Shown here: piece after piece, positions 1 to 64,000 of the stretch
Numbering within the stretch: position 1 is the first letter of the stretch
How the letters are laid out: every line of letters starts with the position of its first letter
Source of the DNA: Candidatus Brocadia pituitae
GTDB lineage: Bacteria > Planctomycetota > Brocadiia > Brocadiales > Brocadiaceae
Length of the DNA stretch: 64,000 nucleotides
Reading direction: 5' to 3'
Assembly (NCBI GenBank): GCA_017347445.1
Contig: AP021856.1
Location: forward strand, 750,613 to 814,612
Translations under genes and position numbers: made by a program
The notes under the pieces: generated by a model
Told to the model about the DNA's origin: nothing
The model's database searches: none
What the model saw: only the letters and a program-made list of their open reading frames with translations

Positions 1-863
1 CAGTATCCTACGGTAAACGCAAGACCTTCTCCGCTGCAAATCAACTTTCTTACGGCAAGAATAATTAAGAAGGGCACCCACCAGAGTCCAAAAGACCAAA
101 AAAACAGGGAAACCCCTTTTAAAAACGGGAGGAGGTCAGTCAAAGTGCCCCCTACTGTTTGTATATGCTGGTGCAATACGGCACCCGTAATTGCCGTTAC
201 GGCTGCTGCCCCAATATTCATCCAATAAGGCGAGAGAAGGGTGTTGCTATCAAACTGGTAAAACATCAGTCTTAGGATAAGCAATGCCATAAATATCAGA
301 TACAAGCTTGCCCCTACCGACCAGAGTGCAATTGAAAATACCTGAATGAAGAGCACCTGTTTTATGGTTTGCTCTGCAACGATAATTCCCAGCAAGGCCG
401 TAGATTGAGTGCCCACTGTCGCGAAAAACCATCCCCCATGCAAGACGTCCTTAATCCTTCTGTCTTCTGATTTCTGATTTAAGAAGAGGATACTAAACGT
501 GGAAAGTGATATTATTAACCACAGGCCAATGGAAACATACCAGAATATCTGTGCCGTTGTATGGAAGTGAAACATCCTGGAAAAACAAATGCCAAGAAAG
601 CTTACGGCACCCACAATCGTGAAGAGATAAAGGGTTTTCTCCGGATTCAATATTTCCTCTAAGACGTCTTTAAAGAATAATACCGTCTGTGCTGCCTTAA
701 AAATAACCACAGAGAAGAGTATGGCTAAACTTGCAAAAAAAAAGTAAGGGACAATTACCTCATAGCCATACCACTGAGTAAGAGAAGCAATCATAATCGT
801 AGCCATAACGGCAGTAAACCAACGGGTGTCCAATGAATAAGTTGCTATCTTTAGTACGCTCAT
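1..863 (-). CDS. TDT (TehA/SLAC1, C4-dicarboxylate/tellurite-resistance) family anion channel, 3'-truncated by the window edge
   Basis: Absent from the ORF track because it has no stop in the window. Manual translation from ATG 863 gives MSVLKIATYSLDTRWFTAVMAT...LHGGWFFATVGTQS...SPYWMNIGAAAVT, collinear with the 4239..5333 paralog. Confidence 0.9.
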   Translation of the reverse strand, partial: MSVLKIATYSLDTRWFTAVMATIMIASLTQWYGYEVIVPYFFFASLAILFSVVIFKAAQTVLFFKDVLEEILNPEKTLYLFTIVGAVSFLGICFSRMFHFHTTAQIFWYVSIGLWLIISLSTFSILFLNQKSEDRRIKDVLHGGWFFATVGTQSTALLGIIVAEQTIKQVLFIQVFSIALWSVGASLYLIFMALLILRLMFYQFDSNTLLSPYWMNIGAAAVTAITGAVLHQHIQTVGGTLTDLLPFLKGVSLFFWSFGLWWVPFLIILAVRKLICSGEGLAFTVGY

Positions 864-972
864 AAATCACTCAGCATAGCTGCAAAGAAAATTCATGTTA
901 ACTGTTGAAAACTGATAAATTCGGATTTCGATGTTCAAATTTCGGATTTGACTCAGGGGGTACTCCTTCTCC

Positions 973-2175
973 CTAAGTTACCCCCACAGCTTTTTTCGTA
1001 TGCATCTTTGGTATGGTCTTTTCTTCCATAAACGAGAGACACATAAGGCACACAAGGGAAACGAAGATAAATCCTAAAGAATAATTGTTCGTATAATCCC
1101 TGAGGGTACCCAGCATAATGGGAAGAAAGAATCCACCGAGACCGCCAGCAGCGCCTACCATTCCTCCAACAGCGCCAGTATCTTTGGGAAAATACTCCGC
1201 TACCAGCTTAAATACAACGCCATTCCCGATACCCAGACAAACACCCATCAAGTAAAAGATGGTGAGTGAAGTCATTAACAACACATTCATATTCAGGAAA
1301 ATGAGTATACCGAGTATCGCTATTGAGAGGACGATTAAAATGCGTCTTCCGGGGATACGATCACCAAGATAACCCCCCAGGATGCGGGAAAAGGTTGTGG
1401 CAAACACAAATATTGATGTGAGACTACCAGCCTTTACGGGGGTTAATTTATAAAAGTCCCGGAGGTAAGAAGGCAACCATAATGAGAAGGTAACAAAGAA
1501 TCCAAAGGTCATGAAATAAAACAGGCAAAAGATCCAGATGAGGTTAGAAGACTTGTATACCTTTATTTTATCACGAAAGGTTGGAGGTTTTATGTTGACG
1601 GGTTTTGGCGCATCTGCAGAGAAAAACCAGTAGACAAAGGCCATTACGAGTAATGGTATCGCGTAGATCATAAATACCTTGTTCCAGCCGAAAGACTCCG
1701 CAAGAAAAGGCGCTCCAAATGTGGCAGCGGCAGAGCCTATATTTCCAACGCCATAAATCCCTAATGCCAACCCCTGTTTTTCTTTTGGATACCACTGTGA
1801 AACTTGTGGAATCCCGATGGCGAATGACGTCCCTATGATACCGAAAAAGAATCCACAAACCAGCAGAAACCCGTAACTGTGCGCAAAGCTTGCCATAAAC
1901 ATGGGGAAAAAGCCAAACAGAAGCAGCACACTAAAAACACGTCTGCCACCAAATTTATCCGTTAAAACGCCAATCGGTACCCTGGCTATAGAACCAAGCA
2001 GCACCGGGGTTGCCAGGAGTAATCCTACGGATGTTGAAGACAACTTAAAGTCTGCTTTCATGTAAACTGCCAGGGGGGAAAAGAGTGTCCAACCTGCAAA
2101 ACAGGTTGCAAATGCAATGGTTGCAAGCACGAGTACCCTCAGATTCCCTGTTTGTACCTGAACAGCCGGATTCAT
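973..2175 (-). CDS. narK: NarK/NNP family nitrate/nitrite MFS transporter (copy 1)
   Basis: 12-TM pattern; both signature Arg present (GSIARVP, FSRILGGYLGD); glycine-rich nitrate signatures GIYGVGNIG and GGMVGAAGGLGGF. Confidence 0.93.
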   Translation of the reverse strand: MNPAVQVQTGNLRVLVLATIAFATCFAGWTLFSPLAVYMKADFKLSSTSVGLLLATPVLLGSIARVPIGVLTDKFGGRRVFSVLLLFGFFPMFMASFAHSYGFLLVCGFFFGIIGTSFAIGIPQVSQWYPKEKQGLALGIYGVGNIGSAAATFGAPFLAESFGWNKVFMIYAIPLLVMAFVYWFFSADAPKPVNIKPPTFRDKIKVYKSSNLIWIFCLFYFMTFGFFVTFSLWLPSYLRDFYKLTPVKAGSLTSIFVFATTFSRILGGYLGDRIPGRRILIVLSIAILGILIFLNMNVLLMTSLTIFYLMGVCLGIGNGVVFKLVAEYFPKDTGAVGGMVGAAGGLGGFFLPIMLGTLRDYTNNYSLGFIFVSLVCLMCLSFMEEKTIPKMHTKKAVGVT

Positions 2176-2397
2176 AATAGTATCTCCTAAAATTTCAGTT
2201 TAAAAATTTACGTAATAATGGATGGGCATCTCATTCTTTAACTTTTTCCCAGTAACATCATCAGGTGAGGTATATTCAAAAATCTTTGCCCCAAGACTGT
2301 TGATGTGAAAAATGATTCCGTCGTAAGAAGGTTTATATTCAAACCATGCTTTGGTTTCTTTTCCGTTAATAAGAGATTCTGATTTATGAGATATTTC

Positions 2398-3816
2398 TTA
2401 TGGTTTTACTTCCCAATTTGGCACAGACTCAGACCCTTCCGGCGTTTGGTTGTCATCACTTTTTACAGTTTCACTTTCCACATTCTCAGGGGAAGTGTTT
2501 CCAGGTTTGAAAGTGGGTAACACCCCCTTAAACTTAGAAATATTATCCTTAATAAAGTCTTCGTCTCTTTGCGTCACAATCGAGCCAAAAACGCTTAATG
2601 GATTCTGCACTTTATATTTCTGCTCCCGAAGATATCCACGTTCTTTTCTCAATTCGTAACCATCGATGATGGCTATTATAAACCCCACCATAATAATGCC
2701 GGTTACACCCAGAGCTGTCTTCGTTGGCAGGGACATGCCTTTCAGCACGCATCCAGTCGAAAGCTTCCGGCAAATTAACATTGCGAGGATAAAAGCGGGA
2801 ATTATCATTGCGACCATAAGCGGTCGTATCAGCGAATTAATATTATCTACTACACCAAGAGCCTCATCGGTATCCATTTCCACAATGAGCCCCATGTTTA
2901 AGTCTTTAAGCCATGTCCACGCACCCACGACCTTTAACCCATCATAATCTCTGTATCCCTTTAAATCATAACCGGTGGTTTTCCCCGTAATGCACCGTTT
3001 CACCCCTTTTGTCAGTAAGGTTGTAGTTGGATCCGCTACTTTATGACATGTCCTGCAGATATCATCGGTATTTTTGATCTGGTCTGAGAATCTCGATTGT
3101 GTGATCATGATACCGTCTTTGTTTACGAGATAAGCTTCTCCCGTTTTTCCCCAGGCAACATTTCTCATGCCGTTATTGAGCATGGACGCATCCATCCATA
3201 ACAAAACCGCACCAATTACATCGTGATTTCCCCCCTTAATCGGATAGGAAATAAAGAGAGAAGGTGAATCATCCGCTTGGCCGCCATCCGCAGCAGTATT
3301 CAAAGAATAGTGGATCACATCAGAGATGTATGTTTTGCCGTCGTATAACGTCTCCTGCACATTCCTGAATGGCTTTTCTTTTAAAATATTCACGCCAATC
3401 AGGGATTTTTCACTTTCGGTTGTTAGGTGGATTGTTCCTGCGGCATCACAAATAAATATCCCTTTATAGCCGTAATCTGCCTTTGACAACTCTAACTGTG
3501 TTTTTAGTCTTAAATATTCATGTTCACTTCTTCCACTTGCAAGGCTTACAAAATCCTCATCACCGCGAATAAGGAATTCACTTTGAATCGTGTCGGAGAT
3601 AGCCCTGGCATGTGACGTTCTTTCGTCCCACAGTAAGACAAGCATATCTTTCTGCTTGTTTAAGAATCCCTCCAGATTTCGTTGAACACCCACCATCAGT
3701 TCTTCGCTTGCCTTTGGAAATGCAAGCATTTTAAACAAAATAAGGGGAAATAGCCCTAAAAACACAAACATGGCAACAATAAAAACCCTGCCTTCCTTAA
3801 ACATCTTATTTATCAT
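2398..3816 (-). CDS. Membrane-anchored Cache-domain protein with c-type heme motif, no recognisable output domain
   Basis: N-terminal TM, Cache-like segment (WGKTGEAYLVNKDGIMITQSRF...YRDYDGLKVVGAW), CRTCH motif, then two more hydrophobic helices and a low-complexity tail. Confidence 0.8.
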   Translation of the reverse strand: MINKMFKEGRVFIVAMFVFLGLFPLILFKMLAFPKASEELMVGVQRNLEGFLNKQKDMLVLLWDERTSHARAISDTIQSEFLIRGDEDFVSLASGRSEHEYLRLKTQLELSKADYGYKGIFICDAAGTIHLTTESEKSLIGVNILKEKPFRNVQETLYDGKTYISDVIHYSLNTAADGGQADDSPSLFISYPIKGGNHDVIGAVLLWMDASMLNNGMRNVAWGKTGEAYLVNKDGIMITQSRFSDQIKNTDDICRTCHKVADPTTTLLTKGVKRCITGKTTGYDLKGYRDYDGLKVVGAWTWLKDLNMGLIVEMDTDEALGVVDNINSLIRPLMVAMIIPAFILAMLICRKLSTGCVLKGMSLPTKTALGVTGIIMVGFIIAIIDGYELRKERGYLREQKYKVQNPLSVFGSIVTQRDEDFIKDNISKFKGVLPTFKPGNTSPENVESETVKSDDNQTPEGSESVPNWEVKP

Positions 3817-4238
3817 ATTCCACCTTTTCTCATTGAATTCTCTTATGTGAAGTAAACTATTTTATGTTTAAATGTTAAATTCGTTAATACATGCTGCGAC
3901 ATCTTCCATCTTAATCATTTTACCAATTTAACCGGAAACAGAATTCGTTTCATGGTTAATTTATAGCTAAAGATATAATTATATAATATACAATAACATA
4001 AGGCAAATAACAAAATTAAATACGTGGAAACAATTTGGTTGCAATTTGTATTAATAAGCAAATGCGAACGACTTAAAGGAATTGCAACTCAAAGAACTAA
4101 TAAAATTTTTGGAAAGATAAGATTTGAAAGGCAAAGGGTTATGCTGAAATGACGTGGGGTAATGAGGAGAATTTTACCTAGCGTGATTACGCAATCTTAA
4201 CTTCACTTCTCCATTGCCCGTTAGTTTTTGTAGACCCA

Positions 4239-5333
4239 TTAGCCCTTGGCGATATTAGTCATCTGAGGTTGAACAACATTCTCATCTTTCATTTTAGGGG
4301 TTTCTTGTGCGATAGCCGCTTTTATCATAGAGATGATCATATGAATAAAGATAAAGATCCACGCAATATAAGCCACATAGATAAAATATTTTGATATAGT
4401 AGCGATAAAGGGAATCTGGATTGCCTGAGAAAGCTTTATGGTGCATGCAGTGTACATGCCTAAAGGGAAGACCATCGCCCAATAGAGCGAACTGTATTTA
4501 AATGGGGTTTTGTGAATGACGTATTTCCATACCCCAATAATTATCAAAAATGGTAACCACCAGGTGCCGAATGACCAGAAAAACAGGGTAAGTCCTTTTG
4601 TGAAACCTAAGAGATCGGTATAGGGACATGCCACTTTCGGAATATTGAGACAAAGCGCAGAGCCTGCCAGGGTTGTGATAGCGAGGGCGCCCATGTTTAT
4701 CCAATACGGCGGTACCAATGCGTCGGGTGATATCTTAAAAAACACGAGACGATAAATGATGAGCGTAATCAAGACCATATAAAGGGATGAACCAATCATC
4801 CACCATACAAACGAGGAAAATATTACAAAGCTACCACCGGTTCCAAATTGGGGCGCAAGTATGGCGCCAAGAACTGCGACAGATTGCGTTCCTACGGTTG
4901 CAGTTAACCATCCGCCATGTAATACCATCTCAATCCTTTGCTCACAGGCAATAAAGAGAATGCTGAATGTGGATAGCGAAACAATCACCCAGAGAAAAAT
5001 ACCAAAGTACCAAAATGCCTTTGCAACTTCCGGGTGGTTAACAACGATGGCAAACTGCGATCCCAGCACATTTGTACCCGCAACGGTGGTAAAAAAGACA
5101 AGGCTTAGTCTTGGATTGGAAAGATCGGCGTAAAGGTTATTCCAAAACAGCATTACCCGGAGTATCTGTAATAATAAAACAATTGCATAGGCAACGATGT
5201 TCAGATAAAAAAGCCCGTAACTAATTCCGGTGAAACCCAGCAACTTGGCTGCAATGGAAATTATTCCGGTAGACATCACCATTGCAAAATAGGCTGGGTG
5301 AAAAGTCCTGATGGTATTATGAATAACACCCAT
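4239..5333 (-). CDS. TDT (TehA/SLAC1) family anion channel (copy 2)
   Basis: HPAYFAMVMSTG N-terminal motif, about 10 TMs, YWAMVFPLGMY gate-helix motif. Confidence 0.92.
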   Translation of the reverse strand: MGVIHNTIRTFHPAYFAMVMSTGIISIAAKLLGFTGISYGLFYLNIVAYAIVLLLQILRVMLFWNNLYADLSNPRLSLVFFTTVAGTNVLGSQFAIVVNHPEVAKAFWYFGIFLWVIVSLSTFSILFIACEQRIEMVLHGGWLTATVGTQSVAVLGAILAPQFGTGGSFVIFSSFVWWMIGSSLYMVLITLIIYRLVFFKISPDALVPPYWINMGALAITTLAGSALCLNIPKVACPYTDLLGFTKGLTLFFWSFGTWWLPFLIIIGVWKYVIHKTPFKYSSLYWAMVFPLGMYTACTIKLSQAIQIPFIATISKYFIYVAYIAWIFIFIHMIISMIKAAIAQETPKMKDENVVQPQMTNIAKG

Positions 5334-5460
5334 TTGCGTTCATCTCGCCTTGTTAAAAAGATTAAGAATATGGCACAATAATTGGCAACATTCTATCTGA
5401 TAGTAATGAAGTTTTGCAATCCTTTATTTTGTCGTGTCAAATTTTTGATTCAATGCCTAA

Positions 5461-6183
5461 CCAGGATTTCTCACCGATATGTGAGGCAAACCTCCCTATT
5501 TATGGTATAAGATGTTTGTAAGTAACAGATTATGCACAACAAGAGGAGGGATGAAGGTGAAAACAGGGTGTACCGATGCAATAGAATATCAGGAGTTAAG
5601 CGGAGGGAAGGTAATATCGGGATTTTTAAAGGAGGGCAAATAACAACAGACGCTGGTGGGTCTTTTCCTGAGAGAAATAGAACAAGCACGAGGCTTCATG
5701 AAAGAGTTTTCCAAGTGCTTTAGCGATTATCGTCAGTGGCGTATGTGTTACTCAACGAATTAAGACGGGTAGGGCTTTGTTCAACAGAATTCTCACAGGC
5801 ACAGTGCAACACAATCCGTACAAAACTGCTCAAGATTGGCGCACAGGTGAAGGTAAGCGTAAGGAGAATAGCCGTTTGTTTGTCCAGCGCTCATCCCTCT
5901 AAAGAAATCTTTCAGCTTGCGTTCCAAAACATTCGCAAAGCGTATCCCATGCTCTGCTGAGGTTAAGAAAAGGTTTACCCGTGGAGTATGATTGCTAAGC
6001 CGGAGGGGAGCGCTACGCCAAAAATATGCCTTTTTGCGGTATGTCCCGGTGATAGTATCAGTGAAATCATGAAACTATTCATTTTTATTGCAGAACAACC
6101 GAAAAATCTATCCGATAAAGCAACCTTGTAACGCATCCTGAGACCTTTTGATATCACCAATTACCCTCCGTGAAAAATGCGGT
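5461..6183 (+). mobile_element. Internally deleted, non-autonomous IS1380-family element (723 bp)
   Basis: Ends CCAGGATTTCTCAC and GTGAAAAATGCGGT (imperfect inverted repeats), flanks CTAA/CTAG. Frameshifted transposase N-terminus (FKGGQITTDAG...FSKCFSDYR) is joined to the C-terminus (AYVLLNELRR...IRTKLLKIGAQVKVSVRRI). Confidence 0.85.
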
Positions 6184-6522
6184 CTAGATTGCGATCTCAC
6201 CTGACTCATTAGTACGAACACGGTAAACGTTTTCCACATGATAAACAAATATCTTCCCATCGCCAATACTCCCCGTCTGAGATACGTTGATGATGGTATT
6301 AACGATATTATCCATATCAATATCTTTTACGGTTATTTCAAGTTTGATCTTTGACAGCAGATCAATCCGAAATCTTCTCCCTTGCCATACCTGACTTACG
6401 CCCTTTTGAGTACCATGTCCGGTAACCATGGTAACAGTCATTCCGGGATAACCCAACTCTAATAAAGCATCTTTTACGACATCAAATTTATCCGGCCTGA
6501 TTATTGCTTCTACTTTTTTCAT
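6184..6522 (-). CDS. glnB: Nitrogen regulatory PII protein (GlnB/GlnK family) with divergent T-loop
   Basis: 112 aa, aligns without gaps to the canonical PII sequence; Q39, K58, GDGKIF and RVRT conserved. Confidence 0.95.
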   Translation of the reverse strand: MKKVEAIIRPDKFDVVKDALLELGYPGMTVTMVTGHGTQKGVSQVWQGRRFRIDLLSKIKLEITVKDIDMDNIVNTIINVSQTGSIGDGKIFVYHVENVYRVRTNESGEIAI

Positions 6523-6730
6523 AATAAAGCCTCCAATCCATTGAACTTTATCCGATGTCTAATTGGTTGCACTAACAACATTAGCTATGGGGTCTATCAT
6601 CCTAATTTTCCCCTATTACTGTATTATCCATCTCCAAACGTCAAGTTTTGCCTTGCGATTATCTTTGCATCAAACATTCGTATTCATAATCTTCTCTGAT
6701 TCCATTCTGTACACATTTGTATTCTTGTCA

Positions 6731-6759
6731 TTGACATAGGATACTTCATGATGTATACT
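6731..6759 (+). promoter_or_regulatory. Sigma-70 promoter of narK copy 2
   Basis: TTGACA (6731-6736), 17 bp spacer, TATACT (6754-6759). It overlaps the track's ATG at 6748, so the true start is ATG 6814 with RBS AGGAG at 6801-6805. Confidence 0.8.
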
Positions 6760-6813
6760 ATTTCAAGTATATTATCGGTTACTTTACGAAAAGGAAATAA
6801 AGGAGAATTATTT

Positions 6814-8037
6814 ATGAATATGGATGTGTCAGCGAACGAATCGACGCAAACACCCGATGGCAATACGAGGGTAATGATACTTGCAACCGTAGCATTTGCG
6901 CTATGTTTTGCCGGTTGGACCTTGTATGCTCCATTAGCAGTATATTTTCAGGATGAATTTAAACTGTCTTCCACTATGGTGGGATTATTACTTGCTACCC
7001 CGGTATTGCTTGGGTCCCTCGCAAAAATTCCTATGGGTATACTGACAGACAAATATGGAGGAAGGCTCGTTTTTACGATTATGCTCCTGTTTGGGTTTGT
7101 CTCTCTTTTTTTTACCGGTTTTGCCCGTAGTTATAGTCTTTTGTTAGTGTGTGGACTCTTTTATGGTTTAATAGGTTCCTCCTTTGCTGTCGGAATTCCG
7201 CATGTTTCAGGATGGTATCCGAAGAAAAAGCAAGGCCTTGCATTAGGGGTTTATGGTGTGGGAAACGCGGGCACTGCACTTTCCGCATTTGGGGCGCCAC
7301 TCATCGCAGAATCAATGGGATGGGATAAGGCATTTATTTTTTATGCATTTCCGTTACTTCTTATGGCATTTATCTACTGGTTTTTCACCTCCGATGCCCC
7401 AAAACCGGCGAATGTAAAGGTTTCAACACTGGGCGACAAACTAAAACTCTTTAAATCTTCCAGACTGGCATGGATCTTTTGCCTGTTTTATTTTATGTTT
7501 TTTGGATTCTTCGTATGCTTTTCGGTATGGTTACCATCGTATTTATGTGATTTTTATAGTATTTCACCGATAAAGGCCGGCAGTTACACTTCTATATTTG
7601 TATTTCTTTCAGCTTTTACCAGAATTTTAGGCGGTTATCTGGGTGATAAATTCAATGGAAGAAAAATAATGATACTCCTTACCGTAGTTGTACTTGTCGT
7701 AGTGGTGTTTCTCAATTTAAACTTGACACTAGCAACCTCACTCATGGTGTTTTATGTTATGGGAACTTGTCTTGGTATTGGCAATGGTGTCGTTTATAAA
7801 CTCGTGGCAGAATACTTTCCGAAAGACACGGGGGCTGTGGGCGGCCTGGTTGGTGCAGCAGGCGGTCTTGGAGGGTTCTTTCTTCCTATAATTTTAGGCA
7901 CGATTAAGGATTATACCGACAATTATTCCCTCGGATTTATCTTTGTTTCCCTCGTCTGCCTTATGTGTCTTTCGTTTATGGAGGAAAATACCTTGGCGAG
8001 CACAAACCAAAAAGTGGCAAATCCAATGCAGGCATGA
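6814..8037 (+). CDS. narK: NarK/NNP family nitrate/nitrite MFS transporter (copy 2)
   Basis: Close paralog of 973..2175; start reassigned from promoter and RBS; first signature Arg is Lys (GSLAKIP). Confidence 0.93.
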   Translation: MNMDVSANESTQTPDGNTRVMILATVAFALCFAGWTLYAPLAVYFQDEFKLSSTMVGLLLATPVLLGSLAKIPMGILTDKYGGRLVFTIMLLFGFVSLFFTGFARSYSLLLVCGLFYGLIGSSFAVGIPHVSGWYPKKKQGLALGVYGVGNAGTALSAFGAPLIAESMGWDKAFIFYAFPLLLMAFIYWFFTSDAPKPANVKVSTLGDKLKLFKSSRLAWIFCLFYFMFFGFFVCFSVWLPSYLCDFYSISPIKAGSYTSIFVFLSAFTRILGGYLGDKFNGRKIMILLTVVVLVVVVFLNLNLTLATSLMVFYVMGTCLGIGNGVVYKLVAEYFPKDTGAVGGLVGAAGGLGGFFLPIILGTIKDYTDNYSLGFIFVSLVCLMCLSFMEENTLASTNQKVANPMQA

Positions 8038-8698
8038 GATGAAGAAGGAAGAGTTTAACGTGCATCAGAGTGATGACGGGAGTTGGACTGCATTCGAGCC
8101 GTCTGGTATAAGACGGCTCGAACCAAAGTTTATCTATAGTGTGCGTCTTATATAAGTATACATGAAAATACCCATTGCGAACAGAGCAAAGCATTCCCTG
8201 TCTTAGAAGTTGCTTTGCTCTGATCGCATGCTGCTTTTTTTGTTGTTTACTATAATTTCGAATGGGCTTCCGCATGCGAGAGTTCAAATCAGGAGATGTG
8301 CTTACATGATGCAAGTTTGTTTCTTTAATTCTAAAGACATTTATCCTCCTGCAGGTTCAGGATGAAAACGAGATACGTACAAAACCGATCTTGGTTAGCC
8401 TTTTGCGCGGGATTTGTTGAACGCTTGTCAGACTATAATGGGCGGAGAACAAACTCTTGCTATGTCAGGGTAGGGCATCTTTGCTGCTTGGATGTTAAAA
8501 AATTTTTAAACTGACAATTCATATACAACAAATTATTTATTAATAATAAAATTAGAATATCTCTTTCTGATGGTGAATGAAATGGGGTAAAAAACAGGAT
8601 TTTTCGTAACAGTTTAGTTTTTTGAAAAAATAGGGAAATTTGAACCTACGCAGAACCATTCGTGGACGTTTTGAATAATAGGGGGTTGCCTGAGTCTC

Positions 8699-8822
8699 TA
8701 GTAAACGCATTAATTAAATTGACATGTGCTGGTCATTATGCGAGTACCTTCGCTTTGCTCAGTGTAAACTCCGCGAAGCAATCCCCCGATAAAGATTGCT
8801 TCTGGCTAAGCACCCTCATAAC
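8699..8822 (+). repeat. Palindromic REP/MITE-like element, family A (degenerate copy)
   Basis: Shares TAGTAAACG..TTAA..TGACATGTGCTGGTCATT..GCGAAGCAATC..AGATTGCTTC with 33215-33316. Confidence 0.75.
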
Positions 8823-8851
8823 AACAACTTTCTTTAAGCGTTTACGATAAT

Positions 8852-9574
8852 GTGGCAAATTATATGAATAAAAAAACATTGACACTATCTGCTTCAAAAG
8901 ATTTAAAATTAGGTGCATTGTTAACATTCATCGGAGTTAATCTTCGGTTTGTCGTAGGAAACATAATTCACGGCCTTATCTATTTTAATTTTCTTCAGTC
9001 TGGCAATCATGAACATAGGTATGAAGTGCACGTACCAAATCTGCCAGATATGTGCGGAGATATAGCAATAATGATGGTTTTTGCCTCCGCATATTTTTTC
9101 ATTACAGCCGGTTCTGTAAAGAAACGAAGAAACGGTAGTGCTGATAATTTTCCCCTGACGAATGCTCAAGATTTACCGCCCGTTGGAGAATCAATGTCTT
9201 GGGTAAAATCCCTCTTTTTTATAAGCATCATCGGTTTTGGTTTGTATTTTTTTTCAAAATATTTTTTTTCTATAGAACTAGAGACATTTTTTGAAGAAGA
9301 TGAGGAATCTGGCATCTCATTTATTTTGCATATTACAAACTACTTGGTCAGGTTATGTTCAGTTTTTGCTTTTGTTACCGTTTATTGCAGATATCTGTCA
9401 TTGAAAAGAACCACGACATTACTACTTTATGTTTTCTTTTTTACACGGTTCCTTTTTGCAACCAATATGCTCGAATTTGTCCATACCTATGATTTATATA
9501 TCGGTGCTTCTATTTTGGATTTTTTAACGCCCATTTTGATTGTTTATTCCATGATCAGTCTATTTATAATCTGA
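8852..9574 (+). CDS. Hypothetical multi-pass membrane protein
   Basis: 240-aa ORF with several hydrophobic segments; no family recognised; start uncertain. Confidence 0.5.
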   Translation: MANYMNKKTLTLSASKDLKLGALLTFIGVNLRFVVGNIIHGLIYFNFLQSGNHEHRYEVHVPNLPDMCGDIAIMMVFASAYFFITAGSVKKRRNGSADNFPLTNAQDLPPVGESMSWVKSLFFISIIGFGLYFFSKYFFSIELETFFEEDEESGISFILHITNYLVRLCSVFAFVTVYCRYLSLKRTTTLLLYVFFFTRFLFATNMLEFVHTYDLYIGASILDFLTPILIVYSMISLFII

Positions 9575-9951
9575 GCAGAAGATGTTGCGATTCAATAATC
9601 ACTACGAAACTGACGATATTTGTGTACAAGACTCTATATAAGTCTTTGAACTTTTGATAACTTCTTAGTATTCCCAATCCACCATCCTTGAAGTATTGAA
9701 GGAATTTTTTAGATCTCCTGATACAACAAAGTCTCTCATTCCTCATTTAGGCAATCCGTACTAACGTAAAAGTCGTTGAGCGTCTATTATGAACGGTATA
9801 CGCCCAATACAATTCGATTAATTATCAAGTTTTATTTCAAATTAACAATTTTTTTATTTATAATGCCTCTTTTATTTGTTCATTTTTCATTTGTTTTTAC
9901 TTTTGCCAAATTATGTATTTAGTTTGATTACCTTTAGAAAAAGGAGGTACC

Positions 9952-10554
9952 GTGCAGGTCAGAAAAGCTACAGCGATCAGGAGGCAGCAGATTGTAGATA
10001 TTATACGGAACATTATTTCTTCCAAGGGGATTGAATATGTTACCATAAGCGAAATAGCGGGAAAAATAGGAACTACCAAAGGCGCTATTTATCGGCATTT
10101 CAAGAGCAAAAGAGATATATTAAGCCTGCTTATAGATAACATTGAGGAAACTCTCATGGAAGCGCTGGATAGCGCAATGGTAGAAAAGGACCCAATACAG
10201 AATCTTAAGAATATTCTTTTTGCTCAACTTATTTTAGCAAAAAACCGACGTAAAACATCCTTTGTTGTTATCATGGGGGCTATACAGTTTAGTGATCCTT
10301 TTATCCGTAAAAAGATTTTAAAATTGATACAGAAGTATCTCCGGCGGATAGAAAAGTTGCTTCTGAGTGCAATAGGACTTGGATTACTAAAACGAGATAT
10401 TGACCCCAAGATATCTGCTATTGTATTTATGGGTCTCATTCAGTCTACCATAACGGTGTGGTCTTATAAAAATTTCAACTTTGCTCCTCAAAAAATCCAC
10501 GCCCATCTATGGAATGTTTATTGCGAGGGAATAGGAGTTTCGTCTGATGCGTGA
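9952..10554 (+). CDS. TetR/AcrR family transcriptional regulator
   Basis: HTH VTISEIAGKIGTTKGAIYRHFKSK; GTG start with AGGAGG RBS. Confidence 0.93.
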   Translation: MQVRKATAIRRQQIVDIIRNIISSKGIEYVTISEIAGKIGTTKGAIYRHFKSKRDILSLLIDNIEETLMEALDSAMVEKDPIQNLKNILFAQLILAKNRRKTSFVVIMGAIQFSDPFIRKKILKLIQKYLRRIEKLLLSAIGLGLLKRDIDPKISAIVFMGLIQSTITVWSYKNFNFAPQKIHAHLWNVYCEGIGVSSDA

Positions 10555-10558
10555 GGTC

Positions 10559-10921
10559 TTAAACGGACCATACCTCGAGGCGGTTTCCTTCCGGATCAAA
10601 TAAAAAAAAGGCGCGTCCTCCCCAGGGATGGTCCTTAATTTTGCCTACTTCAACCCCTTGTGTTTTCAAGGTCTGCCACGTCTCATCTGCTTTATCTACT
10701 TGAAAGGCTAGAGTTAAACCCTGCCCCCCGGAGCTCTTGATTGTTGCACGTTGTTCATGGGCAATACTTATCCGTACATGATCGGTTACTTTAAACTCTA
10801 CAAACCAGTCGTTTTCAAACGTAACCGGAAAACCTAACCTATGCCGATAAAAAGAGACCATTTCTTTCCAGCGTTGACAATAGAGTATGGTGTTAACAAC
10901 GAGTGTTACATCTTTCATCAT
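10559..10921 (-). CDS. VOC/glyoxalase family protein
   Basis: FYRHRLGF...LAFQVD...DHPWGGRAFFLFDPEGNRLEV. Confidence 0.92.
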   Translation of the reverse strand: MMKDVTLVVNTILYCQRWKEMVSFYRHRLGFPVTFENDWFVEFKVTDHVRISIAHEQRATIKSSGGQGLTLAFQVDKADETWQTLKTQGVEVGKIKDHPWGGRAFFLFDPEGNRLEVWSV

Positions 10922-10971
10922 TCACCGAGAAACTGTTTCATACGTATATTTAATACGAAAAATCACGCTGA

Positions 10972-13395
10972 TCATTTTGCTTTTACGAACGGTGAGGAAA
11001 GATTACTGTTGAGTTTTGATACAAAGGCATCATACGAAATGGAAAGCCTGGCATCGCTATTATATGAAGTATCATAAGCGTTCGGCGTTACAGGGAAGTT
11101 TGAAGACCGGGTCTCACCGACTGTATAAATATCTCCCTTCCGGTCTATAACAAAAGAGCGGGCAATGTCCCGGTAATTTCCGCCTAAAAAGGTAGAAGCA
11201 AGTAGCCTCGTTAACCTCTCATCTAGCTTTGTGAGAAAGGCATCAAAAAGGACACCTTTCGAGGTAGTATAAGCACCCGCGGTTGTTGGGAAATCAGACG
11301 AGCCGGTGTAACCGCCCACATACACATTGCCATCCGGACCCAAGGCAATAGAATTAGCAACATCATCATCTGCACCTCCCAAAAAGGTAGACGCAAGAAG
11401 TCTTGTTAAATCACCATTAAATTTTGACACAAAGGCATCCCCATTATGAAAACCAGTGTCATACGCGGAATGGGTCGTGGGAAAGTCTAACGACTCAGTT
11501 TGGCCAACCACGTAAACATGGTTCTGTGCATCCAGGGCGATAGCGGTCGCAGAATCATCGGTAACACCCCCCAAATATGTCGACGCAAGAATGTGAGTTA
11601 AATCCCAATTTAATTTTGTAAGGAAGGCATCGCCAAATCCTCCGCCAAAGGAAATACTAAAGGCATTGAGGCTGACGGGAAAGTCAAACGACCAGGTATC
11701 GCCAGCTACGTATATATTCCTTTGCGAGTCCACAACAATGGCGTTTCCATAATCGTTTGAAGTTCCGCCCAAATAGGTAGAAGAAACGATGTGGCTTAAA
11801 TTCCAATCGAGCTTTGCGATGAAGGCATCTCCATCTTTGAAACCAGCATCATAAACGCCGGGAGTTGTCGGAAAGTTTGGCGATAGTGTTCTGCCTGTGA
11901 CGCATAGGATAATTCCGCTTGGACCGAAGGTAATAGCATTTGCTGAATCGTCTGAAGAACCTCCCAGAAACGTGGATGCCAAAAGATCTGTCAAATCTCC
12001 GTTGAATTTTGCTAAAAAAGCGTCGCTGTAACCATTTTTGGTTGTATCGTAGGCATCGTCGGTTGTTGGAAAGTTTGACGATGAAGTCTGACCGGCCAGA
12101 TAAACATTGTTTTTCCGATCAAGAACGATAGAACGCACGTAGTCCTCAGACGAACCGCCCAGAAAAGTAGATGCAAGCAGTTGCGTGAGATCCGTATTGA
12201 GTTTTGATACAAAGATATCATCGGTGTTATAGGAAACATCAAAGGCACCTGTAGTTGTTGGAAAGTTTGGTGATGTGGTATAACCAGCAACATAAATATT
12301 ATGATCCGCATCTATGGCTATGGAGTTGCCATAGTCAGATTCAACCCCGCCAATATAGGTAGAGGCAAGGAGGGGATCGATAACAAGCTCCTTTGTTTTG
12401 TCGTAGGCAACAACCCTAAAACCGTAAACATTTTCGGCCTCATGATTTGGGTTTCGGGATTTGCATTTCTGACAGGGTAGATTTGTTTCCGTAGCCAGGT
12501 CTCCGCCTCCTGACTGTTGAATTTTATAATCTACCTGCACGATTACTTTTGTGCCATCAATTTCCTGATAAGCCGTAGGTTTTGTAAATTTGATCGTCCC
12601 CAAATCTGTTGCAACCTCAAGCTGGCCTGCACTATCAATACTTATTGCATGAGCTCCGCTGAGTTTCATGGTTATTATTTCCGGGTCTGCGTGTGGCTTC
12701 AGATAAAATCGTTTTTCGATATTGTTGCTATAAGCCCTCAGTCTTATTTGTATTCCCTCGTATACTTCTCCAAGATTTATCACCTTATAGGCAGGGACAT
12801 TCCTCCTCCATTGGGCAGGATCATTTCCTCTAAAATAGCTGACCTGAGTTAATACCTCTTCCTCACCCTGTACGGTATTAATGTTCCCGCCAGCAAATAC
12901 CTCTTTTAGGGCGAGCCCTCTTGACTGAGATTCCGGATGGTTGATGGTGGGTGGTGGGATGGTGCACTTACTATAAGGAGCAACAATTTTGAATATTGTA
13001 TCGTGGAATGAAACCAGGAATGTATCAGGAATTTTGGCTCTTAAGAGCATAACGTCATCAAGTAGTCGCTGCCCAAATGCCGTTTCCCGGGTTCCTGACT
13101 CCTTGCCCAGGACTCGTAGTTCTTTCTTCTTGTTCTTTGGTAGCAGGGAATAGACAATTTCTCCTTCTTTTGTGATGAATACCTTGCCCACAAAGGTATC
13201 GGCATGATACTTCACTTTCTCATGGGTTTGTCCTGCATTGGAGATAAAAGGCAGGTGCAACTGTTCTGCCTTTTGGATGAAGTCTTTATGAAACGGCTTG
13301 TTCTCACTGGCCTGAACGACTAAGAGTGGCAGACCTCCAAAAGCAAGATACAAGATAAGTTTAGAAATAAAAAGGACAGAGATTTTTATTGACAT
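10972..13395 (-). CDS. Secreted SBBP beta-propeller repeat protein
   Basis: Signal-like N-terminus from ATG 13395. N-terminal domain VSYFRGNDPAQW...YEGI, then about 7 repeats of LLASTxLGGxxxDxxxSIAxD...YVAGxTxSxNFPTT..AYD...DAFxxK. Confidence 0.88.
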   Translation of the reverse strand: MSIKISVLFISKLILYLAFGGLPLLVVQASENKPFHKDFIQKAEQLHLPFISNAGQTHEKVKYHADTFVGKVFITKEGEIVYSLLPKNKKKELRVLGKESGTRETAFGQRLLDDVMLLRAKIPDTFLVSFHDTIFKIVAPYSKCTIPPPTINHPESQSRGLALKEVFAGGNINTVQGEEEVLTQVSYFRGNDPAQWRRNVPAYKVINLGEVYEGIQIRLRAYSNNIEKRFYLKPHADPEIITMKLSGAHAISIDSAGQLEVATDLGTIKFTKPTAYQEIDGTKVIVQVDYKIQQSGGGDLATETNLPCQKCKSRNPNHEAENVYGFRVVAYDKTKELVIDPLLASTYIGGVESDYGNSIAIDADHNIYVAGYTTSPNFPTTTGAFDVSYNTDDIFVSKLNTDLTQLLASTFLGGSSEDYVRSIVLDRKNNVYLAGQTSSSNFPTTDDAYDTTKNGYSDAFLAKFNGDLTDLLASTFLGGSSDDSANAITFGPSGIILCVTGRTLSPNFPTTPGVYDAGFKDGDAFIAKLDWNLSHIVSSTYLGGTSNDYGNAIVVDSQRNIYVAGDTWSFDFPVSLNAFSISFGGGFGDAFLTKLNWDLTHILASTYLGGVTDDSATAIALDAQNHVYVVGQTESLDFPTTHSAYDTGFHNGDAFVSKFNGDLTRLLASTFLGGADDDVANSIALGPDGNVYVGGYTGSSDFPTTAGAYTTSKGVLFDAFLTKLDERLTRLLASTFLGGNYRDIARSFVIDRKGDIYTVGETRSSNFPVTPNAYDTSYNSDARLSISYDAFVSKLNSNLSSPFVKAK

Positions 13396-14094
13396 ATTAA
13401 TGCCTGAGAAGAAAATGAAGTTTACAAAAATAGTCACGATATAATAATGCAGTTTTGTAAATGATGCAATGAAATTGTAAAACTTTTCGGTAAAGAGATA
13501 GAGAATGTATCGCAACCATATTGACTACTCCAGCTTCGCAAGGAGGAACATTCGTCGTGAGCTTATTTGGGAAACAAAATATATATTCAAGATGAATTAT
13601 ACGATGGTAACAGGGTGGCATGGAAAAATTCGTGTGACCGTGTTGGGCTTGCACGACATTGTTTACGAAATCTTCATTCTAACATTGTGGATGGTCAATA
13701 CAAGGCAGACCACGCAGACACAAAATATGACGCAGTATTGCAAAAACACGGCATGCATTGCTTGGCCGTGCCACCCCATTAGTTTATAGCGAGCCTGCAT
13801 CAAGTTTATCAATCACAAATGGTGAGTTTCTTGAGTATGACTTTAGAAAAACGAAGGTTTTAAATAGTAGTCATGATGCATCGGACTGTTTCATGAGCAT
13901 TGCATATTTCATCTAAAATGATAAAATAAGAACTTATGCATAACAGTATGCTGTTGATTTAAGGTGGGTTTCGTGATTCGCATTGTTCCTCACATGGAAA
14001 GTCTGGATGTGTGGACGGTAAAGCTTTTACATCGAATGATATGAGGTAGAGAAGAAGGGTTGGGGTACATCGTAAATTAGGAGGAGAATGTATT

Positions 14095-17000
14095 ATGGTT
14101 TGGAAGTGTGTCGTGCGTAAAAGGGAAAATAGGATTGTCCTTGTTTCTTTTTCTCAAATGAGATTCTTTCTCTCTTTGAGTGTCTGCTTGTTATGGTTAT
14201 GTACGTGTGTGAATGCACAAGCACAAAGTGCTGAAAAAATGGATGTCGAAATAAAGCTTTCGGAAAAGGGCGTAATTGTAAGAGGTGAAGATTTTCAGAA
14301 GGCAAAAATAAGAGATGAAGAGATCAAGGCTGCAGCCTCAAAGTCGATAGAAGAGATAAATTCTTCTATTGCCAATGTAGAGCGTGACGTAAAAACAATG
14401 AGTATCCATCTTGAAAATCTCAAGCAGGAAAGAATGGATTGCTCGGGCAAGGACGTCAGTCAGAAATTTTTAGAATTACTGGAGAAGGAAATTGCCATTG
14501 TTCAGGAAAAGATTGATATCGACCATGAGCAGATAGAGACCTATAAAGACCGGATCGAGGTGCTTCGTGATCAATCAAAAGCTCATGACGAGATCGTGGT
14601 ATTGTTAAAGTCGATCCTTGGGCTGGAAGAGATCCTTTTGACTTCCCATGAACATGCTCCGATTGTGAAAAAAGAGGCAGAAATTGCAAAAAATTATATC
14701 ACCGCAGTGCAAGCCAGTATTAAAGAAAAGGAATCAGTCATCGTCTTTTTTACCAATAGATTGGAAGAGATTAAATTAAAGGTATCCGAAGACGAAAGAA
14801 AACTTGCAACGTATTTAGGATCTCTGAAAATGGAAATAGCGGATACCGGGCATGTTACTCCTTTACAGGAAAAGATTGAGAGTATTTTATTGTGGAAAAA
14901 AGCCATTGGCGCTCAGTGGATTACCATATTTGAAACACGGCTGGGTACGTCTAAGATCCGGTACGATAAGACGCTGATGGAATTAAAGAATGCAGAATTC
15001 AATGCGGCGTTTTTAGCTGAAAAGGCAAAGCGTTTGGAAGAAAAGGTGAAAACGGAAGAATTAGTAAAAAAACAGGAAGAATTGGATGCGGCGAAAAAGG
15101 CCGAGGAGGAAAGCCGGAAAATTGCTGAAAGAACGAAGGCTGAAGTTGAAAAGACCTTGCAGGAAGCGGCAAGGAAAAGTGAAGAAATTGCCCTGGAACA
15201 AATGACAACAACTTCCCCGGAAAAGAAGCGTATATTAGAGTTAGAGGCTGATATCCACAAACAAGCCGGGCTTGTTGCCAAAAGAAAAGAAGAACTTATT
15301 ACCGAGGGTGCGCAGATATACAAAGACTTTACCGAATACAAAAAGTTAGAGGCGGATATCGGCCTTTTATTGAACAGGGGAGGAACAACAAAAGAGATCG
15401 ACGAATCACTCATAAAAATAGAGACGGACATGAAGCGGTTCTCTGAGTCAATTTCAGCAGTGGAAAGCCTTCTCCCCCTGATAAAGGAAGAGAAAAAACT
15501 CATTTCCGAAAATATTGTTAAATCTAAAGAGGAGATAGCAAAAATCAAAAATGAAGCGACCTCTTTCACGGACAAAGAATTGGCGCGTCAGGCAATAGAG
15601 CATGCAAACCATATCATGAAAACGCTGGAAGAACAGGCTGAACTTCTATCTACGAGACTGGACAGATTACAGGAACGACGGAAAATCAAAAAAAATACAC
15701 TCCTCCTGCTGGAAGAGACCAAAGAAAAATTGATTACCCTGAAAGCAGCCAATGTTTGGATGAGAGTAGAAAGCACGATTTCCTTCCAGACAATCCAATC
15801 GGTGTTTAGTGATTTCGTGGATTGCTATAACCGGCTTGATTCGCTCTATCAAATAATTCCTGCACAGACAAAGAATTTCCTATCGTATATCTCCACTAAA
15901 AGGCTTTCATTTGCTTTCTGGATAAGATTCTGTGGATTAACAGGACTCATTGCCGTGTGGTATTTTTCAAAAAAATACCTTCGCCGGTGGAGCACGTTCA
16001 AAACACAGGCATGGTATGAAGCGTCAGACATATCTTACTATAAATCAAGGCTTTTTCCCAGCCTTTTCATTGTGCTCCAGAAGAGTATAAATGCCATATG
16101 GCTGGCTATCCTTTCCGTATCTATACCCGGTATTCTGGGTATAAAAGCCCCCGTAATAACAGGGACAATATATGTATTAACCTTTCTTGCGGTATATAAA
16201 ATCCTAAGACACCTCCTTTTTGAGTCTTTTAGCCCTGAAAAAGGGGATAGAAAGTTAGTCACCCCTTTGGCATATATTTCTCGTACACATCTTTATAAAT
16301 CATTAAATGTCATTGTATTGTTTTCCTTTGTTTCTTTGTCACTCATAGCCGTTCTCACTACGTTTGGATACAGAAATGATGTAGTCGAATTGTTCTGGTA
16401 TGTATACCGGATGGGGATTTTAATTCTTTTGCTATGGCTCGCAACACAGAAAACACTGATATTCAAATTGCTGCCGAGCGCCGAAACTCAATTTGGCAAA
16501 TTTATTCACCGCATAATAACGGTAATCTATCCCGTTTTTATTACCTTTGTTGTATTGTTATTTGCGATAAGGACTCTCGGATATCCGGTACTTTCCTATG
16601 TGTTATTAAGGACATGCATAAAGAGTTTTATCATCGTGTTTATCGCTTTCTGGGTATGGAAATATTTGTATCATCGTTTGGTTTACATAAGAGAAAAGCG
16701 TCTTAAGAGAGACAACCTCAAAAAAGACAGTCCTGAGGAAAAAAGATTTGGTGCGGTTACGGTGATCTATCATATTTCACTGAACTACCTCGTTTCACTT
16801 ATCGCAGCAATAATTGTTATCCGCCTATGGATCACGACCTTTCGTGATGCGGTAGGTTCCCCGGCGGCTCCTTATCTGGTCCAGAAGATATTTGGGCAGA
16901 TAGGGATAATTTTCGGGGCTATTGGCAGTGGACTACGGTATCGTTTCTTCCTGGAAGAAGGAAGATATACAACACCGATAAAGATTATCATAGCGTTATT

Positions 17001-17808
17001 TGTACTGTTTATATCCTTTTTTGCCGCACGGCATATAAAAAAACTGTTTGAGGAAAAGGTATTTTATAAGCTTCGTCTGGAACGCGGACTGAAGCAAACA
17101 CTCTCTACCCTGACACGCTATGTCATCATTGGTATCGCAGCACTGATCGGCCTCAGTATAGCCGGAATTCCCTTAAGAAGTCTGGCTTTTTTTGCAGGCG
17201 CTTTTGGTATTGGTATCGGGTTTGGCATGCAGAACATCATCAGCAACTTCGTTAGTGGTATCATCCTGCTCTTTGAGCGTCCCATGCGCGTTGGAGACGT
17301 TATCACCCTGGATGATGGTACCGTGGGTACCATCGACAAGATCAGCGCAAGGAGCACGACGCTTATTACCCCTGATGAGGTCACCATAACGGTACCCAAC
17401 TCAAAGTTTGTCGAGAGCAGAATAAACAACTTAACACATCCATCATCTCGTCTGAGAGGTTCAGTAAAGGTGGGAGTCGCATATGGCTCCGATGCCGCAT
17501 TGGTCAAAAAGTGTTTACTGGAAATTACCCGGCAAAATCCGAATGTAAGGACCTATCCGGAGCCATTCGTGCGGTTCTCCGAATTTGGTGATAGTGCGCT
17601 GAAATTCGAATTATATTTCTGGGCAGATGATCCGGGGAAACGTTGGTTTACTATGAGTGAACTCAATTTTGCTATTGATGAGATATTCAAAAAGAATCAT
17701 ATCAAATTTGCCTTTCCTCTGCGTGACGTTCATATCCGTTCTATCACACCTTATAAGAGTGAAATGATACAGGAGCATCTGCATGTAAAAGAAGATGAGA
17801 ATGGGTAA
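14095..17808 (+). CDS. Large MscS-family mechanosensitive channel (MscK-like) with long coiled-coil periplasmic region
   Basis: C-terminal MscS core (GIGIGFGMQNIISNFVSGIILLFERPMRVGD...VPNSKF); about 530 aa of helical coiled coil; multiple TMs. Confidence 0.92.
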   Translation: MVWKCVVRKRENRIVLVSFSQMRFFLSLSVCLLWLCTCVNAQAQSAEKMDVEIKLSEKGVIVRGEDFQKAKIRDEEIKAAASKSIEEINSSIANVERDVKTMSIHLENLKQERMDCSGKDVSQKFLELLEKEIAIVQEKIDIDHEQIETYKDRIEVLRDQSKAHDEIVVLLKSILGLEEILLTSHEHAPIVKKEAEIAKNYITAVQASIKEKESVIVFFTNRLEEIKLKVSEDERKLATYLGSLKMEIADTGHVTPLQEKIESILLWKKAIGAQWITIFETRLGTSKIRYDKTLMELKNAEFNAAFLAEKAKRLEEKVKTEELVKKQEELDAAKKAEEESRKIAERTKAEVEKTLQEAARKSEEIALEQMTTTSPEKKRILELEADIHKQAGLVAKRKEELITEGAQIYKDFTEYKKLEADIGLLLNRGGTTKEIDESLIKIETDMKRFSESISAVESLLPLIKEEKKLISENIVKSKEEIAKIKNEATSFTDKELARQAIEHANHIMKTLEEQAELLSTRLDRLQERRKIKKNTLLLLEETKEKLITLKAANVWMRVESTISFQTIQSVFSDFVDCYNRLDSLYQIIPAQTKNFLSYISTKRLSFAFWIRFCGLTGLIAVWYFSKKYLRRWSTFKTQAWYEASDISYYKSRLFPSLFIVLQKSINAIWLAILSVSIPGILGIKAPVITGTIYVLTFLAVYKILRHLLFESFSPEKGDRKLVTPLAYISRTHLYKSLNVIVLFSFVSLSLIAVLTTFGYRNDVVELFWYVYRMGILILLLWLATQKTLIFKLLPSAETQFGKFIHRIITVIYPVFITFVVLLFAIRTLGYPVLSYVLLRTCIKSFIIVFIAFWVWKYLYHRLVYIREKRLKRDNLKKDSPEEKRFGAVTVIYHISLNYLVSLIAAIIVIRLWITTFRDAVGSPAAPYLVQKIFGQIGIIFGAIGSGLRYRFFLEEGRYTTPIKIIIALFVLFISFFAARHIKKLFEEKVFYKLRLERGLKQTLSTLTRYVIIGIAALIGLSIAGIPLRSLAFFAGAFGIGIGFGMQNIISNFVSGIILLFERPMRVGDVITLDDGTVGTIDKISARSTTLITPDEVTITVPNSKFVESRINNLTHPSSRLRGSVKVGVAYGSDAALVKKCLLEITRQNPNVRTYPEPFVRFSEFGDSALKFELYFWADDPGKRWFTMSELNFAIDEIFKKNHIKFAFPLRDVHIRSITPYKSEMIQEHLHVKEDENG

Positions 17809-18056
17809 TACCTCTTATTCCGTGTGGTCGCGGAATATGATGGAAATGGTAGTTTAAGAAGGTGTATCCATTGGATAAAACCCAAAGATCATAGCCAAGA
17901 CTCTTTGTATGATTTGCTGAAATCAGGGTGGAGGCTCTTTTCCTATGCCTTTTCATGGGAATCCAATTGACATTTTTCATATCGGTGTGGTATAAACTTT
18001 CTTTCTTGTACGGTGGTTTAATATTAGGGTAATGTGCCAGGGGAAAAAAGGAGCTA

Positions 18057-19286
18057 TTGATGAAAAAACAATTGTGTTATAGGAAAAGCAGAAACCGGTA
18101 TCCTTTCCGCTTGGTACGATTGGGAATTGAAAGGTCAAAAATGTTTAACAGTAAAAGAAGTTTTTGCATGGTATCTCTGACAGCTTTTTTCATGACATGG
18201 ATATTTCTTATCGGAATGTCATATTCAGATGAGATAAAAACGATTGACGGTGTAGTTATGGAAGGAGAGATAATCAAAGTTACTGCAAATTCAATTTCTC
18301 TCCGGAAAAGTGATGGCATTGTAAGTGATCTTCAACTGGAGGCGGTAAGCCTTATTTCGAGGGGAAGTGAGATCTGTATTATACAACGAGAAGGGAAAAA
18401 GTTTTCTGTCCTGAGAATGCCGAAGCCAGAGCATTTTTCGATGAAAGATATCGTTTCAACAACGACAGAGGCATTAACCTTGCAAGATCTTAGCACGGAA
18501 ACGGCAAATGTTGCTGCACAGGTAAGCGCACCAGAAGCAAAAAGTGATGCAGGGCAACCGCCGGCTCCCAGTGGCGAAAAAAAGGCTCAGATAGAGGCAA
18601 TAACAGTGACACCACCGTCAAAGACATGGAAAGGGAATGTTGATGTGGGTCTGAATACAAAAGACGGAAATACGGAATCAACGAATACTTATATAAAGGG
18701 AGGCTATGTTAACGAAAGACAACGTGATAATATTTCCTTTAACGCAATTGCTTTATATGAAACCGTGACCAATAAAGATACAGATGTAGACGAGGAAACA
18801 GTCAATGAGCAAAGGGCTACCGGGAAATATGAATACAAACATACACCCAGATTCTACTCATTTTTCAACCAGTACTTTGAACATGATGAGCTCGAAAGCC
18901 TCAATTATCGGTCTATCTCATCACCAGGCGCTGGTTACAAGTTTATTGATATGGAGCGGTTGAAATACAAGGCAGAGGCAGGACCTGCGTACACATATGA
19001 AAGGTTTCATGGTGGAATTATCGATGATTATCTCGGTTTAAGGGTGGGTCAATATTTGGACTGGATCTTCTGGCGCGATACAAAATTTTATGCAAAATCA
19101 GAATATGTTCAGAGTGTTGAAGATACCAATGACTGGGTCATGTATTCTGGCTTGGGTGTACGGCATAACCTGACAAAATCCATCGCCGTGAGCCTCGAAT
19201 TCCTTGACCAGTATGACAACACCCCTGCTGAGTCTAAAGAGAAAGAAGACAGGACACTTATTGGCAGTGTGGGGTATAATTTTTAA
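18057..19286 (+). CDS. DUF481/YdiY-like outer-membrane beta-barrel with N-terminal extension
   Basis: WKGNVDVGLNTKDGNT, amphipathic strands, C-terminal VGYNF beta-signal; true start probably downstream of 18057. Confidence 0.8.
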   Translation: MMKKQLCYRKSRNRYPFRLVRLGIERSKMFNSKRSFCMVSLTAFFMTWIFLIGMSYSDEIKTIDGVVMEGEIIKVTANSISLRKSDGIVSDLQLEAVSLISRGSEICIIQREGKKFSVLRMPKPEHFSMKDIVSTTTEALTLQDLSTETANVAAQVSAPEAKSDAGQPPAPSGEKKAQIEAITVTPPSKTWKGNVDVGLNTKDGNTESTNTYIKGGYVNERQRDNISFNAIALYETVTNKDTDVDEETVNEQRATGKYEYKHTPRFYSFFNQYFEHDELESLNYRSISSPGAGYKFIDMERLKYKAEAGPAYTYERFHGGIIDDYLGLRVGQYLDWIFWRDTKFYAKSEYVQSVEDTNDWVMYSGLGVRHNLTKSIAVSLEFLDQYDNTPAESKEKEDRTLIGSVGYNF

Positions 19287-19302
19287 AGATGGCTTTTCCT
19301 GT

Positions 19303-20034
19303 ATGGCAGATGGTTGGGAATTACAAAAATGTTGGCATTGTGGTGAAGCATATCATACTGATGCGTTTCATGAGAATAAAAGGGTGAAATGTTTTGGCTG
19401 CGGTATGGAGCTGATTCCTCTTGTTGCTGAAGAAACGGCCACAAAAGGCGCAAACGAGTTTTATGCCTTGTTGGGATATTTTGGAATCATTGCCCTTGTG
19501 GGAGCAGTGGGTGGAATCATGGTGGCACATGGCTGGAATTTCTGGGTCACCTTTGTCATGCTTGGAGGAATAATTTACTTAACGGCAAAGGTGTTTGTGG
19601 CGAAATACTCGATCGGCCGCATACATGAGCAGATAGTGGGTGAATTTACTCCTGAGTATCAGATTTCTGGTCAGGTTGCCGTTTTCGATCAGTTGGTCGC
19701 TGATGCGATGAATGAATTACCCGGAAGGTTAAAGAACCGCTTGTCCAACATGTCCGTTGTGATCGAAGACCAGCCAAGTAGTTCCGTGTTGGAAAAATTG
19801 GGACTCATGAAGAACAAAACCTTGCTTGGACTCTTTCAGGGCATCCCACTGAATAAAAAAAGTGTTTGGCAAGCCGCCTCAATGCCAGAAAGGATTACGA
19901 TTTTCCAAAAAAATATTGAAATCCTTTGCCATTCTGACGAGGAGATCAAACAAAAGATCAAAGAGGTGGTACGTCATGAGGTTGCACATTTTGTTGGTTT
20001 TACCGAAGGAGAAATTAGGGGATTAGGTTATTAA
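19303..20034 (+). CDS. Zn-ribbon + 2 TM + minimal zincin metallopeptidase fusion
   Basis: CWHC...CFGC, two TM helices, LLGLFQG...ITIFQKNI...VVRHEVAHFVG (HExxH); start set to ATG 19303. Confidence 0.8.
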   Translation: MADGWELQKCWHCGEAYHTDAFHENKRVKCFGCGMELIPLVAEETATKGANEFYALLGYFGIIALVGAVGGIMVAHGWNFWVTFVMLGGIIYLTAKVFVAKYSIGRIHEQIVGEFTPEYQISGQVAVFDQLVADAMNELPGRLKNRLSNMSVVIEDQPSSSVLEKLGLMKNKTLLGLFQGIPLNKKSVWQAASMPERITIFQKNIEILCHSDEEIKQKIKEVVRHEVAHFVGFTEGEIRGLGY

Positions 20035-20123
20035 ACTCATGGTTTCCGGGATCATGAATCTTTATCTTGCTAAATCTTCTCTTTTTAGTAAGTTCCATTT
20101 TATATTTCAAGGAGATGTCCCTT

Positions 20124-20618
20124 ATGGCAGAAACGCATTCATACGATATTGTATGTAAGATCGAAATGCATGAAGTGAATAACGCCGTTGACCAGGCTAA
20201 AAAACAACTTGCTGCACGGTACGATTTTAAAGGGAGCAAGGCATCTCTTACGATAAATAGTGACAACTCGATAGCATTAATTGCCGACGACGATTATAAG
20301 CTGGGGAGTCTTACAGAGATTTTAAAAGAAAAACTGGAAAAGCGGGGCATTCCTCTGAAGGCGCTTAATTTTGGGAAGACTGAGAATGCGCTTGGAGGCA
20401 CTGTTCGTCAGACCGTTACCTTGCAATCGGGTATCCCCATGGAAAAAGCCAGGGAGATCGTAAAATTTATAAAAGGATTAAAGCTAAAGGTGCAGTCACA
20501 AATACAGGAAGACAAGATTAGGGTGACAGGGCAGAAGATTGATGATTTGCAGTCAATTATCAAGGCAATTAAGGATCAGGATTATGACTTTGCCATGCAA
20601 TTTATCAATTATAAATAA
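20124..20618 (+). CDS. yajQ: YajQ family nucleotide (c-di-GMP)-binding protein
   Basis: SYDIVCKIEMHEVNNAVDQAKKQLAARYDFKGS...KVQSQIQEDKIRVTG...LQ...MQFINYK. Confidence 0.95.
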   Translation: MAETHSYDIVCKIEMHEVNNAVDQAKKQLAARYDFKGSKASLTINSDNSIALIADDDYKLGSLTEILKEKLEKRGIPLKALNFGKTENALGGTVRQTVTLQSGIPMEKAREIVKFIKGLKLKVQSQIQEDKIRVTGQKIDDLQSIIKAIKDQDYDFAMQFINYK

Positions 20619-20960
20619 TCAAGAAGGGAACGACCGAAAATTTGCCACATGGCATAGAGAAGACTACCCCCTGCGGTATGCCGATTTGCTGGAATGGACA
20701 CGAAAAAAAATACCAGGGAATGTGGTAGGAAAGTGAGAAATTCATCTCTTTCTGCATAAAATAGTGATGTTGTGGTGAGATGTTATATCCGTAATTGGGC
20801 TTATTTTCGTTTTTATCATCTGGCACGTGTTTTTTGCCTCTTTGACTTCGTTTTTGAGCTATACCCTTTCTCTCACAATGCTTTTAACAGGCATTCCAGC
20901 CTTTGAGGAGGTATGCATGGGCTTAATAGAGTAACTGCCATGAAAACCTCTATCAGGCGA

Positions 20961-21788
20961 TCACCGTGAAGTGAGAGTTGCAGCAAATTTTAGGATTTCG
21001 TTTTTATTCAAATCAGAGGTAAGGCAATAGGTGACACCATCTTCTTCCCATAACACAGAATTAAAGCCCCTGCGATTTCCTATGTAAAATTCTTTATGCC
21101 CCACCCGGGTCCTTTTAAGGTTCGTAATTGGAGAACCGCTTTTCCGGACAACCTGAAGTGATAGCTTATTCCCTCCTTTGTCAAAAAGTATGCACGGACT
21201 GCTTGTGCCGTACAACTTAACCGGCATCCCGCCTTTAATGCTGACTTGTTCTGCATTGAGGAAAGGAGACGAATTACTCAGTTGTGAATTTATCGTATTT
21301 CCGAGATATTTATTAATATTGTCAACCACCGAGGTCTTTTCATTAAATACTAAATTGTCATTTACCGCTACCACATGATTTTTTACTGCATCATCAACGA
21401 TGGCTGTGGAATCGGCTTGATGGTAATTTGTATAATAAAAAATGCCACCTGCTATGGTAATAAGGATAGATGCTGCTATCGCATAGGATCGGGAAGAGAA
21501 TAACATGCGAGGTGCTTTAGTCTGGTAAATAGTTTCTTTGCCGTCGTGTACCGGGACGTTCATATCGGCAGAATTGAGACCTTTGAGTATTTTTTCACGC
21601 AGATAGGAAGGGGCAGTTGTCTTTATGCAACAGGCTTTTACCAACACCCGGACATCCATTTCAAATTTATACCTTCTATGACAATCATCGCAATTATCGA
21701 CATGATTTTTCACGATAAGATAATGAGATTTATTCAATTCCTTATCCACGAACTCATGAAAATGTTTGCCAGCTTCATTACAAGTCAT
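20961..21788 (-). CDS. Membrane-anchored zinc-binding anti-sigma factor (ZAS)
   Basis: HxxxCxxC (HVDNCDDC), single TM, periplasmic domain; overlaps the sigma gene stop by 1 bp. Confidence 0.9.
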   Translation of the reverse strand: MTCNEAGKHFHEFVDKELNKSHYLIVKNHVDNCDDCHRRYKFEMDVRVLVKACCIKTTAPSYLREKILKGLNSADMNVPVHDGKETIYQTKAPRMLFSSRSYAIAASILITIAGGIFYYTNYHQADSTAIVDDAVKNHVVAVNDNLVFNEKTSVVDNINKYLGNTINSQLSNSSPFLNAEQVSIKGGMPVKLYGTSSPCILFDKGGNKLSLQVVRKSGSPITNLKRTRVGHKEFYIGNRRGFNSVLWEEDGVTYCLTSDLNKNEILKFAATLTSR

Positions 21789-22378
21789 TATTTCTCCCTC
21801 TTAATAAAACCTCTATCTTTTGCATACGCTAATAAGCTTTTTTGGAGTAATCCTCTGCCCCGGTTCAGCCTTGATTTTACCGTACCAATCGGCACATTCG
21901 TGATTTCTGAAATATCTTTATACGATAATTCTTCCACATCTGAAAGCAAGATGGCTTCACGATATTCTACCGGCAGGCTATCTAAGGCATTTTTTACTTC
22001 ATCGTCAACCAAACTGCCCAAGTCGTTGTATTTTTTTTCTAAGGTATCTACAGACTCTCCGGATTTTGTTTCTTCTTCGTAAGGTACACTTGCCTGAACC
22101 GACTCAATGTCTTCAAAAAAGCTTTCACCCGGCGTACTTACTGTTTTCCGGTACTTATTGATAAAGGTGTTTCGAAGGATTTTGAAGAGCCATGCTTTTA
22201 TGTTTGTTCCTTTTTGAAAGGTGTTGAAAAACCGATAAGCTTTTAGATACGTTTCCTGAACAAGATCTTCTGCTTCTTCCTTATTGAATACCAATCTGAG
22301 AGCCATATTATAAAGGGAATCGACATATGCCATCGCATTTTCTTCAAATTCCCTTCTTCTGATAGTGTCATCCCTCAT
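21788..22378 (-). CDS. ECF sigma factor (SigR/SigH-like)
   Basis: AEDLVQETYLKAY...KAWLFKILRNTFIN; region 4 LSYKDISEITNVPIGTVKSRLNRGR. Confidence 0.95.
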   Translation of the reverse strand: MRDDTIRRREFEENAMAYVDSLYNMALRLVFNKEEAEDLVQETYLKAYRFFNTFQKGTNIKAWLFKILRNTFINKYRKTVSTPGESFFEDIESVQASVPYEEETKSGESVDTLEKKYNDLGSLVDDEVKNALDSLPVEYREAILLSDVEELSYKDISEITNVPIGTVKSRLNRGRGLLQKSLLAYAKDRGFIKREK

Positions 22379-22401
22379 TGCTTCAGATTTCCTTTTTTAT
22401 A

Positions 22402-22427
22402 AACAATAAATGTTTGAATAAAGTTCC
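22402..22427 (-). promoter_or_regulatory. Putative autoregulatory ECF promoter
   Basis: Minus-strand GGAAC-N18-GTT just upstream of the sigma start; matches the SigR/SigH-type consensus. Confidence 0.65.
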
Positions 22428-22845
22428 GGCCTTCTTGAAAAGGCATTATAAAGAATTACCTGTCTGGTTTCAATGGTTTCTGGAGATTTGCGGAAAACGT
22501 GAGTCTTATAATATATATATCCGAATGAAAAGTGTTATGATGAACAGGGCGTAATGGCATGGATGAAGGCCCCACCGCAATGCCGTGTGAGGCCATCTTT
22601 TGGACCCGTATTTTATGGTGGTTTACCCAATGATAGCATGTACGTTTCTCAGTTGAGAAGGTGTGAATACTAACAAAGACGGGTTCCCAAGATATTTTGG
22701 TATAGGTCCTTAAAAACAACGCCTCAAACACGCACATGGCAGAGCCTTTCTTGTTGCGTTCATATGGTAGCAATTAATATAATCCTAAGCAAGGGAAAAA
22801 CCTTTCCTGTGGATTTTCTTGACATAGGGCTTTTCTCTGGATAAC

Positions 22846-23868
22846 ATGAAAAACATGAAACTAGGGGCAAGCTATTTTGGAAACAGGATATTGCGTCACG
22901 TTCGTGAAGACATGAAAAAGATGGTCGATGACGGATGCAATTTTGTCGTTCACACCATGAGCGAACACGACATTGCCTACCATACAGGAACCATGTCCGA
23001 TATCGTAAAGGCAAGCCATGAGGCCGGGTTGGAAGTTTTCCTTGATCCATGGGGTGTCGGACGCGTATTCGGCGGAGAGTCATTTTCCACCTTTGTGAAG
23101 ACATATCCCCACTGCAGACAACAATTAAATTTCACCGAGGGTGAAATAAAAGTATACAAGGCATGCTTGAATACCAAAACGTTTCGCGATACTATGGTTG
23201 CATGGGTTGAACTCGCGGCACAAACAGGCGCAGAAGGCGTCTTTTGGGATGAACCACACCTGTTTTTTGGAGAGTTCGCACCCTTATTTGGCAAGAAGCG
23301 GGATATTTGGGGATGCACCTGTGATATTTGTAAAGATATTTTTAAACAACAGTATCGGTATGAGATGCCCGTGGATTTTACTGATGACGTGAAGGCATTT
23401 CGCCAAACGACCATCGTGAATTTTCTCGAATACCTTGCAAACGAAGCAGCAATGAAAGGACTAAAAAATTCGGTGTGTTTGTTTCCAACTACCGATCCTC
23501 GATATGGCATTTATGCATGGGAAAAGGTTGCCATGATCAAAAGCATGGACGTTTTTGGGAGTGACCCTTACTGGTATGCCTACAAACAAGACGTAACAGG
23601 GTTTGTTCGCCGTATCTCCCATGAGGTATACGCACTTTCAAAAAAATATGCCAAGGAACCGCAGATATGGATACAGGGGTACAGGGTGCCTGCCCAGAGG
23701 GAAGAGGAGATTGTAACCGCGGTAGATGTGGCGTATGACTCGGGAATCCGTAATATCGCCACGTGGAGCTTTGAAGGTACCGATTGCATGACATATGTCC
23801 GGTCTGACCGTCCCGATATTGTTTGGCAGCATGTCCGCAGTGCCTATCTGAAGTACAAGAACAAATAA
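22846..23868 (+). CDS. Glycoside hydrolase-like TIM-barrel protein, cytoplasmic
   Basis: GVFWDEPH and DVFGSDPY motifs in a barrel-like pattern; no signal peptide. Confidence 0.65.
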   Translation: MKNMKLGASYFGNRILRHVREDMKKMVDDGCNFVVHTMSEHDIAYHTGTMSDIVKASHEAGLEVFLDPWGVGRVFGGESFSTFVKTYPHCRQQLNFTEGEIKVYKACLNTKTFRDTMVAWVELAAQTGAEGVFWDEPHLFFGEFAPLFGKKRDIWGCTCDICKDIFKQQYRYEMPVDFTDDVKAFRQTTIVNFLEYLANEAAMKGLKNSVCLFPTTDPRYGIYAWEKVAMIKSMDVFGSDPYWYAYKQDVTGFVRRISHEVYALSKKYAKEPQIWIQGYRVPAQREEEIVTAVDVAYDSGIRNIATWSFEGTDCMTYVRSDRPDIVWQHVRSAYLKYKNK

Positions 23869-23905
23869 CAATAACAAACTATAGTAAATACGTACAGATA
23901 CAAGC

Positions 23906-23934
23906 GTCATTGCCCGGGCTTATCCCGAGCAATG
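23906..23934 (+). repeat. Short REP-like hairpin (possible terminator)
   Basis: GTCATTGCCCGGGCTTATCCCGAGCAATG inverted repeat 38 bp after the stop codon. Confidence 0.5.
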
Positions 23935-24064
23935 CGAACGTGTTCACAATGATGATTTTCTCTTTACATTTGTAAATTAACCACAAATAGTCATACGTGA
24001 AAAGAAAGGATTTTATTCACATACGGGCAAAGATGTGTCCATTCGTGGTTCATGATCATGGGTA

Positions 24065-25054
24065 ATGAATAATAAAATAAAACATATTGCAGACCAATCC
24101 CTCCGGAATGAGCCCATCAGCCGTACGGATGCCCTCTATCTCATGCAAGTCGGCCGTGATGAAATCTATGATCTCTTCTTTTGGGCGAATCAGATCCGCC
24201 TGCGATATTTCAGTCATTCGGTAAAGGCGTGTTCTATCGTTAGTGCGAGACAGGGGCGATGTACCGAGGACTGTAGTTTTTGTTCTCAATCCGCCCGCTA
24301 CCACACCGGTGTAGAAGAATTCCCCCTTGTTGATGCAAAAACGATACTTGATGTCGCTACATGCGCTGAACAAGCAGGCTCTTCCTCTCTTGGTATCGTT
24401 ACCAGCGGATACGGAATAAGTAATCCTGGCGATCTTCGTAAAATTTGCGATGCCGTAGAAGAAATTGCCAGACATACCCATATCCATCCACACGGTTCCT
24501 TTGGGATATTAACGCATGAAACCGCTCAATCTTTGGCAAAATCCGGATTGAAACGGCTCAACCACAACCTGGAGACGTCTGAAAGGTTTTTCCCAAAGGT
24601 TTGTTCTACCCATACATTTCATGACCGGATAAACACCATTCGTTGTGCAAAAGAGGCCGGATTAGAAATATGCAGTGGCGCAATTTTTGGCATCGGAGAG
24701 GAGGCAGAGGATCGTATCGATCTCGCATTTACCCTGAAAGATTTAGATGTCGATGTCGTTCCTCTCAATTTTTTACATCCCATATCCGGGACGCCTCTGA
24801 AGGACTCTCTGCCTTTAAAGCCCATGGAAGCGCTCAAAATTATCTCCGTATTTCGATTCGTTTTACCTGATAAGGAAATTAAGATTGCCGGTGGCCGCGA
24901 AAGGAATCTGAGGGACTTGCAGTCATGGATGTTTTACGCTGGCGCCAATAGTACCATGATCGGAAACTATCTGACAACTACGGGCAGAAAGGTTGAAGAT
25001 GACTTTCAAATGATCAGAGACCTGGGGTTAGAATTGGCCGGTAATTATGACTGA
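24065..25054 (+). CDS. bioB: Biotin synthase (radical SAM)
   Basis: CTEDCSFC, YNHNLET-like LNHNLETS, CSGAIFGIGE, VPLNFLHPISGTPL, IAGGRE, GNYLTTTG. Confidence 0.97.
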   Translation: MNNKIKHIADQSLRNEPISRTDALYLMQVGRDEIYDLFFWANQIRLRYFSHSVKACSIVSARQGRCTEDCSFCSQSARYHTGVEEFPLVDAKTILDVATCAEQAGSSSLGIVTSGYGISNPGDLRKICDAVEEIARHTHIHPHGSFGILTHETAQSLAKSGLKRLNHNLETSERFFPKVCSTHTFHDRINTIRCAKEAGLEICSGAIFGIGEEAEDRIDLAFTLKDLDVDVVPLNFLHPISGTPLKDSLPLKPMEALKIISVFRFVLPDKEIKIAGGRERNLRDLQSWMFYAGANSTMIGNYLTTTGRKVEDDFQMIRDLGLELAGNYD

Positions 25055-25280
25055 TGGTGTTTACTTTCTAAATGCCTGTTGCGTGTGAAGCAAAAATTTG
25101 CATTTTTTATGATTTTTTATAAGTGTCTGGAAGCGTGTCTTTTATGACTGTAATAGTTTGCGAAAAAATAACTTACGATACAATTTCATTTCCTGCTGAT
25201 TCCTGTGGAGTCATGCCTGTTTTCGTGAAGTCGGTCACGTTTTGGTCACGGTCAATTAAAGTAACAAACTATTGATGATG

Positions 25281-25691
25281 TCAATAAGGTTTCTTCTTTA
25301 ACCAATCCTGTATCGTTAAACCTTCTATCCTTTCAAAATGGTCTGTGTTATTCGTTACTAAAATATGGTTGTTAGCAGTAGCTATACTGGCAATTAAAAT
25401 GTCAAAGTCGTCGATAATTGTGCCTTTGGTTCTTAAATCCGATTTAATCTTCCCAAAAAGTCTCGTGGATTCCTCACTATCAGACAAAACGGAAAGATTC
25501 TTTTTAAACAAATCTATCCTCCCTAAATTTTCCTCAACTCTCTTTGAATTGTAAGCCCCAAAGTATAATTCAGCCAGTACGCAATTAGATATCGATAAAG
25601 AATAAACCCCAATTTCTTTAACCTTCCTTTTGAGAATCTCATTACCATTGAGCAAGTAAACACAAGTATTTGTATCGAGAAGATATTTCAA
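25281..25691 (-). CDS. vapC: PIN-domain toxin (VapC family)
   Basis: YLLDTN...ELYFGA...DFDILIASIA...LVTNNTDHF. Confidence 0.95.
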   Translation of the reverse strand: MKYLLDTNTCVYLLNGNEILKRKVKEIGVYSLSISNCVLAELYFGAYNSKRVEENLGRIDLFKKNLSVLSDSEESTRLFGKIKSDLRTKGTIIDDFDILIASIATANNHILVTNNTDHFERIEGLTIQDWLKKKPY

Positions 25692-25945
25692 AATACATGC
25701 TCCATTTTTGTAGATGATTTTCTACTCGAATAGATAACCTTTATTTGCTCCTCAACGCTTCTATCGTCTTCCCATGTTCCGCATACAGAAAGGAATTCTT
25801 CTGTTGCAGATTTTTCTTTGAGTTCAGGTTGAACAAACTCTTTTTTGAGAAGATGAATAATTTTAGCAAGTTTCTCTTGCATAGGTTCAGGCAAATCTTG
25901 TATGTCTTTTAAAATTTCTTTTTCATATATAGTTTTAGTTTTCAT
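25688..25945 (-). CDS. Cognate antitoxin (DUF2281-like)
   Basis: 85 aa, upstream of and overlapping the toxin start by 4 bp. Confidence 0.8.
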   Translation of the reverse strand: MKTKTIYEKEILKDIQDLPEPMQEKLAKIIHLLKKEFVQPELKEKSATEEFLSVCGTWEDDRSVEEQIKVIYSSRKSSTKMEHVF

Positions 25946-25983
25946 AGTTAACCCCCTACTTGTTCAAAGAATAAATTTTCTAC

Positions 25984-26178
25984 AGATTAATAATATGGAT
26001 TTTCTTTTTCTCAGGAAATATTACAAGGACTTCTGAAGTTCCCTGCGTTTCAGACTTTTCACTCAATTCAACCACCCAGTTGTGATATGCCTTTTTTTGA
26101 ATTCATATACTTATAGTACCTCTTACTGCTTTGTTTTTCATGCGGAGAATTGATAATGAGTTTATTAATATTTTTCAT
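25984..26178 (-). pseudogene. Gene debris: restriction-endonuclease-like N-terminus joined to an antitoxin-like fragment
   Basis: MKNINKLIINSPHE resembles the start of type III Res-like proteins; a shifted frame gives AYHNWVVELSEK...SEVLVIFPEKKK. Confidence 0.4.
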
Positions 26179-26202
26179 GGCTTATACTTACATTCTTCGA
26201 TC

Positions 26203-26589
26203 TTACCAGACGACAGGCACTATCCCTGCTTTCTCGATTTGCTCATCCCTTGTTATTAACCTGGCTTTGTAATAGAGAGCGGTTGCCACAATCAATTTGT
26301 CATGCATCTCCATATCTGTTTCAATCCTGTCCGCAGTTTTGAGAATATTTATATCCAGCGGCGCAATGTCAAAGTTTTCATATTCCTCTATCTTCTTCAC
26401 GGTTTCTTCAAAGGCCAAAGCAATCTTGCCCCGTTTCGATATATACATAATTTCGGCAAGAACCACAGCAGGGACAACTACTGTACCTTCTTTGATTGTC
26501 CCTTCAAAGGCTTTAATGGCTTTCTTGCTTAAACGAGCGTCTTCGGTAAAATACCATACCAATGAATGGGTATCGGTTACAAAATCCAT
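26203..26589 (-). CDS. vapC: Second PIN-domain toxin
   Basis: MDFVTDTHSLVWY...LAEIMY...HDKLIVATA...LITRD; start reassigned to ATG 26589. Confidence 0.92.
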   Translation of the reverse strand: MDFVTDTHSLVWYFTEDARLSKKAIKAFEGTIKEGTVVVPAVVLAEIMYISKRGKIALAFEETVKKIEEYENFDIAPLDINILKTADRIETDMEMHDKLIVATALYYKARLITRDEQIEKAGIVPVVW

Positions 26590-26596
26590 ACGTACC

Positions 26597-26824
26597 TCAA
26601 CGGGATTCATAAGGAAAGAGGGTTTTCCTGGCCTCAAAGAACAACGAGTCTTTGATACTGCTTCCTTTCCACAGTCCTTTCAAAGAACCGCGCTTTACGG
26701 GCTTCTTTGCGCCGGATATAAATTCGGTCGTTATCTGATGAATAACTTTGTAAAGCTTCGGCATTTGTTCTTCGGGAACCTTTCCCAATTCCTTTATTAT
26801 CCGCTCCTTATACGTTGAAAGCAT
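26597..26824 (-). CDS. Antitoxin of second PIN pair
   Basis: Short ORF directly upstream with the RGSLKGLWKG motif; similar layout to 25688..25945. Confidence 0.78.
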   Translation of the reverse strand: MLSTYKERIIKELGKVPEEQMPKLYKVIHQITTEFISGAKKPVKRGSLKGLWKGSSIKDSLFFEARKTLFPYESR

Positions 26825-26956
26825 AACTCCTCCATTCATTAATATTCATTTGATTGTATACCTTATAGAACATTTTTTCATTAGTTTAACAATTTCAATC
26901 CTTTGCGTCTAACTCTTTATCCATGTGTTAATCGATGTCTATTTTTTGAAGCAGGA

Positions 26957-29866
26957 TTAAACCTCATTCGCAGAAATTATCACATCAAAGTTAACGTCGA
27001 GTTTCTCGAAGTGTTTCCGTCCGCAACGAATCTTATCGGCTTCTGCATTACGCATTTTTTCAAAGTCTTTCGTGCCTTTTGTTTCTCTCACAAGATATAA
27101 AACCGTTTCATCATGTTTCAGAATTGCCCAGTCTGGATTATATGTGCCAATGGGTGTCTCCACTTTAAACCAGTCAGGTAATTTGACAAATAATTTTATG
27201 TCCTCACGCTTGTCTAAATCCTCTGCAAATTTTCTTTCAATTTCAGATTCATATACAATAGCATCATAGACAGAATGCTTAACCTCCAGTCGATTATTCA
27301 GATAACTGACAATCTCTTCATTCTCAAACAACATCATACTGTATTCCTCATTGGGTAGTTTCTCGTATTTGATGCCGTCTATTATAAGCTTGTGCAATTC
27401 CCTTTTAATAATTCCTGCCACAACATCCATAAATTTCTGGGGATTAATAATAAATTCTTCAATCCTGCCTGAATCTATTAATGTCTTTACGATTGTTGCC
27501 CTGGTAAGTTCCGTTTCCTTTTGCAAATAAGCCAAAATATCTGGCAGCGCCCCCAAATGCTCGACATTCGTTATTTGACTTCTGGTTTCGGCAACACAGA
27601 CCCCTCTGTTTTCTATATCTATTGATGCCTCTCTGTATGAAACCTTTACCGGCTCAATCTTATCCATTTTCCTAATAGCTCCAACGGCGTTGCTCACAAG
27701 CATTTCTGTGGAATACTCAACGGAATAGGTGGTTTTAGCCTTAATCTTATTCCAGAGCTTTTCAAAATCTTCGTCCAGAAACACCTGTTTGTTAATCCTC
27801 AGGGGACGCTTATCCTCGTCTCTTTTAATGTGTCGTTCGATTTGATATGACTCTAATACCCGTATAATCTCATTTTTTACATCTTCAAATTCATTACCCA
27901 ACTCCAGATCAAAACCAGGCGTCTTTGGATTAAATTTAGGAAGCAGTTTACCCGATGAATCTATAAAACCCTTCTGTTGTAAGGTATTCCAGATTTTCTC
28001 TGATGCGTCTTTTCCTAATAGCAACTCCTCTCCTTCAATGAACCGCGTTATTTTAGAAAAACCCATTTGAGGTATCTTGCCGAATGTCACCCCGCAATCT
28101 TCCTCATACTCTGTCTGAAGTGTCCTCGCAAAGTCTTCGTAACTTTCGTTGGCTACGACAAGCAGTTTATTGATATTCTCGTCAAATACCCTTTCTCCAT
28201 GTTGATTTACAGGCAGTCGTAATCCCCTGCCAATTTCCTGCCTTTTTTTCATTACGGACCTTGTTTCATTGAGGGTACAAATCTGGAACACATTGGGATT
28301 ATCCCAGCCCTCTCTTAATGCAGAATGGCTGAAAATAAAACGCAAGGGTTCGTTCAGTGAAAGCAATTGCTCCTTATTTCTCATGATTTTATTATATACA
28401 TCCTCATCAGCTTGTGAATTGCCTTTCGTATCTTTAAAAATGCCTTTGTTGTCCTGGGCAAAATAACCATCGTGGATTTTTTCTAATGGGAACGAAATAA
28501 GGTCTTTGTAACGGGGCTGTGAAGTAAGCTCTTTGTAATACTCCTCAAACCAAACAGCAAATTTCCCCATAACCGGATTACCCTGTTCATCATAAGAACG
28601 GTAGTTGGCAACCTTGTCTATAAAGAACAACGAAAGCGCCTTGAGTCCTTTGCCCTTTATCTGAATCTCCTTTTCCAGATGTTTTTTGATGGTGTTTTTA
28701 ATCTGCACCTTCATCAGGTCGTCCTTTAATCCGCCTAGTTCCTGTCCAAGATATACATACCTGCCGTTATTAAACTCTATGTATTCATTACCCGGCTCGG
28801 TATTAATTTCAGTTATCACATAACCGTCCCGGTATGCCGCTCTTTCATTGGAAAGTTCGTAAAGGTCGGCACCCTGTTTTACCTTTACTTTTTTCTCTCT
28901 CGTACCGTTAGGCGTATCTACGTTGATAGTGATTTTTGCAGAAATCCCATTTTTATTGTCAACTTCATTGAGTTTAACATAGGCATCGTTAAAGGCATTT
29001 GTCCCGGTAACGGAGGCAACAACGATCTGCTTTACTAATCTCAATTCGTACGCCTTGATAGGGTCGAGTTTGTAAACGAGATTATAGGGATTGATATGGG
29101 TTGCCGAGTACCGTAAGGTGCAAAGGGGGTTTAAAGACTTGATCGCTTCTTGCGCCTTTTCCGTGTTATCCACACTCTGTGGCTCATCAATGATAACTAT
29201 TGGATTTGTAGCCGAAATAAATTCGATAGGCTGCCTGCCTGATAACCTGTCATTTTCCTTGTAAATCACATTGCTTTTTACTTCATCCTCTGTGCCTATA
29301 AAGTTTTTGCGGAAGGCATCAATATTGATAATCAATATCTGTATCTGATTGCTTACAGCAAATTGTCTTAGTTTGTTAATCTTTTTGGAATCATATACGT
29401 AATACTCGTATTCAATATTGTTATACAAGGCCTTAAAATGGTCTTCCGTGATCTGTAAGTTTTTAAGCGCCCCTTCGCGGATAGCCACACCTGGCACCAC
29501 GATAATATATTTCTTAAATCCATACTTCTTGCTGAGTTCAAAAATCGTTCGCAAATATACATAGGTCTTGCCTGTGCCTGTTTCCATCTCTACAGAAAAG
29601 TTATATCCCTGCAAGGTTTTGGTTCTTTCAATATCGTTACGGTCTTGTATGGTATGGATATTCCTGAGTATTGTTTCATCGCTTATGAGTAAATTGTTGC
29701 CGATGCCTAATTCCGTTTGTACATGGCTAAAAAGCCTTCCCTGATATGCCGTTTCAATGGCAATCTCAAAATCGCCTTTGTTGAGCGGCTGTCCGTCAAA
29801 TACGTCTACCATGGCATTGACAGCATCAATCTGGTATTGCTGCTGTGCGTCAAACTGAATTTTCAT
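26957..29866 (-). CDS. res: Type III restriction enzyme Res subunit
   Basis: METGTGKT Walker A, DEPQ, SALREGWDNPNVFQICTL, C-terminal YNPDW...ETKG nuclease motif. Confidence 0.95.
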   Translation of the reverse strand: MKIQFDAQQQYQIDAVNAMVDVFDGQPLNKGDFEIAIETAYQGRLFSHVQTELGIGNNLLISDETILRNIHTIQDRNDIERTKTLQGYNFSVEMETGTGKTYVYLRTIFELSKKYGFKKYIIVVPGVAIREGALKNLQITEDHFKALYNNIEYEYYVYDSKKINKLRQFAVSNQIQILIINIDAFRKNFIGTEDEVKSNVIYKENDRLSGRQPIEFISATNPIVIIDEPQSVDNTEKAQEAIKSLNPLCTLRYSATHINPYNLVYKLDPIKAYELRLVKQIVVASVTGTNAFNDAYVKLNEVDNKNGISAKITINVDTPNGTREKKVKVKQGADLYELSNERAAYRDGYVITEINTEPGNEYIEFNNGRYVYLGQELGGLKDDLMKVQIKNTIKKHLEKEIQIKGKGLKALSLFFIDKVANYRSYDEQGNPVMGKFAVWFEEYYKELTSQPRYKDLISFPLEKIHDGYFAQDNKGIFKDTKGNSQADEDVYNKIMRNKEQLLSLNEPLRFIFSHSALREGWDNPNVFQICTLNETRSVMKKRQEIGRGLRLPVNQHGERVFDENINKLLVVANESYEDFARTLQTEYEEDCGVTFGKIPQMGFSKITRFIEGEELLLGKDASEKIWNTLQQKGFIDSSGKLLPKFNPKTPGFDLELGNEFEDVKNEIIRVLESYQIERHIKRDEDKRPLRINKQVFLDEDFEKLWNKIKAKTTYSVEYSTEMLVSNAVGAIRKMDKIEPVKVSYREASIDIENRGVCVAETRSQITNVEHLGALPDILAYLQKETELTRATIVKTLIDSGRIEEFIINPQKFMDVVAGIIKRELHKLIIDGIKYEKLPNEEYSMMLFENEEIVSYLNNRLEVKHSVYDAIVYESEIERKFAEDLDKREDIKLFVKLPDWFKVETPIGTYNPDWAILKHDETVLYLVRETKGTKDFEKMRNAEADKIRCGRKHFEKLDVNFDVIISANEV

Positions 29867-29874
29867 CTAAAAAT

Positions 29875-29962
29875 CCCCCTCACCCTAACCCTCTCCCGCA
29901 AGGGGAGAGGGAATATAAGCAATCTCCCCGCCCTTGATGGGAGGGGACAAAGGGGAGGGTGA
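29875..29962. repeat. Palindromic element, family B, between res and mod
   Basis: TCACCCT...AGGGTGA termini; internal hairpin CCCTCTCCC-GCAA-GGGGAGAGGG; related partial copies near 39306-39352, 52465-52503 and 57236-57270. Confidence 0.75.
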
Positions 29963-30008
29963 TAATTTTCATTCCCCTTTGTATCTTTCAGACATGTAAG
30001 TTTCATAG

Positions 30009-32033
30009 CTACACCGTTCTGAAATCAGTGATTTTCCTGGACTTCATTATCTGCACGGCATTGGTTTTAAGTTGATCGTTGCCTTTAAAACCTGCATCCA
30101 GGCATACAACACGGACGGGCATTTTTTCTGCAATGGCTTTCATAACCTCTGCTGTGAGTTCTTTTTCAAGGCAAATGAGCATAGCGCCATCCGCAATGCT
30201 AAATATAGTTTTGCCTGCAAGGGTGATCAGCTCGATCTTTGTCGTAAGCGGGAATCCTGATTTTAAAAGGATTTCATACAATATGTCTTCTTGCGAACTG
30301 GTGGGATTGATGTGGTCTACATGCAGAGATAGCTGCTTTTGTATAGCCTCTTTTTCCTTTGGTGCATTGGTATCCCATAGTTTGAAATTGGAGCTTGAGA
30401 GCTTGAAAACTTTGAAACCTAAATCTAATGCGGGATTCTTGTCGGGAAATAGTGGTAATCTGTTCTCTTTTATTCCTTTTTTAATCTTGTGTATTACCCT
30501 GCGGATACGCTCTTTGCCGATGTCGGCGATGGTTTTGTACCCAGCTTTGAACGCCTCGCTATCCTCAACACATGGTTCGGGAAGCTGAACCATAATAAAC
30601 TTGCGGTTGCCGCCGTCCTGTTTGTTGAGATCGAGAACGGCATGGGCGGTTGTTCCCGAACCTGCAAAGAAATCTAAAATGATGGCATTTTTATCATTTT
30701 CAAAAGAATCGACAAATGCTTTTATTATTGTTGTTGGCTTTGGATAAGAAAAATAGCTCTTACCATCGAAAATGTTTTCTACTTCAATTCCCCCATCACT
30801 TTTAGTTGACAAAATGGAACGCAATAAAAATCTTTTGACTTCATCAAAATATGTTATTGAACTGGCCTGTGTCGTCTCATCTTTATCAAACCATATTTTA
30901 CCACAAACAAAAGAACCATCATGTAATTTTTTGATAGAAGAATATTTCCCATCTTTTATTCCAGCGGCTTCATTGAAAGTTTCCTCCTTCCAACGCCAGC
31001 CTCTGTCAGGAATTTTAACAGGTTTTCCAGTTTCGGGATGCTTAACCTCATATTTTGGGCCAAATGTGTTCGCATTAGGCCAACTCATGTTTATTTTGCC
31101 CCATAGTCTATAATTTTCGTCTAGGGCATTATATAAAGTAATCCCTCTATCATAATCTTTCTTGTTATAGAGTTTACGGATTTCCTGCTCTGCCTCTTTT
31201 AATGGTATGCCATTAATTTTAAGCTTGCTAATAAAATCTTCAATTTCTTCAAGACCGCTTTTAGTTGATGTAAATTCATGTTTTAATGATGAATCTTTAA
31301 CATATACAATAATATACTCATGTATGCTTCCAATACCCTTGTCATTTTTTGGTACTCGCTTATTCCAAGTGATACATTCGATGAAATTATCCTCTCCGAA
31401 CACCTCATCACAAATTTTTCTTAGGTTAGCCATTTCAATATTATCAATACTTATAAAAATTACCCCATCCTCTCTTAACAAATTACGGGCAAGAAAAAGC
31501 CGTGGATACATCATACTGAGCCATTTCGAGTGAAACCTGCCATCCGTTTCAGTATTTGTGGAGTATCTCCTGCCTTCGCTGTCCAACTGGCCTGTGTAGC
31601 GTAAGTATGTATCCAAGCTTTCGGTGTAGTTATCCGGGTAAATGAAATCATTCCCCGTATTATACGGAGGATCAATAGAAATCATTTTGATTTTACCAAG
31701 ATACGATTTTTGCAGGAGCTTGAGTACCTCTAAGTTATCGCCTTCAATAAACAGGTTTTCAGTGGTATCAAAATTTACCGATTCCTTACGGACGGGCACA
31801 AGGGTGCCGATACTGGGCTGCTGTATAATCTTAAAGCAGTCAGCCTTACCCGGCCAGTTCATGCCATAGCGCTCCTTGCCTGTATCAACAGATTCGCCAA
31901 GAGTGGTTTTGAGTTTCTCAAAATCAACTTTATTACCTTCGGTAATTACTTCAGGGAAAAGCTGTTTCAGCTTTTGAACCTTATCTTCGGTAATGTTCAT
32001 AGATTTCAGGTCTAATTTCTCAATTTTAGTCAT
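30009..32033 (-). CDS. mod: Type III restriction-modification N6-adenine methyltransferase (Mod)
   Basis: IEGDNLEVLK, DPPY catalytic motif, central TRD, LDFFAGSGTT SAM-binding motif. Confidence 0.96.
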   Translation of the reverse strand: MTKIEKLDLKSMNITEDKVQKLKQLFPEVITEGNKVDFEKLKTTLGESVDTGKERYGMNWPGKADCFKIIQQPSIGTLVPVRKESVNFDTTENLFIEGDNLEVLKLLQKSYLGKIKMISIDPPYNTGNDFIYPDNYTESLDTYLRYTGQLDSEGRRYSTNTETDGRFHSKWLSMMYPRLFLARNLLREDGVIFISIDNIEMANLRKICDEVFGEDNFIECITWNKRVPKNDKGIGSIHEYIIVYVKDSSLKHEFTSTKSGLEEIEDFISKLKINGIPLKEAEQEIRKLYNKKDYDRGITLYNALDENYRLWGKINMSWPNANTFGPKYEVKHPETGKPVKIPDRGWRWKEETFNEAAGIKDGKYSSIKKLHDGSFVCGKIWFDKDETTQASSITYFDEVKRFLLRSILSTKSDGGIEVENIFDGKSYFSYPKPTTIIKAFVDSFENDKNAIILDFFAGSGTTAHAVLDLNKQDGGNRKFIMVQLPEPCVEDSEAFKAGYKTIADIGKERIRRVIHKIKKGIKENRLPLFPDKNPALDLGFKVFKLSSSNFKLWDTNAPKEKEAIQKQLSLHVDHINPTSSQEDILYEILLKSGFPLTTKIELITLAGKTIFSIADGAMLICLEKELTAEVMKAIAEKMPVRVVCLDAGFKGNDQLKTNAVQIMKSRKITDFRTV

Positions 32034-32080
32034 TTTAGTATCCTCTACATTTTATTGTTTGACCTGCATGGGTATCTCGA

Positions 32081-33115
32081 TTATTTTATATCATCCATTA
32101 ATTTGGCAATTTGTTCCGGTGCGGGAAGCTCTTTCCTGAGCGTACTCGGAAGTTTCGTAACTATCTGATATTTTGCAACGCCTATCGGTTTCTTGCTTTC
32201 GCGCAGGGCATATTCCACAATTGTCCGGCTTTTGTCCTTGCACAAAATAATTCCAATTGAAGGGTTCTCGCCCTTTTCTTTTACCATAGAATCCAATGCG
32301 GCAAGATAAAACTGTATTTTCCCGGCGTATTCCGGTTTGAAATCGCCTGTTTTCAGCTCAATAGCGACGAGGCATTTCAGCCGCCGGTGATACAATAAAA
32401 TATCAATAAAAAATTCCCTTCCTTCAATCTCAAGACGAAACTGGTTGCCAACAAAAGTAAACGCCCCACCCATCTCAATGAGGAACCGGTTTACTTTGTT
32501 CATTATGGCACGCTCAAGCTCAATCTCGCTGTGTTCATCGCCAAGCTCAAGAAAGTCAAAAGTATATTCGTCTTTGACCGCCAGTTTTGCCTGATTCCTG
32601 ATTTTCTCCGGCAGCGCCTTGTCGAAATTGGTCTGATTTAGAAGAGTTTTTTCATAGGTCTTATTGTCAATCTGGTGGATGAGAACATTTTTGGTCCAGC
32701 CATACTTTCTGGTCATGCGGATATAAAATTCGCGTTCCAAATCAGTATCGCACGACTCCATTACAACTACAAGTTTAGTCCAGCTGATTTCTTGCACCAA
32801 TGGTGCAAGTTTTTCGTTATTTTTAAACATCAGATAAAATTTCCGCATTCTCCATAGATTATCCCGTGAATAACCGGCAACACCTGGAAATTCAGCCTGG
32901 AGATCCTTGGCGAGTCTCTCGACAATGGTTTTTCCCCAGCCTTCTTTCTCCTGCCGCGCAACAATCATACTGCCAATGTCCCAATATAACGCAATAAGCT
33001 CTTTGTTCACCGCTTTAAGGGCATCATACTGCGCCTGCCGGATACGCGCCTTGACGGAATTAAGAAGCACTACATATTCATTTTGCTTGGCAATCCTGGA
33101 CATCTTCCTCTCCAT
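32081..33115 (-). CDS. YhcG/DUF1016 PD-(D/E)xK nuclease
   Basis: VNKELIALYWDIG, KDEYTFDFL, IDILLYHRRLKCLVAIELK, NPSIGIILC. Confidence 0.93.
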   Translation of the reverse strand: MERKMSRIAKQNEYVVLLNSVKARIRQAQYDALKAVNKELIALYWDIGSMIVARQEKEGWGKTIVERLAKDLQAEFPGVAGYSRDNLWRMRKFYLMFKNNEKLAPLVQEISWTKLVVVMESCDTDLEREFYIRMTRKYGWTKNVLIHQIDNKTYEKTLLNQTNFDKALPEKIRNQAKLAVKDEYTFDFLELGDEHSEIELERAIMNKVNRFLIEMGGAFTFVGNQFRLEIEGREFFIDILLYHRRLKCLVAIELKTGDFKPEYAGKIQFYLAALDSMVKEKGENPSIGIILCKDKSRTIVEYALRESKKPIGVAKYQIVTKLPSTLRKELPAPEQIAKLMDDIK

Positions 33116-33214
33116 CGTGATATTAGACGATAAATAATTTCCATGTAAATAAATTCAAGGATGTTTTTAGCAAGTCTGCTTAGGCCTTCCCATGTTTTTT
33201 GCACTACCACTTTA

Positions 33215-33316
33215 TAGTAAACGTATTAAATAAGCTGACATGTGCTGGTCATTGCGAGCGACAGCGAAGCAATCCCACTATAGAGATTGCTTCGAGCTGG
33301 CGCCCTCGCAATGACA
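33215..33316 (+). repeat. Palindromic REP/MITE-like element, family A
   Basis: GTCATTGCGAG...GAAGCAATC...GATTGCTTC...CTCGCAATGAC nested inverted repeats. Confidence 0.85.
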
Positions 33317-33347
33317 ACTTTCTTTATGTGTTTACTATAGATCACCG

Positions 33348-36251
33348 TTACTTTAGTATCCAGCGAATCGTAAACAATGACACTTCGGACACCGTTTGCT
33401 TTAACTTCTTTTCAATCTCGTCAATCAAATCATCTTTTTTAAGCTCGATCTCTTTAGCAGCTTGATCATATTCCTTCCATGCCTCATCACGCTTATTTTC
33501 GAGCAGTCGTTTTTCTTTCTCGTGTTTTAGCTTTTCCGGCAGATTAGGGGACAACCTCGACTGTTTTTTCAATTCCTTTATCTGCTCGTCAAGTTCTCTT
33601 AAGAGAAGCCTGAGGGAATTTCTTCTATCTTCCCCCCACTTATCCAATTTATCAAGTTCTGCCTCAAAATAGTTGGTATTCTTAAGGCTTATACTATCAA
33701 TGATTTCATTCTTCCTTCTTTCGGACTGTAATTTGACTTGTTCTATTATATTTCCATGATCCTCTCTTTTAATGGAAAATTCCTGTGCCGGCAAAGAGAA
33801 TAAGCGGTGGCATTGACCTTCCTCAAGGAAAGAGCCATCGTCACAGATACCGGATAATATGACATAATCTTCTGTTTCAAACGATGTAATAGTAAGATTA
33901 ATCACAGAGAGCCAGCCTGATTTACCAATAAGAGCTTCCAGTATGGAAATTTTTGTTGGTGTATCTGAATAATTAAAAATAAGTCCGCTTTGGTTATCCG
34001 GGGCGGTCTCAACATGAAAAGATTTGCATTGTTCAATAATACGTTGTGCTAAAGGATGTCCGATCCTGTAAATATTGACGTCTTCAATGTTCTTGCCAAG
34101 TCGATAGTGTCCCGGATGTATCTTTTCTTCTGTGAAAGGATTTTTCCGTAGGGTAAAAGAATACTCATCTGGTACAAAATCAGCATAAGGTTCAAGGTAG
34201 TATTTGGTAATCTGCCACAACCAGTTTTCGTATTGTGTCAGGTATTCCTTGCTTTCACGCAGGCTTACCTTTAATTTTTCATGCACTTCTTCGTCAAAAT
34301 TCTCCAGTAATTTTTGTCTGGCAGTTTTCAGGTGATCTTCAATGTGTTCCTCTAACTCCCTTTGTAACTGGTCAAATGAAGACTGTATCTCTTCAGGAGT
34401 CCTGCAATTCTGGTAAATCTGTGCAATGCGCTTTTCAAAATCAACCCCCGACTCGATGCTTCCCAATACTTCATCGCTAGCGCCAAAGACGCCGCTAAAA
34501 AGTCTGAATTTTTCGGCCAATATCTGGTAAACCCTCTGGTCTGCTGCATTGTTTTTGTTCAAAAAATTCACCACAACCACGTCAAATTTTTGTCCATAGC
34601 GATGACATCGCCCAATCCTCTGTTCAATGCGCTGTGGATTCCATGGCAGGTCGTAATTTACCACAAAAGAGCAAAATTGCAGGTTGATACCTTCGGCAGC
34701 GGCCTCGGTTGCTATCATAATTACCGCCTCATCTTTAAAGTAATCAACGATTGCAGCGCGCAAATTCGCCGTCTTTGAGTCTGTTACCGTATCGGTATCC
34801 TTATACTTTTCCAGCCATTGCCGATAAATTTCTCGTGATTTTGGATCGCTGTTAGAACCGTTGAATAGAACTATCTTCCCTTTAAATTCTGTACTTTCGA
34901 GAATATTTTTCAGGTATTCCTGTGTTCGTGTTGACTCAGTGAAGATAATAGCCTTCTTATTACCGCCCAGACGTTCTGTCTCCGCAAAGCCTTTTTTGAG
35001 CGCTGTCAACAGAACTTCACCTTTTGAGTTTCGGGTAATAGACTTTGCAAGCCACTCAAATTCCCTGAGATCGTGAATCTCTTTCTTCATGCTCCTGATC
35101 TCTTCGGGAGAATATTGTCTTTCCTGCTCAGTGGGAAGTGGTTGCGGTTCTTCCTCATCTTCCTGCCATTCGTCCTTTAATTCATCAAAGGTTTCAAGAT
35201 TCTGCGCTATATATTTTTCCACTTCTTCGTCTAATTGTTCTTGCCTTTCCACAATATTTTCAAGCTTATTCGCCAGGGCTTCTAACGTCCCCGATATTGC
35301 AAAGGTAGATGATGCCAGTAATTTTCTCAGAATCAAGGTCATCAATTGTCGTTGACTCGGAGGAAGGGCAAAAAGGTCTTCTCTTTGAAGATAGGATGAC
35401 ACCAGATCATAGAGTTTTTGTTCATCAAAAGACGGGATAAACTCCTGTGTTATTGCCATTCTATTCGTGTATTTAACATATTCCAGGACCTGGTGGCGAA
35501 GTGTTCTTATACAAACAGGCTTCAATCGTTCTTTCAGGCTATAAAAATCGTTCTCATCGGCTAACCTGGAATACTGGCTCTTAAAACTCTTTACATCACC
35601 AAAGGTATAATCGTCAATGACACTCACGAGACCATAGAGTTCTAAGAGAGAATTCTGGAGTGGCGTTGCCGTAAGGAGAATCTTGGGAACGTTGGCAACG
35701 GCATTTTTGACGGCATTGGCAATTTTATTTGATGGCTTATAAACATTTCTCAAGCGGTGGGCTTCATCAATAACCACTAAATCCCAGTTGATATTTTTAA
35801 TGTAAACATCTTTAGCCCGTGCAAAATGGTATGAGCATATGACTATTTCATTCTGATTGAAGGGATTTAAGTTTCTATTTTTGATTTCCTGATTAAAAGA
35901 AGACGTTTCCAATATAAGGGATGAAAGGAAAAATTTATCCAGTAATTCCTGATTCCATTGTTTACGCAGATTTGATGGTACGATGACCAGAATTTTTCGT
36001 TTTCTTTCAGCCCATTTTTGAGAGATAACCAGACCTGCTTCAATGGTTTTCCCCAGTCCTACCTCATCCGCCAGTATAGCGCCCTTGGAAAGCGGGGAAT
36101 GGAAGGCAAATAAGGCTGCCTCAACCTGATGTGGATTTAAATCTACCTGGGCATCTAAAAGAGAAGAAGCCAGTTTTTGTAAGCTATCTGATGAGCTGCG
36201 TTTTGTGAGTTCGAATGTAAAATATTTGGCATGATAAGGCGTTATTTGCAT
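33348..36251 (-). CDS. SNF2-family helicase/ATPase associated with the type III RM genes
   Basis: LADEVGLGKT, DEAH, TATP, QRIGRCHRYGQ motifs; C-terminal coiled coil. Confidence 0.93.
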   Translation of the reverse strand: MQITPYHAKYFTFELTKRSSSDSLQKLASSLLDAQVDLNPHQVEAALFAFHSPLSKGAILADEVGLGKTIEAGLVISQKWAERKRKILVIVPSNLRKQWNQELLDKFFLSSLILETSSFNQEIKNRNLNPFNQNEIVICSYHFARAKDVYIKNINWDLVVIDEAHRLRNVYKPSNKIANAVKNAVANVPKILLTATPLQNSLLELYGLVSVIDDYTFGDVKSFKSQYSRLADENDFYSLKERLKPVCIRTLRHQVLEYVKYTNRMAITQEFIPSFDEQKLYDLVSSYLQREDLFALPPSQRQLMTLILRKLLASSTFAISGTLEALANKLENIVERQEQLDEEVEKYIAQNLETFDELKDEWQEDEEEPQPLPTEQERQYSPEEIRSMKKEIHDLREFEWLAKSITRNSKGEVLLTALKKGFAETERLGGNKKAIIFTESTRTQEYLKNILESTEFKGKIVLFNGSNSDPKSREIYRQWLEKYKDTDTVTDSKTANLRAAIVDYFKDEAVIMIATEAAAEGINLQFCSFVVNYDLPWNPQRIEQRIGRCHRYGQKFDVVVVNFLNKNNAADQRVYQILAEKFRLFSGVFGASDEVLGSIESGVDFEKRIAQIYQNCRTPEEIQSSFDQLQRELEEHIEDHLKTARQKLLENFDEEVHEKLKVSLRESKEYLTQYENWLWQITKYYLEPYADFVPDEYSFTLRKNPFTEEKIHPGHYRLGKNIEDVNIYRIGHPLAQRIIEQCKSFHVETAPDNQSGLIFNYSDTPTKISILEALIGKSGWLSVINLTITSFETEDYVILSGICDDGSFLEEGQCHRLFSLPAQEFSIKREDHGNIIEQVKLQSERRKNEIIDSISLKNTNYFEAELDKLDKWGEDRRNSLRLLLRELDEQIKELKKQSRLSPNLPEKLKHEKEKRLLENKRDEAWKEYDQAAKEIELKKDDLIDEIEKKLKQTVSEVSLFTIRWILK

Positions 36252-36506
36252 TTATTATAGTGTTCAGATAATTATTTACGCTTAAAGCTAAAGACCTAAA
36301 CGGAAATTATCTATTTTTTTTAGGTATGTGCATGGAGTATAAGTCATTCAAAAGCGTATTTCAATACTATTTTAAGCAAATTCACGTGCTGAGTTGAACA
36401 TTAGTTTACGCGAAAGAATAACGTAGCATATTTTGTCGATTTTGCTACAAATAAGGACTTTAAAAAGATTGAAAAATAGTCGAGGTAAAACTAAGAGCGG
36501 AGTTAA

Positions 36507-36780
36507 TTGAAGGTAAATGCTTCGATAAATATGCTGGTGCTTCATACGGCATCCTTAAAACATCTTTCAGGTTTTTTTGGTGATATGGTTTTATCTGAAA
36601 TTACCTCCAAAAAGATTAACGAGTACAAACAAGCACAAAAGAAAGCCGATGGGAGGCGTCCCAAGCATCAACCAAGATTGCCAGGATTCTTGAGGGGAGT
36701 GAATATATTAGAGAATTCAGGTCACGATTTGGTCGCCCTAGGGGGAAACCGGATATGTCAACTGCCTGAAACCCCTGATT
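36507..36780 (+). pseudogene. Tyrosine integrase relic (internally deleted)
   Basis: SLKHLSGFFGDMVLSEITSKKINEYK resembles an integrase core-binding domain; no catalytic domain; abuts the tRNA 3' end. Confidence 0.6.
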
Positions 36781-36784
36781 TGTA

Positions 36785-38726
36785 TGGTGGGCGCTAGCCC
36801 TAAAACAAGCGAGGTTTTAAAACCTCGCCTGCAACCGTAATTTTTGATCTATTTCTAGCACTATTTTGAAGCACTTTTTCTTGGCAAAGGCGTTTTTTGC
36901 TCTCTCATCTGGAGAAATAATCCATTTATGTGGGAAACAACACTTTTGCAGTTGAAATTCACGAAAAATCACAGACTCAGGACATACCTTCCCCTTATCC
37001 GCATCCCGTGTGCTTCGTCTCCTGCCTCTTGCAGACAGACCAGATTATTTTAATCCTCAATTACGCACATTTAAGTCGTCGGATTCGTTCCCACGTCTCA
37101 AAAAAATCTTTCAGCCAATCATTGTATCCAAGCACACGATACACAATCTTTCTGCCTGTCCTGAGTATCTGACAGGGCAAGAATATCAGAGAGTTCAGGA
37201 ACCGCCTGAACTCCATTTTCACTACCTGTGTTCCCCTCCCTTCGTTCGGCATCAAGAGCCCAAACCACGCCTTCAAATTCCACGCCAACGCAGCCATCAC
37301 CATATATGCCCAGTTGCTTTCCAAATCCCTTACCGGCATCCTCATCGCATTTACCCCATTCTTCAATTGCTCTATCACATTCTCCTGATTGCATCGTTCA
37401 TTCGCCAATTCCACTACCTCTTGTGCCGTTCTATCTCTGAGTGTTGTTATATAAAAAAAGTATCGAATATCGTCTATCAACGCCTTCTTTCCCTCTTCCA
37501 CCGTCAGATTCTTTTTCAGCGCCACCACACGATACCCCTTTTTACATTTTCCCGGTTTATATTCAAATTCCGCTACCCATTCACTCTCCAATCGGATATT
37601 CTTGTAGCCCTTCTCTTTGACTATTTCCTCTTTTACGTTCTCCGGTTTCTGCCTCTGCTGCGTTTTTACCGAATTCTTCTCTTTCCGCTTTAATGCCTTC
37701 CATGCCTCCTTGGGCAATTCTTCCGTACATTTTATCAGACAAGCATGGGCATCCATCCTAAAGACAAAGTCCGCCTTCTCTGACCATCTGTCAAAATTCC
37801 CGGTCAATGAAAAGTCCGTATCCCCACGAATACATACCCCTTCCGCATTTGCTTTCACCATCTCTATCGCACGATCTATCCACCCTGCCGCCCCATCGTG
37901 GCTCGCTACGTTCCCAGAACGATTTACCACATACAACACCTCTTTCGTATTTGCAAGCGACAAAATCAGCGGCGCATACCCCCATATCCCCTTATACGAT
38001 ATGCTCATCCCGCCCTTGCATTCTCCATAGACACCCGCTATCGTCCCATCCACATCTATCAACGCCACTTTAAACTTCTCTTTCCTTCCTTCTTTCCACA
38101 CCCGACTCCTCACCGTGTTTATGCTTTCCATGAGATTCCCGATATCCTCCGGCGTAAACCGCCTCGTAAAATCACCCGCCGTTGTCGGATCCGGTATCCT
38201 TTGCGCTCCCACCGCATTCAGATACCCCTCATTACTCCTGTTCAACTCTCTATCCTCCAATCTCATCCCACCAGCATATTGTACGCTATATTCAACACAT
38301 GGTCTGATTCATGGTATGGCACATGTGCCTTCAGTAGCTTTACCTTTGCATTTATCTCCTCTACCAACCCACACCTCTGCACCATCTGATGGATCGCTCC
38401 TATACCACCACAATTGATCGCCTGACTCTTCTCCGCCACCTCGTAATGGATATTTCTCCCCTTCAACATCGGACTCTCTTGATCTTCCCACTGCTTCCTC
38501 TTCAGCCGCCCCTTGATTTCCTGTTTCCTTCTCTTCAGTATTCTGCTATACTGACGTTGTGATTTTTTGCTCATCTGAAATGCCCCTTTTTCTGGTTAGT
38601 AAGATTTTCACGTATCCTTATTTTGACCAAAAATCGGGCATTTCAACCATCTTCACCTCTCTCTGCAAAATTATCACGCTTGTGTTAGGGCTAGTGGATT
38701 CGAACCACTGATCCCTTGCGTGTGAA
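36785..38726 (-). tRNA. 3' half of tRNA-Val(CAC) (att-like fragment), interrupted by IS1380; not a functional tRNA
   Basis: Removing the IS and one CTAG gives minus-strand TTCACAC-GCAAG-GGATC-AGTGG-TTCGAAT-CCACT-AGCGCCC-ACCA (anticodon loop to CCA); no D-arm or 5' acceptor strand upstream. Confidence 0.85.
36798..38690 (-). mobile_element. IS1380-family element, 1893 bp, frameshifted transposase
   Basis: TIRs CCCTAAAACAAGCG / CCCTAACACAAGCG; perfect CTAG target duplication (36794-36797, 38691-38694); DDE transposase split into 38263..38574 and 37061..38266. Confidence 0.95.
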
Positions 38727-38775
38727 ACAATAAAACATTCTTTTTTTTCATGTGTTCGGGTCAGGGTATTACTTT

Positions 38776-39228
38776 TCATGCTTTTTTTCGCCCCTTCTGT
38801 TTATAAAGGGTTGGTCTGAAAATAATTTCTGGTTTGTAGTCGTTTAGCATTCTATAAGTAAGAAAATAGGTGAGTGAATGTACGGGATTATACAGCTGGT
38901 CGCAGAACACATGAATTGCAAGCCCCAAGGTGGTGAAGGATAAAAGATAATTGAAATGGGTAATAAAACAGAGAGCTGTCAGGATCAATAAAAGCTCATA
39001 ACTGTGAAGGTAAAAATAAGCCTTTTTTATTTTGCCAGTGTCCATTGCATGCCCAAATCTTTTAATGCTAAAACCCCTACACCCATTTTTATAAAAATCC
39101 CATATATGATCAACATCGATCAACCACCCTGCCAGAAAGCAAGCAACACTCGGCAAAATTGCCCTGGTTGTGAAAAAAGTCACAACGCCTGTGATAAGAG
39201 ATACACCAACATGGCTGACGGGTTTCAT
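38776..39228 (-). CDS. Membrane-bound metal-dependent hydrolase-like protein (YdjM-like)
   Basis: Spaced motifs H...IDVDH...LHSYE...HVFCD within hydrophobic helices. Confidence 0.65.
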   Translation of the reverse strand: MKPVSHVGVSLITGVVTFFTTRAILPSVACFLAGWLIDVDHIWDFYKNGCRGFSIKRFGHAMDTGKIKKAYFYLHSYELLLILTALCFITHFNYLLSFTTLGLAIHVFCDQLYNPVHSLTYFLTYRMLNDYKPEIIFRPTLYKQKGRKKA

Positions 39229-39549
39229 AACATTGCCCTTTTAGAAATTATCGTATTGCCGCATAAAATCTTTCTTTTTTTCGGAAGTTTTTTTACGTCA
39301 CTCTTTCCACTCCCTCTTTCACCTCAGAGGGAGGACAGGGGATTGGGTTGAGGCTCTGCTGCATGAAAAATTTTCACATATATTTTTTTGGATACGGATG
39401 TTATAACCATCCAGGACATACAAAACACAATATTAATCTATTGATAAAGCTCAAATTAACGTTTCAACAGCAGATTAAACAGAGGTGATTATATATTTAT
39501 AAGTTTGTGTGTCAACTACTTTCGGTTGATACGGTAAAGAAAGAATGTT

Positions 39550-39967
39550 GCAAACGTGTTCCATACAAATAGTGATTTTATTGCTAAGGAGGTACAACAC
39601 CCTCGTTCAGAGTTCTGCTGTTTAAACGGAATGCAATACTGAGAATGCTTATAGTAGATTCCCTTGGGACCGAATATTGCCGGTTCAAGGGCTTTTGCCT
39701 CCTGACGAATTTTTGCCGCAAGTACAATTTGGATTAGATTTCACGGCACGGGAAAGGCAGGATTACAAGACAGCCAGCTTGTTGCTGAAGTCCGTAGTTG
39801 ACCGGTATCTCAGGAGCCACAGTGCCCCGAAGGCCCAGTATTGGTATGGTGTTTCAGAATACAAAGCTTCACATAAAGTGAATGCTTTGCTTAATGCGTG
39901 GAGGAAGATCAGGAAAGATTATGCTCGCAGCATTTGGGCAAAGAAAGTGTCCTTTGTAAAGAACTGA
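39550..39967 (+). pseudogene. Degraded thioredoxin-like/TPR protein
   Basis: LIVDSLGTEYCRFKG (one frame) continues as LPPDEFLPQVQFGL...APKAQYWYGVSEYK...YARSIWAKK (next frame); no intact 5' part. Confidence 0.55.
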
Positions 39968-39971
39968 TGTC

Positions 39972-40574
39972 TCAGGTTTCCTTCCAGTCAATTACTTGGG
40001 GGACTTTTGAAGGTGGGGTATAACGGATAAGCTCTGCCAGGAGTTTCTCAGGGTCGTTTGATGTTATAATCAATCGACGATGCTTAGTCTGGATGAAACG
40101 TTCCTGCAATACGTGGTGTACAAAGGCCAGCAGCAAATCATAATAACCTTCTACATTCAGCAACCCAATGGGCTTGGTATGAATGCCCAACTGCGCCCAG
40201 GTGAGTATTTCGAAGAGCTCATCAAATGTGCCAAAGCCGCCAGGCATTGCAATAAAGGCGTCGGACAACTCTGCCATCATGGTTTTTCGCTCATGCATGC
40301 TCGATACCATCCGGAGTTCTGTCAGGCCGGTGTGGGCAAACTCTTTCGAGGCGAGGGCATGAGGAATTACGCCAATAACGTTTCCCTTTTCCCGTAAGAC
40401 GGCGTCTGCAATGTCTCCCATGAGACCAATGCTCCCCCCGCCGTAGACAAGTCCGATTCCCTGTGAGACCAACGATTTGCCAAGTTGCCGGGCGGTGGCT
40501 GAATACACAGACCGTGAGCCGCGCTTAGATCCGCAAAACACACAGATGCGTTTAATGGAATGAGTCTCACTCAT
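39972..40574 (-). CDS. LOG family (TIGR00730-type) nucleotide phosphoribohydrolase
   Basis: ICVFCGS, LVYGGGSIGLMG, MHERK, PGGFGTFDELFE. Confidence 0.95.
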   Translation of the reverse strand: MSETHSIKRICVFCGSKRGSRSVYSATARQLGKSLVSQGIGLVYGGGSIGLMGDIADAVLREKGNVIGVIPHALASKEFAHTGLTELRMVSSMHERKTMMAELSDAFIAMPGGFGTFDELFEILTWAQLGIHTKPIGLLNVEGYYDLLLAFVHHVLQERFIQTKHRRLIITSNDPEKLLAELIRYTPPSKVPQVIDWKET

Positions 40575-40581
40575 AGATTCG

Positions 40582-40752
40582 TTATATTTTTACCCCTGTC
40601 TTATATAAGGTATTCAGGATGTTCATGGCGAGCTCCGTTGCCTGGGCTTTTGACAGGAGCAATTCATAGTCATCGGTGTCATTTTCACCCTCCACAATAA
40701 GTTCGATACCCTCTGTCCTTGCAACAACGACAATTTTTTTCTTTTCGTCCAT
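40582..40752 (-). CDS. Unannotated 56-aa acidic protein
   Basis: MDEKKKIVVVARTEGIELIVEGENDTDDYELLLSKAQATELAMNILNTLYKTGVKI; GAAAGGA RBS; fills the gap between sdhB and LOG exactly. Confidence 0.7.
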   Translation of the reverse strand: MDEKKKIVVVARTEGIELIVEGENDTDDYELLLSKAQATELAMNILNTLYKTGVKI

Positions 40753-40768
40753 ACCGGTCATCCTTTCT

Positions 40769-41515
40769 TTAAAAACATTTTTGCTGAATTTTGTGCTTAA
40801 TAATTTCCATCTTTAAGTGGGCAATGGAGCCGCTCGGATTCAGGTCCTTCGGACAAACCTCCTGGCAGTTGAAAACCGTATGGCAGCGCCACACACCATG
40901 TTCGTCGTTTACCATTTCCAGACGCTCTTCCCGTGCGCCATCCCTGGTGTCAGACACGAAGCGATCCGCTGCAAGAAAAGCCATAGGGCCAAGGTATTTT
41001 TCGTGCGATGCCGTGATGGGACACGACGAATGACAGCAGGCACAGAGGATGCAATCGATCAGGATGTCCACTTTTGCCCTTTCATCGGGACTCTGCAACC
41101 GTTCCCCGCTTGCGGGAAATGGTTTGCCGGGCATCAGGTACGGCTTCATTTGTTCATACTTTTCCCAAAACAATTTCATGTCAACCACAAGGTCTTTTAC
41201 AATCGGCATATGGGCAAGGGGGCGAATGGTAATATGCCTTGTTTTGAGTTTCAGAACCGGGGTATTACAGGCAAGGCGATACTTTCCGTTAATATGCATG
41301 GCACAGGAACCGCAGATAGCCGCCCGGCATGAAGACCGAAACGCAAGAGAATCATCCAATCGCTGCTGGATATAGTAAAGCCCCTCCAGAACGGTCAGGT
41401 CTTTCCGGAGAAAAGGGACTTCAAATTCCTGAAAGGACGGTTCCTTGTCTTGATCCGGATGAAACCGGAAAATTTTGAACAACACCGTTTCTTTTTTTTG
41501 CATGCGATTACTCAA
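40769..41515 (-). CDS. sdhB: Succinate dehydrogenase/fumarate reductase iron-sulfur subunit
   Basis: SCRAAICGSC...C, CILCACCHSSC, CHTVFNCQEVCP. Confidence 0.95.
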   Translation of the reverse strand: MSNRMQKKETVLFKIFRFHPDQDKEPSFQEFEVPFLRKDLTVLEGLYYIQQRLDDSLAFRSSCRAAICGSCAMHINGKYRLACNTPVLKLKTRHITIRPLAHMPIVKDLVVDMKLFWEKYEQMKPYLMPGKPFPASGERLQSPDERAKVDILIDCILCACCHSSCPITASHEKYLGPMAFLAADRFVSDTRDGAREERLEMVNDEHGVWRCHTVFNCQEVCPKDLNPSGSIAHLKMEIIKHKIQQKCF

Positions 41516-42848
41516 ACAAGGCGTTTACAAAGGCGTCGGGGTCAAATTTTTCTATATCATCCGCTTTTTCACCGAGTCCGACATATTTCACAGGGATGTT
41601 TATTTCATTCCGCATCCCCAGCACAAAACCGCCTTTTGCCGTGCCGTCCAGCTTTGCCAGGAATATCCCGGTAACGTCCACTGCCTGCTTAAACGTCTTT
41701 GCCTGGGAAAGGGCATTTTGCCCTGTGGTGGCATCGAGCACCATAAGCACCTCGTGAGGGGCGCCGGGAATCCTTTTGGAAATAACCCGTTTCATCTTGC
41801 CCAGCTCGTTCATGAGGTTTTCATGGGTATGGAGCCGTCCCGCCGTATCGATAATTACCACATCGATGCCTCTTGCGATGCTTGCCTCCAGGGCATCGTA
41901 TGCCACAGCAGCCGGATCAGAACCGGTTTGATGTTTTACAATATCCGCCCCGATGCGTTTACTCCAGATGTCAAGTTGTTCCACTGCAGCCGCCCGAAAG
42001 GTATCGCTTGCAGCGACCATGACCTTTTTGCCATCCCGAATAAAGGTGTTTGCAAGTTTTGCGATGGCCGTTGTCTTGCCCACGCCGTTTACCCCTACAA
42101 CCATAATGACCGTTGGGAGAGCTGAGGAGTAATTGATGCCGGTTTGAAGAGACCGCAAGCTTTCTTTGAGTTTGTCTTTAATAAAATCATGTATCTGAGA
42201 GGTTTCCGTTATTGTCTTTGCTTTCCATGCCTCACGTAACTCGTCCACCAATTTTTGAACGGACTTTGCGCCAATGTCTGCTCCAATCAGGATGTCCTCT
42301 AATTCTTCAAGGACGGATTCATCGATCTTTTTTCTGAAGGAAAAGAGGCCTTTTAAACGGGACCAGAAACGGATACGGGTTTTCTCCAGACCCCTTTTGA
42401 GCTTTTCTGTTGTTACGGGAATTTCTTCTCTTATTACAACCGGCTCTTCACCCAGGACGATCTCCGGCAACGGAGCAACCAATTCTTCGGGAGTCAGCAA
42501 GGTCTGGCTTTCCGCTTCACCTTTGTCAATCGGCGCTTCTACAACAACTGCGGTCAATTCTTCCGTGGTTGCGGAGATATCCTTTTCGGCAACCGCGGTT
42601 TCTTCCTCTGTCGTAATGAGTACCAGCCTTATCGTGTCACCTTCCACCATGACCTTTTTTGGCGGCTCAAAGGTAAACGTCTTGAACCTGGTCCAGAAAC
42701 TACGCCGGGGTTTTCCTGAATCATTCCTCTGTTTTTGCAAGGAATCCGGCGATTGCTTTTCTCTGATTCCCTGCGTAATAATCGTTTTTGGTGTTTCTCT
42801 CTTTTTATCTCCAGCGGTATTTTTTTCGTTTTGTGATGGGCGTTCCAT
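41508..42848 (-). CDS. ftsY: Signal recognition particle receptor
   Basis: Acidic N-terminal domain, GVNGVGKTT, DTFRAAA, DTAGR, TKLD-like AKLDGTAKGG. Confidence 0.97.
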   Translation of the reverse strand: MERPSQNEKNTAGDKKRETPKTIITQGIREKQSPDSLQKQRNDSGKPRRSFWTRFKTFTFEPPKKVMVEGDTIRLVLITTEEETAVAEKDISATTEELTAVVVEAPIDKGEAESQTLLTPEELVAPLPEIVLGEEPVVIREEIPVTTEKLKRGLEKTRIRFWSRLKGLFSFRKKIDESVLEELEDILIGADIGAKSVQKLVDELREAWKAKTITETSQIHDFIKDKLKESLRSLQTGINYSSALPTVIMVVGVNGVGKTTAIAKLANTFIRDGKKVMVAASDTFRAAAVEQLDIWSKRIGADIVKHQTGSDPAAVAYDALEASIARGIDVVIIDTAGRLHTHENLMNELGKMKRVISKRIPGAPHEVLMVLDATTGQNALSQAKTFKQAVDVTGIFLAKLDGTAKGGFVLGMRNEINIPVKYVGLGEKADDIEKFDPDAFVNALFE

Positions 42849-42872
42849 CAGGGTATTACCTCCATGGTGTTT

Positions 42873-44156
42873 TTAGCGGGAAGGGCATCTTTGTTTCAGT
42901 TTGTCAACGAGGTCGCCTGGTATGGTGACTTTGGCAATGGGGCAGTCCAGCCTTCTTTCACCGTGAAAATCCGAGCCACCGGTTACTGCAAGATTATACT
43001 TCTTTGCAAGCTTCAGGTACTTTTTGACAGCTTGCGGGGTATGCGTAGGATAATATACCTCGATCCCCTGTAATCCGCATTTTACCAAATCTTCGATAAT
43101 ATGGTCTCTCTGCGTGAGTCCCGGATGGGCCAGCGCCGCCACACCCCCCGCATCTCTGATCAGTTCAATGGCCTGTTGTGACGTCAAGGTTTTTTTAGGA
43201 ACATATGCTGGCTTATTATCTCCTATGTATTTTGAAAATGATTCTAAAATCGTATCGCAATAACCGCGCTTCCAGAGTATTTCCGCCACATGCATGCGCC
43301 CCGGTGATCCTTGGCCGGCAAGGGTAAAGATTTCCTGCGCATCAACATCAACGTGGAGCGTATGCAACTTGTCAACCATGTCGTGAATACGATTCACACG
43401 ATCATTGCGGGATTGTTGTATCATTTGTTGCAAAGATATATTATTCACATCGATAAAATATCCCAGGATATGGACCTCAGAGGGGCTGAGGTATGACGAA
43501 AATTCTATACCCGGTATAATATGGATATTTTTGCCCTGCCCGTAGCGGCAGGCAATAACGAGCCCGTCAACGGTATCATGATCCGTAATCGCAATTGTAG
43601 AGACGCCGCAGCGGAGGGCGTCATCGACAACTTCCTCCGGTGTCATGGTGCCATCTGAATAGGTGGTATGGATATGGAGGTCTGCATCTCCGTAATGAAT
43701 CTCTGGCGCGTCCTGAAGCGCAGTCTGGCAGGTATTCCCATTCAAATTTCCATTTCCAAATTGGGAGTAAATTTTATCTAAAATCCCGTTCACAAATGTT
43801 CCGGAGTTTTTTGTGCTGAATTTTTTGGCTAATTCTATGGCCTCGTTAATCGATACCTTGGGGGGAATATCGTTTCGATACAATAGTTCGTAAACTCCCA
43901 AACGGAGGATATTTTTATCGATAATGGCCATGCGTCGCAATTCCCAATGTTCCGTGATTCCCGATATCTTTTCATCGATTTCTTTCATGTGTACCCGGCA
44001 ACCGTTGGTAAGCGCTATGGCGAACTGATACACGTCGGGGTTTTTCGTGCTTTTCTTGCAGAAACTCTCTATATCATTAAGGATTTCATCCCCACGCAGA
44101 TCAAGCTGATAAAGGGCTTGAAGGGCAAGCTCGCGGGCAATTGTTCTGTTGCGCAT
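42873..44156 (-). CDS. nusB: NusB fused to a PHP (TrpH/YciV-like) phosphoesterase domain
   Basis: Residues 1-135 are NusB (ARELALQALYQ, INEAIELAKKFST, FVNGILD). C-terminal domain has HIHTTYSDG, ITDHD, GIEFS, HILGY, GRMH, AHPG, GGSDFHG. No stop between the two. Confidence 0.93.
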   Translation of the reverse strand: MRNRTIARELALQALYQLDLRGDEILNDIESFCKKSTKNPDVYQFAIALTNGCRVHMKEIDEKISGITEHWELRRMAIIDKNILRLGVYELLYRNDIPPKVSINEAIELAKKFSTKNSGTFVNGILDKIYSQFGNGNLNGNTCQTALQDAPEIHYGDADLHIHTTYSDGTMTPEEVVDDALRCGVSTIAITDHDTVDGLVIACRYGQGKNIHIIPGIEFSSYLSPSEVHILGYFIDVNNISLQQMIQQSRNDRVNRIHDMVDKLHTLHVDVDAQEIFTLAGQGSPGRMHVAEILWKRGYCDTILESFSKYIGDNKPAYVPKKTLTSQQAIELIRDAGGVAALAHPGLTQRDHIIEDLVKCGLQGIEVYYPTHTPQAVKKYLKLAKKYNLAVTGGSDFHGERRLDCPIAKVTIPGDLVDKLKQRCPSR

Positions 44157-44238
44157 GGGCTACCGTTATTATTGTAAAAGTCAGAAATAAGGAGTCACAC
44201 AGGAGATCCGCTGAAATGAAAGAAAACAGAAGGGATCA

Positions 44239-44730
44239 TCATTTTTCTGCTGCTGTTACGCCGGTTTGTATCTGATCAATGAGATTTGCCATTTCTATCG
44301 CCGATAAGGCAGCTTCTGCCCCTTTATTTCCTGTCTTTGCGCCAGCGCGGTTAATGGCCTGTTCCAGGGTTTCTGTCGTTATGACGCCATAAATGGTTGG
44401 CACGCCGGTAGATATTCCCACGTGTGCAATACCCTTCGCGGATTCATTTGCGACATAATCAAAATGAGGAGTTTCTCCGCGAAGAATGGCTCCCAAACAA
44501 ATCAATGCATGATACTTACGTGTCTCTGCTGCCTTCAGTGCCGCAATGGGTATTTCACATGCGCCCGGTACCCAAAAAATATCAATATCTTTCTCATGTA
44601 CGCCATGCCTGACAAGCCCATCAAGTGCACCATCCAGCAAACGCCGGGTGATAAAGTTATTGTAACGGCTAATAATGATCCCAAAAACCTTTCCCGCACC
44701 AAGTAAATTCCCCTGAAATTCCTTAACCAT
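44239..44730 (-). CDS. ribH: 6,7-dimethyl-8-ribityllumazine synthase
   Basis: [38 protein letters not shown]; conserved ribH-nusB synteny. Confidence 0.97.
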
Positions 44731-45016
44731 ACCAAGTCCTTACCTTACGGTAAAATAGTAGTTATTATTTCCTGGGTAAAAGCTTCTTTTTCGTTCGCAT
44801 TTTTTCACACAATACACGGAGTGCTGCGTTACCCGGAGTATAGATACAATTATCCATTATTTTTGGTTGCTATAATAGCACATACCGGTAAATCTTGCAA
44901 GGCTTTTCCGTCGAATTGTTCCTTGTAATTTTAGAATTCTGCCTGTATCATACACCTTTTGTTTTCGTATTGCCGGGATAGACATTTCATATTGATCCAA
45001 TTAACAGGGGCATGAT

Positions 45017-46363
45017 GTGGAAGAAGCGAAGCCAGAAGACACAGTGTCTGAAATTGAAGGCTTAAGAATGCCGTTGGGAGCGCATCTTGAAGAGTTACGG
45101 AGACGGGTCGTATATTCTCTTATCTCAATTGTTCTCTGTTTTATCTTGTGCTGGTTTTTTAAAGTCCAGATACTGGATATGGCCAAAAGACCTCATAAAT
45201 TTGCCATGGAAAAGGTAGGCCTTTCAACAGAATTGCAGGTGCTGAGCTACCAGGAGGGCTTCTATGCGTATATGAAATTGTGCTTCATAACGTCGGTTTT
45301 TTTGGCCTATCCCTTTGTGATATACCAGATATGGCAATTTGTCAGCGCCGGCCTTTATAAAAAAGAGCAAAGGTACGTGCTATTGTTCCTCCCTGTCTCA
45401 TATGCAGCATTTGTGGTTGGCGGACTCTTTGGGTATTTTTTACTCATTCCCTTTGGTCTGCAATTTTTAATCGGCATCCTTGGTCCCGGTATTCAACCTA
45501 TCATCACGATGAAGGACTACGTCTCCTTCGTTTTCATGCTCACGGTTGCACTAGGTTTGGTGTTTCAGTTGCCGCTTGTTATGCTGCTTCTTTCGAAGAT
45601 CAGATTCATCACCCCTGATAAATTTATTGCATGGAGAAAGTACGCCATTCTGGTAATTTTTATTATTGCCGCTATTGTCACGCCGCCCGACCCTTTTACC
45701 CAGTCGATGACCGCTATTCCTATGATTGTCCTCTATGAGCTGGGAATACTCATCGCACGGCCCACAAAGAAGGGATTTTTCCTTTTAGGCACCATCGTTG
45801 GAGGGGGGATTCTGCTGTTGTTAATGTTTTATTTTTATTTTACCCACAAGGGAGGCGAAGTCAATCTGCTAGACACCCGGGGAGAGGTTCAATTTTTGCA
45901 TCCTGAAGGGCAGGAATGGGAAAAGGTGGCAAACCATACCCGTTTCCGGAACGGCGTTACCCTGAAAACCGGCAGTGAAGGGATGACCGCTCTCTCTACC
46001 AGAAAGGGTATTGATATAGGTATGGATGCAAATACCGAAGTGCATATTGTTGATTCTTTGAAGTTAAGGATGAAATCAGGCCAGATCCTCATTTCGGTAA
46101 AGGGGTTAAAAACACCACTGGAAATTGATACGCCAAATGGGCGGATTAGGACCGAACGGGGAACGTTAAATATTGTGGCAAAGGATTTTATTACCATTGT
46201 AACTGCGGTGAAGGGTGATGCCGTTCTGGTCACAGAGGGTGAAGAAAAAAAGTTACTGGAAGGACGTCAGCATAAGATGTCCATTGGCGGTGAGCCCGTT
46301 GACATTGGTGCTATTATTAATTGGTCTGAAGGCGTGATCAACAAATCAGCGGGTGGAGAATAA
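45017..46363 (+). CDS. tatC: TatC with an extra TM and a C-terminal FecR-like domain
   Basis: MPLGAHLEELRRR, YQIWQFVSAGLYKKE, FQLP, TPPDPFTQ, LYELGI; then a 7th TM and a FecR-like beta domain (LKTG...GQILISV...LEIDTPNG...TIVTAVKG). Confidence 0.93.
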   Translation: MEEAKPEDTVSEIEGLRMPLGAHLEELRRRVVYSLISIVLCFILCWFFKVQILDMAKRPHKFAMEKVGLSTELQVLSYQEGFYAYMKLCFITSVFLAYPFVIYQIWQFVSAGLYKKEQRYVLLFLPVSYAAFVVGGLFGYFLLIPFGLQFLIGILGPGIQPIITMKDYVSFVFMLTVALGLVFQLPLVMLLLSKIRFITPDKFIAWRKYAILVIFIIAAIVTPPDPFTQSMTAIPMIVLYELGILIARPTKKGFFLLGTIVGGGILLLLMFYFYFTHKGGEVNLLDTRGEVQFLHPEGQEWEKVANHTRFRNGVTLKTGSEGMTALSTRKGIDIGMDANTEVHIVDSLKLRMKSGQILISVKGLKTPLEIDTPNGRIRTERGTLNIVAKDFITIVTAVKGDAVLVTEGEEKKLLEGRQHKMSIGGEPVDIGAIINWSEGVINKSAGGE

Positions 46364-46402
46364 CTGTATTAATTAGTGTCATTGGATTATGTCTTGCAAA
46401 GT

Positions 46403-46448
46403 GTGACATGACACACTTGTGTGATGGCACATAAGTGTGCCATGTCAC
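46403..46448. promoter_or_regulatory. Compound palindrome: enhancer-binding-protein UAS or tatC terminator
   Basis: GTGACATGACACACTT-N14-AAGTGTGCCATGTCAC (15/16 match), built from TGTGNCA units, followed by a T-run. Confidence 0.55.
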
Positions 46449-46573
46449 GCTTTTTTCGTACGCTTTTAAAACGTTCATTCCCTCAAGTATTGCTCTTTAT
46501 ATAATTACAACTTCAATCTAAAAAAGGCCTTATATCACATATAGCATGAATAGCCCTTGTTTTTTCTTTTTCA

Positions 46574-46589
46574 TGGCATTTGTATTGCT
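46574..46589 (+). promoter_or_regulatory. Sigma-54 (-24/-12) promoter
   Basis: TGGCATTTGTATTGCT: GG-N10-GC with TGGCA and TTGCT consensus. Confidence 0.75.
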
Positions 46590-46616
46590 TTTTATCTTAA
46601 GTCAGCTACATGAATG

Positions 46617-46737
46617 CATCACGACAATGGTAAACCATGAGTGATCTTGGGGCGCAAGGAAAAGGGTCTTGTGGGCCGTTAAACAGCCTAAACTGTTCAA
46701 AACGGCTGAGATAAAGATAGCCTTACTCCCGAAGATG
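46617..46737 (+). ncRNA. c-di-GMP-I (GEMM-I) riboswitch aptamer
   Basis: P1 CATCACG/CGAAGATG, GGTAAACC, GTGA (GNRA) loop, GGGGCGCAAG, AGGGTCT...AGATAGCC, conserved C before the P1 3' strand; long P2 hairpin GCCGTT/AACGGC. Confidence 0.85.
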
Positions 46738-46774
46738 TGTTACAGAAAATCTTTGCAGTAAGGCTTTTGTTTTT
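46719..46774 (+). terminator. Riboswitch expression-platform intrinsic terminator
   Basis: AGCCTTACT (46719-46727) pairs with AGTAAGGCT (46757-46765), followed by TTTGTTTTT; the 5' arm overlaps the aptamer. Confidence 0.75.
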
Positions 46775-46789
46775 AAAGGATAAACGTAT

Positions 46790-48751
46790 ATGAATACTAT
46801 TTTCTCCTGCGTCTTCCGTACGAAGGACCATCTGTGCCGCATACTGCCCCTATTTTTATTCAGTCTCTCTGCCTTTGTGTCCCCTCTCCTTGCGGTATCA
46901 AACGATACGGAACCTGGCGTACATTTTGTTCGTGGCATTTTGCCCTCCCGGCAATATTTTGAAAACCATGAGATCCAGCGCTATGCTGTTGTGATTGGCA
47001 TATCGGATTATAAGGATCCGGGGATAGCCGATCTGGAATATGCGGACGCTGATGCCCAGGTATTTTATGATTTTCTTACCAGCCCGGCCGGTGGTGATTT
47101 CAAGAAAGAACACGTCTTGCTCCTGAAGAATGAGCAGGCAACCCTGAAAAACGTCACCCTTGCCATTACCAATTTTCTTAAAAAGACAAATGACCCTGAT
47201 TTTGTCGTCATCTTCATGGCATGTCATGGCGAGCCGGAACCTGACCGCCCCGGCAATCTCTATTTACTCATGCACGATTCTGAGCCCGGCAGCTTGTCTG
47301 CAACTGCTTATCACATGGAAGATGTCAATGCTGACATGAAACGATACATTTCGGCAAAGAGGCTTGTTTTATTTGCAGATGCCTGCCACAGTTCGGGGCT
47401 TGGCGAAGGTATCATGAATACCCGGGGAAGCACAAATACGATTCCTGCAGCGCTTTCCACACTCAAATCAACGAGGGAGGGATGGGGAATTGTAAGTGCA
47501 AGCAGGGCAAGGGAAGTTTCAAGGGAGTCACATCAGTTTGGTGGCGGTCATGGGGTATTTACTCACTACCTGCTGGAAGGTTTACAAGGAAAAGCCGATG
47601 CGGAAGGAAACAAAAATGGGATCGTTACCCTTACGGAGGCATTCGATTTTGTGGCTGAAAATGTGAAAAAGGCAACGCACAACGCACAGCATCCTGACCT
47701 ATCAGGAAATTTCGACAATAACCTTCCCCTGGGATTTCCCGGAGTAGAAACCGGCACCAAAGGAACTGCCCAAAAGACAGCTATGCCACCCTTAGGCGTT
47801 CTGAAAATTCATGGCATGCCCGAAGGGTCACGGGTATATATAAAAGGAAAAGAGGTCGGCGTCACCCCTCTGGACCTAAAACTCATGAGCGGGACATATC
47901 CTGTTAAGATAAAAACGAGAGGCCATCCCGATGTGTCGGAGACGGTATTTGTTAATCCCGATGAATTGACGGAGATCTGTGCTGAGCAACTCTTTGAGCG
48001 ATTCTATTTTGGGGCGGAATCCGGCACCTCCAGCGGCACCCATCTGGCCTATGCCGGGTCGGGCGGATACGCGCCGGATTACCTGGAATCGGATGATAAA
48101 ACGCATGATGTTGCACCAGCAAAAGCTATGTCCCCTGGCAGCGCTCCGACACCACAGGCAGAAACGGTGCACAAGCAGGCAGATTTGCAGAAAACAAAGG
48201 AAAACATCGATACACTCATAAAAGAACTAGAGATCATGGCAGAGAAACAAACCAGGGGAGAAAAACCCATGCCTGCTAAAAAACCGGGAGAAAAGAGACA
48301 TGAAACCGCAGACGTTCCACACTGCGTCCCTATATCTCTTAAGGAATTTAATGTAAAAATGGGCGCGTTATCAAACAGACATACCACGGAATTGCTCCGG
48401 CAAAGGATTATTGACGCCCTCTTGTCCCAAAACGGCTTACATGTGATGGAAAGGGATTTGGAATTGCAGGAGGCGATTTTACGGGAACAAAGGCTCGGTG
48501 GCTCTATGCTTGCCGATGAGCTGTATAGAATTGAGCTGGGAAAGATACAGGGAGCCCAATTCCTCTGTTTTGGAGAAGTATATCCGGGAAAAACGCCCGA
48601 TCAGCACATAGTAAGAATAGAATTGGTTGACACGGCAACAACGCTTATCGATACGCTTGAATGCGCCTTTCGGAGTGAAGAAGATCCGGGGGCCGTGGCA
48701 CGTGATATCGCCGCAAAGATGAAGGCAAAGATTGTCGCAAAAAGAAAATGA
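46790..48751 (+). CDS. Secreted caspase-like (C14, clan CD) peptidase + PEGA + CsgG-like domain
   Basis: Signal peptide; YAVVIGISDY, FMACHG (His), FADACHS (Cys); PEGA-like GSRVYIKGKEVGVTP; C-terminal VMERDLELQEAILREQRL...RIELVDTAT. Confidence 0.9.
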   Translation: MNTIFSCVFRTKDHLCRILPLFLFSLSAFVSPLLAVSNDTEPGVHFVRGILPSRQYFENHEIQRYAVVIGISDYKDPGIADLEYADADAQVFYDFLTSPAGGDFKKEHVLLLKNEQATLKNVTLAITNFLKKTNDPDFVVIFMACHGEPEPDRPGNLYLLMHDSEPGSLSATAYHMEDVNADMKRYISAKRLVLFADACHSSGLGEGIMNTRGSTNTIPAALSTLKSTREGWGIVSASRAREVSRESHQFGGGHGVFTHYLLEGLQGKADAEGNKNGIVTLTEAFDFVAENVKKATHNAQHPDLSGNFDNNLPLGFPGVETGTKGTAQKTAMPPLGVLKIHGMPEGSRVYIKGKEVGVTPLDLKLMSGTYPVKIKTRGHPDVSETVFVNPDELTEICAEQLFERFYFGAESGTSSGTHLAYAGSGGYAPDYLESDDKTHDVAPAKAMSPGSAPTPQAETVHKQADLQKTKENIDTLIKELEIMAEKQTRGEKPMPAKKPGEKRHETADVPHCVPISLKEFNVKMGALSNRHTTELLRQRIIDALLSQNGLHVMERDLELQEAILREQRLGGSMLADELYRIELGKIQGAQFLCFGEVYPGKTPDQHIVRIELVDTATTLIDTLECAFRSEEDPGAVARDIAAKMKAKIVAKRK

Positions 48752-48827
48752 CCAGAATTCCTCATTTTTACGAGAATTGATGCAAGTCAACCGTCCCGGT
48801 GGCATCATAACGCAACAAAGCTGATGG

Positions 48828-49898
48828 ATGGAGGTGAGCGGCATGAAGAGAAATAGCTTGCACGCAAAAATCAGATGCAATGCACTCATGGTGTTCCTGG
48901 TATCGCCTTTTATCAGCGGCGTTACCCTTTTTTCAGCCACTGCAAAGGATACGACGCCGCCTGTGGTACAGACGGACGTAACAACCGCAGTGATCTATGA
49001 TACAAACCTCTTCCTGAGTGGCGAGGCTCTCGATGAGAGCGGTGTTGCCCAGGTCTTCGTAAATGAATGTCCTCTGGAAATCCGCGCTGGAAGGCGCGTC
49101 TTTTCCAACCATTTACACATCCTTGATAAAGGGGAAAATATCATCACCGTGAAAGCCATTGATGCAAACGGAAACACCTCGGCACCTTCACCGGTGAAAA
49201 TTATCAGAAAGTCCTTCGCTCTGCCGGAGACAGGTTTCCGGTATGCCGTTGCCCTGCTTCCGGTAAAGACCTTTGCAGAACGGGAGATGCCCACAGAGGC
49301 CATCTCCTCCCTGCTCCTGAAGGCATTCAGTGAAGAACCGAAGAGGTTTCATTTTGTAGAGCGGGATCATGCAAGACTCGAAGAAATCCTCCGTGAGCAA
49401 AAAATTAGCGCTACCGGGCTTCTATCTTCCGATACCGCCATCAAGATCGGCAGGATCGTCGCCGCAGACGGGATATTCTTGGGAACGGTAGATGAAGATG
49501 CCGGCGGCATGGGCATTACCTTGCGTCTCGTGGATACCGAAACGGCCCGCATACGTGCAACTGCCAGGGTGCATACGGAAGATAAGAGCATAGAAAATCT
49601 CGAATGGCTTGTCTATGGTCTGTCTTTGAAGATAAAGCAGCAGCTTCCCATGATGCAGGGAAGCGTTATTCGTGTTTCTGACCGGGGTTTTTACGTCAAT
49701 GCAGGCTCTGCAAATGGCATAGAGGTGGGTATGAAATTATTACTCTTCCGTGAAATCCGGGAAGGGAATTTCGTTTTAAAAGAACCGCTTGATACGGTTG
49801 CACGGGTGGCGCGGGTTTTGCCCCATACTTCCTTTGTTGCCATCACCAGAGAAGGCAGTTCAAAAGTGAAAAAGGGAGACTTTGTCTTGCTAAAGTAA
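48828..49898 (+). CDS. Secreted Ig-like + CsgG-like + FlgT-C-like protein
   Basis: DTTPPVV Ig domain; FVERDHARLEEILREQK...AIKIGRIVAADG...LRLVDTET; VNAGSANGIEVGMKL tail. Confidence 0.8.
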   Translation: MEVSGMKRNSLHAKIRCNALMVFLVSPFISGVTLFSATAKDTTPPVVQTDVTTAVIYDTNLFLSGEALDESGVAQVFVNECPLEIRAGRRVFSNHLHILDKGENIITVKAIDANGNTSAPSPVKIIRKSFALPETGFRYAVALLPVKTFAEREMPTEAISSLLLKAFSEEPKRFHFVERDHARLEEILREQKISATGLLSSDTAIKIGRIVAADGIFLGTVDEDAGGMGITLRLVDTETARIRATARVHTEDKSIENLEWLVYGLSLKIKQQLPMMQGSVIRVSDRGFYVNAGSANGIEVGMKLLLFREIREGNFVLKEPLDTVARVARVLPHTSFVAITREGSSKVKKGDFVLLK

Positions 49899-49975
49899 AA
49901 GGTAGCCTGATTGTATAGGAATTTCAAAGTTGTTGCAGAGCGAAGAGCTTCTTTGTTCTCCATGGAAAAGCAGTA

Positions 49976-50066
49976 CACCGAATATCGAACAGGGAATGAT
50001 GAGGTAGGGACAAGGAGCACCGTGTCCCTGCTAAATTCCTTGTTCTGCGGTTCGGTGTTCTCTTTA
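49976..50066. repeat. Imperfect palindromic spacer element
   Basis: CACCGAATATCGAACAGGGAAT...ATTCCTTGTTC...TTCGGTG; the same GAATATCGAACAGGGAAT-ATGA occurs at about 58614-58636. Confidence 0.55.
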
Positions 50067-50136
50067 CACTGCTGTCGCGAATATCTATTTAAACTGCGGA
50101 AACAAAGAAAGGTCTCGTGAGTTGAAGGTGTAACAC

Positions 50137-52326
50137 ATGGTAAAGACCTTTTGCCAAATATTCAAATTCATCGTTATGTTACCCGTATTTCTCTTGCCTT
50201 TTGCAGGATGTACAACGACTTCTCAGATCGGCACGGACAACTGGCGGGATTATTTTGAGCCGGGCCACACGAAAGAGGAGATTGGCAGAGATTTCAACCT
50301 TCATAGGGGTAAGTGGTGGAACTATTACATCCGTGGCCGCTGGTTTGCCGACGGTGGGCACTATGATGAGGCCGTCCGGGACTTTCAAAAGTCTATCAAT
50401 CTGAGAAGCCGTGACCAGCGTTCAGCCAGGAGTTACGGGATGCATTTTTGGGAATACTTTGCCCATCGTGAGCTGGGGATTGTGTATTACCATCAGGAAA
50501 GGTTTGCAGATGCGAAAAAGGAGTTGGAAACATCCCTTTCAACGGCAGATTCTGCTCGTGCCAAATTTTACCTGAACAAATGCAACGAGAGAATCCTGAA
50601 AGAAACGAAGAGAGACCGGCAGCCGCCGGTGATACAAATCACCTCTCACACCGGTGGGGAGATTGTCAATACGCCCGTGGTAGAGTTGCAGGGGGCCGCT
50701 ACCGACGATTCCTATGTAAACAGCATGTTTGTTCAGGAGAGACGGCTCTTCATAGAACTTGCCGAAAGGGCGCTTCCGTTTGATGAAACCATTGCCCTGC
50801 AACCGGGAGAAAATCTGGTTCGTCTGGAGGCAACAGACCTTTCGGGCAAAAGCGTCCAGCGGGATTTGAAACTCACACTGGATCTGCGTCCACCGGTTTT
50901 GTATCTGGATGATATACAAATACAGAAAAGAGACGGCAGGAATATTGCCGTTGTCACGGGAACTATCACGGACGATAATGGGGTGCAGCGTCTCTCTATT
51001 AACGACATCGAGATACCCATTCCTCCGGATAAAGCGGTGAATTTTAAACAGGATGTTGTCCTGACGGACGGCCATAAATTCTCAGTAAAAGCAGTCGATG
51101 TGGCTGGTAACGAAACAATGGGCGAAGAGCAGTTAGACATTAAGGCATCACTGTGGCCCGGCGGCATATGGGACAAGCACATCCGGCACGCGCAACGGAC
51201 AACGGGTAAGCCTGTCATGGTTGCCCAAGGCAAAATGGACGGGGCTGAAGTAAAGAGGATGCTGGCTTCTTACGACACAGGCGCACCATCAGCTTTTACA
51301 AGTCCTTCCTCAGGAAACGCTGAAAATGCAGGAAAGGAAGCAAAAGGGGCTTCGGTCTCACCGGTAGTGGCGAAAGACACTGTCCCTCCGGTAGTATATA
51401 CTGATTTAAAAGCTGCGATTGTCCATGACGCAACCCTCTTCTTCGGTATCCACGCGCACGACGATGGCGGTGTTGCCAGGCTCTTTGTCAATCAGCAGCC
51501 TTTAGAGATCCGCCCGGCGAAGCACGTCTTCCTCAATCACCTGTTGACGCTCAGCGAAGGAGAGAATACCGTACTGGTAAAAGCCGTTGATACCCAGGGA
51601 AACGAAACGCAGCTTGCACCGGTGAAAATTACCAGAAAGGCCTTTTATCTGCTGGAAACGGATGCCCGGTATACCGTGGCGTTGCTTCCGTTAAGGACGT
51701 TTGCAGCAGACGGGGTTCTCCCGGAGACCCTCTACTCACTGTTGCTCAGGTCATTTGATGAAGAGCCGAGGAGATTTAACTTTGTGGAACGTGACCGGGC
51801 AAAACTTGAGGAGATCCTTCGTGAGCAAAAGATTAACGATAAGGCGCTTACTTCTCCGGATGCAGCCATAAGGGTTGGGAAGATCCGCGCAGCCGAGGGC
51901 ATGCTCTTTGGCGCGGTGGAAGAGAATGCGAAGGGTATTAACGTTACCCTGCGGCTGGTAGATACGGAAACAACCCAGGTACTGGTCAATACGGACGTAT
52001 ACAGCGAGGATAAGAGTGCGGAGAATCTTGCATGGCTTATGCATGGTTTGTCACTCAAGGTGAAACGGCAATATCCCATGGTGCAGGGAAGCATTATCCG
52101 TGTTTCGGGGAATGGATTTCATGTCGATGCCGGCGCAACGAGCGGTATCAGGATAGGTATGAAATTGCTCATCTTTCGGGAGATACAGGAGGGTAATGTT
52201 GTGATAAAAGAACCCCTGGATACTATTGCCCGAATAACACAGATAGAGACTGAAACCTCGTTTGCCAGAATCAGCAGCAAAGGGAATAAAAAGATAGAAA
52301 AGAAGGACTGTGCTATCACGAAGTAA
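50137..52326 (+). CDS. Lipoprotein with TPR, three Ig-like domains and CsgG/FlgT-like module
   Basis: Lipobox FAGC; TPR helices (YYIRGRWF..., HRELGIVYYHQ); repeated Ig domains; C-terminal about 310 aa paralogous to 48828..49898. Confidence 0.85.
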   Translation: MVKTFCQIFKFIVMLPVFLLPFAGCTTTSQIGTDNWRDYFEPGHTKEEIGRDFNLHRGKWWNYYIRGRWFADGGHYDEAVRDFQKSINLRSRDQRSARSYGMHFWEYFAHRELGIVYYHQERFADAKKELETSLSTADSARAKFYLNKCNERILKETKRDRQPPVIQITSHTGGEIVNTPVVELQGAATDDSYVNSMFVQERRLFIELAERALPFDETIALQPGENLVRLEATDLSGKSVQRDLKLTLDLRPPVLYLDDIQIQKRDGRNIAVVTGTITDDNGVQRLSINDIEIPIPPDKAVNFKQDVVLTDGHKFSVKAVDVAGNETMGEEQLDIKASLWPGGIWDKHIRHAQRTTGKPVMVAQGKMDGAEVKRMLASYDTGAPSAFTSPSSGNAENAGKEAKGASVSPVVAKDTVPPVVYTDLKAAIVHDATLFFGIHAHDDGGVARLFVNQQPLEIRPAKHVFLNHLLTLSEGENTVLVKAVDTQGNETQLAPVKITRKAFYLLETDARYTVALLPLRTFAADGVLPETLYSLLLRSFDEEPRRFNFVERDRAKLEEILREQKINDKALTSPDAAIRVGKIRAAEGMLFGAVEENAKGINVTLRLVDTETTQVLVNTDVYSEDKSAENLAWLMHGLSLKVKRQYPMVQGSIIRVSGNGFHVDAGATSGIRIGMKLLIFREIQEGNVVIKEPLDTIARITQIETETSFARISSKGNKKIEKKDCAITK

Positions 52327-52352
52327 ATTATCGTAAACGGTGAAAGAAAAGG

Positions 52353-52443
52353 TATCATTGCGCTGGTGTTAGCCCGAAGCAATCTCTCCAGTGGGATTGC
52401 TTCGCTGTCGCTCGCAATGACCAGTACATATCAACTTATTTAA
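52353..52443 (-). repeat. Palindromic element, family A (inverted copy)
   Basis: Reverse complement closely matches 33228-33316. Confidence 0.85.
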
Positions 52444-52933
52444 CTGTTAAGGAATTTCAAGCAATTTCCTCCCCCTCGATGGGGAGGTTAGGTGGGGGTG
52501 ATCGAGCGGTGAGAGAGGAGTATCAACATATAGCTAAAATTCTGAGAAAAAGGTCTACCGGTGTAATGGTAATTTTATTTCACCCCTTCAGGGTTGTGTA
52601 TTTTATCTGCCCATGGTTCTATAATCATTTCAGCCCTTCGGGCTTTTTTACTGCAGAGCGGATTTTGTTTTTCTTACGTGTGGATACCTGCAGGTACGCA
52701 TCTACAGAGAAAGGTGTTTTTCAAAAAGCTAAAGCTTGAACCCGCAGGAAGCGTTAGACCAAGGATATCTTTGTAAAAAAAGAGAGGTTCGGCCAATTAT
52801 ACAATTCCTCAAACGATATGAACTAAATGATCAAAAGGCTTAATAATCGATCTCAATAATACAGAAATTAATGGCCAAAAATACAAAAAGCAGTAACTCT
52901 AAACGTTAAATCTGAAACACGAATGGTGTCAAT

Positions 52934-54283
52934 ATGAGATTCATACGGCCTCTTTTTATGTTACTGTTTGCTTGTAGTGTTATACAACAGCACCAGACCT
53001 CTTTTGCTCAAACAGTACCTCCCACCATAAATGCGATTCCCCTTCCCATTGGTTCAGGCGCAAGGGCATTAGGCATGGGCGGGGCATTTATTGCCGTTGC
53101 CGACGATGCCACGGCGGCATCGTGGAACCCCGGAGGTCTGACACAACTGGAACGGCCAGAACTCTCTGTAGTAGGCTCTTTCTTATCTACACAACAGGAT
53201 TGGAATCCTGGCAGTACCGGATTGTTGTCATTGGATCAAGAGAGAATATCGTCAGGTGACTTGAATTATGCCAGTGTTGCATATCCATTTAGGGTCTGTG
53301 GGAAAAACTTAGTTGCCGCCTTGAATTATCAGCAGAAATACGATTTTCACATAGAGTTTGATTATGATCGGATATTTGAAGACCCAGAGGCTAAATTTTT
53401 TGATAAGTCATCAACCGATTTTAAATCAAGGGGCGGAATAGCAGCCCTGACACCTTCCATCGCTCTGCAGGTGATACCAAAATTGTCACTTGGCATAGCC
53501 GTAAATTTTTATACCGATGAATTATTCGGAGACTTTGCATGGAGAGGAAAATTCAAAAGAATAACCAAGGGGTCGAATTCAGGTAATGATTTTAGCAGTT
53601 CATTTAATGAAGAACAAACATTTAAAAATTTTCAGGCAGTCAATGTAACGGTAGGTATGCTCATGAACGTGTGGGAAAGGGAGGAGAAACATCTTACCTT
53701 TGGTGCTGTTTTCCATTCCCCCTATACAGCAGATATGGATCGTATTCTAGATAGTGTGTCTGTTGGAATTGATGAAACCGGAACAACTATAGACATAAAA
53801 CATTTACCAGAACATTTTAAAATAGATTTTCCCATGTCCTTTGGCGCTGGTCTGGGTTTCCGTTATACCGATGCCTTATCCTTTTCTTTAGACGTGACGT
53901 GGACCGATTGGTCTGAATTTGAACAAGAGGATGAGCTTGGCAATGAGTCGCGTCCGTTAGGTTTTGTATCTACCGACCGGGAAATTGATGATACCCATGC
54001 AGCGAGGTTTGGTACAGAATACCTGATATTCCGGCAAAAGATGATTATTCCCGTGCGTGGGGGATTTTTTTATGAGCCTCGTCCCTCCTTAGACGACTCT
54101 ACAGATGTATATGGCGTTAGCGTGGGCAGCGGCATTACCTCTAAAAGGTTTAGCATTGACGCTGCCTATCAGTTCCGGTGGGCAAACGACGTAGATGGTG
54201 AAGATTTTGGCGGTGTTCTTAATGGGACTCATTTTGATCTCAACGAGCACCTGTTCCTCGCCTCCGTCATTGTGTATTTTTGA
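52934..54283 (+). CDS. FadL/OmpP1/PorV-like outer-membrane beta-barrel
   Basis: Signal peptide; GSGARALGMGGAFIAVADDATAASWNPGGL hatch motif; C-terminal VIVYF beta-signal. Confidence 0.88.
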   Translation: MRFIRPLFMLLFACSVIQQHQTSFAQTVPPTINAIPLPIGSGARALGMGGAFIAVADDATAASWNPGGLTQLERPELSVVGSFLSTQQDWNPGSTGLLSLDQERISSGDLNYASVAYPFRVCGKNLVAALNYQQKYDFHIEFDYDRIFEDPEAKFFDKSSTDFKSRGGIAALTPSIALQVIPKLSLGIAVNFYTDELFGDFAWRGKFKRITKGSNSGNDFSSSFNEEQTFKNFQAVNVTVGMLMNVWEREEKHLTFGAVFHSPYTADMDRILDSVSVGIDETGTTIDIKHLPEHFKIDFPMSFGAGLGFRYTDALSFSLDVTWTDWSEFEQEDELGNESRPLGFVSTDREIDDTHAARFGTEYLIFRQKMIIPVRGGFFYEPRPSLDDSTDVYGVSVGSGITSKRFSIDAAYQFRWANDVDGEDFGGVLNGTHFDLNEHLFLASVIVYF

Positions 54284-54386
54284 TCTTTTTGAATTTAAGC
54301 TCTACACTTAAGACTCACAACTCAAAAAAGGTATTGGGTATGTACTCCACCTTTATTAAAAATAAGGTTTCAAAGGAGGAAAGACG

Positions 54387-54815
54387 ATGCGTTTAAGAAA
54401 CAGGTCTACACAGTTTTATGGGTTGATGGCAGTATTTGTTCTGTTGTTCAGTGTATCGATTTGTGGGTGCATAACGATTACTATTAATGAGTGTTGTCAA
54501 GGCTCGTGTAAAGTCGCTTCTGGAGGGGGTGGAACTACTCCTACACCATGGCCTAATCCGGGAAGATTTTATGGAAAGGTAACAAGTGGTCCGAGCGGTC
54601 AAGGTATAGGTGGTGCGCAAATGGCCTTTGATGGTCCTAGCGATACGACTAAGATTAGAAATGCCGATGGCACTTATACGAGTAACTTGATGGCTCCAGG
54701 TACTTACACAATAACCGTTACTGCTTCTGGTTATAAAACAATAACCAACAAAGGGGTATCTTTACCGCCGGACGGGTATGTAAAGAAAAACTATTCGATG
54801 ACTCCAAATCCATAA
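54387..54815 (+). CDS. Probable lipoprotein with carboxypeptidase-regulatory-like beta-sandwich
   Basis: Lipobox-like ICGC; GKVTSG...IGGAQ...DGTY...PGTYTITVTASGYKT. Confidence 0.75.
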   Translation: MRLRNRSTQFYGLMAVFVLLFSVSICGCITITINECCQGSCKVASGGGGTTPTPWPNPGRFYGKVTSGPSGQGIGGAQMAFDGPSDTTKIRNADGTYTSNLMAPGTYTITVTASGYKTITNKGVSLPPDGYVKKNYSMTPNP

Positions 54816-54932
54816 TAAATCGTAATCTTTGACCAAGGTTGGATTAAACAAAGCGAAACCCAACAGTACCAATTGTGATGTTGTTGGAGATTTTGAGTTT
54901 CGCCATTCACGTGAGGGTAAGGAGGAAACATT

Positions 54933-55886
54933 ATGAAAATAGCGATCCTAAAGCGATTATTCAGGCCATGTAATCAGTTTTTTTTTCTTACAATGTTGAT
55001 TTCAATCTTCATAATATCAGGTTTTGCGTATACCAAAGAAGCAAGTGAGCCAACACCATCACCAGACAGTCAAGCATCCAAAGAAACGCCCACGAAAGAA
55101 AAAGATGTGGTTAAGCCAGTACCGCTACAGGACTACCTGATCAAAATACCCTCTGTTGAAAGAATCGAGGGCATTGCCTGGGACGAGGGCAAAAAAAATC
55201 TTTTCGTGTTAGATGGCGAGAAGAAAAAAATCGATAGGATTAATCCTATTTCAGGCCAACTTTTACAATCACTTGTTTTCGATCCGGTACAATTATTTGT
55301 CTTGGATCAGAAAAACTTAAAAGGTTTAGCCTTTGATAGAGAAGCAAAAGTATTATGGGTTGCCGCTGAAGAAAAAGCCAAAGAAAAAAAAGCCCCGATC
55401 TTGATTATGGTTGATCCCGTGAGTGGAAAGACAATAAAAACAATAGACATGGAAATCCCCGAAGAGAAAGGGTTTGATTCCATTGAGGGCATTACCTGGG
55501 ATGAGAAAAGGAAAGACCTCTGGGTTGCTATTTATGCAGGGTTTTCGAGTTCGTTTAACCAGATTAATCCTGAGACCGGAGAGATCATAAGAAGTGTATT
55601 TGCTGACTGTTATCCCCGGGGTATTGCAACGGATGGAGAAAACCTCTGGAGCATTTGTTACAACGGTGAGAAATTCCCTTCAAAAATAGATAAGAGAAAA
55701 ATACAAGAAAAAGATTATGAAATGTTTCATTCGCGTACCTTCATCGAAGACATACCGGAGGCCAAACAGCCGACCAGCCTTGTTTTTGACGGTACACATC
55801 TCTGGTACGCAGACAGAAAAACAAAGAGTGCCATAAGGTTTACGCCACCTGTTACCGCACCTGATAAGACACCTGTTAAAAAGTAA
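54933..55886 (+). CDS. Exported beta-propeller protein (YncE/glutaminyl-cyclase-like)
   Basis: Repeats IEGIAWDEG, KGLAFD, IEGITWD, RGIATDG, TSLVFDG each followed by LW; signal peptide. Confidence 0.75.
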   Translation: MKIAILKRLFRPCNQFFFLTMLISIFIISGFAYTKEASEPTPSPDSQASKETPTKEKDVVKPVPLQDYLIKIPSVERIEGIAWDEGKKNLFVLDGEKKKIDRINPISGQLLQSLVFDPVQLFVLDQKNLKGLAFDREAKVLWVAAEEKAKEKKAPILIMVDPVSGKTIKTIDMEIPEEKGFDSIEGITWDEKRKDLWVAIYAGFSSSFNQINPETGEIIRSVFADCYPRGIATDGENLWSICYNGEKFPSKIDKRKIQEKDYEMFHSRTFIEDIPEAKQPTSLVFDGTHLWYADRKTKSAIRFTPPVTAPDKTPVKK

Positions 55887-55915
55887 TAATTACAAACTCT
55901 AAAAGGGGGAATGCC

Positions 55916-56965
55916 ATGCAAAGATATTTAAAGAGATTTTATTATATCTCTCTGCTATGTTTTATTCTTTTTGGAGGCTGCACCACATTTGAATACACAC
56001 GTGTACCTACATCTGAAAAGAAGTCGGCACTAAAGCATAGTCATTGTTATAGTTGTTTATGTAGTATGCCTGAGCCTATTCCTGAATCCATACTTGAAGA
56101 AACTATATCTGAAGAATCTCTGTCTAAAACCACACCGGCATCTAAAACTGGCCCCACAAGGAAATACGCAGTTTTAATCAGTGCCGGTGTAACCAAAGCA
56201 GATAATTCATGGGGTGATTCCGAATATTGGTATGACCTCGTATCGCAATATCAGCTGTTGAAGGATCATGGGTTTGAAGATGGCAATATTTATGTCCTTT
56301 ACGGTACCGGAACAGATTTTGTATCCGGCAATCACAAATATAATTCTGCAAGACGATTTGGACATTCAATTACTAAAGCTGCTGCTAATGCTACGGATGC
56401 TGCCGTTACCAAGGCCAATATCGAAGGCGTGTTCAAGGAATTAAATGGCAAAGTAACGAAAAATGACCATTTGTATGTATGGTGGATGGGACATGGTTCG
56501 TCTCTCCCAAGAGATCCTTGTTACCTTTCCCTTTTCATTGGTTATACGGACGAACATGTTCATTCTCTTGATGATGAAGAATTGAGCAAATACATTGGCC
56601 TTGTTTCAAATTATAAAAAACGTACTATTGCAATAATGACCTGCCACTCTGGCGGTTTCATTGATGATATGAGTATTGTAGATAATAAAACGGTTACCCT
56701 TGTATCATCAAAATGTGAAGAATCTTCTTATTCTTATGTTAATTCATCAGCCTGTGATGATATTTTCCATGCAGAATTTAATTATACCCTAACAAACGCA
56801 CTACGTCAGAAGGACCCATGTGATTCACCCATTCTATCAAACACATATAGAGATGGTTATGTATCATTATTGGAAACACATCAATATAATGAAAAAGAAA
56901 TGGCATGGTCAACCCCTCTGATGGGCGATCCTGATGGGATAAGTCGTTTGGAACCATTTAAATAA
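55916..56965 (+). CDS. Lipoprotein with clan CD (legumain/C13-like) cysteine peptidase domain
   Basis: Lipobox FGGC; KYAVLISAG, LLKDHGF..NIYVLY, WWMGHG (His), IMTCHSGGF (Cys). Confidence 0.8.
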   Translation: MQRYLKRFYYISLLCFILFGGCTTFEYTRVPTSEKKSALKHSHCYSCLCSMPEPIPESILEETISEESLSKTTPASKTGPTRKYAVLISAGVTKADNSWGDSEYWYDLVSQYQLLKDHGFEDGNIYVLYGTGTDFVSGNHKYNSARRFGHSITKAAANATDAAVTKANIEGVFKELNGKVTKNDHLYVWWMGHGSSLPRDPCYLSLFIGYTDEHVHSLDDEELSKYIGLVSNYKKRTIAIMTCHSGGFIDDMSIVDNKTVTLVSSKCEESSYSYVNSSACDDIFHAEFNYTLTNALRQKDPCDSPILSNTYRDGYVSLLETHQYNEKEMAWSTPLMGDPDGISRLEPFK

Positions 56966-57071
56966 GGACGAACCATACATAACTCTTTCATTGGGTGCAT
57001 TCCCAATTTTTTGTAAATATTCGCACTTGCCTGTCGGCTAACATATTGTATCGCAAATATCTTGCATGATT

Positions 57072-57104
57072 AACCCTGACAGGGTTTGGAACCCTGTCAG
57101 GGTT
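57072..57104. repeat. REP-like double palindrome
   Basis: AACCCTGACAGGGTT-TGG-AACCCTGTCAGGGTT. Confidence 0.8.
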
Positions 57105-57338
57105 GTTTTTCCAGACCCCATTACAGTTGCAAAAAACAGGAATGCTCCCGATAAAACAAAAACACTTGCAATTTTCTTTGCTTCTGCTAAATTAACTGGA
57201 TGTATAGTATTTCAAAGTATCTATTATGGCGACCAAACACCCCCCTGAGTTCCCCTTTTCTAAGGGGGTTGTGTTTTTTTGCTGGCATTGCCATGCATCT
57301 GAAAGTCGCTGCTAAAGGCAGCCTAATGTAATATAATC

Positions 57339-58517
57339 ATGATCAAAAAGTCATTCACTTTCTTCGTACCGTTAATGCTGCTGGTAATGCTGGCGGCAAC
57401 ACCGCTCCGTGCCCAACAACATGTTGCGCGCCGGTTAGGGCATCCCTCCACGCGCTTTGCCGATCCGGTCCATACCATTGAAGAGTTGCGCGCCCGGTTA
57501 ACCTCGGAAGCGCTCTTTGCCGACATTGATGGTGTCCTGAATCTCTGCGACGGCTGGCAGGGTAGCATTGAGGATTTCCGTTATGCGGCGACGACTGCTC
57601 CGGTTACAGAGCTGCAAATCCCCGTCGGTACCCGCCTGCCGGCAATGTCCTCGCGCAAGAATGGCAAGCCGATTCTGATCCATGACTTAATTTGGGGGGG
57701 GGAGGAGCCAATCGATGCCTATGAATTCTCCTTTTACTCCAAAGGCCGCCGTTATCGTTGTGTGACGCCTAAACTCTGCTGCAATTTCTGGGTTGAAGAC
57801 CTCGGCCCGGACACCCGCACCCCTGCCCTGACGATCGAGTGTAATACACCAGAGGAGATTCCGGTTCACCGCACTGTGCGGGTCTGCCTGACCGTGAAGA
57901 ATACCGGTGATGCGCCGGAGGAGTTAGTTACCGTAACGCTGCCAGTTCCCGCGGGTGCGATATTCACAAAACCAGACGGCACAACTCGTACCGATGCACG
58001 CCGCATTATCTGGCGTATTCCCCATCTTGCACCCGGCATGAGCAAACTCCTCTGCGCAAACTTTATCGTGCAACAACCCGGAGCTCTGCTGTTTGCCTCC
58101 ACCGCGCGCGGCTCCATTGCCCAGCCGGTGGATACGCAGTGTGCCACCCACGTCACCGGCATCCCTGCGATTTTACTTGAGGTCATTGACCTTGATGACC
58201 CTATTGAGGTAAACCAGCAGGAGACCTATGAACTCAGCGTAATCAATCAGGGTTCGACCATGCTTACTAATGTGACAATAGTTTGTACACTGGAAGACGA
58301 CCAGGAGTTTGTGTCGGGGACTGGCGCGACGACCGCCCAGGCGCAAGGCCGTATCATAACCTTTGCACCACTGTCCACACTCTCACCAAAGGACACGGCC
58401 AAATGGCAAGTCGTCGTAAAGGCCCTTACCGCTGGTGACGTCCGCTTTACAACAGAACTCACGAGCGATCAATTCAAACGCCCCATCAGCGAAACAGAGG
58501 CAACCCGGCAATATTGA
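57339..58517 (+). CDS. Secreted protein with two DUF11/OmcB-like Ig domains
   Basis: Signal peptide; LTVKNTGDAP and LEVIDLDDPIEV...YELSVINQGS domains. Confidence 0.8.
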   Translation: MIKKSFTFFVPLMLLVMLAATPLRAQQHVARRLGHPSTRFADPVHTIEELRARLTSEALFADIDGVLNLCDGWQGSIEDFRYAATTAPVTELQIPVGTRLPAMSSRKNGKPILIHDLIWGGEEPIDAYEFSFYSKGRRYRCVTPKLCCNFWVEDLGPDTRTPALTIECNTPEEIPVHRTVRVCLTVKNTGDAPEELVTVTLPVPAGAIFTKPDGTTRTDARRIIWRIPHLAPGMSKLLCANFIVQQPGALLFASTARGSIAQPVDTQCATHVTGIPAILLEVIDLDDPIEVNQQETYELSVINQGSTMLTNVTIVCTLEDDQEFVSGTGATTAQAQGRIITFAPLSTLSPKDTAKWQVVVKALTAGDVRFTTELTSDQFKRPISETEATRQY

Positions 58518-58655
58518 ACAACAGAGCAAGCGGCAAGGGGTTGCGTTCCTTTTCCAGCGATGTTTGGTGGGAGATACCCCATAAGCGCTCAGTTGTTTTG
58601 ATAGTCCAACATCGAATATCGAACAGGGAATAATGAGCGTTACAGGATAATAGTC

Positions 58656-58683
58656 GTAGGGGTGTATTGCAATACGCCCCTGC
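58656..58683. repeat. REP-like palindrome
   Basis: GTAGGGGTGTATTGCAATACGCCCCTGC. Confidence 0.7.
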
Positions 58684-58688
58684 AATCT

Positions 58689-58845
58689 TCATAGATTTTG
58701 CCGTAAGGATTATTCGTGCAGCGGAATCCTCGCCAAAAACAAGGGCGGGAAATCACCTTGCCGGGCAACGTATTCGTTAAGAAGTTGCGTGAAACAAGAA
58801 TATGGTTATTGATGATGGCAAAAGCCCATCTTATAAAAAATGAAA
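58689..58845 (+). pseudogene. Four-helix-bundle (23S rRNA IVS-like) protein remnant
   Basis: FIDFAVRIIRAAESSPKTRAGNHLAGQRIR joined out of frame to KLRETRIWLLMMAKAHLIK; central helix missing. Confidence 0.7.
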
Positions 58846-58863
58846 CCCACCGGAGACCATGGA

Positions 58864-59553
58864 ATGCAGGGAAAACTGATTGTCCTTACCGGTATAGACG
58901 GCAGCGGTAAGACGGTGCAGACAAAGCTCCTGTGCAAACGGTTGCGGGAGGAGGGATATCCCGTTGATATTACCGACTTCCCCCAATATGGCAAGACCTT
59001 CTTTGCTGACATGGTTGCGAAATATCTGAAAGGTGACTTTGGCAGTGCAGACGCTGTAAGCCCCTACTTGGCAGCGATGCTCTATGCAGGAGACCGCTGG
59101 GAGTGCAAGGACAAGATCAACGGATGGCTCAGGGAAGGCAAGATTATCGTGTCAAACCGATACGTGTGCGATAATATGGCCCATCAGGGTGGTAAAATGA
59201 GGAGCACCGCAGAGAAAGAGGAATTTTTCCGGTGGCTGGACACTCTGGAACATCAGGTATTTGCCGTCCCGCGGTCAAATCTCAATATCCTGTTGTATGT
59301 GCCGGCCGAAATTGCTTACCGCCTCGTTGAAAAAAAGGAACAGCGCGCTTATCTGGCAGGCGCAAGGAAGGACGTCCATGAGGAAGACATTAACCACCTG
59401 CGGTACGCGCAACAAACATTTCTGGAAATTGCTCAGGGAAAAAAGGATTGGGTAACGATTGACTGCACAGAAAACGGCACGTTGTTACCGGAACAACTCA
59501 TTGCAGATAAGGTGTGGCAGACGGTGAAGGACATATTGCAAAAAAATGAATGA
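58864..59553 (+). CDS. tmk: Thymidylate kinase
   Basis: LIVLTGIDGSGKT P-loop, FPQY, DRW/NRY motifs; start set to ATG 58864. Confidence 0.93.
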   Translation: MQGKLIVLTGIDGSGKTVQTKLLCKRLREEGYPVDITDFPQYGKTFFADMVAKYLKGDFGSADAVSPYLAAMLYAGDRWECKDKINGWLREGKIIVSNRYVCDNMAHQGGKMRSTAEKEEFFRWLDTLEHQVFAVPRSNLNILLYVPAEIAYRLVEKKEQRAYLAGARKDVHEEDINHLRYAQQTFLEIAQGKKDWVTIDCTENGTLLPEQLIADKVWQTVKDILQKNE

Positions 59554-59671
59554 GCGATATGGTTGGGTGCATCTTATAAAATTGTAGCGACAAGGCATGT
59601 CTTGCCATCGCAGGAGGGCGGGCATCGCCCACCAATAATCATGAATTCTGGCTAAAACAGGAGCAATCCTT

Positions 59672-60991
59672 ATGGCAAGCAGGAAAAAGGTTTTGATTAT
59701 GGGAGCCGCGGGGCGGGATTTTCACAATTTTAATCTCTGCTTTCGCGACCATCCTGAATACGAAGTCATCGCCTTTACGGCGGCCCAGATACCAAATATT
59801 GAAGGGAGACGCTATCCCCCTTCCCTGGCAGGCAAATTCTATCCCCGTGGAATCCCCATCGAACCTGAACAAAAGCTGGCAACACTCATAAAACTCCATG
59901 TAATTGATGAGGTGGTATTCTCTTACAGCGATGTGTCACATGAGTACGTTATGCACAAGGCCAGCTTGGTAAACGCATCCGGGGCTCAATTTACCCTTCT
60001 GGGCACAAGGCAAACGATGTTAAAGAGTCTCAGGCCAGTTATCGCTGTTTGTGCGGTAAGAACCGGCAGTGGCAAGAGTCCCGTCTCGCGAAGGGTCTGT
60101 GAGATTCTCAAAGGAATGGGGAAAAAGGTGGTTGTTATACGGCATCCCATGCCCTATGGTGACCTTTCCCGGCAGCGTCTGCAGCGGTTTGCTTCATATG
60201 AGGATTGCCAGAAGCATGACTGCACCATCGAAGAGGTTGAGGAATATGAACCCCATCTGGAACAGCATACCGTCGTTTACGCCGGTGTGGATTATGCAGC
60301 GATCCTGGCAGAGGCGGAAAAGGAGGCGGACGTTGTCGTATGGGACGGAGGCAATAATGACACCCCCTTCTACATGCCCGATGTTCATATTACTCTTATT
60401 GACCCGCACCGTCCGGGGCATGAGCTTGCCTATTATCCCGGTGAAACGAACTTCCTCATGGCAGACATTATTGTTATTAATAAAGAAGACACCGCAAAGC
60501 CAGAAAACATAGATCTTCTTAAGGAACACATTCAGCAGGCGAATCCAAAGGCTGCTGTTATAGATGCCGCATTACCCATAACGGTTGAAAACGCTGGGCT
60601 TATACAGGGGAAACGCGCCCTGGTGGTCGAAGACGGGCCAACCCTGACACATGGCGGAATGGCCTTCGGTGCCGGGATCCTTGCTGCCGAACGTTATGAA
60701 GCAAAAGAGATCATCGACCCAAGACCGTATGCGGTAGGGTCCATTGCCGGAATTTTTGGGAAATATCCCCACATAGGGAAACTTCTGCCTGCTATGGGAT
60801 ACGGGCATGCGCAGATGGAAGAGTTGAGGGAAACGATACACCGCACTCCATGTGACGTGGTGATTATTGGCACCCCGGTCGATCTGAGAAGGCTCATATC
60901 CATTGATAAACCTACTGACCGTGTCCGGTATCATTTCCAGGAAATCGGCACACCCACGCTCAAAGAACTCATTGAAGCACGGCTGCGATGA
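59672..60991 (+). CDS. COG2403-type P-loop NTPase (usually labelled cyclic 2,3-diphosphoglycerate synthetase); probable arginine synthetase
   Basis: MGAAGRDFHNFN, AVRTGSGKS, RHPMPYGDL, WDGGNND, VEDGPTLTHG, LPAMGY; ATGA-coupled to carbamate kinase. Confidence 0.8.
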   Translation: MASRKKVLIMGAAGRDFHNFNLCFRDHPEYEVIAFTAAQIPNIEGRRYPPSLAGKFYPRGIPIEPEQKLATLIKLHVIDEVVFSYSDVSHEYVMHKASLVNASGAQFTLLGTRQTMLKSLRPVIAVCAVRTGSGKSPVSRRVCEILKGMGKKVVVIRHPMPYGDLSRQRLQRFASYEDCQKHDCTIEEVEEYEPHLEQHTVVYAGVDYAAILAEAEKEADVVVWDGGNNDTPFYMPDVHITLIDPHRPGHELAYYPGETNFLMADIIVINKEDTAKPENIDLLKEHIQQANPKAAVIDAALPITVENAGLIQGKRALVVEDGPTLTHGGMAFGAGILAAERYEAKEIIDPRPYAVGSIAGIFGKYPHIGKLLPAMGYGHAQMEELRETIHRTPCDVVIIGTPVDLRRLISIDKPTDRVRYHFQEIGTPTLKELIEARLR

Positions 60992-61935
60992 AGAGAAAGA
61001 TTGTTGTCATTGCCCTGGGGGGTAATGCCCTTATCGGGGAAGGGCAGCAGGGTACCGTTGCGGAACAATTCGAAAATGTCCGAAAGAGTCTGGACGGGAT
61101 CATCTCCTGCTTAAAAATGGGCTTCGAGGTAGTCATCACCCATGGAAACGGGCCACAGGTTGGGAATTTGCTGCTTATGGTAGAGGCCAGCCGGAATCAG
61201 GTGCCGGAGCTTTCCCTGGGCGTCTGTGTTGCAGACACCGAAGGTGCCATCGGGTATATGATCCAGCAATCCTTAACGAATCGTCTCCGAAAGGAGGGTA
61301 TCGATCGGTGCGTTGTTACCGTGCTGACGCAGGTTGTTGTCAATAAAGATGACCCGGCCTTTTTGAATCCAACCAAACCCATCGGCCCCTTTTTTACCCG
61401 GGAAGAAGTGGAACGTTTCCGCCGGGAGAAAGGCTGGTATGTTGCTGAAGATAGTCACAGAGGGTACCGCCGGGTTGTTGCTTCACCCAATCCGCTGAAA
61501 ATCGTGGAAGAGAGGGCAGTCAAGACCCTGTTAAAAACCGGAGATATTGTCATTGCGGCAGGGGGTGGTGGTATTCCGGTGATAATAAACGAAGGGGGAG
61601 ATCTTGAGGGTGTTGACGTGGTGATCGACAAAGACCTTGCCTCTGCTGTTTTGGCCAGAGAGCTTGGAGCGCATGGTCTTATAATGCTTACCGGCGTTGA
61701 TCAGGTCTTCTTGAATTTCAGGCAACCAGGCGAGCAGATGCTGAGCAGATTAACGATAAATGAGGCAAAAAAATATTTACAGGAGGGACACTTTCCGCCG
61801 GGGAGTATGGGTCCAAAGGTTCAGGCGGCCATGAATTTTTTAGGCTGGGGTGGAGAACTGGCGATTATCACATCCATCGACAAGGTCAAAGAGGCATTGG
61901 ACGGCCGGACAGGCACGATGATTATCAGGGATTAA
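60988..61935 (+). CDS. arcC: Carbamate kinase
   Basis: IALGGNAL, THGNGPQVG, KPIGPF, RRVVASP, GGGGIPV, DKDLAS, GSMGPKV. Confidence 0.96.
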   Translation: MKRKIVVIALGGNALIGEGQQGTVAEQFENVRKSLDGIISCLKMGFEVVITHGNGPQVGNLLLMVEASRNQVPELSLGVCVADTEGAIGYMIQQSLTNRLRKEGIDRCVVTVLTQVVVNKDDPAFLNPTKPIGPFFTREEVERFRREKGWYVAEDSHRGYRRVVASPNPLKIVEERAVKTLLKTGDIVIAAGGGGIPVIINEGGDLEGVDVVIDKDLASAVLARELGAHGLIMLTGVDQVFLNFRQPGEQMLSRLTINEAKKYLQEGHFPPGSMGPKVQAAMNFLGWGGELAIITSIDKVKEALDGRTGTMIIRD

Positions 61936-62147
61936 TGTGGAATATCTGGTATGGTTACCTCCGGTTAAAAAAGGCAATAGAAGCTATGGGAGAAAAAGGT
62001 GGTTATTGCCATTCAAACCTCGTACGATGTGCTGTAGAGCCTGCGCAGAAATATAAAAACCCCATGGGAAATAAGGTAAGCGAGACGAATGAAAGAGTAA
62101 CCACATTTTTCCCGGAGATGCAATTATGACCTCAAGACAGGGAATTG

Positions 62148-63791
62148 TCAGACCGGCGATTTTTTGCGACTCAGACCGGGTTTCGGCCTTTTCATGGTAA
62201 TGTGTCTCTTCCAGTGAGGGTTGTCTGTCTTGGGATAATCAGCGCGATGATGAACGCCTCGGGATTCCGTACGTTTACGGGCTGAGACTACAATAAGACG
62301 GGAAACCAGCAGCATATTTTGCAATTCCCATCCCGTTGGATTGGCAAACTCTTTGTCCATCACATACCGGCACCACATTTCAATCATCTCTTCCGCCTCA
62401 AGCAGGTGTTTTTCGTCCCGCTCTATCCCGGCATCCCTCCACATAAGACTCTTGAGTGAATTTCCAATATCATTCAGATCCAGCCAGCTAATCTTTGATC
62501 CGCCCGCAAATTCCTGTATGGGATAAGGAAACAATTCACGTTTCGACCGCTGGATTGACTTGCCGGCATCTTTCCCGGCGACAGAACCCGCCACCAGCCC
62601 TTCAAGCAAAGAATTGCTGCCGAGCCGGTTGGCTCCATGCATCCCGGTGCAGGCCACCTCACCACAGGCGTAAAGTTGTCTGATGGTCGTTCCGGAAAGG
62701 CGGTTGACCTTCACGCCACCAATCATATAGTGAGCGCTCGGACGCACCGGAATGAGGTCTTTGGCAATGTCAATCCCAAAAGATGCACAGATCTCCCTGA
62801 TCCTGGGGAAACGGGCATATAATCGTTCCTTCGGAATATGTCGGATATCGATATACACGTGGGTCTGATCGGTCTTCTGCATCTCTTTCAGGATGCTCTG
62901 GCTGACAACATCCCGTGGCGCCAGCTCCGCTTGCATATGATACTTTGGCATGAACCGTTCACCCTTTTTATTCCTTAAGATACCCCCTTCACCGCGCACT
63001 GTCTCCGTGATGAGAAACCGAACTGCACCGGCAATATAGAGCGTTGTAGGATGAAACTGCACAAATTCCATATCCTGAAGGGTAGCCCCTGCCCGGTAGG
63101 CCATTGCCAACCCATCCCCCGTGGCTATGCCTGGATTCGTTGTCTCGCGGTAGACCTGTCCGCATCCCCCCGTAGCGAGAATTGTTCTCTTCGCCCAGAT
63201 CAGCATATTTCCCTTCTTTTCGTGCCAGGCAATTGCACCGTGACAAACTTCGTCTCCGGTGATCAAATCAACTACAAAGGTATGTTCAAAGACCTTGATA
63301 TTTTTATTTTCCTTTGCAACCCTGACGAGGGTTTGTTCTATTTCTTTTCCGGTGGAGTCGCCCTGGGCATGAATAATGCGAGGAAAGTGGTGGCCGCCCT
63401 CCTGAGTAAAAACCAAATGGTCGTCTTCTTTGTCAAATGACGCGCCCCATTCAATCAATTCACTTACCCGCTTCGGACCTTCGCCAATAATGGCTTTTAC
63501 TGTAGCTGTGTCACACAAACCCTGACCTGCATCCAGGGTGTCCTTGATGTGTTTTGATACCGTGTCCCCGGCAGAGAGAACTACCGCCACTCCCCCCTGG
63601 GCGTAAGCAGTGTTATTTTCATCAACCCTTTCCTTGGTGACAATCAAAACGGTATTGTTTCTTGCTGCCTGTATGGCGGCGCTGAGCCCGGCCACTCCGC
63701 TTCCAATCACCAGGACGTCGGTGAAAACGTGAGCGGTAGTGCGACTGTCGAAGGAAATAAGGTATCTTTTGGGTTCTGTCTGTTTTTTCAA
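62148..63791 (-). CDS. nadB: L-aspartate oxidase
   Basis: IGSGVAGL, AYAQGG, EGGH, QFHPT, LITETVRGEG, HYMIGG, GMHGANRLGSNSLLE, ESRGVH. Confidence 0.93.
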   Translation of the reverse strand: MKKQTEPKRYLISFDSRTTAHVFTDVLVIGSGVAGLSAAIQAARNNTVLIVTKERVDENNTAYAQGGVAVVLSAGDTVSKHIKDTLDAGQGLCDTATVKAIIGEGPKRVSELIEWGASFDKEDDHLVFTQEGGHHFPRIIHAQGDSTGKEIEQTLVRVAKENKNIKVFEHTFVVDLITGDEVCHGAIAWHEKKGNMLIWAKRTILATGGCGQVYRETTNPGIATGDGLAMAYRAGATLQDMEFVQFHPTTLYIAGAVRFLITETVRGEGGILRNKKGERFMPKYHMQAELAPRDVVSQSILKEMQKTDQTHVYIDIRHIPKERLYARFPRIREICASFGIDIAKDLIPVRPSAHYMIGGVKVNRLSGTTIRQLYACGEVACTGMHGANRLGSNSLLEGLVAGSVAGKDAGKSIQRSKRELFPYPIQEFAGGSKISWLDLNDIGNSLKSLMWRDAGIERDEKHLLEAEEMIEMWCRYVMDKEFANPTGWELQNMLLVSRLIVVSARKRTESRGVHHRADYPKTDNPHWKRHITMKRPKPGLSRKKSPV

Positions 63792-63801
63792 GGGATGGCG
63801 A

Positions 63802-64000
63802 TTATTTCAAAATATCTTTTAAAATATTGCCTAAAGGTAATTCTTTTTGCCTTTGATCTTTATCTTCGCCCTTTTGGTCCTTATCATCTTTTTTGGGGAA
63901 TCCTATCTTTTCGCCCAATTTTTCCAATTCCTTTTTACCGTAATATTTAGCCGTGGCGCTGGTTACATAGGGGATATCAAGGATAGGAGTTGGTTTCCGA
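63802..64000 (-). CDS. 3' end of an upstream gene (65 aa visible), unknown product
   Basis: Open frame RKPTPILDIPYV...KELPLGNILKDILK* ends 11 bp before the nadB start. Confidence 0.6.
   Translation of the reverse strand, partial: RKPTPILDIPYVTSATAKYYGKKELEKLGEKIGFPKKDDKDQKGEDKDQRQKELPLGNILKDILK

Follow-up and report, generated by a model that had tools for sequence, protein, structure and literature searches.

Plant SLAC1/SLAH channels conduct nitrate, and the TDT family includes carriers of malate (Mae1) and of sulfite (Ssu1); for TehA we know of no clear substrate. The pores of SLAC1 and TehA are occluded by a phenylalanine of TM9 (F450 and F262, respectively), the substrate-binding arginines of E. 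coli NarK are R89 and R305, and GSU0582 and GSU0935 of Geobacter and DcrA of Desulfovibrio are chemoreceptors with periplasmic haem-c sensor domains. For anammox bacteria, the inventory of nitrogen transporters names only Amt, FNT/NirC, HPP and NarK, and the direction of NarK is presumed to be reversed relative to E. coli, with nitrate going out and nitrite coming in (PMC7438415). In the literature, we found no paper linking TDT proteins to nitrite or nitrate transport for anammox. The idea of TDT proteins as nitrite/nitrate transporters is not wholly new: work on Nitrobacter genomics lists them as putative transporters of this kind, citing Starkenburg 2006, 2008 (PMC12815253), and a preliminary description of the present locus, which had called them an "unrecognised" route, was too strong on this point.

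The locus opens a 64,000-nucleotide stretch of Candidatus Brocadia pituitae DNA (the whole stretch analysed, here called the window) within a genome of 4.075 Mb on one contig. The first 8 kb of the window contain two NarK-like MFS genes, two TDT/SLAC1 genes (PF03595), a PII gene and the gene of a dCache protein bearing a CRTCH motif, so that every gene named in the preliminary description is confirmed; in a profile search, the rest of the 4.075-Mb genome had neither a PF03595 gene nor a strong NarK-like one. The relevant features are as follows.

3..863 in the window (L006:11607-12863 in full), minus strand: TDT1, PF03595 E 1.8e-36
973..2175, minus strand: NarK1, 400 aa, best family TIGR00886 NarK
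2398..3816, minus strand: membrane dCache protein, 472 aa, first gene of the operon, dCache_1 40.5 bits against a 45-bit cut-off
3043..3057, minus strand: CRTCH, a CXXCH haem-c attachment motif, residues 254-258 of the Cache protein
3978..4006, minus strand: candidate sigma-70-like promoter preceding the Cache gene, TTGCCT-17-TATAAT, 10/12 positions
4239..5333, minus strand: TDT2, 364 aa, PF03595 E 1.3e-51, 176 bits against a 27.9 cut-off
5458..6182, no strand: junction of repeated mobile-element fragments, 83-98% identical to other copies in the genome
5736-5960, plus strand: C-terminal relic of a DDE_Tnp_1_4 transposase, PF13701 E 7e-18, profile positions 365-433 of 435
6184..6522, minus strand: PII-family protein, PF00543 E 5e-29, 101 bits, divergently oriented from NarK2
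6748..8037, plus strand: NarK2, 231 bits on TIGR00886 (cut-off 311.7)
9952..10554, plus strand: TetR-family regulator, Pfam TetR_N

The presence of all six genes within 8 kb is specific to this genome. What had been taken for one doubled locus reflects instead a translocation and an IS-marked rearrangement, and the doubling is a local accident by which three separately conserved units now stand side by side. The first unit is a predicted operon reading haem-c Cache, NarK1, TDT1, conserved in Brocadiaceae and Scalindua. The second is TDT2, whose ancestral place lies before two tandem FNT genes and which was relocated here only in the closest kin: the order ComM, TDT2, FNT, FNT is found in six other genomes (L137-L140, L050, L055), TDT2 immediately precedes two FNT formate/nitrite transporter genes in most of the Brocadiaceae fetched, and the ComM/FNT/FNT block of the present genome is without TDT2. 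The third is PII with NarK2, connected to the other units by transposon debris, and synteny with a 98%-identical relative (G001) is interrupted at about 5460/5727. TDT2 and PII/NarK2 are recent neighbours, united by translocation and IS-marked rearrangement. The annotated flanks (14 kb upstream, and the window from 1 to about 25,000) hold no nxr, nar or nir genes, and in these same flanks the anammox TDTs have no Nar-, Nas- or Nxr-like neighbour, being linked to NarK and FNT instead. Our main reading, to which we assign a probability of roughly 0.6, is that three separately conserved anammox anion-transport units have been juxtaposed in this way and that their TDT proteins most likely pass nitrite or nitrate; the nitrite/nitrate route proposed in the preliminary description thereby keeps the backing of its context (NarK linkage, FNT neighbours and nar-linked relatives) and is shorn of its doubled unit and its claim to be unrecognised.

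The pairing of NarK with TDT1 extends far beyond chance. NarK1 and TDT1 are adjacent and co-oriented, as had been described, with a 109-nt spacer, and the same adjacency and orientation recur in 21 of 25 genomes of the family (including G000, and one genome with a pseudogene TDT1). NarK-TDT pairing is also found in two other anammox families, the third of these families having a simpler pair in which TDT precedes NarK. Wherever a Brocadiaceae locus has room for them, Cache, NarK and TDT1 follow one another co-oriented, and they do so too in a Kuenenia MAG and in Scalindua, whose TDT1 is a fused double; the gaps in relatives are often tight (about 1-40 nt), and Cache lies upstream of NarK1 in 17/18 Brocadiaceae and Scalindua loci with room for it. 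The Cache gene, earlier noted as a mere neighbour, is part of the conserved unit. The preliminary description had also envisaged that TDT genes might prove unlinked from narK in relatives; across the anammox families, the TDT1-narK linkage is conserved. Genomes without a NarK orthologue likewise are without TDT1 (G024, which is 100% complete; G022; and four Scalinduaceae), and PF03595 occurs in 10/11 and 2/4 genomes of two sampled anammox families, whereas for the remaining Planctomycetota the count is about 19/285. NarK and TDT1 do not always go together: five genomes of the third family have NarK and no TDT, G003 has retained TDT1 but not NarK1, and the TDT1 of G007 is a pseudogene.

NarK1, encoded second in the operon, is a predicted NNP-type MFS nitrate/nitrite porter. 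Its 248 bits on TIGR00886 lie under the 311.7 trusted cut-off, although this is still by far its best family, and among solved structures it is nearest to E. coli NarK and NarU (4U4T, 4JR9, 4IU8; E 2e-18 to 4e-16), followed by DgoT at E 7.5e-12. Signature residues R65 and R264, together with N145, align to E. coli NarK and are kept in all orthologues. NarK2 is a paralogue with 69% identity to NarK1 and has the two-arginine feature only partly, because the first signature arginine is lysine throughout its clade; its true start is likely near 6814, and a promoter-like site (6731-6759) overlaps its first ATG. The TetR-family gene adjoins NarK2 in 9/10 NarK2 loci (L127-L136, with L135 the exception), and a homologue, 70% identical, immediately precedes TDT2 in Scalindua L059. 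A large MscS-type channel gene is also found near the NarK2 module. The PII protein scores under both NCBIfam equivalog cut-offs and carries Phe51 in place of the Tyr that is the T-loop modification site of GlnB and GlnK; it lies upstream of a Cache2-NarK2 or NarK2 module in five relatives (G001, G005, G008, G013, G014), and G003 gave only a short partial match for this arrangement.

TDT1, the last gene of the operon, extends 394 nt past the window start to a complete gene of 418 aa, and is predicted from its structural model to be an anion channel or transporter of SLAC1/TehA fold. Its PF03595 score is 126 bits against a 27.9-bit cut-off, while on the TIGR00816 'tdt' subfamily TDT1 (49 bits) and TDT2 (92 bits) both fall under the 237-bit cut-off. 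The AF2 model (pLDDT 83, pTM 0.77) has 10 long helices and a beta sheet, and the top 24 Foldseek matches are all SLAC1 or TehA, the best being AtSLAC1 and HiTehA (probability 1.00, TM on target 0.78-0.80). The protein consists of a TDT core (about residues 1-344) with Phe292 at the gate position and a clade-specific C-terminal beta domain (about 358-418). Profile alignment to AtSLAC1, weak at E 0.99, places F292 of TDT1 and F289 of TDT2 on the gate F450; TDT2 reads W-x3-F289-P-L, and TDT1 has Ala where the F-P gate motif has Pro. In the TDT1 orthologues of Kuenenia and G017 the gate Phe is Leu. The Cache gene at the head of the operon encodes the window's single match to the CRTCH pattern, for which shuffles gave an expectation of 0; 11/13 orthologues retain C[RK]TCH and the other two have lost CXXCH. 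A family-profile search found no output domain in the protein, including kinase, MCP and GGDEF. The promoter at 3978..4006 is a candidate only, since the scan overall was not enriched relative to shuffles.

Of 66 loci that carry the nearest TDT relatives from outside anammox, at least 25, drawn from many phyla, place the TDT gene next to narGHJI, a NasC-like reductase or a NarK-like gene, and in the tree TDT1, TDT2 and the TDT of the third anammox family form one supported group adjoining nar-linked clades. Fifteen of the 66 are within 6 kb of narI and narH, mostly in the order narH, narJ, narI, TDT; 13 are beside MFS genes with NarK as best family (both signature arginines being confirmed in 11 of these), which like NarK1 score under the TIGR00886 cut-off; two are beside NasC-like reductases; and at one Methanoperedenaceae locus the TDT gene is beside a Nar-like type-II DMSO reductase. 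A Chlorobiota nar-TDT operon also contains a TauE/SafE gene. Because its relatives adjoin nitrate reductase genes in many phyla, TDT1 is probably a nitrite or nitrate carrier, so far as genomic context can indicate.

Such proteins might instead carry another small anion (formate, chloride, bicarbonate or sulfite) that serves charge balance, pH or osmotic homeostasis alongside nitrogen-oxyanion traffic, a reading that we consider rather unlikely. The malate and sulfite carriers of the TDT family lend it substance, as do the TauE/SafE gene of the Chlorobiota operon, the MscS-type channel near the NarK2 module and the FNT neighbours of TDT2, given that the FNT family also includes carriers of formate and hydrosulfide and that these neighbours may transport formate, not nitrite. 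However, the link is specific to Nar, NasC-like, Methanoperedens Nar-like and NarK-like genes and recurs in many phyla, several narGHJI loci have no NarK-like gene within 6 kb of TDT (the region upstream of narG being outside those loci), and TDT1 is found only where NarK is present, with G003 as the sole exception.

Alternatively, TDT1 could serve NarK1 chiefly in regulation or sensing, as a transceptor-like subunit and not as a route for bulk transport, forming a membrane signalling complex with the output-less haem-Cache protein. Its clade, found in anammox only, sits on a long branch (1.68), and it evolves faster than NarK1 (55-78% identity within the family vs 81-88%); it has gained a conserved soluble C-terminal domain, and its gate has lost the Pro and, in two lineages, the Phe itself. 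Yet TDT1 keeps an intact TDT core, family-invariant residues included, and has a confident channel-like model, and TDT2 and the nar-linked relatives have the same genomic associations without the extra domain, so that we hold this explanation to be very improbable. That the adjacency is functionally meaningless, a neutral hitch-hiking of membrane protein genes, is already disfavoured and in our estimate scarcely credible: the 8-kb cluster as a whole is indeed the product of recent rearrangement and most relatives show no linkage of TDT2 to NarK, but the order and orientation of NarK and TDT1 persist down to about 50% protein identity in three anammox families, and nar/narK-TDT links have arisen independently in at least seven other phyla.

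If the TDT proteins do pass nitrite or nitrate, the following mechanism may be proposed. NarK1 would act as a nitrate/nitrite exchanger of the NNP family, and TDT1 and TDT2 as SLAC1/TehA-fold anion channels or carriers. Given that nitrite uptake by the anammox cell should be far above nitrate export, a 1:1 NarK exchanger alone could not balance the traffic; a conductive TDT path would allow the membrane potential to drive surplus anion out of the negative cytoplasm, the flow presumably being of nitrite into the anammoxosome or of nitrate to the periplasm. The haem-c domain of the Cache protein would have to face the periplasm or the anammoxosome lumen, where it may sense nitrite, NO or redox state, and, having no output domain, it might tune both transporters by direct contact. 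PII/NarK2 would be a paralogous module that has lost its Cache2, and the ancestral partner of TDT2 would be the tandem FNT nitrite/formate channels. A decidedly doubtful extension would join Cache, NarK1 and TDT1 physically into a single complex of the anammoxosome membrane, a sensor-gated valve in which the haem-c Cache domain reads nitrite, NO or redox state in the lumen and exerts direct gating on a SLAC1-type nitrite conductance alongside the nitrite/nitrate exchanger; if true, the valve would set nitrite supply and guard against nitrite toxicity without a transcriptional step, and a one-component, output-less sensor would control transporters through contact. More broadly, the locus bears on nitrite entry and nitrate exit in a three-compartment cell: a near-universal, anammox-enriched SLAC1-type family wired to narK and tandem focA is a candidate for the missing conductive route, and an unusual haem sensor goes with it. 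Weight is also added to the view that one TDT subfamily comprises prokaryotic nitrate/nitrite transporters, which would affect the annotation of denitrifiers, nitrite oxidisers and Methanoperedens and might help to explain the nitrate permeability of plant SLAC1/SLAH channels.

Compared with SLAC1/SLAH3 and HiTehA, the present proteins share a PF03595 match above cut-off, a 10-helix fold (predicted for TDT1) and a TM9 W-x3-F that falls on F450. They differ in that identity is only 12-17%, PDB sequence searches gave nothing significant, in TDT1 Ala replaces the Pro that follows the gate Phe, and TDT1 is without the plant N- and C-terminal phospho-regulatory regions and has a C-terminal beta domain of its own of about 60-75 aa. 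NarK1 resembles E. coli NarK and NarU in having both Arg and the NS1 Asn but falls short of them in length by about 70 residues; in NarK2, Lys replaces the first Arg. With GSU0582, GSU0935 and DcrA the Cache protein shares a CXXCH in a PAS/Cache-like extracytoplasmic sensor domain anchored by TM helices; unlike them, it is without HAMP, MCP, kinase or cyclase output, is the first gene product of a transporter operon, and has lost the motif in 2/13 orthologues. Also comparable are the narGHJI-linked TDTs of diverse bacteria and archaea, which occupy the same subfamily neighbourhood in the tree, and the Nitrobacter TDT, likened at the level of family name and NarK listing; these share the pairing with NarK-like porters and with enzymes producing or consuming nitrate and nitrite, and have a proposed nitrite/nitrate transport role (PMC12815253). 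In contrast to the narGHJI-linked proteins, the anammox TDTs have NarK, haem-c Cache and, for TDT2, FNT as partners with no adjacent reductase or oxidoreductase, and TDT1 forms a clade of its own, confined to anammox and distinguished by its added domain.

The start of the window was mapped by ORF listing and family scans in what is a complete 4.075-Mb genome, and every item of the gene inventory in the preliminary description (two narK genes, two TDT genes, a PII and a haem-c Cache gene) proved correct. From left to right the features are as follows.

Left of TDT1: argJ, convergent, with housekeeping genes
863 to -394, minus strand: TDT1, 418 aa as the full gene in the fetched locus L006; PF03595, E 2e-36
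Between TDT1 and NarK1: spacer of 109 nt
2175 to 973, minus strand: NarK1
Between NarK1 and the Cache gene: spacer of 222 nt
3816 to 2398, minus strand: Cache protein, 472 aa, a membrane dCache protein with CRTCH
Between the Cache gene and TDT2: spacer of 422 nt
5333 to 4239, minus strand: TDT2; PF03595, E 1e-51
Between TDT2 and PII: stretch of 850 nt with no ORF
6522 to 6184, minus strand: PII, by ORF and family scan
6748 to 8037, plus strand: NarK2, divergent from PII
14095-17808: MscS-family mechanosensitive channel, 1237 aa, kept beside the TetR/NarK2 module in relatives

An identity of the 1237-aa ORF as NxrA or NarG was ruled out. Elsewhere in the genome there is no further PF03595 gene and no strong NarK-like gene. 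An Rfam scan of 1-9000 gave no match, and no terminator-like site lies between the Cache gene, NarK1 and TDT1, the scans being not enriched over shuffles.

TDT2 and NarK1 were searched in 40 relatives, and the window proteins were mapped onto 20 fetched neighbourhoods. In every Brocadiaceae locus with room among these, the Cache gene, NarK1 and TDT1 are adjacent and co-oriented, and the order is kept in another genus, in a 4.4-Mb genome assembled as one contig (L046), and in a Kuenenia MAG (L048). Two Scalindua loci (L019, 8026-10407; L049, 6001-8124) carry the Cache gene and NarK followed by two TDT cores fused in tandem, one frame of about 793 aa, and in the third anammox family, with genomes of 2-2.5 Mb (L020, L021), TDT stands directly before NarK with no Cache gene. 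The synteny survey of narK-TDT pairs called for by the preliminary description thus found NarK-TDT linkage in three anammox families, with NarK-TDT1 spacers in relatives often of only about 1-40 nt. The association also has its losses: one relative (G003) has lost NarK1, so that TDT2 adjoins TDT1, another (G007) has TDT1 as a pseudogene, and five genomes of the third family hold NarK without any TDT. Genomes with no NarK orthologue have no TDT1 either, including G024, which is 100% complete, and four Scalinduaceae. In a phylum-wide sample, PF03595 occurs in 10 of 11 and 2 of 4 genomes of two anammox families versus about 19 of 285 other Planctomycetota, and in none of those roughly 19 does NarK stand beside the PF03595 gene. 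Judged by this gene order, haem-Cache, NarK and TDT1 form a predicted operon conserved in anammox bacteria, which is a new contribution.

Taken as a whole, the cluster of six genes is not conserved. In other Brocadia species (L128, L129, L131-L135) a divergent PII gene faces a module of Cache paralogue, NarK2 and TetR; this second paralogue, Cache2, is lost in the genome under study and its three closest relatives (G001, G005, G013), which is why PII abuts NarK2 here. In G001, whose proteins in this region are 97-98% identical, window positions 1-5460 and 5727-13796 are split between two separate large contigs. The spacer at 5458-6182, pieced together from bits of repeated mobile elements that also occur elsewhere in the genome, marks this synteny break against a 98%-identical relative, and within it 5736-5960 on the plus strand is what remains of the C-terminal end of a DDE_Tnp_1_4 transposase; kinship of this relic with the intact insertion sequence at 37061-38266 was considered and rejected, the two being unrelated. 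TDT2 has a history of its own. Six other Brocadiaceae-type genomes (L137-L140, L050, L055) show comM / TDT2, FNT, FNT, a small ORF and lpxB, with TDT2 co-oriented with the two tandem FNT genes, and at G000:C1:12156-18164 (L142) the genome under study retains the comM/FNT-FNT block intact with TDT2 absent; TDT2 was therefore transferred to its site upstream of the Cache gene in the ancestor of G000, G001 and G013. The genes of the doubled NarK and TDT locus are thus present as described, but the apparent doubling is a recent assembly from separate modules, as the contig split, the repeat junction and the displaced TDT2 make plain. Both this assembly and the TDT2-FNT-FNT linkage are new contributions. 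Since TDT1 is linked to NarK and TDT2 to FNT, each anammox TDT paralogue is wired, now or formerly, to a nitrogen-oxyanion transporter gene.

In Scalindua OFTM1 (L059:5349-7047), a TetR homologue 70% identical to the product of 9952-10554 lies directly upstream of TDT2, a placement that hints at a regulator shared by the NarK2 and TDT2 units.

Beyond anammox bacteria, a scan with the TDT alignment, taking one genome per species, returned the nearest 80 loci, 66 of them non-anammox and 35-46% identical to TDT2; these are nearest relatives and not a random sample of the TDT family. Nitrate-related neighbours occur at no fewer than 25 of the 66. In 15, narI and narH lie within 6 kb of TDT, mostly as narH-narJ-narI-TDT on one strand, and the lineages with nar linkage comprise Anaerolineae, Chlorobiota, Chitinophagaceae, Ignavibacteriota, Omnitrophota, Bryobacteraceae, a gammaproteobacterium, a deltaproteobacterium, Lentibacillus and Obscuribacteraceae (narI and NarK only). 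An MFS gene adjoins TDT at 13 loci; an NCBIfam scan of three of them gave NarK as best family, and 11 of the 13 have both signature arginines confirmed. At 2 of the 66 the neighbour is a NasC-like assimilatory nitrate reductase, a Methanoperedenaceae locus pairs TDT with a Nar-like type-II DMSO reductase, and three Acidobacteriota loci (L065, L074, L086; a fourth in part) carry alternative complex III, TDT, a NarK-like MFS gene, MoeA and a multihaem cytochrome on one strand. In one further clade (L062, L068, L071, L083, L105) a dCache-HAMP-HisKA_3 kinase and a NarL-type response regulator precede TDT; kinship between such kinases and the Cache protein of anammox bacteria was rejected, with an hhalign probability of 0.9%.

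In a quick maximum-likelihood tree TDT1, TDT2 and the TDT of the third family form one group with support of 100, and nar-linked TDT genes are scattered through the sister clades. TDT1, 36% identical to TDT2, sits on a long branch beside it, which points to duplication within the anammox lineage. The TDT1 clade is confined to anammox bacteria, homologue scores dropping from about 340 bits in Scalindua to 135 bits in the next relative. Some Brocadia hold a third TDT type, absent from the genome under study (L126; G008:C3:82615-83628; others), which is 43% identical to TDT2 and groups in the tree with an Omnitrophota narGHJI-linked TDT.

Neither TehA nor SLAC1 came up in PDB sequence searches that used TDT1, TDT2 or a profile of TDT1, and only a broader profile aligned with SLAC1, weakly, so the TDT1 fold was established by modelling. 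The AlphaFold model of TDT1 (45-sequence alignment, pLDDT 83) has ten long helices, and AtSLAC1 and H. influenzae TehA are the only structures that match it significantly. In the weak broad-profile alignment the TM9 motif W-x3-F(P) falls on SLAC1 F450, the established gate residue, corresponding to F292 in TDT1 and F289 in TDT2; the Kuenenia and G017 orthologues of TDT1 have Leu instead. A C-terminal beta-sheet domain is conserved in TDT1 and absent from TDT2; the topology of SLAC1, by homology, would put this domain in the cytoplasm. Modelled alone (pLDDT 75) it returns cystatin-like matches with Z of at most 7.8, the usual noise level. Of 15 orthologues, 14 give a weak match to DUF6504 that stays below cut-off (best E 5e-4), and an Atlas feature search scores 0.91 to DUF6504 clusters, a resemblance to be taken as a lead only. 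The anammox-specific TDT1 clade with its added domain is likewise a new contribution.

NarK1 aligns best, among solved structures, with E. coli NarK and NarU, and all its orthologues keep both substrate-binding arginines and the signature Asn. Every protein of the NarK2 clade has Lys at the first of these arginines, and NarK1 and NarK2 both score below the TIGR00886 trusted cut-off. The Cache protein has a conserved charged tail, and family scans found no output domain in it. Its C[RK]TCH motif is kept in 11 of 13 orthologues; the haem-c cysteines are lost in the other two (L025:9475-10860 and L026:4107-5519), one through a 9-residue deletion and the other reading FRTFH, in which the His remains, so covalent haem is not shared by all orthologues. 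PII at 6184-6522 has Phe in place of the modifiable Tyr51 of GlnB and GlnK and falls short of both NCBIfam PII equivalog cut-offs; perhaps it is a PII variant dedicated to transporters.

Several independent lines of genomic context indicate that this TDT subfamily serves nitrate and nitrite. Its members might take nitrite, nitrate or both as substrate, might act as channels or carriers, and might reside in the cytoplasmic or the anammoxosome membrane. A conductive TDT route would complement strictly coupled NarK exchange, and is favoured because anammox stoichiometry brings several nitrites in per nitrate out; since no compartment is more negative than the cytoplasm, a channel would push anions out of it, into one or other of the compartments beside it. 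In this proposal the Cache protein with its haem c, necessarily matured on the outer or lumenal face, would detect nitrite, NO or the redox state and influence its operon partners by contact.

Literature searches on anammox with TehA or tellurite, on narGHJI with tellurite resistance, and on kuste genes adjoining narK found nothing relevant. An NsrR site has been predicted for E. coli tehA, but how that gene is regulated is disputed (PMC5320621, PMC2884951), and it is not counted as support here. The principal survey of nutrient transporters in anammox bacteria covers Amt, PII, FNT/NirC, HPP and NarK, and no TDT (PMC7438415). A passage of PMC12815253, citing Starkenburg 2006 and 2008, gives TDT in Nitrobacter genomes as a putative nitrite/nitrate transporter, and the idea therefore already exists for nitrite oxidisers. 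The proposal of TDT as a nitrite/nitrate route beside NarK is thus partly supported by genomic context, in anammox bacteria and more widely, but to call the route unrecognised goes too far, given the Nitrobacter proposal.

Follow-up and report, generated by a model that had tools for sequence, protein, structure and literature searches.

A PII gene and a SLAC1-type channel gene probably joined by an IS1380-family element in Candidatus Brocadia pituitae

The PII signal protein gene and the gene for a SLAC1/TehA-type anion channel (TDT2) that stand next to each other in Candidatus Brocadia pituitae were probably brought together by a mobile-element rearrangement, and we do not regard them as a conserved pair of regulator and channel. 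For the window analysed here (the whole stretch of 64,000 nucleotides), the first-pass annotation had proposed that the PII gates the channel in the manner of GlnK and AmtB. We consider it likely instead that the locus consists of two units joined by an IS1380-family element, and that the PII acts in trans and is tied to nitrite/nitrate transport.

The rearrangement junction

The PII gene (6184..6522, minus strand) encodes a protein of 112 aa and lies upstream of the co-oriented TDT2 gene (4239..5333, minus strand; 364 aa). The 850-bp gap between them (5334-6183) contains a relic of an IS1380-family element (5457..6183, plus strand). The open reading frames lie where they were first described. 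On the plus strand, the N-terminal 38 aa of the transposase (5512-5625) and about its last 95 aa (5664-5957) are left, which together make up about 130 of some 430 residues, and both ends of the element are kept, as found by tblastn with transposase fragments from the closest relative (L010). The fragments match PF13701 and NF033539, with the C-terminal remnant aligning to positions 365-433 of the 435 in PF13701, and multiple copies of this sequence occur in the source communities. A functional member of the IS1380 family needs an intact DDE transposase, terminal inverted repeats and a target duplication. The window copy has the truncated transposase, and a search for its inverted repeats and target duplications gave nothing convincing; we therefore call it a relic. 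Because no duplications could be recognised, insertion and recombination were judged instead by comparison with IS-free relatives.

The left edge of the relic lies at about 5456-5460, where homology to IS-free TDT2 upstream regions (L030, L031-33) stops and loose contig ends occur. The right edge lies at 6183, within a stretch that is multi-copy in metagenomes; homology to the Brocadia relatives ends exactly there, at the PII stop codon. Three IS-free Brocadia loci (L011, L012, L013) have the same flank from this stop codon, namely a rubredoxin gene and then a convergent Na+/H+ exchanger gene, and the IS-free Jettenia locus (L014) also has the exchanger, farther 3' of PII. The closest relative (L010, 96% identical in nucleotides) carries the same IS directly 3' of PII and then different genes (mobA-like and others). 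In L030, where TDT2 is 98% identical to that of the window, the order is TDT2-dCache-NarK_a-TDT1 and the contig breaks at the IS edge. As judged from these gene orders, the IS appears as the mark of a rearrangement breakpoint rather than of a simple insertion. Excision of the relic of about 727 bp leaves about 123 bp between PII and TDT2, and the earlier figure of about 125 bp thus holds as arithmetic. As an ancestral arrangement it probably does not hold: because the IS-free relatives have the exchanger gene after PII, in Brocadia with rubredoxin before it, and not a TDT gene, a glnB at 125 bp from TDT without the IS in between probably never existed.

According to the mechanism we propose, an IS1380-family element would have juxtaposed two independent units. 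The first would be the PII gene with its own conserved promoter, overlapping the divergent promoter of narK_b, and its ancestral 3' flank (convergent rubredoxin, Na+/H+ exchanger and FocA beyond) would have been replaced. NarK_b (6748..8037, plus strand), divergent from PII, is a NarK-type MFS nitrate/nitrite transporter (TIGR00886, 231 bits; Pfam MFS_1) whose true start is probably M23 or M25 (6814 or 6820). Between the two genes lies a conserved near-palindromic core (6708..6782), in which a promoter scan predicted two sigma70-like, fully overlapping and divergent promoters for PII and narK_b, with TTGACA-17-TATACT on the plus strand and TTGAAA-17-TATCCT on the minus strand. Conservation of this core was limited to Brocadia and Jettenia; no 10-mer upstream of distant F51 PIIs was common to at least five groups, and when 5300-6800 was scanned against Rfam at E up to 1, neither the PII leader of about 185 nt nor the gap gave a match.

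The second unit would be the TDT2-dCache-NarK_a-TDT1 cluster, with TDT2 retaining its own upstream region. The dCache_1 gene (2398..3816, minus strand) encodes a membrane sensor-like protein of 472 aa, with a Pfam dCache_1 match (E 3e-10) below the gathering score; it is 67% identical to its B. sinica orthologue, the gene of which is divergent from PII in B. sinica. NarK_a (973..2175, minus strand; TIGR00886, 248 bits) is another NarK-type MFS transporter and is 69% identical to NarK_b by tblastn. TDT1 (1..863, minus strand), which is cut by the window edge, is a further SLAC1-family gene and has 39% identity to TDT2 by tblastn; its full-length orthologue in L030 has 418 aa and stands in the same gene order.

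The PII protein and the F51 clade

The PII matched the Pfam P-II profile (PF00543) with 101.1 bits against a cut-off of 25, residues 1-106 covering positions 1-102 of 102, which indicates a full-length canonical domain. Its best homologues were Brocadia PIIs (94-97% identity). All residues for binding of ATP/ADP and 2-oxoglutarate are present (Q39, K58, G84-x-x-G87-D-G-K90-I-F, R101 and R103); they align with those of solved PIIs and are invariant or nearly so across the clade described below. The dN/dS of 0.05-0.2 places the F51 clade under purifying selection, and this value, together with the expression of the gene, led us to reject a degenerating paralogue.

Residue-by-residue alignment to the solved PIIs 2eg1 and 7p52 provided the numbering of the T-loop, GTQKGVSQVWQGRRFRID, from G37 to D54, and confirmed the WQGRRF motif with T38, Q44, Q47 and F51 next to the retained Q39 and K58. 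The description of this loop as re-engineered applies in part only. Position 38 is variable among solved canonical PIIs (Q in 2eg1, V in 7p52); a residue other than R at position 38, as well as W46, R49, R50 and F51, is common to the whole anammox clade, as found in a comparison of 120 homologues and a check of invariant residues, and Q44 occurs also in the B. sinica group. The loss of R47 is the only T-loop trait specific to the Brocadia subclade of the window, the window having Q47 and L010-L013 having H47, and R47 is kept in nearly all other members. This loss may reflect a changed PII target in the subclade. The replacement of Y51 by F, which had been taken to make the protein non-uridylylatable, is real here and throughout the clade; it is of limited meaning, since it is mostly in Proteobacteria and Actinobacteria that GlnD modifies Tyr51 (PMC4285133).

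Clade structure was derived from the T-loop comparison of the 120 homologues, the invariant residues and an NJ tree. One assembly (GCA_040960315.1) encodes both an F51 PII (L034) and a Y51 PII linked to amtB (L124), and all four Kuenenia PIIs are amt-linked (see also PMC7438415). The 64-kb window and the sampled F51-clade loci contained no Amt homologue, and Amt genes were seen only beside the Y51 paralogues L007 and L124. By these comparisons the F51 PIIs form an anammox-specific paralogue of the amtB-linked Y51 PIIs, a branch that was previously undescribed. The anammox literature that we searched had no mention of a linkage between F51 PII and FocA/NarK, or of TDT genes as candidate nitrite/nitrate channels. 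With the GlnK of the GlnK-AmtB system, the window PII shares the canonical 112-aa form, the T-loop and the residues for ATP/ADP and 2-oxoglutarate, and its sister paralogues reside in amtB-glnK clusters; however, it has no amtB neighbour and falls below the GlnK equivalog cut-off.

The neighbours of F51 PIIs are FocA/NirC or NarK genes in most of the sampled arrangements, a small and phylogenetically non-independent sample of about 12 contexts for PII and about 7 for TDT2. A NarK gene is divergent from PII in the window, L010, L011 and L012, and HPP-NarK-dCache is divergent from it in B. sinica. In other Brocadiales MAGs, F51 PII has FocA/NirC as its partner, and a small Zn-ribbon protein and a dynamin-like GTPase are encoded there too, as compared to NarK in Brocadia: the order is PII, 84-aa protein and FocA in L034, L118 and L119, and dynamin, PII, 84/95-aa protein and FocA-FocA in L120-123. 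FocA lies 2.9-3.6 kb from PII in Jettenia and WS118. B. carolinensis (L013) and Jettenia (L014) have a PII without an immediately adjacent N-oxyanion transporter, in L014 with none within 2.9 kb.

On the basis of this gene neighbourhood, we suggest that the PII trimer would act in trans as a sensor of energy and of carbon/nitrogen status (ATP/ADP/2-oxoglutarate) and would tune the transport of N-oxyanions (nitrite/nitrate). The fallback idea of the first-pass annotation, with NarK or a new class of transporters as the target, is consistent with the F51 paralogy and with the repeated NarK or FocA/NirC neighbours. A different explanation is that the protein is an ordinary GlnB-type housekeeping PII (acting, for example, on the regulation of glutamine synthetase, on NAGK or on acetyl-CoA carboxylase) with uninformative neighbours, the FocA/NarK linkage being inherited synteny in a region rich in nitrogen transport genes. 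The complete set of ligand-binding residues would suit such a role, PII proteins are known to have many targets in trans (PMC4285133), the genes directly beside PII vary between lineages, and the loci of L013 and L014 can be read in the same way. Nevertheless, the same genomes have other PII paralogues of the amtB-linked Y51 type, and the window PII scores below the equivalog cut-offs for both GlnK and GlnB (NCBIfam NF007946, NF008111), with 93.8 bits vs 181 for the GlnK model and 117.1 bits vs 202 for the GlnB model. Moreover, an N-oxyanion transporter stays near F51 PII even though the partner, FocA in some lineages, is NarK or dCache-NarK-HPP in others, with different genes around them. We thus consider the housekeeping role unlikely and prefer the trans-acting PII tied to nitrite/nitrate transport.

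A more specific version can be offered only tentatively, as less likely than not. F51 PIIs may have split from amtB-linked GlnK and may control FocA/NirC, NarK and possibly TDT, either directly or via the 84-aa Zn-ribbon partner; the move of PII beside TDT-dCache-NarK-TDT would then be a tolerated or favoured re-pairing within the regulon. Since FocA forms pentamers and NarK is so far known as a monomer, trimer-on-trimer docking of the GlnK-AmtB type could not simply be transferred to these partners. The nearest precedent for the suggested function is the cyanobacterial PII-NrtABCD system, where PII tunes N-oxyanion uptake by 2-oxoglutarate and energy status (PMC6603209, PMC10945777). The target there is an ABC transporter, bound via the PII core at the NrtC regulatory domain and not via the T-loop (PMC10945777), and the NrtABCD and PII genes are unlinked, whereas the candidate partners here, as far as genes tell, are FNT channels, NarK MFS transporters and possibly TDT.

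For anammox bacteria, nitrite is a substrate and a toxin at once; they must take it up and export nitrate across several membranes, and the control of these fluxes is an open question in the literature (PMC7438415). A PII paralogue that has gone from amtB and travels with FocA/NirC and NarK is a concrete candidate regulator of nitrite/nitrate fluxes. If the F51 clade does control nitrite/nitrate channels, PII would have a new class of targets in them, which gate the catabolic substrate of anammox.

TDT2 and its pairing with PII

TDT2 matched the Pfam SLAC1 family (PF03595) with 176.1 bits against a cut-off of 27.9, and TIGR00816 with 92 bits, below the cut-off of 237.25. Searches of PDB sequences with TDT2 and its alignments returned zero matches, and the identity to solved members was only 12-17%. 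An AF2 model (pLDDT 78.7, pTM 0.82) was compared by Foldseek; the best 22 matches were all SLAC1 or TehA, with probability 1.00 and TM of 0.53-0.77 (0.60-0.77 in 21 of the 22). According to the model, TDT2 is predicted to have the ten-helix SLAC1/TehA fold. Orthologues across anammox bacteria are 63-98% identical. F289-P290 is invariant in the motif W-x-M-V-F-P-L-G, which we take to resemble the SLAC1 motif, as a lead only.

The Pfam match and the superposing model are shared with the TDT family (TehA, SLAC1/SLAH and yeast Ssu1), although the long cytosolic regulatory domains of plant SLAC1 are absent from TDT2. Ssu1 is described as an exporter of nitrate and nitrite (Cabrera 2014, as cited in PMC8456426), which fits the position of TDT2 among NarK and FocA genes. 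By this analogy TDT2 is probably another anion channel related to nitrite/nitrate, and SLAC1-type TDT genes that stand amid NarK and FocA genes can be regarded as candidate nitrite/nitrate channels.

The 123 bp upstream of TDT2 (5334..5456, minus strand) appear to be its native promoter region. They are 95% identical in L030 and 80% identical in L031-33, with no PII upstream there; the gene upstream of TDT2 in L031-33 is a divergent Exo_endo_phos gene. The promoter scan predicted a promoter-like site at 5419-5390. In four metatranscriptomes, the ratio of RNA contig depth between PII and TDT2 was 10.7, 10, 1.6 and 4, the depth of TDT2 being 1.6-11 times lower. An RNA depth trough upstream of TDT2 was found in X20 only, the upstream depth in X25-X27 being similar to that of TDT2. 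As far as contig depth can tell, RNA at the PII level extends into the IS relic and then drops. The conserved upstream region suggests that TDT2 is autonomous of PII.

A PII that serves as the dedicated gate of a trimeric TDT2, docked trimer on trimer with the T-loop plugging the pore as GlnK does in AmtB, would represent a new PII target class if true; the genomic evidence argues against it, and we consider it highly improbable. In its favour, the two genes are indeed adjacent and co-oriented in this genome, and TDT2 has the fold of the SLAC1/TehA proteins, which are trimers. However, conserved adjacency of PII and TDT, the lack of which elsewhere had been named at the outset as speaking against the pair, was missing. 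It occurs in the window only and is absent from L010-L014, L004, L120-123, L031-33, L115 and L117, among them all IS-free relatives, and PII is not a neighbour of the TDT2 orthologues of other Brocadia, Scalindua and Brocadiaceae genomes. L034 and L118 have a TDT2 orthologue at 5.6-5.8 kb from the F51 PII, which would favour the gate to some extent and may point to a looser association of PII and TDT. A TDT gene was found in the flanks of 0 of 95 unrelated PII loci, this background being metagenome scan hits on generic PII motifs (IGDGKIF, ENVYRIRT) with relatives of up to 58% identity. The adjacency in the window arose at an IS breakpoint, and the separate upstream region of TDT2, as well as its lower RNA depth that varies relative to PII, also speaks against the gate.

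The altered tip of the T-loop could be taken as adaptation to a new channel, because R47 of GlnK is the tip residue that enters the AmtB exit and is replaced by Q in the window PII and by H in its closest relatives. However, H47 arose in relatives without a TDT gene beside PII. The loop is also strongly basic (K40, R49, R50 and R52, with no E44) and would not be an obvious plug for an anion pore. In contrast to AmtB, the channel gene next to PII here is not a conserved partner. The SbtB-SbtA system, in which a gene of the PII superfamily stands beside the gene of an anion (bicarbonate) transporter and its product is described as a 'valve plug' (bioRxiv 10.1101/2023.08.10.552651), resembles the window in arrangement; but SbtB, a divergent PII-like protein, has cAMP and AMP as ligands and a conserved pairing with SbtA, whereas the window PII is canonical and its pairing with TDT is unconserved. 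If TDT2 is a PII target at all, it would be one of several, and the adjacency is no evidence for PII action on it.

Support for the assembly

It is very unlikely that the join of PII and TDT2 is an assembly chimaera through multi-copy IS1380 sequence, even though the 3' part of the IS is multi-copy in metagenomes, with many alternative flanks, raised depth and loose ends at 5730 and 6076-6182, and even though L010 continues into other genes past the same IS and L030 breaks off at its edge. Of the loose-end sequences of the alternative flanks, one matched the intact transposase of L010 and the others matched none of the fetched loci. Because about 5760-5918 of the relic is identical multi-copy sequence, short public contigs alone cannot prove the physical linkage of PII and TDT2; both flanks are nevertheless supported. 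Contigs from independent public runs join TDT2 to the unique deletion junction of the relic (5266-5796 and 5537-5759), and contigs of single-copy depth (5919-6140 and 6126-6266) together carry the sequence from 5919 across the IS end to PII. The stretch of identical repeat that no contig bridges is thus only about 160 bp, less than the usual insert length. In addition, 61-89% of the sampled words of the region were present in 20 public runs.

Origin of the PII-TDT2 adjacency

The window comes from an anammox member of Candidatus Brocadia, and the top homologues of its PII are Brocadia proteins with 94-97% identity. The PII gene (6184-6522, minus strand) stands first in minus-strand transcription order and is followed, across an 850-bp gap holding a relic of the IS1380 family, by TDT2 (4239-5333, minus; Pfam SLAC1), a dCache_1 protein (2398-3816, minus), the MFS transporter NarK_a (973-2175, minus) and a second TDT gene, TDT1 (1-863, minus), which is cut by the window edge. 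A 50-aa remnant at 2233-2382, also carried by L030 (a contig with a 98%-identical TDT2), is 52% identical to a 130-aa PAS-like ORF which, in B. sinica (L004, 5800-6192), separates dCache from NarK.

The first-pass annotation had placed glnB about 125 bp upstream of co-oriented TDT2 once the relic is removed. The spacing is correct: the relic extends over about 5457-6183, its plus-strand transposase is reduced to the first 38 and last ~95 residues, and ~123 bp of native sequence is left upstream of TDT2. A former glnB-TDT operon is not restored by this removal. Three IS-free Brocadia (WS118, L011; L012; and B. carolinensis, L013) have the same sequence from the PII stop codon on, with a convergent rubredoxin gene and a ~800-aa Na+/H+ exchanger in the 3' flank, and the homology of the window to them ends exactly at 6183. 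The next genes in WS118 are a 146-aa ORF and FocA/NirC, and Jettenia ecosi (L014) has the exchanger in common, further downstream of PII. The nearest relative, Brocadia sp. DTUAMX2 (L010; 95-96% nucleotide identity to 5727-8571 and 8829-16772), has this IS, less deleted than the window copy, immediately behind its PII gene, and past it mobA-like and other unrelated genes with no TDT. The L030 contig, whose TDT2 is 98% identical, runs TDT2-dCache-NarK_a-TDT1 and is broken off at the edge of the IS. By these comparisons the IS is a rearrangement breakpoint at which the two genes were brought together, and the adjacency is derived, not ancestral.

An erroneous assembly of this join is unlikely. 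About 160 bp of the relic is an identical multi-copy sequence and public short contigs are therefore unable to bridge PII to TDT2, but both sides are supported by public contigs at single-copy depth and 20 runs contain 61-89% of the region's sampled words. Some contigs from the RNA runs join 5650/6084, 5733/6082 and 5795/6137, omitting 341-433 bp of the relic; related strains or other copies of this IS have probably undergone different deletions.

TDT2 as a probable autonomous unit

The proposal of a conserved PII-TDT pair was not borne out by the neighbourhoods of relatives and TDT2 orthologues or by a by-product set of 95 unrelated PII loci, none of which was flanked by a TDT homologue. L031-33, from three further Brocadia assemblies, have a TDT2-TDT1 tandem behind a divergent Exo_endo_phos gene, in Scalindua (L115/116) the orthologue stands alone, and in two further Brocadiales lineages (L117; L034 and L118) it lies behind a divergent small ScdA_N/DUF1858-domain gene (L034 9445-9861, L117 9226-9420, L118 2546-2743). 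Outside the window, L034 and L118 are the only contexts in which a PII lies within 10 kb of a TDT2 orthologue; the distance is 5.6-5.8 kb, five to six genes intervene, and the PII is directly upstream of FocA/NirC, not TDT.

TDT2 is probably an autonomous unit. Its 123-bp upstream region, which includes a predicted promoter-like site, is 95% identical to that of L030 and 80% to those of L031-33, where PII is absent upstream. In four metatranscriptome runs, contig depth was 131-300 for PII and 22-100 for TDT2 (ratio 1.6-10.7), with a trough of ~10 just upstream of TDT2 in X20 and an upstream bin of 42-72, about equal to TDT2, in X25-X27; depth rises again over dCache, NarK_a and NarK_b. Assembled-contig depth in these runs, a crude measure, did not point to a transcript shared by PII and TDT2. 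The 3' part of the relic (5881-6183), whose transposase frame is antisense to PII, had a depth of 299.9 in X20 compared to 299.5 for PII, which suggests that PII transcripts read into the relic.

TDT2 is conserved across anammox genera at 63-98% identity. It has no sequence match in the PDB, and its AlphaFold model (pLDDT 78.7, pTM 0.82) gave significant Foldseek matches to SLAC1 and TehA structures only (TM 0.53-0.77). Its neighbours are NarK genes in the window, FocA genes in L034 and L118, and the opposed ScdA_N gene in L034, L117 and L118. The ScdA_N domain is part of iron-centre repair proteins with a link to nitrosative stress, a hint that the TDT is connected with nitrite/NO. The TDT-family pump Ssu1 is cited as an exporter of nitrate and nitrite (Cabrera 2014, in PMC8456426). 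Given this conservation, fold, neighbourhood and precedent together, a nitrite/nitrate-related anion channel is the most economical guess for TDT2. In a 504-aa homologue, P0227 (69% identical), the TDT domain is joined to the receiver domain of a response regulator (PF03595 and PF00072), and therefore some anammox TDTs may be under phosphorylation control.

A PII clade beside nitrogen-oxyanion transporters

The T-loop WQGRRF with T38, Q44, Q47 and F51, and the retained Q39 and K58, were read correctly. The view that this loop was re-engineered holds only for the loss of R47, which is confined to a small Brocadia subclade (H in L010-L013, Q in the window alone). Since the usual T-loop among the 120 best homologues is GHGNQKGISEMWRGR[RK]FRIDLLSK, the non-arginine at 38 and W46, R49, R50 and F51 are properties of the clade and not of this gene; solved canonical PIIs likewise have Q or V at position 38 (2eg1, 7p52), and Q44 is common to the window PII and the B. 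sinica group. H47 as an adaptation to TDT was rejected because relatives without a TDT beside PII already bear it. GlnD modification of Tyr51 is largely limited to Proteobacteria and Actinobacteria, and GlnK-AmtB regulation does not depend on it, E. coli included (PMC4285133). Every nucleotide and 2-oxoglutarate ligand residue is retained and dN/dS is 0.05-0.2; the retained residues and this purifying selection together mark the PII, at the sequence level, as a working sensor and not a decaying copy.

A neighbour-joining tree separates the F51 clade from a Y51 clade, members of which lie in amtB-PII-amtB clusters (Kuenenia L007, L124); all four Kuenenia PIIs adjoin Amt genes (PMC7438415). Because L124 (Y51) and L034 (F51) belong to one genome, the two types are paralogues. 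The F51 partner gene varies yet stays a nitrogen-oxyanion transporter, a pattern rather than a statistic as the sample is small and phylogenetically non-independent. In other Brocadiales MAGs a conserved module ends in one or two FocA/NirC genes (L120 7349-13928, L122 6997-13179, L034 16464-20117, L119 43-1640). Its order is 66-aa ORF, dynamin-like GTPase, PII, 84- or 95-aa CxxC...CxxC protein and FocA-FocA in L120-123, and 66-aa ORF, PII, 84-aa protein and FocA in L034 and L119, as in L118 without the 84-aa match. No Pfam family covers this zinc-ribbon protein of 84-95 aa, and the window lacks it. HPP-NarK-dCache is divergent from PII in B. sinica, as is NarK_b in the window and L010-L012, and a FocA gene lies 2.9-3.6 kb away in WS118 and Jettenia.

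Upstream of PII, a near-palindromic core of ~75 bp (6708-6782), conserved in Brocadia and Jettenia, holds two fully overlapping, opposed predicted sigma70-like promoters, one toward PII and one toward the divergent gene (NarK_b in the window, dCache-NarK in B. sinica, a 240-aa membrane protein in Jettenia). PII is accordingly placed by prediction in its own transcription unit. The promoters read TTGACA-17-TATCAT in one direction and TTGACA-17-TATACT in the other, flanked by GTAAAC/GTTTAC half-sites, and the window and L010 have weaker hexamers on the PII side (TTGAAA, TATCCT). The ~185-nt PII leader had no Rfam match. The longest ORF of NarK_b (6748-8037, plus strand) begins within the core, and alignment with NarK_a and orthologues suggests M23 or M25 (6814 or 6820) as its true start.

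Possible role of the PII

The PII-TDT2 gene pair, proposed to work in GlnK-AmtB-like fashion, is not a system. A specific PII-TDT2 gate is improbable, with a strain-specific adjacency as its support. In the favoured reading, the PII trimer would sense ATP/ADP and 2-oxoglutarate and would influence nitrite/nitrate transport in trans by way of FocA/NirC or NarK, perhaps with the zinc-ribbon protein as an intermediary where present. Such a role would resemble that of cyanobacterial PII in controlling NrtABCD (PMC6603209, PMC10945777), and also the way in which GlnK and SbtB serve as valve plugs for AmtB and SbtA, respectively (bioRxiv 10.1101/2023.08.10.552651). The window PII forms a new subgroup within a known family, and its genomic association with FNT/NarK is undescribed; the anammox literature searched mentions neither this association nor TDT genes.

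Elsewhere in the window, a c-di-GMP-I riboswitch aptamer (46619-46733, plus strand) scores 37.5 bits, with the gathering score at 35, and precedes a 653-aa ORF at 46790-48751.

Follow-up and report, generated by a model that had tools for sequence, protein, structure and literature searches.

How bacteria coordinate the transcription of rRNA with its processing is an open question, and one on which the gene fusion described here bears. An antitermination complex nucleated by NusB, NusE, and BoxA loops the rRNA leader onto RNA polymerase and raises cleavage by RNase III (bioRxiv 10.64898/2026.03.17.712431). In NusB, Y18 of the E. coli protein (EcY18) forms part of the NusE interface and F122 stacks on U8 of BoxA; BoxA is bound along helix alpha7, the C-terminal one, and its nucleotide 1 lies close to the C-terminus of the protein (PMC3177189). 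The E. coli complex also needs SuhB, a protein with an inositol monophosphatase (small-molecule-phosphatase) fold that is recruited non-covalently via NusA and others, binds last, and locks the complex. Maturation of rRNA 5' ends in E. coli involves RNase AM (YciV/TrpH), which trims 16S, 23S, and 5S rRNA and works late, on ribosomal particles, after 3'-end maturation (PMC7261194). RNase AM belongs to the TrpH/YciV/Cv1693 family of PHP phosphoesterases, together with the 3',5'-nucleoside bisphosphate phosphatase Cv1693 of Chromobacterium violaceum. Members of this family grip the 5'-phosphate of a nucleotide and hydrolyse the phosphoester on its 3' side, a chemistry that corresponds to 5'-to-3' nucleotide removal from 5'-monophosphorylated RNA or to the conversion of pAp to AMP and Pi, and their best in vitro substrates are pAp and short 5'-phosphorylated oligonucleotides. 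Fusions of RNase III with RNase AM in some deltaproteobacteria provide an independent Rosetta-stone link between the PHP family and an rRNA-processing factor (PMC7261194), although the partner there is an endonuclease whereas the partner in the fusion described below is a transcription factor. RsmB/Sun, the 16S rRNA m5C967 methyltransferase, offers an earlier example, albeit by analogy only, of a NusB-fold domain linked covalently to an enzyme that acts on rRNA. The NusB-like domain of RsmB is a diverged RNA-binding module rather than a housekeeping NusB, and its attached enzyme is a methyltransferase. Our literature search found no paper that connects NusB with PHP, TrpH, or YciV or that describes their fusion.

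We analyzed a stretch of 64,000 nucleotides from Candidatus Brocadia pituitae (hereafter, the window). It encodes a single-chain NusB-PHP protein on the minus strand, flanked by ribH and ftsY, with the following features:

44239..44730, minus strand: ribH (lumazine synthase), upstream in the same transcription unit (Pfam DMRL_synthase, E 1.2e-53)
42873..44156, minus strand: nusB::PHP fusion gene, 427 codons plus stop (ORF list, Pfam, NCBIfam)
43758..44156, minus strand: NusB domain, residues 1-133, seven helices (TIGR01951, Foldseek)
43686..43757, minus strand: flexible linker, residues 134-157 (AF2, alignment of relatives)
42951..43685, minus strand: TrpH/YciV-type PHP phosphoesterase domain, residues 158-402 (NCBIfam, PDB matches)
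43224..43439, minus strand: helical insertion lobe of the PHP domain with the putative 5'-phosphate pocket, residues ~240-311 (aligned residues)
42873..42950, minus strand: C-terminal tail, residues 403-427, and stop codon (alignment, AF2)
41508..42848, minus strand: ftsY (SRP receptor), downstream (Pfam SRP54 and SRP54_N)

The fusion gene comprises one uninterrupted ORF of 427 amino acids, with an ATG start and a TAA-type stop at 42873-42875, in which Pfam places NusB at residues 6-130 (E 1e-36) and PHP from residue 159 onward (E 1.5e-12). It is transcribed and its reading frame is intact: contigs from four RNA-type runs traverse the linker with substitutions only and zero indels, and the frame is kept despite dense SNPs in the linker of metatranscriptome contigs. 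The first-pass annotation of this DNA had proposed a NusB joined to a PHP domain in one chain, and the NusB part indeed scores above its NCBIfam cut-off and the PHP part above its Pfam threshold. Collectively, the curated thresholds, the matches to solved structures, and the RNA contigs place the two-domain architecture far above chance.

Residues 1-133 scored 138.8 bits against TIGR01951 (NCBIfam; cut-off 88.35) and 126.7 bits against PF01029 (threshold 23.1). Residues 2-133 were modeled by AF2 as helical with high pLDDT, and Foldseek aligned the model with the NusB structure 3r2c_B at a TM of 0.89 and an rmsd of 1.8 Å. Across 60 fused proteins, Y16 (= EcY18), F121 (= F122), and the acidic residue D80 (= AaE81) do not vary. 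The domain therefore shares with canonical NusB of E. coli and A. aeolicus (3D3B, 3R2C) its fold, the tyrosine of the NusE interface, the phenylalanine that stacks on BoxA, and a position after ribH, but it differs from them in a 295-residue C-terminal extension (linker and enzyme) that begins right after the BoxA-binding helix. Judged by sequence and predicted fold, the N-terminal part is a bona fide NusB, and it presumably serves as NusB within the fusion. Models of RsmB matched residues 7-132 only, and weakly (51.8 bits versus a cut-off of 319); with scores this far below the cut-off and no methyltransferase domain in the protein, an RsmB-type fusion was rejected.

The PHP domain scored 48.6 bits against PF02811 (threshold 26.4), and its PDB matches were 9etk, 3e0f, 7ug9, and 2yb1, with TM values of 0.81-0.85 to RNase AM and Cv1693 structures (Foldseek). 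As the first-pass annotation had stated, it retains the full set of metal ligands. These nine residues (H161, H163, D168, H193, E218, H229, H344, D396, and H398) show no variation across the family and align in the same order with H7/H9/D14/H39/E64/H75/H191/D248/H250 of Cv1693 and with H13/H15/D20/H45/E72/H83/H198/D255/H257 of E. coli RNase AM. The arginines of the 5'-phosphate pocket, R253, R256, and R287 (Ec R107/R110/R141), the stacking residue F307 (Ec F161), and H289 (Cv H136) are each conserved at 97% or more in the fused, nusB-adjacent, and solo groups. The roles of pocket and active-site residues were established by work on E. coli RNase AM and Cv1693 (PMC9410882). These observations suggest that the PHP domain is catalytically competent and predict a trinuclear-metal phosphoesterase.

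Comparison with individual family members nevertheless sets the domain apart. It adopts the same fold as RNase AM of E. coli (7UG9) and V. cholerae (9ETK; TM 0.81-0.82) and shares with it the nine ligands of the trinuclear site, the three pocket arginines, and the stacking phenylalanine, but identity is only 32% to 7ug9 and 34% to 9etk, and yciV is a stand-alone gene whereas the PHP domain in the window is fused to nusB. Fold and active site are likewise those of Cv1693 (2YB1; TM 0.83), to which identity is 31% and which is without a NusB association. In addition, the position of Ec R201 (Cv R194), an arginine that in E. coli contacts a mimic of the scissile phosphate, is occupied by Leu347 in the window and by L, V, I, or T across the clade of fused and nusB-adjacent homologs. 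The best NCBIfam match was NF041577 (3',5'-nucleoside bisphosphate phosphatase) at 179.8 bits versus an equivalog cut-off of 400, followed by NF047791 (RNase RNM) at 178.1 bits versus a cut-off of 375; membership in either equivalog was thus rejected. The low identity, the sub-cut-off scores, and the substitution of R201 by leucine indicate that the domain is not an RNase AM ortholog. We assign it to the TrpH/YciV/Cv1693 family, within which specificity for RNA versus pAp is not readable from sequence. A neighbor-joining tree of 140 PHP domains supported a monophyletic main clade of fused Brocadiales homologs, with a second fused clade (L005, P0121-P0124) as its neighbor and one further fusion (P0125) placed separately; the backbone was star-like and left the PVC clade unplaced relative to the proteobacterial RNase AM/Cv1693 clade.

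The linker that separates the two domains had been estimated at about 20 residues; a linker is present, but it spans residues 134-157 and is closer to 25. Residues 136-151 have a pLDDT below 50, and among 60 relatives the linker ranges from 20 to 57 residues (median 25) with no conservation of sequence and no conserved internal start codon from which a separate PHP protein could be made. It departs from NusB where the BoxA-binding helix alpha7 ends, beside the position of BoxA nucleotide 1. The AF2 model of the whole protein consists of two confident domains and a disordered linker (pTM 0.64), and it predicts no fixed interface between NusB and PHP.

The first-pass annotation had raised the possibility that a stop codon was lost in this genome only. 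Instead, the 120 best homologs (50-98% identity) are all fused, with both domains strongly conserved, and they span Brocadia, Jettenia, Kuenenia, Scalindua, Hypogeohydataceae, and Tripitaka. A divergent fused cluster (P0121) is labelled Candidatus Brocadiia, and strong purifying selection acts on both domains. The fusion is thus conserved throughout the class Brocadiia (anammox bacteria and relatives). It is nevertheless rare, with about seven fused clusters among 1.84 billion representatives. At least one more NusB-PHP fusion, P0125, is of apparently independent origin.

Outside the Brocadiia, the same two genes are neighbors. In all 75 of the non-Brocadiia PVC-group loci returned, from genomes of Omnitrophota, Verrucomicrobiota, other Planctomycetota, and Auribacterota, nusB comes first and is followed on its own strand by a separate, abutting PHP gene. 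The distance between the stop codon of nusB and the PHP core has a median of 14 nt and is at most 5 nt in 28 of these loci. The pair often sits within ribH-nusB-PHP-ftsY, and a Chlamydiota MAG (L082) encodes separate genes in the order ribBA-ribH-nusB-PHP-ftsY. Because a separate, abutting pair occurs across the PVC group, the Brocadiia fusion represents the hardening of an older gene pair. Both the adjacency across the PVC group and its later hardening into a fusion are new here. Beyond the PVC group, close relatives of the PHP domain had no nusB linkage in the contexts that were looked up, and the same PHP subfamily adjoins rny-ymdB-spoVS, an RNA-processing neighborhood, in genomes of the Clostridia type.

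In the window, ribH lies 82 nt upstream of the fusion gene and ftsY begins 24 nt past its stop, a junction that is bridged by contigs from the RNA runs. Among 80 related loci, ribH is directly upstream of nusB in 47 and ftsY is downstream in 20, in addition to the Chlamydiota locus. A terminator scan found no terminator-like site on the minus strand within ribH-nusB::PHP-ftsY, and counts from the promoter and terminator scans of the window as a whole were at chance level. The pair ribH-nusB is itself conserved, although we know of no functional link between the two genes, and adjacency alone is therefore weak evidence of shared function. The same applies to the neighborhood as a whole, since the operon also carries the functionally unrelated ribH and ftsY. 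The window does not include an rRNA operon, and its Rfam matches comprise one c-di-GMP-I riboswitch only. A window scan for the BoxA-like sequence TGCTCTTTAACAA with up to three mismatches returned 36 matches, where 27.5 ± 5.5 would be expected, and no match ahead of ribH or nusB was convincing.

We propose that the fusion is a bifunctional protein in which the PHP domain acts on 5'-monophosphorylated pre-rRNA ends near the antitermination complex, a reading to which we assign a probability of roughly 0.45. The NusB part would be the ordinary NusB of the organism, binding BoxA of nascent pre-rRNA together with NusE (S10) and nucleating the rRNA antitermination complex on RNA polymerase. The PHP part would either remove nucleotides in the 5'-to-3' direction from 5'-monophosphorylated RNA or convert pAp to AMP and Pi. 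The disordered tether of about 25 residues starts where the BoxA-binding helix finishes and could therefore hold the putative nuclease within a few nanometers of the BoxA-bound leader. That leader is kept in a loop on the polymerase by the antitermination complex, which would bring the nuclease close to the 5' region of the pre-rRNA as well. Its most likely job would be to act on 5'-monophosphorylated ends that endonucleases generate near the complex, whether in the final 5' trimming of pre-rRNA or in disposal of the BoxA leader after its excision, which would free NusB and NusE for reuse. The fused gene would have originated when abutting or overlapping nusB and PHP genes were joined in an ancestor of the Brocadiia. 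Given the substrates that the family prefers in vitro, activity on long pre-rRNA is an assumption of this model.

The first-pass annotation had likewise read the fusion as coupling antitermination to rRNA 5'-end maturation. The conserved fusion, the abutting separate pair, the catalytic and 5'-phosphate residues shared with RNase AM, and the exit of the linker near BoxA nucleotide 1 favor that reading, and the abutting pair makes its Rosetta-stone argument stronger than the fusion by itself had suggested; the PHP domain, however, is not an ortholog of YciV, and the late action of E. coli RNase AM on ribosomal particles argues against a simple co-transcriptional model. The data suggest, without proving, that an RNA 5'-end trimming enzyme has been attached to the rRNA transcription machinery in Brocadiia. 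A broader version, in which a 5'-to-3' exoribonuclease whose gene adjoins nusB, and is fused to it in Brocadiia, trims pre-rRNA 5' ends or removes the BoxA leader as a resident subunit of the antitermination complex of PVC bacteria, is tentative and on balance doubtful.

The strongest alternative is that the two domains are not functionally coupled, and that a housekeeping pAp phosphatase or general nanoRNase encoded within ribH-nusB-X-ftsY became joined to NusB when a small mutation fused overlapping genes, harmlessly and with the parts still working independently. That the bisphosphate phosphatase model is the best NCBIfam match (its name is used in some JGI annotations), that pAp is the best in vitro substrate of the family, and that the operon mixes unrelated functions all fit this explanation, as do the ease with which overlapping genes can fuse by accident, the disordered linker and lack of a predicted interdomain interface in the AF2 model, and the unrelated neighbors of close PHP relatives in other phyla. 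It accounts poorly, however, for an abutting pair kept in fixed order across five PVC-group phyla and a fusion kept class-wide, for at least one more apparently independent NusB-PHP fusion (P0125), and for the independent ties of the PHP family to RNA processing, namely rRNA trimming in E. coli, the RNase III fusions, and the rny neighborhood. We consider an uncoupled fusion rather unlikely. The coupling might instead be architectural, with the PHP domain recruited via NusB as a structural antitermination subunit in PVC bacteria and catalysis secondary. SuhB, which is integral to the rrnTAC and stabilizes it, offers the parallel of a phosphatase-fold protein attached to Nus factors, and tight linkage to nusB is consistent with such a role. 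The pAp phosphatases include both CysQ, a paralog of SuhB, and the non-homologous PHP enzymes of the Cv1693 type. Yet the parallel is purely one of analogy; the folds of SuhB and PHP are unrelated, and AF2 did not predict a fixed NusB-PHP interface. All catalytic and substrate-binding residues of the PHP domain are strictly conserved, although SuhB keeps its active site too. An architectural role appears improbable.

Less likely still is a tethered nuclease that degrades or processes mRNA leaders bound by NusB and NusE at BoxA sites outside rRNA. NusB and NusE do recognize BoxA elements of mRNA leaders, with repression of the genes concerned, and such regulation has been documented for suhB, a ParE-like toxin, and ribH-nusB of pseudomonads. 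The scan of the window found no BoxA-like element above chance, including upstream of ribH, and the 5'-triphosphates of primary transcripts do not fit a pocket for 5'-monophosphates. We consider this explanation very improbable. An artifact of assembly or sequencing, or a pseudogene-like read-through confined to one genome, can be dismissed with near certainty and was rejected, since the architecture is shared by over 120 independent clusters that come from a variety of assemblies and sources, the RNA contigs are free of indels, and the gene is under purifying selection.

A conserved pair in Planctomycetota, Verrucomicrobiota, Chlamydiota, Omnitrophota, and Auribacterota, combined with the fusion in Brocadiia, yields a candidate exonuclease partner of the antitermination complex and a testable prediction, namely BoxA-targeted, 5'-phosphate-dependent trimming. 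The fusion is a good experimental lead, and the proposed mechanism is only partly supported. If a resident exoribonuclease were confirmed, bacteria would possess a hard-wired coupling of transcription and exonucleolytic processing, unlike the late, particle-based step carried out by RNase AM in E. coli. If coupling is absent, the locus would serve as a caution that operon neighbors that overlap and fuse need not share a function. In either case, annotation is affected: fused proteins are currently named either ‘NusB’ alone or ‘PHP/phosphoesterase’ alone, and the PVC PHP clade falls outside both NCBIfam equivalogs.

Two minor observations concern the ends of the domains. The C-terminal tail is moderately conserved inside the Brocadiia, with a helix predicted by AF2 at residues 414-421. 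Position 117 of NusB is an asparagine, as in the E. coli nusB101 (D118N) mutant, and this position is variable within the family.

The nusB::PHP fusion of Candidatus Brocadia pituitae lies between ribH and ftsY on the minus strand, and a terminator scan revealed no minus-strand terminator-like sites between the three genes:

44239..44730, minus strand: ribH, upstream of nusB::PHP across an 82-nt gap
42873..44156, minus strand: nusB::PHP fusion, a single ORF of 427 codons with an ATG start
41508..42848, minus strand: ftsY, downstream of nusB::PHP across a 24-nt gap

In the fusion product, Pfam matched NusB at residues 6-130 (E = 1e-36), with a PHP match starting at residue 159. The N-terminal part scored 138.8 bits with NCBIfam, passing the NusB equivalog cut-off of 88.35 (TIGR01951), and together these matches bear out the full NusB domain reported in the first-pass annotation. 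The linker described there is present, but comprises about 25 rather than about 20 aa. Contigs of four RNA-type sequencing runs covered the whole fusion gene, its linker, and the ftsY junction; within the ORF they differed by substitutions only, and indels were reported solely outside it. Seven listed variant sites, none of them an indel, fell within the 31 nt of the linker-coding window 43707..43737 (contigs of metatranscriptome runs X3 and X12), which fits relaxed constraint on linker sequence with the reading frame kept.

Both Pfam domains were identified in all of the 120 best matches among 5.8 billion proteins (422-472 aa, 50-98% identity), whose named sources comprised Brocadia, Jettenia, Kuenenia, Scalindua, Hypogeohydataceae, and Tripitaka. 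The fusion is thus kept across Brocadiia lineages in these matches, and a stop codon lost only here, set beforehand as grounds for rejecting the proposal, is excluded. Set against the RNA contigs and these homologs, the reading of the fusion as an artefact has next to no probability. In alignments of 16 and 60 fused members, the NusB and PHP domains were strongly conserved, the linker differed in sequence and ranged from 20 to 57 aa (median 25), and no internal start codon within it was conserved. When 1.84 billion representatives at 50% identity were searched exhaustively with a profile, about seven fused clusters were recovered in all: two from Brocadiales, four divergent ones (P0121-P0124, the first labeled ‘Candidatus Brocadiia bacterium’), and P0125; custom NusB and PHP HMMs confirmed both domains in P0121-P0125. 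Matches ranked below these were essentially all stand-alone PHP proteins of about 280 aa. The nusB::PHP architecture is rare and specific to one lineage, the class Brocadiia; P0125 possibly represents one further independent fusion event. The same search returned another fusion of the PHP subfamily (P0237, 474 aa), in which a TrpH-type PHP domain forms the N-terminal part and a whole shikimate kinase (SKI) domain follows.

When one genome per GTDB species was scanned, 80 loci gave a tblastn match over nearly the whole query, and these were checked by stop-to-stop ORFs and domain HMMs. Single ORFs were identified at only five of the 80 loci (L001, L002, L003, L005, and L077), all Brocadiia-type, and the other 75 encoded the two as separate genes on one strand, nusB preceding PHP. 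By label, the non-fused loci comprised 35 Omnitrophota (including L048, ‘Candidatus Undivivens industriae’, a genus placed there by NCBI), 23 Verrucomicrobiota, 16 Planctomycetia or Planctomycetales, one Auribacterota, and one further bacterium. Across the 75 unfused loci, the first PHP catalytic-core residue lay a median of 14 nt from the stop codon of nusB (≤5 nt in 28 loci and ≤60 nt in 61), which indicates that the two genes abut or overlap. Spacing from the NusB domain end to the PHP core was similar in unfused (median 49 nt) and fused (39-84 nt) loci. Directly upstream, ribH was identified in 47 of the 80 loci; ftsY was downstream in 20.

Since the 80 loci were chosen via NusB motifs, a second approach was made from the PHP side, in which a stand-alone-PHP profile retrieved close relatives from many phyla and their genomic context was looked up. 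A Chlamydiota MAG (L082, JBHPGS010000005.1) had the gene order ribBA-ribH-nusB-PHP-ftsY-ribD-ribE; here nusB, PHP, and ftsY break up an otherwise coherent and complete rib cluster. The look-ups revealed no linkage of PHP to nusB in Halobacteroides, a Latescibacteria contig, or a Cloacimonadota-like contig. At three Clostridia-type loci, L084 (Thermoanaerobacterium), L086, and L087 (Contubernalis), the closest stand-alone PHP relatives were encoded one or two genes after ymdB-spoVS, which is preceded in L084 by rny (RNase Y). This is a second conserved RNA-metabolism neighborhood for the PHP subfamily. L086 (JBLNDG010000089.1) is labeled Caulobacteraceae and has the order HD/ymdB/spoVS-PHP-aminotransferase-ADSL, as in Thermoanaerobacterium L084; its taxonomic label or binning looks doubtful.

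The PVC group by definition includes Verrucomicrobiota and Chlamydiota, and the NCBI taxonomy also places Planctomycetota, Omnitrophota, and Auribacterota within it. The presence of the pair in all five phyla makes it a PVC-group trait. The abutting pair is the ancestral state, which Brocadiia turned into one polypeptide, and a small mutation is enough for the step from overlapping genes to fusion. We assign this architecture and its ancestry a probability of about 0.9.

An AF2 model (mean pLDDT 88.5) placed helices across residues 2-133 and, superposed on the A. aeolicus NusB of the NusB-NusE-BoxA complex, gave a TM of 0.89 and an rmsd of 1.8 Å. Three residues were invariant in the fused-family alignment: Y16, equivalent to E. 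coli Y18, a residue altered in nusB5 that lies buried where NusB meets NusE (PMC3177189); F121, equivalent to F122, which stacks on BoxA U8 (PMC3177189); and D80, equivalent to A. aeolicus E81. The fold match, the invariant residues, and the place after ribH identify the N-terminal domain as what is predicted to be an ordinary NusB. At the E. coli D118 position, the product has Asn (N117; window 43806..43808, minus strand), as in the nusB101 (D118N) mutant with higher affinity for lambda BoxA (PMC3177189); the fused family has N, D, Y, or K.

The PHP model matched V. cholerae RNase AM (9etk), B. adolescentis BAD_1165 (3e0f), Cv1693 (2yb1), and E. coli RNase AM (7ug9) with target-normalised TM of 0.81-0.85. 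Residue roles were taken from the E. coli structure (PMC9410882) and columns compared one by one. All nine metal ligands were conserved, as the first-pass annotation had claimed, along with the buried 5′-phosphate pocket arginines R253, R256, and R287 (E. coli R107, R110, and R141) and the stacking F307 (F161); these were at least 94% conserved in fused, divergent fused, nusB-adjacent, and solo groups. E. coli R201 (Cv1693 R194), which salt-bridges a sulfate mimicking the scissile phosphate (PMC9410882), is replaced by Leu347, and by Leu, Val, Ile, or Thr across the PVC clade. Identity was 31-34% to characterised enzymes versus 42-43% to nusB-adjacent PHPs, and residues 158-402 scored well below the NCBIfam equivalog cut-offs for 3′,5′-nucleoside bisphosphate phosphatase (179.8 versus 400 bits) and RNase RNM (178.1 versus 375). 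The domain belongs to the TrpH/YciV/Cv1693 family and, going by conserved residues, is probably catalytically intact; it is an orthologue of neither the RNase RNM nor the bisphosphate phosphatase equivalog. The likeness to YciV drawn in the first-pass annotation thus holds for family and active site but not for orthology.

Low pLDDT (<50) at residues 136-151 and a pTM of 0.64 in spite of two confident domains are what a flexible tether lacking a fixed NusB-PHP interface is expected to give. The BoxA site runs along the C-terminal helix α7 of NusB (NusB-NusE-BoxA structure and E. coli NMR mapping), and I134 and K139, at the very C-terminus, are perturbed when BoxA nucleotide 1 is changed (PMC3177189). 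The linker would therefore emerge from NusB next to the 5′ end of the BoxA bound there, and the nuclease may thereby reach RNA 5′ of BoxA and whatever the antitermination complex holds nearby.

Enzymes of the TrpH/YciV/Cv1693 family are established to bind a 5′-phosphorylated nucleotide and hydrolyse its 3′ phosphoester (PMC9410882), with 5′-to-3′ exonuclease activity on short 5′-P RNA or DNA, high activity on pAp, and diribonuclease activity. In E. coli, RNase AM takes off the final three precursor nucleotides of 16S, 23S, and 5S rRNA (PMC7261194). NusB, NusE, and BoxA nucleate the rRNA antitermination complex, with the leader kept looped onto RNAP and co-transcriptional RNase III cleavage raised (bioRxiv 10.64898/2026.03.17.712431). 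Combined, this chemistry and this role make a NusB-tethered exonuclease the best explanation: dependent on a 5′-monophosphate, it would act on pre-rRNA ends made near the antitermination complex, in final 5′ trimming or in clearance of the excised BoxA leader. An RNA-processing link of PHP is supported by the PVC-wide gene pair, the retention of the fusion throughout Brocadiia, the rny neighborhood in Clostridia-type genomes, and the fusions of RNase III with RNase AM that Jain noted (PMC7261194). Functional coupling of the fusion to pre-rRNA is nonetheless tentative, and we place it slightly short of an even chance.

Several observations count against the co-transcriptional delivery proposed in the first-pass annotation. 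Because primary transcripts are 5′-triphosphorylated, they would first have to be processed by an endonuclease or a pyrophosphohydrolase. The difference of the PVC clade at the R201 position also counts against it, and the operon neighbors ribH and ftsY make plain that a gene next to nusB need not share its function. The family's preference for pAp and very short substrates is a further objection; it would suit a housekeeping pAp phosphatase or nanoRNase, unrelated to NusB and fused by accident, which we consider unlikely given the class-wide fusion. SuhB, a phosphatase-fold subunit of the E. coli antitermination complex, is a near precedent for an architectural role of PHP, and is not the same thing as nusB::PHP; with the active site conserved, such a role is improbable. 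We give very little weight to action of the tethered nuclease at mRNA BoxA sites. Regarding the preferred NusB-tethered exonuclease, E. coli RNase AM acts late, on ribosomal particles, after 3′ maturation (PMC7261194), timing that argues against the simplest co-transcriptional form of what is a conjectural mechanism.

NusB and PHP are both well-known families, and the fused proteins are already in databases as ‘NusB’, ‘PHP domain-containing protein’, or ‘metal-dependent phosphoesterase’. A search of the available literature found no paper linking NusB with PHP, TrpH, or YciV, or on the fusion or gene pair. RsmB, with a NusB-like domain and an rRNA methyltransferase, and the RNase III-RNase AM fusions are near precedents, and neither is the same thing as nusB::PHP. 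The fusion is unlikely to astonish a specialist, but offers a concrete, testable handle on a possible coupling of rRNA transcription and 5′ processing in large, poorly studied bacterial groups.

Other genes nearby in the window were also examined. On its downstream side, ftsY is followed by genes for an SdhB/FrdB-type Fe-S subunit with Fer2_3 and 4Fe-4S domains (40769..41515, minus strand), with an sdhB-like gene after ftsY also in L001 and L077, and a LOG-family (Lysine_decarbox/SLOG) protein (39972..40574, minus strand). Divergent from ribH, a 448-aa protein (45017..46363, plus strand) has a full TatC domain (23-235), extended at the C-terminus by about 200 aa that match FecR-like sequence at a borderline level; the same gene adjoins ribH in Brocadiia loci L001-L003 too. 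The sole Rfam gathering-level match in the window was a c-di-GMP-I riboswitch (RF01051, 46619..46733, plus strand; 37.5 bits versus a GA of 35). About 55 nt downstream, an ORF of 653 aa (46790..48751, plus strand) encodes caspase (Peptidase_C14) and PEGA domains; together these would be a c-di-GMP-controlled caspase-like protease, an unusual pairing.

What the first reader, a model, noticed from the sequence alone, without database searches (positions are those of the whole stretch)
46617..46774. c-di-GMP-I riboswitch wired as a transcriptional ON switch
Seen: all GEMM-I landmarks, with G at the position equivalent to Vc2 G20 and a covarying G21-C46 pair. A terminator (AGCCTTACT/AGTAAGGCT plus U-tract) uses the aptamer's own P2 and P1 3' strands. 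Known: G20 favours c-di-GMP and A20 favours 3',3'-cGAMP. Inference: ligand binding blocks the terminator, so the caspase operon turns on in the high-c-di-GMP, sessile or granule state, under double control with sigma-54.
Basis: partly seen in the sequence, partly recalled or inferred. Interest (0 to 1): 0.8.

Follow-up and report, generated by a model that had tools for sequence, protein, structure and literature searches.

The report
Anammox c-di-GMP riboswitch ON switch
The leader of a secreted caspase-like protease operon in an anammox bacterium (Candidatus Brocadia) holds a real class I c-di-GMP riboswitch built to lift a transcription terminator when the signal is bound: a known kind of switch, in an organism where it has not been described.

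Summary
Rfam's c-di-GMP-I model gives the window's only hit at 46619-46733 (37.5 bits, threshold 35). Four other Brocadia genomes carry the same element at the same place before the same gene (48.8-63 bits).

The ligand-contact bases are canonical: G20 = G46629, A47 = A46656, C92 = C46729. The C44-G83 tertiary pair and a GUGA tetraloop are also present. Helices covary strongly across 38 relatives.

The terminator is 46719-46765 plus a U-tract at 46766-46774. Its 5' arm is the 3' strand of the aptamer's second hairpin, then C92, then the 3' strand of the closing helix. Aptamer and terminator therefore exclude each other, which gives an ON switch. All 17 Brocadiales-type cassettes I examined have this wiring, in front of various secreted or surface proteins.

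A sigma-54 -24/-12 element (46574-46589) and two 16-bp palindromes (46401-16, 46435-50) are conserved with it. This supports dual control.

Caveats:
- The window's copy is the most deviant of the set, with two helix mismatches and two changes at near-invariant positions.
- Ligand binding and read-through are untested.
- c-di-GMP-I ON switches are already known (Bc2 of Bacillus thuringiensis).

It is a new member of a known kind. The anammox, sigma-54 and caspase context gives it moderate interest.

The parts
46401..46416 (.). Palindrome 1 of a putative enhancer (UAS), GTGTGACATGACACAC
   Evidence: 4 strand-matches in the window against 0.39 expected, and 0/100 shuffles reach 4. Conserved in L001, L002, L012 and L014, and upstream of sigma-54 cassettes in L009 and L193. 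It can also form the left arm of a long hairpin after the tatC-FecR gene.
46435..46450 (.). Palindrome 2 of the putative UAS, GTGTGCCATGTCACGC, followed by a T-run
   Evidence: One search lists 46433-46452 as terminator-like, so it may also terminate the upstream gene.
46574..46589 (+). Sigma-54-type -24/-12 promoter TGGCAT-N5-TTGCT; predicted transcription start near 46600
   Evidence: the only match in the window (0.37 expected by chance, so weak alone). Conserved with exact GG-N10-GC spacing in 5 orthologous loci plus L009 and L193. The RNA contig of run X30 begins at 46622, with nothing in 46354-46621.
46617..46737 (+). c-di-GMP-I (GEMM-I) aptamer. P1 is 46617-23 with 46730-37. P2 is 46630-46655 with the GUGA loop at 46641-44. 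P3 is 46658-46727 with a long distal extension at about 46673-46709. Contact bases are G46629, A46656 and C46729, with the tertiary pair C46653-G46720.
46719..46774 (+). Intrinsic terminator. The 5' arm is 46719-27 plus 46730-36, the loop is 46737-48, the 3' arm is 46749-55 plus 46757-65, and the U-tract is 46766-74. The 5' arm overlaps the aptamer.
   Evidence: the terminator hairpin is part of the MFE fold of the leader; -18.0 kcal/mol for the hairpin alone; homologues -19 to -27; the free MFE always contains the terminator.
46776..46792 (+). RBS (AAGGA) and ATG start codon of the first gene, outside both alternative structures
   Evidence: conserved AAAGGAT...ATGAATAC.
46790..48751 (+). Secreted orthocaspase (Peptidase_C14, His146/Cys199 dyad) with a PEGA domain and a C-terminal tail whose sequence looks CsgG-like by eye
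   Evidence: No Pfam CsgG hit on this protein itself; some homologues carry PF03783.
48828..56965 (+). Rest of the probable operon: a CsgG-like lipoprotein (48828-49898); a TPR/Glucodextran_B/Big/CsgG-like protein (50137-52326); a FadL/TodX-type outer-membrane protein (52934-54283); a CarboxypepD_reg protein (54387-54815); a 317-aa protein (54933-55886); and a Peptidase_C13-like protein (55916-56965)
   Evidence: All genes are on the same strand. The first strong terminator after them is at 57071-57105. The operon extent is inferred, not shown.

Best explanation
This is a class I c-di-GMP riboswitch acting as a transcriptional ON switch in the 5' leader of a Candidatus Brocadia operon for a secreted caspase-like protease and envelope proteins.

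Transcription probably starts near 46600 from a sigma-54 promoter, which depends on an enhancer-binding protein bound at two upstream palindromes. As the leader is made, the aptamer (46617-46737) folds.

- With c-di-GMP bound between G46629, A46656 and C46729, helices P3 and P1 are locked. Nucleotides 46719-46736 are then unavailable, the terminator cannot form, and the polymerase reads into the operon.
- Without ligand, the downstream strand 46749-46765 invades P1 and P3 and forms a 16-bp hairpin followed by a U-tract. Transcription stops at about 46774.

Expression therefore needs both the sigma-54 activator signal and high c-di-GMP.

Shown: the aptamer's identity, its conservation, its covariation and the overlap geometry. 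Inferred: ligand binding, termination and read-through, the sigma-54 dependence, and the physiological meaning.
For: - **Family match.** Rfam hit above threshold in the window and in 4 orthologous loci.
- **Binding-site bases.** G20, A47, C92, C44 and G83 are canonical (positions defined in PMC4744006 and PMC6140456).
- **Aptamer covariation.** In 38 aptamers, 96.8% of cells are paired and 17/24 pairs change on both sides. 0/500 shuffles reach this, and slid controls give 28-44% paired.
- **P1 compensation.** C-G becomes U-A in L012.
- **Terminator.** It is in the MFE fold. The same overlap is present in 17/17 cassettes upstream of different genes. The 3' arm is complementary in 91% of cells, with 5 double changes.
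- **Promoter and enhancer.** The sigma-54 element and the palindromes are conserved.
- **Transcript evidence.** In one transcriptome, RNA contigs start at 46622 and run through the terminator into the gene, with no coverage of the promoter region.
- **Experimental precedent.** The Bc2 c-di-GMP-I ON switch (PMC4933901).
Against: - The window's copy scores only 2.5 bits above threshold. It has U.U and A.A helix mismatches plus substitutions at two near-invariant positions next to the binding pocket (46658, 46728).
- With the terminator's 3' arm blocked, ViennaRNA does not recover the canonical aptamer for this copy. It predicts a competing hairpin (AUCAC...GUGAU) instead.
- Terminator covariation rests on few independent events, mainly L124 and L009.
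- The sigma-54 match alone is expected 0.37 times per window by chance.
- No rpoN, enhancer-binding protein or GGDEF gene lies in the window.
- Contig-level RNA data cannot measure termination.
- A co-existing strain has deleted the whole element, so it is dispensable in reactors.
Confidence: 0.75

Rival explanations
1. This particular copy is a decaying or weakened riboswitch. The family is functional in Brocadia, but in this strain mutations have reduced ligand affinity and terminator strength. The leader then acts mainly as a leaky constitutive attenuator.
For: It has the lowest Rfam score among orthologues, 37.5 against 48.8-63. It has unique changes at 46658 and 46728 and a U.U mismatch in P2. 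Its terminator is the weakest of 17, at -18.0 kcal/mol. A competing hairpin is predicted. A sister strain has deleted the region.
Against: All five ligand and tertiary contact bases are intact. The G.U at 46658/46727 still pairs. Run X1 gives the identical sequence at about 470x depth, so these are real, fixed bases in a successful population. The closest relative, L001, shares the A.A mismatch yet scores 48.8 bits. GEMM-I aptamers bind very tightly, so some loss of affinity is tolerable (general knowledge).
Confidence: 0.15
2. The aptamer senses a different cyclic dinucleotide (3',3'-cGAMP), or is bispecific.
For: GEMM-I and GEMM-Ib share one fold, and some natural members are bispecific (PMC6140456). 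The window also matches the RF03167 variant model at 39.7 bits.
Against: Position 20 is G in the window and in all orthologues fetched by protein similarity, and cGAMP sensors have A there (PMC6140456). Position 47 is A, not the G of the RF03167 consensus. RF03167's threshold of 59 is not reached by the window.
Confidence: 0.05
3. It is an OFF switch or a translational switch: ligand binding lowers expression, or acts on the RBS.
For: Many c-di-GMP-I riboswitches are OFF switches. Expression platforms cannot be read with certainty from sequence.
Against: No anti-terminator lies between aptamer and terminator, because the terminator's 5' arm is itself aptamer sequence. The RBS at 46776-80 lies 3' of the U-tract and pairs with nothing in the MFE fold.
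Confidence: 0.04

Closest known systems
Bc2 c-di-GMP-I riboswitch of Bacillus thuringiensis (upstream of the collagen adhesion protein gene cap)
   Same: It is a class I aptamer followed by an intrinsic terminator. c-di-GMP binding prevents termination, giving a genetic ON switch, and it controls a secreted or surface protein linked to aggregation (PMC4933901).
   Different: The phylum differs (Bacillota versus Planctomycetota/Brocadiales). No sigma-54 promoter or enhancer is reported for Bc2. The cargo here is a caspase/PEGA/CsgG-like envelope operon. Here the terminator's 5' arm is directly the aptamer's own 3' half.
Vc2 (Vibrio cholerae) c-di-GMP-I aptamer, the structural reference
   Same: The same three-helix fold, the G20/A47/C92 ligand contacts, the C44-G83 inter-helix pair and a GNRA tetraloop on P2 (PMC4744006, PMC6140456).
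   Different: The window RNA has a GUGA loop rather than a GAAA loop, U22.G45 instead of C-G, a 45-nt insertion that lengthens P3, and two helix mismatches. Its expression platform is a clear terminator.
GEMM-Ib 3',3'-cGAMP riboswitches of Geobacter
   Same: The same fold, and many are transcriptional ON switches upstream of extracellular or surface functions (PMC6140456, PMC8835794).
   Different: They have A at position 20. The window and all its orthologues have G.
Tandem c-di-GMP-I riboswitches (Bc3-5 of B. thuringiensis)
   Same: Related Brocadiales loci L186 and L082 carry two complete aptamer-plus-terminator units on one contig (adjacent in series in L186; about 670 nt apart with a small PqqD-like ORF between them in L082). 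Natural tandem arrays are known (PMC4759541).
   Different: The window locus has a single unit. There, the second input is a sigma-54 promoter rather than a second aptamer.

Membership tests
c-di-GMP-I riboswitch (Rfam RF01051, GEMM-I) | Covariance-model score at or above the curated gathering score | tested here: met
   37.5 bits against 35 in the window. Two orthologues, L001 (48.8 bits) and L012 (53.7), plus a cassette before a different gene in L009 (50.3), are listed under RF01051. Orthologues L002 (61.1) and L014 (63) are listed under the clan relative RF03167.
c-di-GMP-I riboswitch (Rfam RF01051, GEMM-I) | Two hairpins closed by a short helix, supported by compensatory changes | tested here: met
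   96.8% paired, 17/24 pairs with double changes, 0/500 shuffles; the window forms 22 of 24 pairs.
c-di-GMP-I riboswitch (Rfam RF01051, GEMM-I) | Ligand-contact bases G20, A47 and C92 (Vc2 numbering) | tested here: met
   G46629, A46656 and C46729. Roles are as described in PMC4744006 and PMC6140456.
c-di-GMP-I riboswitch (Rfam RF01051, GEMM-I) | Inter-helix Watson-Crick pair C44-G83 | tested here: met
   C46653 and G46720. G83 is G in 38/38 aligned aptamers, and my search pattern did not fix it.
c-di-GMP-I riboswitch (Rfam RF01051, GEMM-I) | GNRA tetraloop on P2 docking into a receptor in P3 (type 1) | tested here: inconclusive
   A GUGA tetraloop is present at 46641-44. P3 has conserved tandem C-G/U-A pairs (46668-69 with 46715-16), which from memory are the preferred helical receptor for GUGA. 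There is no structural test.
c-di-GMP-I riboswitch (Rfam RF01051, GEMM-I) | Binds c-di-GMP and changes expression | not testable with these tools
   Needs in-line probing or ITC, and transcription assays.
GEMM-Ib (3',3'-cGAMP) riboswitch | Adenine at position 20 | tested here: not met
   G46629. G also in the orthologues found by protein similarity.
c-di-GMP-I-GGC variant (Rfam RF03167) | Score at or above the gathering score of 59, and the variant binding-site base (G where RF01051 has A47, as read from the model consensus) | tested here: not met
   The window scores 39.7 bits. Position 47 is A in the window and in L002 and L014, although those two score 61-63 bits. They pass that threshold but lack the variant base.
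Intrinsic (Rho-independent) terminator | Stable stem-loop directly followed by a U-tract | tested here: met
   9+7 bp stem and TTTGTTTTT. Actual termination was not testable.
Sigma-54-dependent promoter | -24 GG and -12 GC elements with fixed spacing (TGGCAC-N5-TTGCW) | tested here: met
   TGGCATTTGTATTGCT at 46574-89. Conserved in 7 loci.
Sigma-54-dependent promoter | Upstream activator sites and a cognate enhancer-binding protein; rpoN in the genome | tested here: inconclusive
   Conserved paired palindromes lie about 140-175 bp upstream. No enhancer-binding protein or rpoN gene is in the window. The rest of the genome was not examined.

The most novel reading that the evidence does not exclude
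The unit 'two palindromes + sigma-54 promoter + c-di-GMP-I ON aptamer + terminator' may be a reusable AND-gate cassette. Brocadia would have placed it in front of several unrelated secreted-protein genes: the caspase/PEGA/CsgG-like operon here, a choice-of-anchor-L protein in L009 and an FN3 lipoprotein in L193. That would define a combined sigma-54 and c-di-GMP regulon that builds or remodels the cell surface and matrix during anammox aggregation. Natural deletion alleles of the cassette segregate in bioreactors.
Probability: 0.4. Interest if true: 0.55.

Novelty: new member of a known kind. Interest (0 to 1): 0.4.

Why it matters
Anammox bacteria are used in wastewater treatment because they grow as granules and biofilms. 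c-di-GMP is thought to drive that aggregation, but direct c-di-GMP effectors and targets in these uncultured organisms are poorly defined. These riboswitches name concrete genes that should respond to c-di-GMP:
- a secreted caspase-like protease operon;
- beta-helix/Ig-like adhesin-type proteins;
- a choice-of-anchor-L protein;
- a cell-wall amidase.

They also give a simple RNA read-out, the ratio of leader to coding-region transcripts, for the c-di-GMP state of Brocadia in reactors. The pairing of a sigma-54 enhancer-dependent promoter with a riboswitch is a tidy two-input gate. I found no paper describing this pairing for c-di-GMP-I, and none describing riboswitches in anammox bacteria.

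The switch type itself is textbook. Any Rfam-based annotation would flag it.

Tried and rejected
1. **Measuring termination from public RNA runs.** Only Logan contigs were available, with flat depth. Runs X2, X4, X6 and X7 cover the whole region and may contain DNA.
2. **Small-RNA libraries.** I suspected that X32, X34 and X39 (share of words about 0.23) held the terminated leader. They hold only the conserved coding part from related strains, so I dropped the idea.
3. **Riboswitch before caspase homologues of other anammox genera** (Jettenia, Kuenenia, Wunengus-like, Anammoxibacter; L003-L008, L010, L011, L013, L015-L019). There were no Rfam hits and no hits with my own model R1. Those genes are a longer paralogue type, about 720 aa with an N-terminal FecR-like part. 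In several of the loci (L003, L004, L009, L013, L016, L018) they lie downstream of a gene whose 3' end looks like a class III nucleotide cyclase (read by eye, not searched). The riboswitch therefore belongs to the 653-aa Brocadia type only.
4. **RF03167 (GGC variant) membership.** Rejected, because position 47 is A.
5. **Enhancer-binding protein, rpoN or GGDEF genes in the window.** None found by motif search or Pfam.
6. **The upstream palindromes as merely the terminator of the tatC-FecR gene.** Not excluded. Their recurrence with sigma-54 promoters before unrelated genes in L009 and L193 favours a protein-binding site.

Full report
**1. What is at the coordinates**

A gathering-threshold Rfam scan of the whole window gives one hit: c-di-GMP-I (RF01051) at 46619-46733 on the + strand. 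It scores 37.5 bits against a curated cut-off of 35, with E = 9.6e-4, and covers the full model. A more permissive scan of 46400-46900 also aligns the region to the clan relative RF03167 (c-di-GMP-I-GGC). That match scores 39.7 bits, far below that family's cut-off of 59. RF03167 models the outer closing helix, and the window forms it.

The sequence folds as follows.
- **P1:** 46617-23 with 46730-37 (CAUC-A-CG / CG-AA-GAUG).
- **Junction:** G46629.
- **P2:** G46630-C46655 and U46631.G46654, then a 6-bp stem (46635-40 with 46645-50) capped by GUGA (46641-44).
- **Junction:** A46656 and A46657.
- **P3:** 46658-46670 with 46714-46727, carrying a 45-nt distal extension that forms its own hairpin.
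- **3' of P3:** C46728, C46729, then the P1 3' strand.

PMC4744006 gives the Vc2 contacts as G20, A47 and C92, and states that an inter-helix Watson-Crick pair is universally conserved. From these offsets the equivalents in the window are G46629, A46656, C46729 and C46653-G46720. All are canonical.

**2. Is it more than chance**

The downstream protein identifies the organism as an anammox bacterium of the genus Candidatus Brocadia. The best match is 94% identical (Brocadia sp. DTUAMX2), and other hits come from Brocadia, Jettenia, Kuenenia, Wunengus and Anammoxibacter.

Four other Brocadia genomes have an Rfam hit 55-70 nt upstream of the orthologous gene. L001 and L012 score 48.8 and 53.7 bits under RF01051. 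L002 and L014 score 61.1 and 63 bits under RF03167. The five leaders align from promoter to start codon.

They show compensatory changes.
- In P2, the third pair is A-U in the window and L001 and C-G in the others.
- In P1, C-G becomes U-A in L012.
- In P3, U-A becomes U.G in L002.

I built a covariance model from the five (R1). I also fetched more aptamers with a DNA pattern from metagenomes. Across 38 aptamers, 96.8% of cells form standard pairs, and 17 of 24 pairs change on both sides. No shuffle out of 500 reaches this, and slid controls give 28-44% paired.

One caveat applies. The pattern fixed G20, G21, C46, A47 and the outer P2 pairs. Invariance at those positions is therefore informative only for the sequences found through the protein. 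C92 and G83 were not fixed, and both are invariant in 38/38.

**3. The window's copy is the odd one out**

It has four deviations.
- A U.U mismatch in P2 (46638/46647).
- An A.A mismatch in P3 (46660/46725), shared with L001.
- G instead of A at 46658 (A in 37/38), which turns the closing A-U pair of P3 into G.U.
- C instead of G at 46728 (G in 36/38), next to C92.

These explain the marginal Rfam score. They are real bases, because DNA run X1 reproduces the window exactly at about 470x depth. With the terminator blocked, ViennaRNA recovers a GEMM-like fold for several relatives. For the window it predicts a competing hairpin instead (AUCAC...GUGAU). I therefore keep a 'weakened copy' rival at 0.15.

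**4. Expression platform**

Nucleotides 46719-27 (AGCCUUACU) pair with 46757-65 (AGUAAGGCU). Nucleotides 46730-36 (CGAAGAU) pair with 46749-55 (AUCUUUG). UUUGUUUUU follows at 46766-74. This hairpin is part of the MFE fold of the leader (-18.0 kcal/mol on its own).

Its 5' arm is entirely aptamer sequence: G83, the P3 3' strand, then the P1 3' strand. C92 lies in a small internal loop here and is paired in the orthologues. Aptamer and terminator are therefore mutually exclusive, with no separate anti-terminator. The RBS (46776-80) and the ATG (46790) lie 3' of the U-tract and are unpaired. In Vc2 nomenclature the strands are P3-3' and P1-3', not 'P2 and P1'.

The design is not a one-off. All 17 low-GC, Brocadiales-type cassettes I extracted have a terminator that starts at the same AGCC and ends in a U-tract, with stabilities of -18 to -41.5 kcal/mol. 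The set is the window, L001, L002, L012, L014, L009, L082 (two), L089, L112, L159, L186 (two), L191, L193, L096 and L124. The free MFE contains the terminator in every case.

Across 15 of them, 91% of terminator cells pair, and five pairs change on both sides. Examples are ACUACC/GGUAGU in L009 and AGCCGGGUU/AACCCGGU in L124. No shuffle out of 500 reaches this count. The number of independent events is small. Much of the conservation on the 5' side is imposed by the aptamer. The informative part is that the 3' arm stays complementary in front of unrelated genes.

**5. Promoter and enhancer**

TGGCATTTGTATTGCT at 46574-89 is the only match to TGGYAY-N5-TTGCW in the window. A match is expected 0.37 times by chance, so alone it means little. 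However, it is conserved with exact GG-N10-GC spacing in all five orthologous loci.

Two 16-bp palindromes lie about 140-175 bp upstream: GTGTGnCATGnCACAC at 46401-16 and 46435-50. No shuffle out of 100 reaches the observed count. They are the most conserved part of the intergenic region.

The same palindromes, a sigma-54 element, a near-identical aptamer and a terminator also precede two other genes. One encodes a choice-of-anchor-L protein in L009. The other encodes an FN3-containing lipoprotein in L193. Between the functional elements the spacers have diverged.

This supports dual control by an enhancer-binding protein with sigma-54 and by the riboswitch. Other cassettes have sigma-70-like promoters instead, so sigma-54 is not inherent to the riboswitch. 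No activator, rpoN or GGDEF gene lies in the window.

In a transcriptome from what appears to be the source study (X30), contigs cover the upstream gene. Nothing covers 46354-46621. One contig then runs from 46622 through the terminator to 46900. That fits a start just downstream of the sigma-54 element and some read-through. Contig data cannot quantify termination.

**6. What is controlled**

The first gene (46790-48751) encodes a protein with several recognisable parts.
- A signal peptide.
- A Peptidase_C14 caspase domain with the His146/Cys199 dyad, in the motifs ACHGEP and DACHSSG, which are invariant among 24 homologues.
- A PEGA domain.
- A C-terminal tail whose sequence looks CsgG-like by eye. 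Pfam gave no CsgG hit on this protein itself, but some homologues carry PF03783.

The genes that follow on the same strand are:
- a CsgG-like lipoprotein;
- a TPR/Glucodextran_B/Big/CsgG-like protein;
- a FadL/TodX-type outer-membrane protein;
- a CarboxypepD_reg protein;
- a 317-aa protein;
- a Peptidase_C13-like protein, which is a second clan-CD protease.

They end before a strong terminator at 57071-57105.

Sister cassettes precede four other kinds of gene.
- A 1026-aa right-handed beta-helix/Big_1 protein, behind two aptamer-terminator units in tandem (L186).
- An N-acetylmuramoyl-L-alanine amidase (L089, L112).
- A small PqqD-like protein (L082).
- Large Peptidase_C39-like proteins (L096; the L124 ORF has a similar N-terminal region but was not itself scanned).

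The cargo is thus largely secreted or envelope proteins. That is the usual territory of c-di-GMP, and it makes the link to aggregation plausible. It remains an inference.

**7. Comparison with what is known**

G at position 20 marks c-di-GMP sensors and A marks cGAMP sensors (PMC6140456). The element is not GEMM-Ib. It is not the GGC variant either, because position 47 is A.

A c-di-GMP-I aptamer that lifts a terminator on ligand binding has been shown experimentally for Bc2 of Bacillus thuringiensis, upstream of an adhesin (PMC4933901). Tandem arrays are also known (PMC4759541).

Full-text searches found no paper that describes riboswitches in anammox bacteria, and none that pairs a c-di-GMP riboswitch with sigma-54. 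The library does not cover all journals.

**8. Verdict**

The element is a new member of a known kind. Its value lies in three things: it names c-di-GMP-responsive genes in an uncultured, industrially important bacterium; it has a two-input sigma-54/riboswitch architecture; and its cargo is a caspase-like operon. I score interest at 0.4.

Noticed in passing
window 46404-47331: A joined form 46403->47332 skips 928 nt and has 8-nt microhomology (TGACATGA at both ends). It occurs in contigs of two DNA runs (X3, X8) and three RNA runs (X4, X6, X7), linked to nearby SNPs. A co-existing sister strain has therefore deleted the palindromes, the promoter, the riboswitch, the terminator and the first ~181 codons of the caspase gene (including His146). 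This is a natural null allele, at depth equal to or above the intact form in some reactors.
   Followed up: partly
window 46401-46416 and 46435-46450; L009 11973-12021; L193 6580-6626: Paired 16-bp palindromes GTGTGnCATGnCACAC travel with sigma-54 promoters in front of three unrelated gene types. They are probably the binding site of one enhancer-binding protein. In the window they can also fold into a long hairpin with a T-run after the tatC-FecR gene.
   Followed up: partly
L004, L005, L007 (upstream of the ~720-aa caspase paralogues); L003, L004, L009, L013, L016, L018: The longer caspase-PEGA paralogues, which have an N-terminal FecR-like region, lack the riboswitch. In several loci they lie just downstream of a gene whose 3' end looks like a class III nucleotide cyclase (read by eye, not searched against a family library). 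In L004, L005 and L007 they are preceded by a perfect TGTGACGTACGTCACA palindrome, which resembles a CRP/FNR-type site. This hints that paralogues of one protease system answer to different nucleotide signals.
   Followed up: no
L186 (7764-8250, reverse-oriented), L082 1503-2500, L125: Two complete aptamer-plus-terminator units lie in direct tandem before a beta-helix/Big_1 protein (L186). In L082 two such units lie about 670 nt apart on the same contig with a small PqqD-like ORF between them. L125, from a different and non-Brocadia-like organism, has two pairs of adjacent GEMM-I aptamers.
   Followed up: partly
window 45017-46363: The upstream gene encodes a TatC translocase fused to a C-terminal FecR-like domain (residues ~315-401), an unusual fusion. 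The FecR-like domain is the same kind that sits at the N-terminus of the longer caspase paralogues.
   Followed up: no
window 55916-56965: The last gene of the probable operon is a Peptidase_C13 (legumain-like) homologue. The operon therefore carries two clan-CD cysteine proteases.
   Followed up: no
window 46618-46645 (also L001): A predicted alternative hairpin (AUCAC/GUGAU plus AUGG/CCAU) would sequester G20, G21 and the tetraloop. It exists only in the window and L001, where position 46628 is U instead of A. It may be chance or an extra folding trap.
   Followed up: no
window 57071-57105: A perfect 16-bp hairpin with a T-run lies after the operon and is probably its terminator.
   Followed up: no
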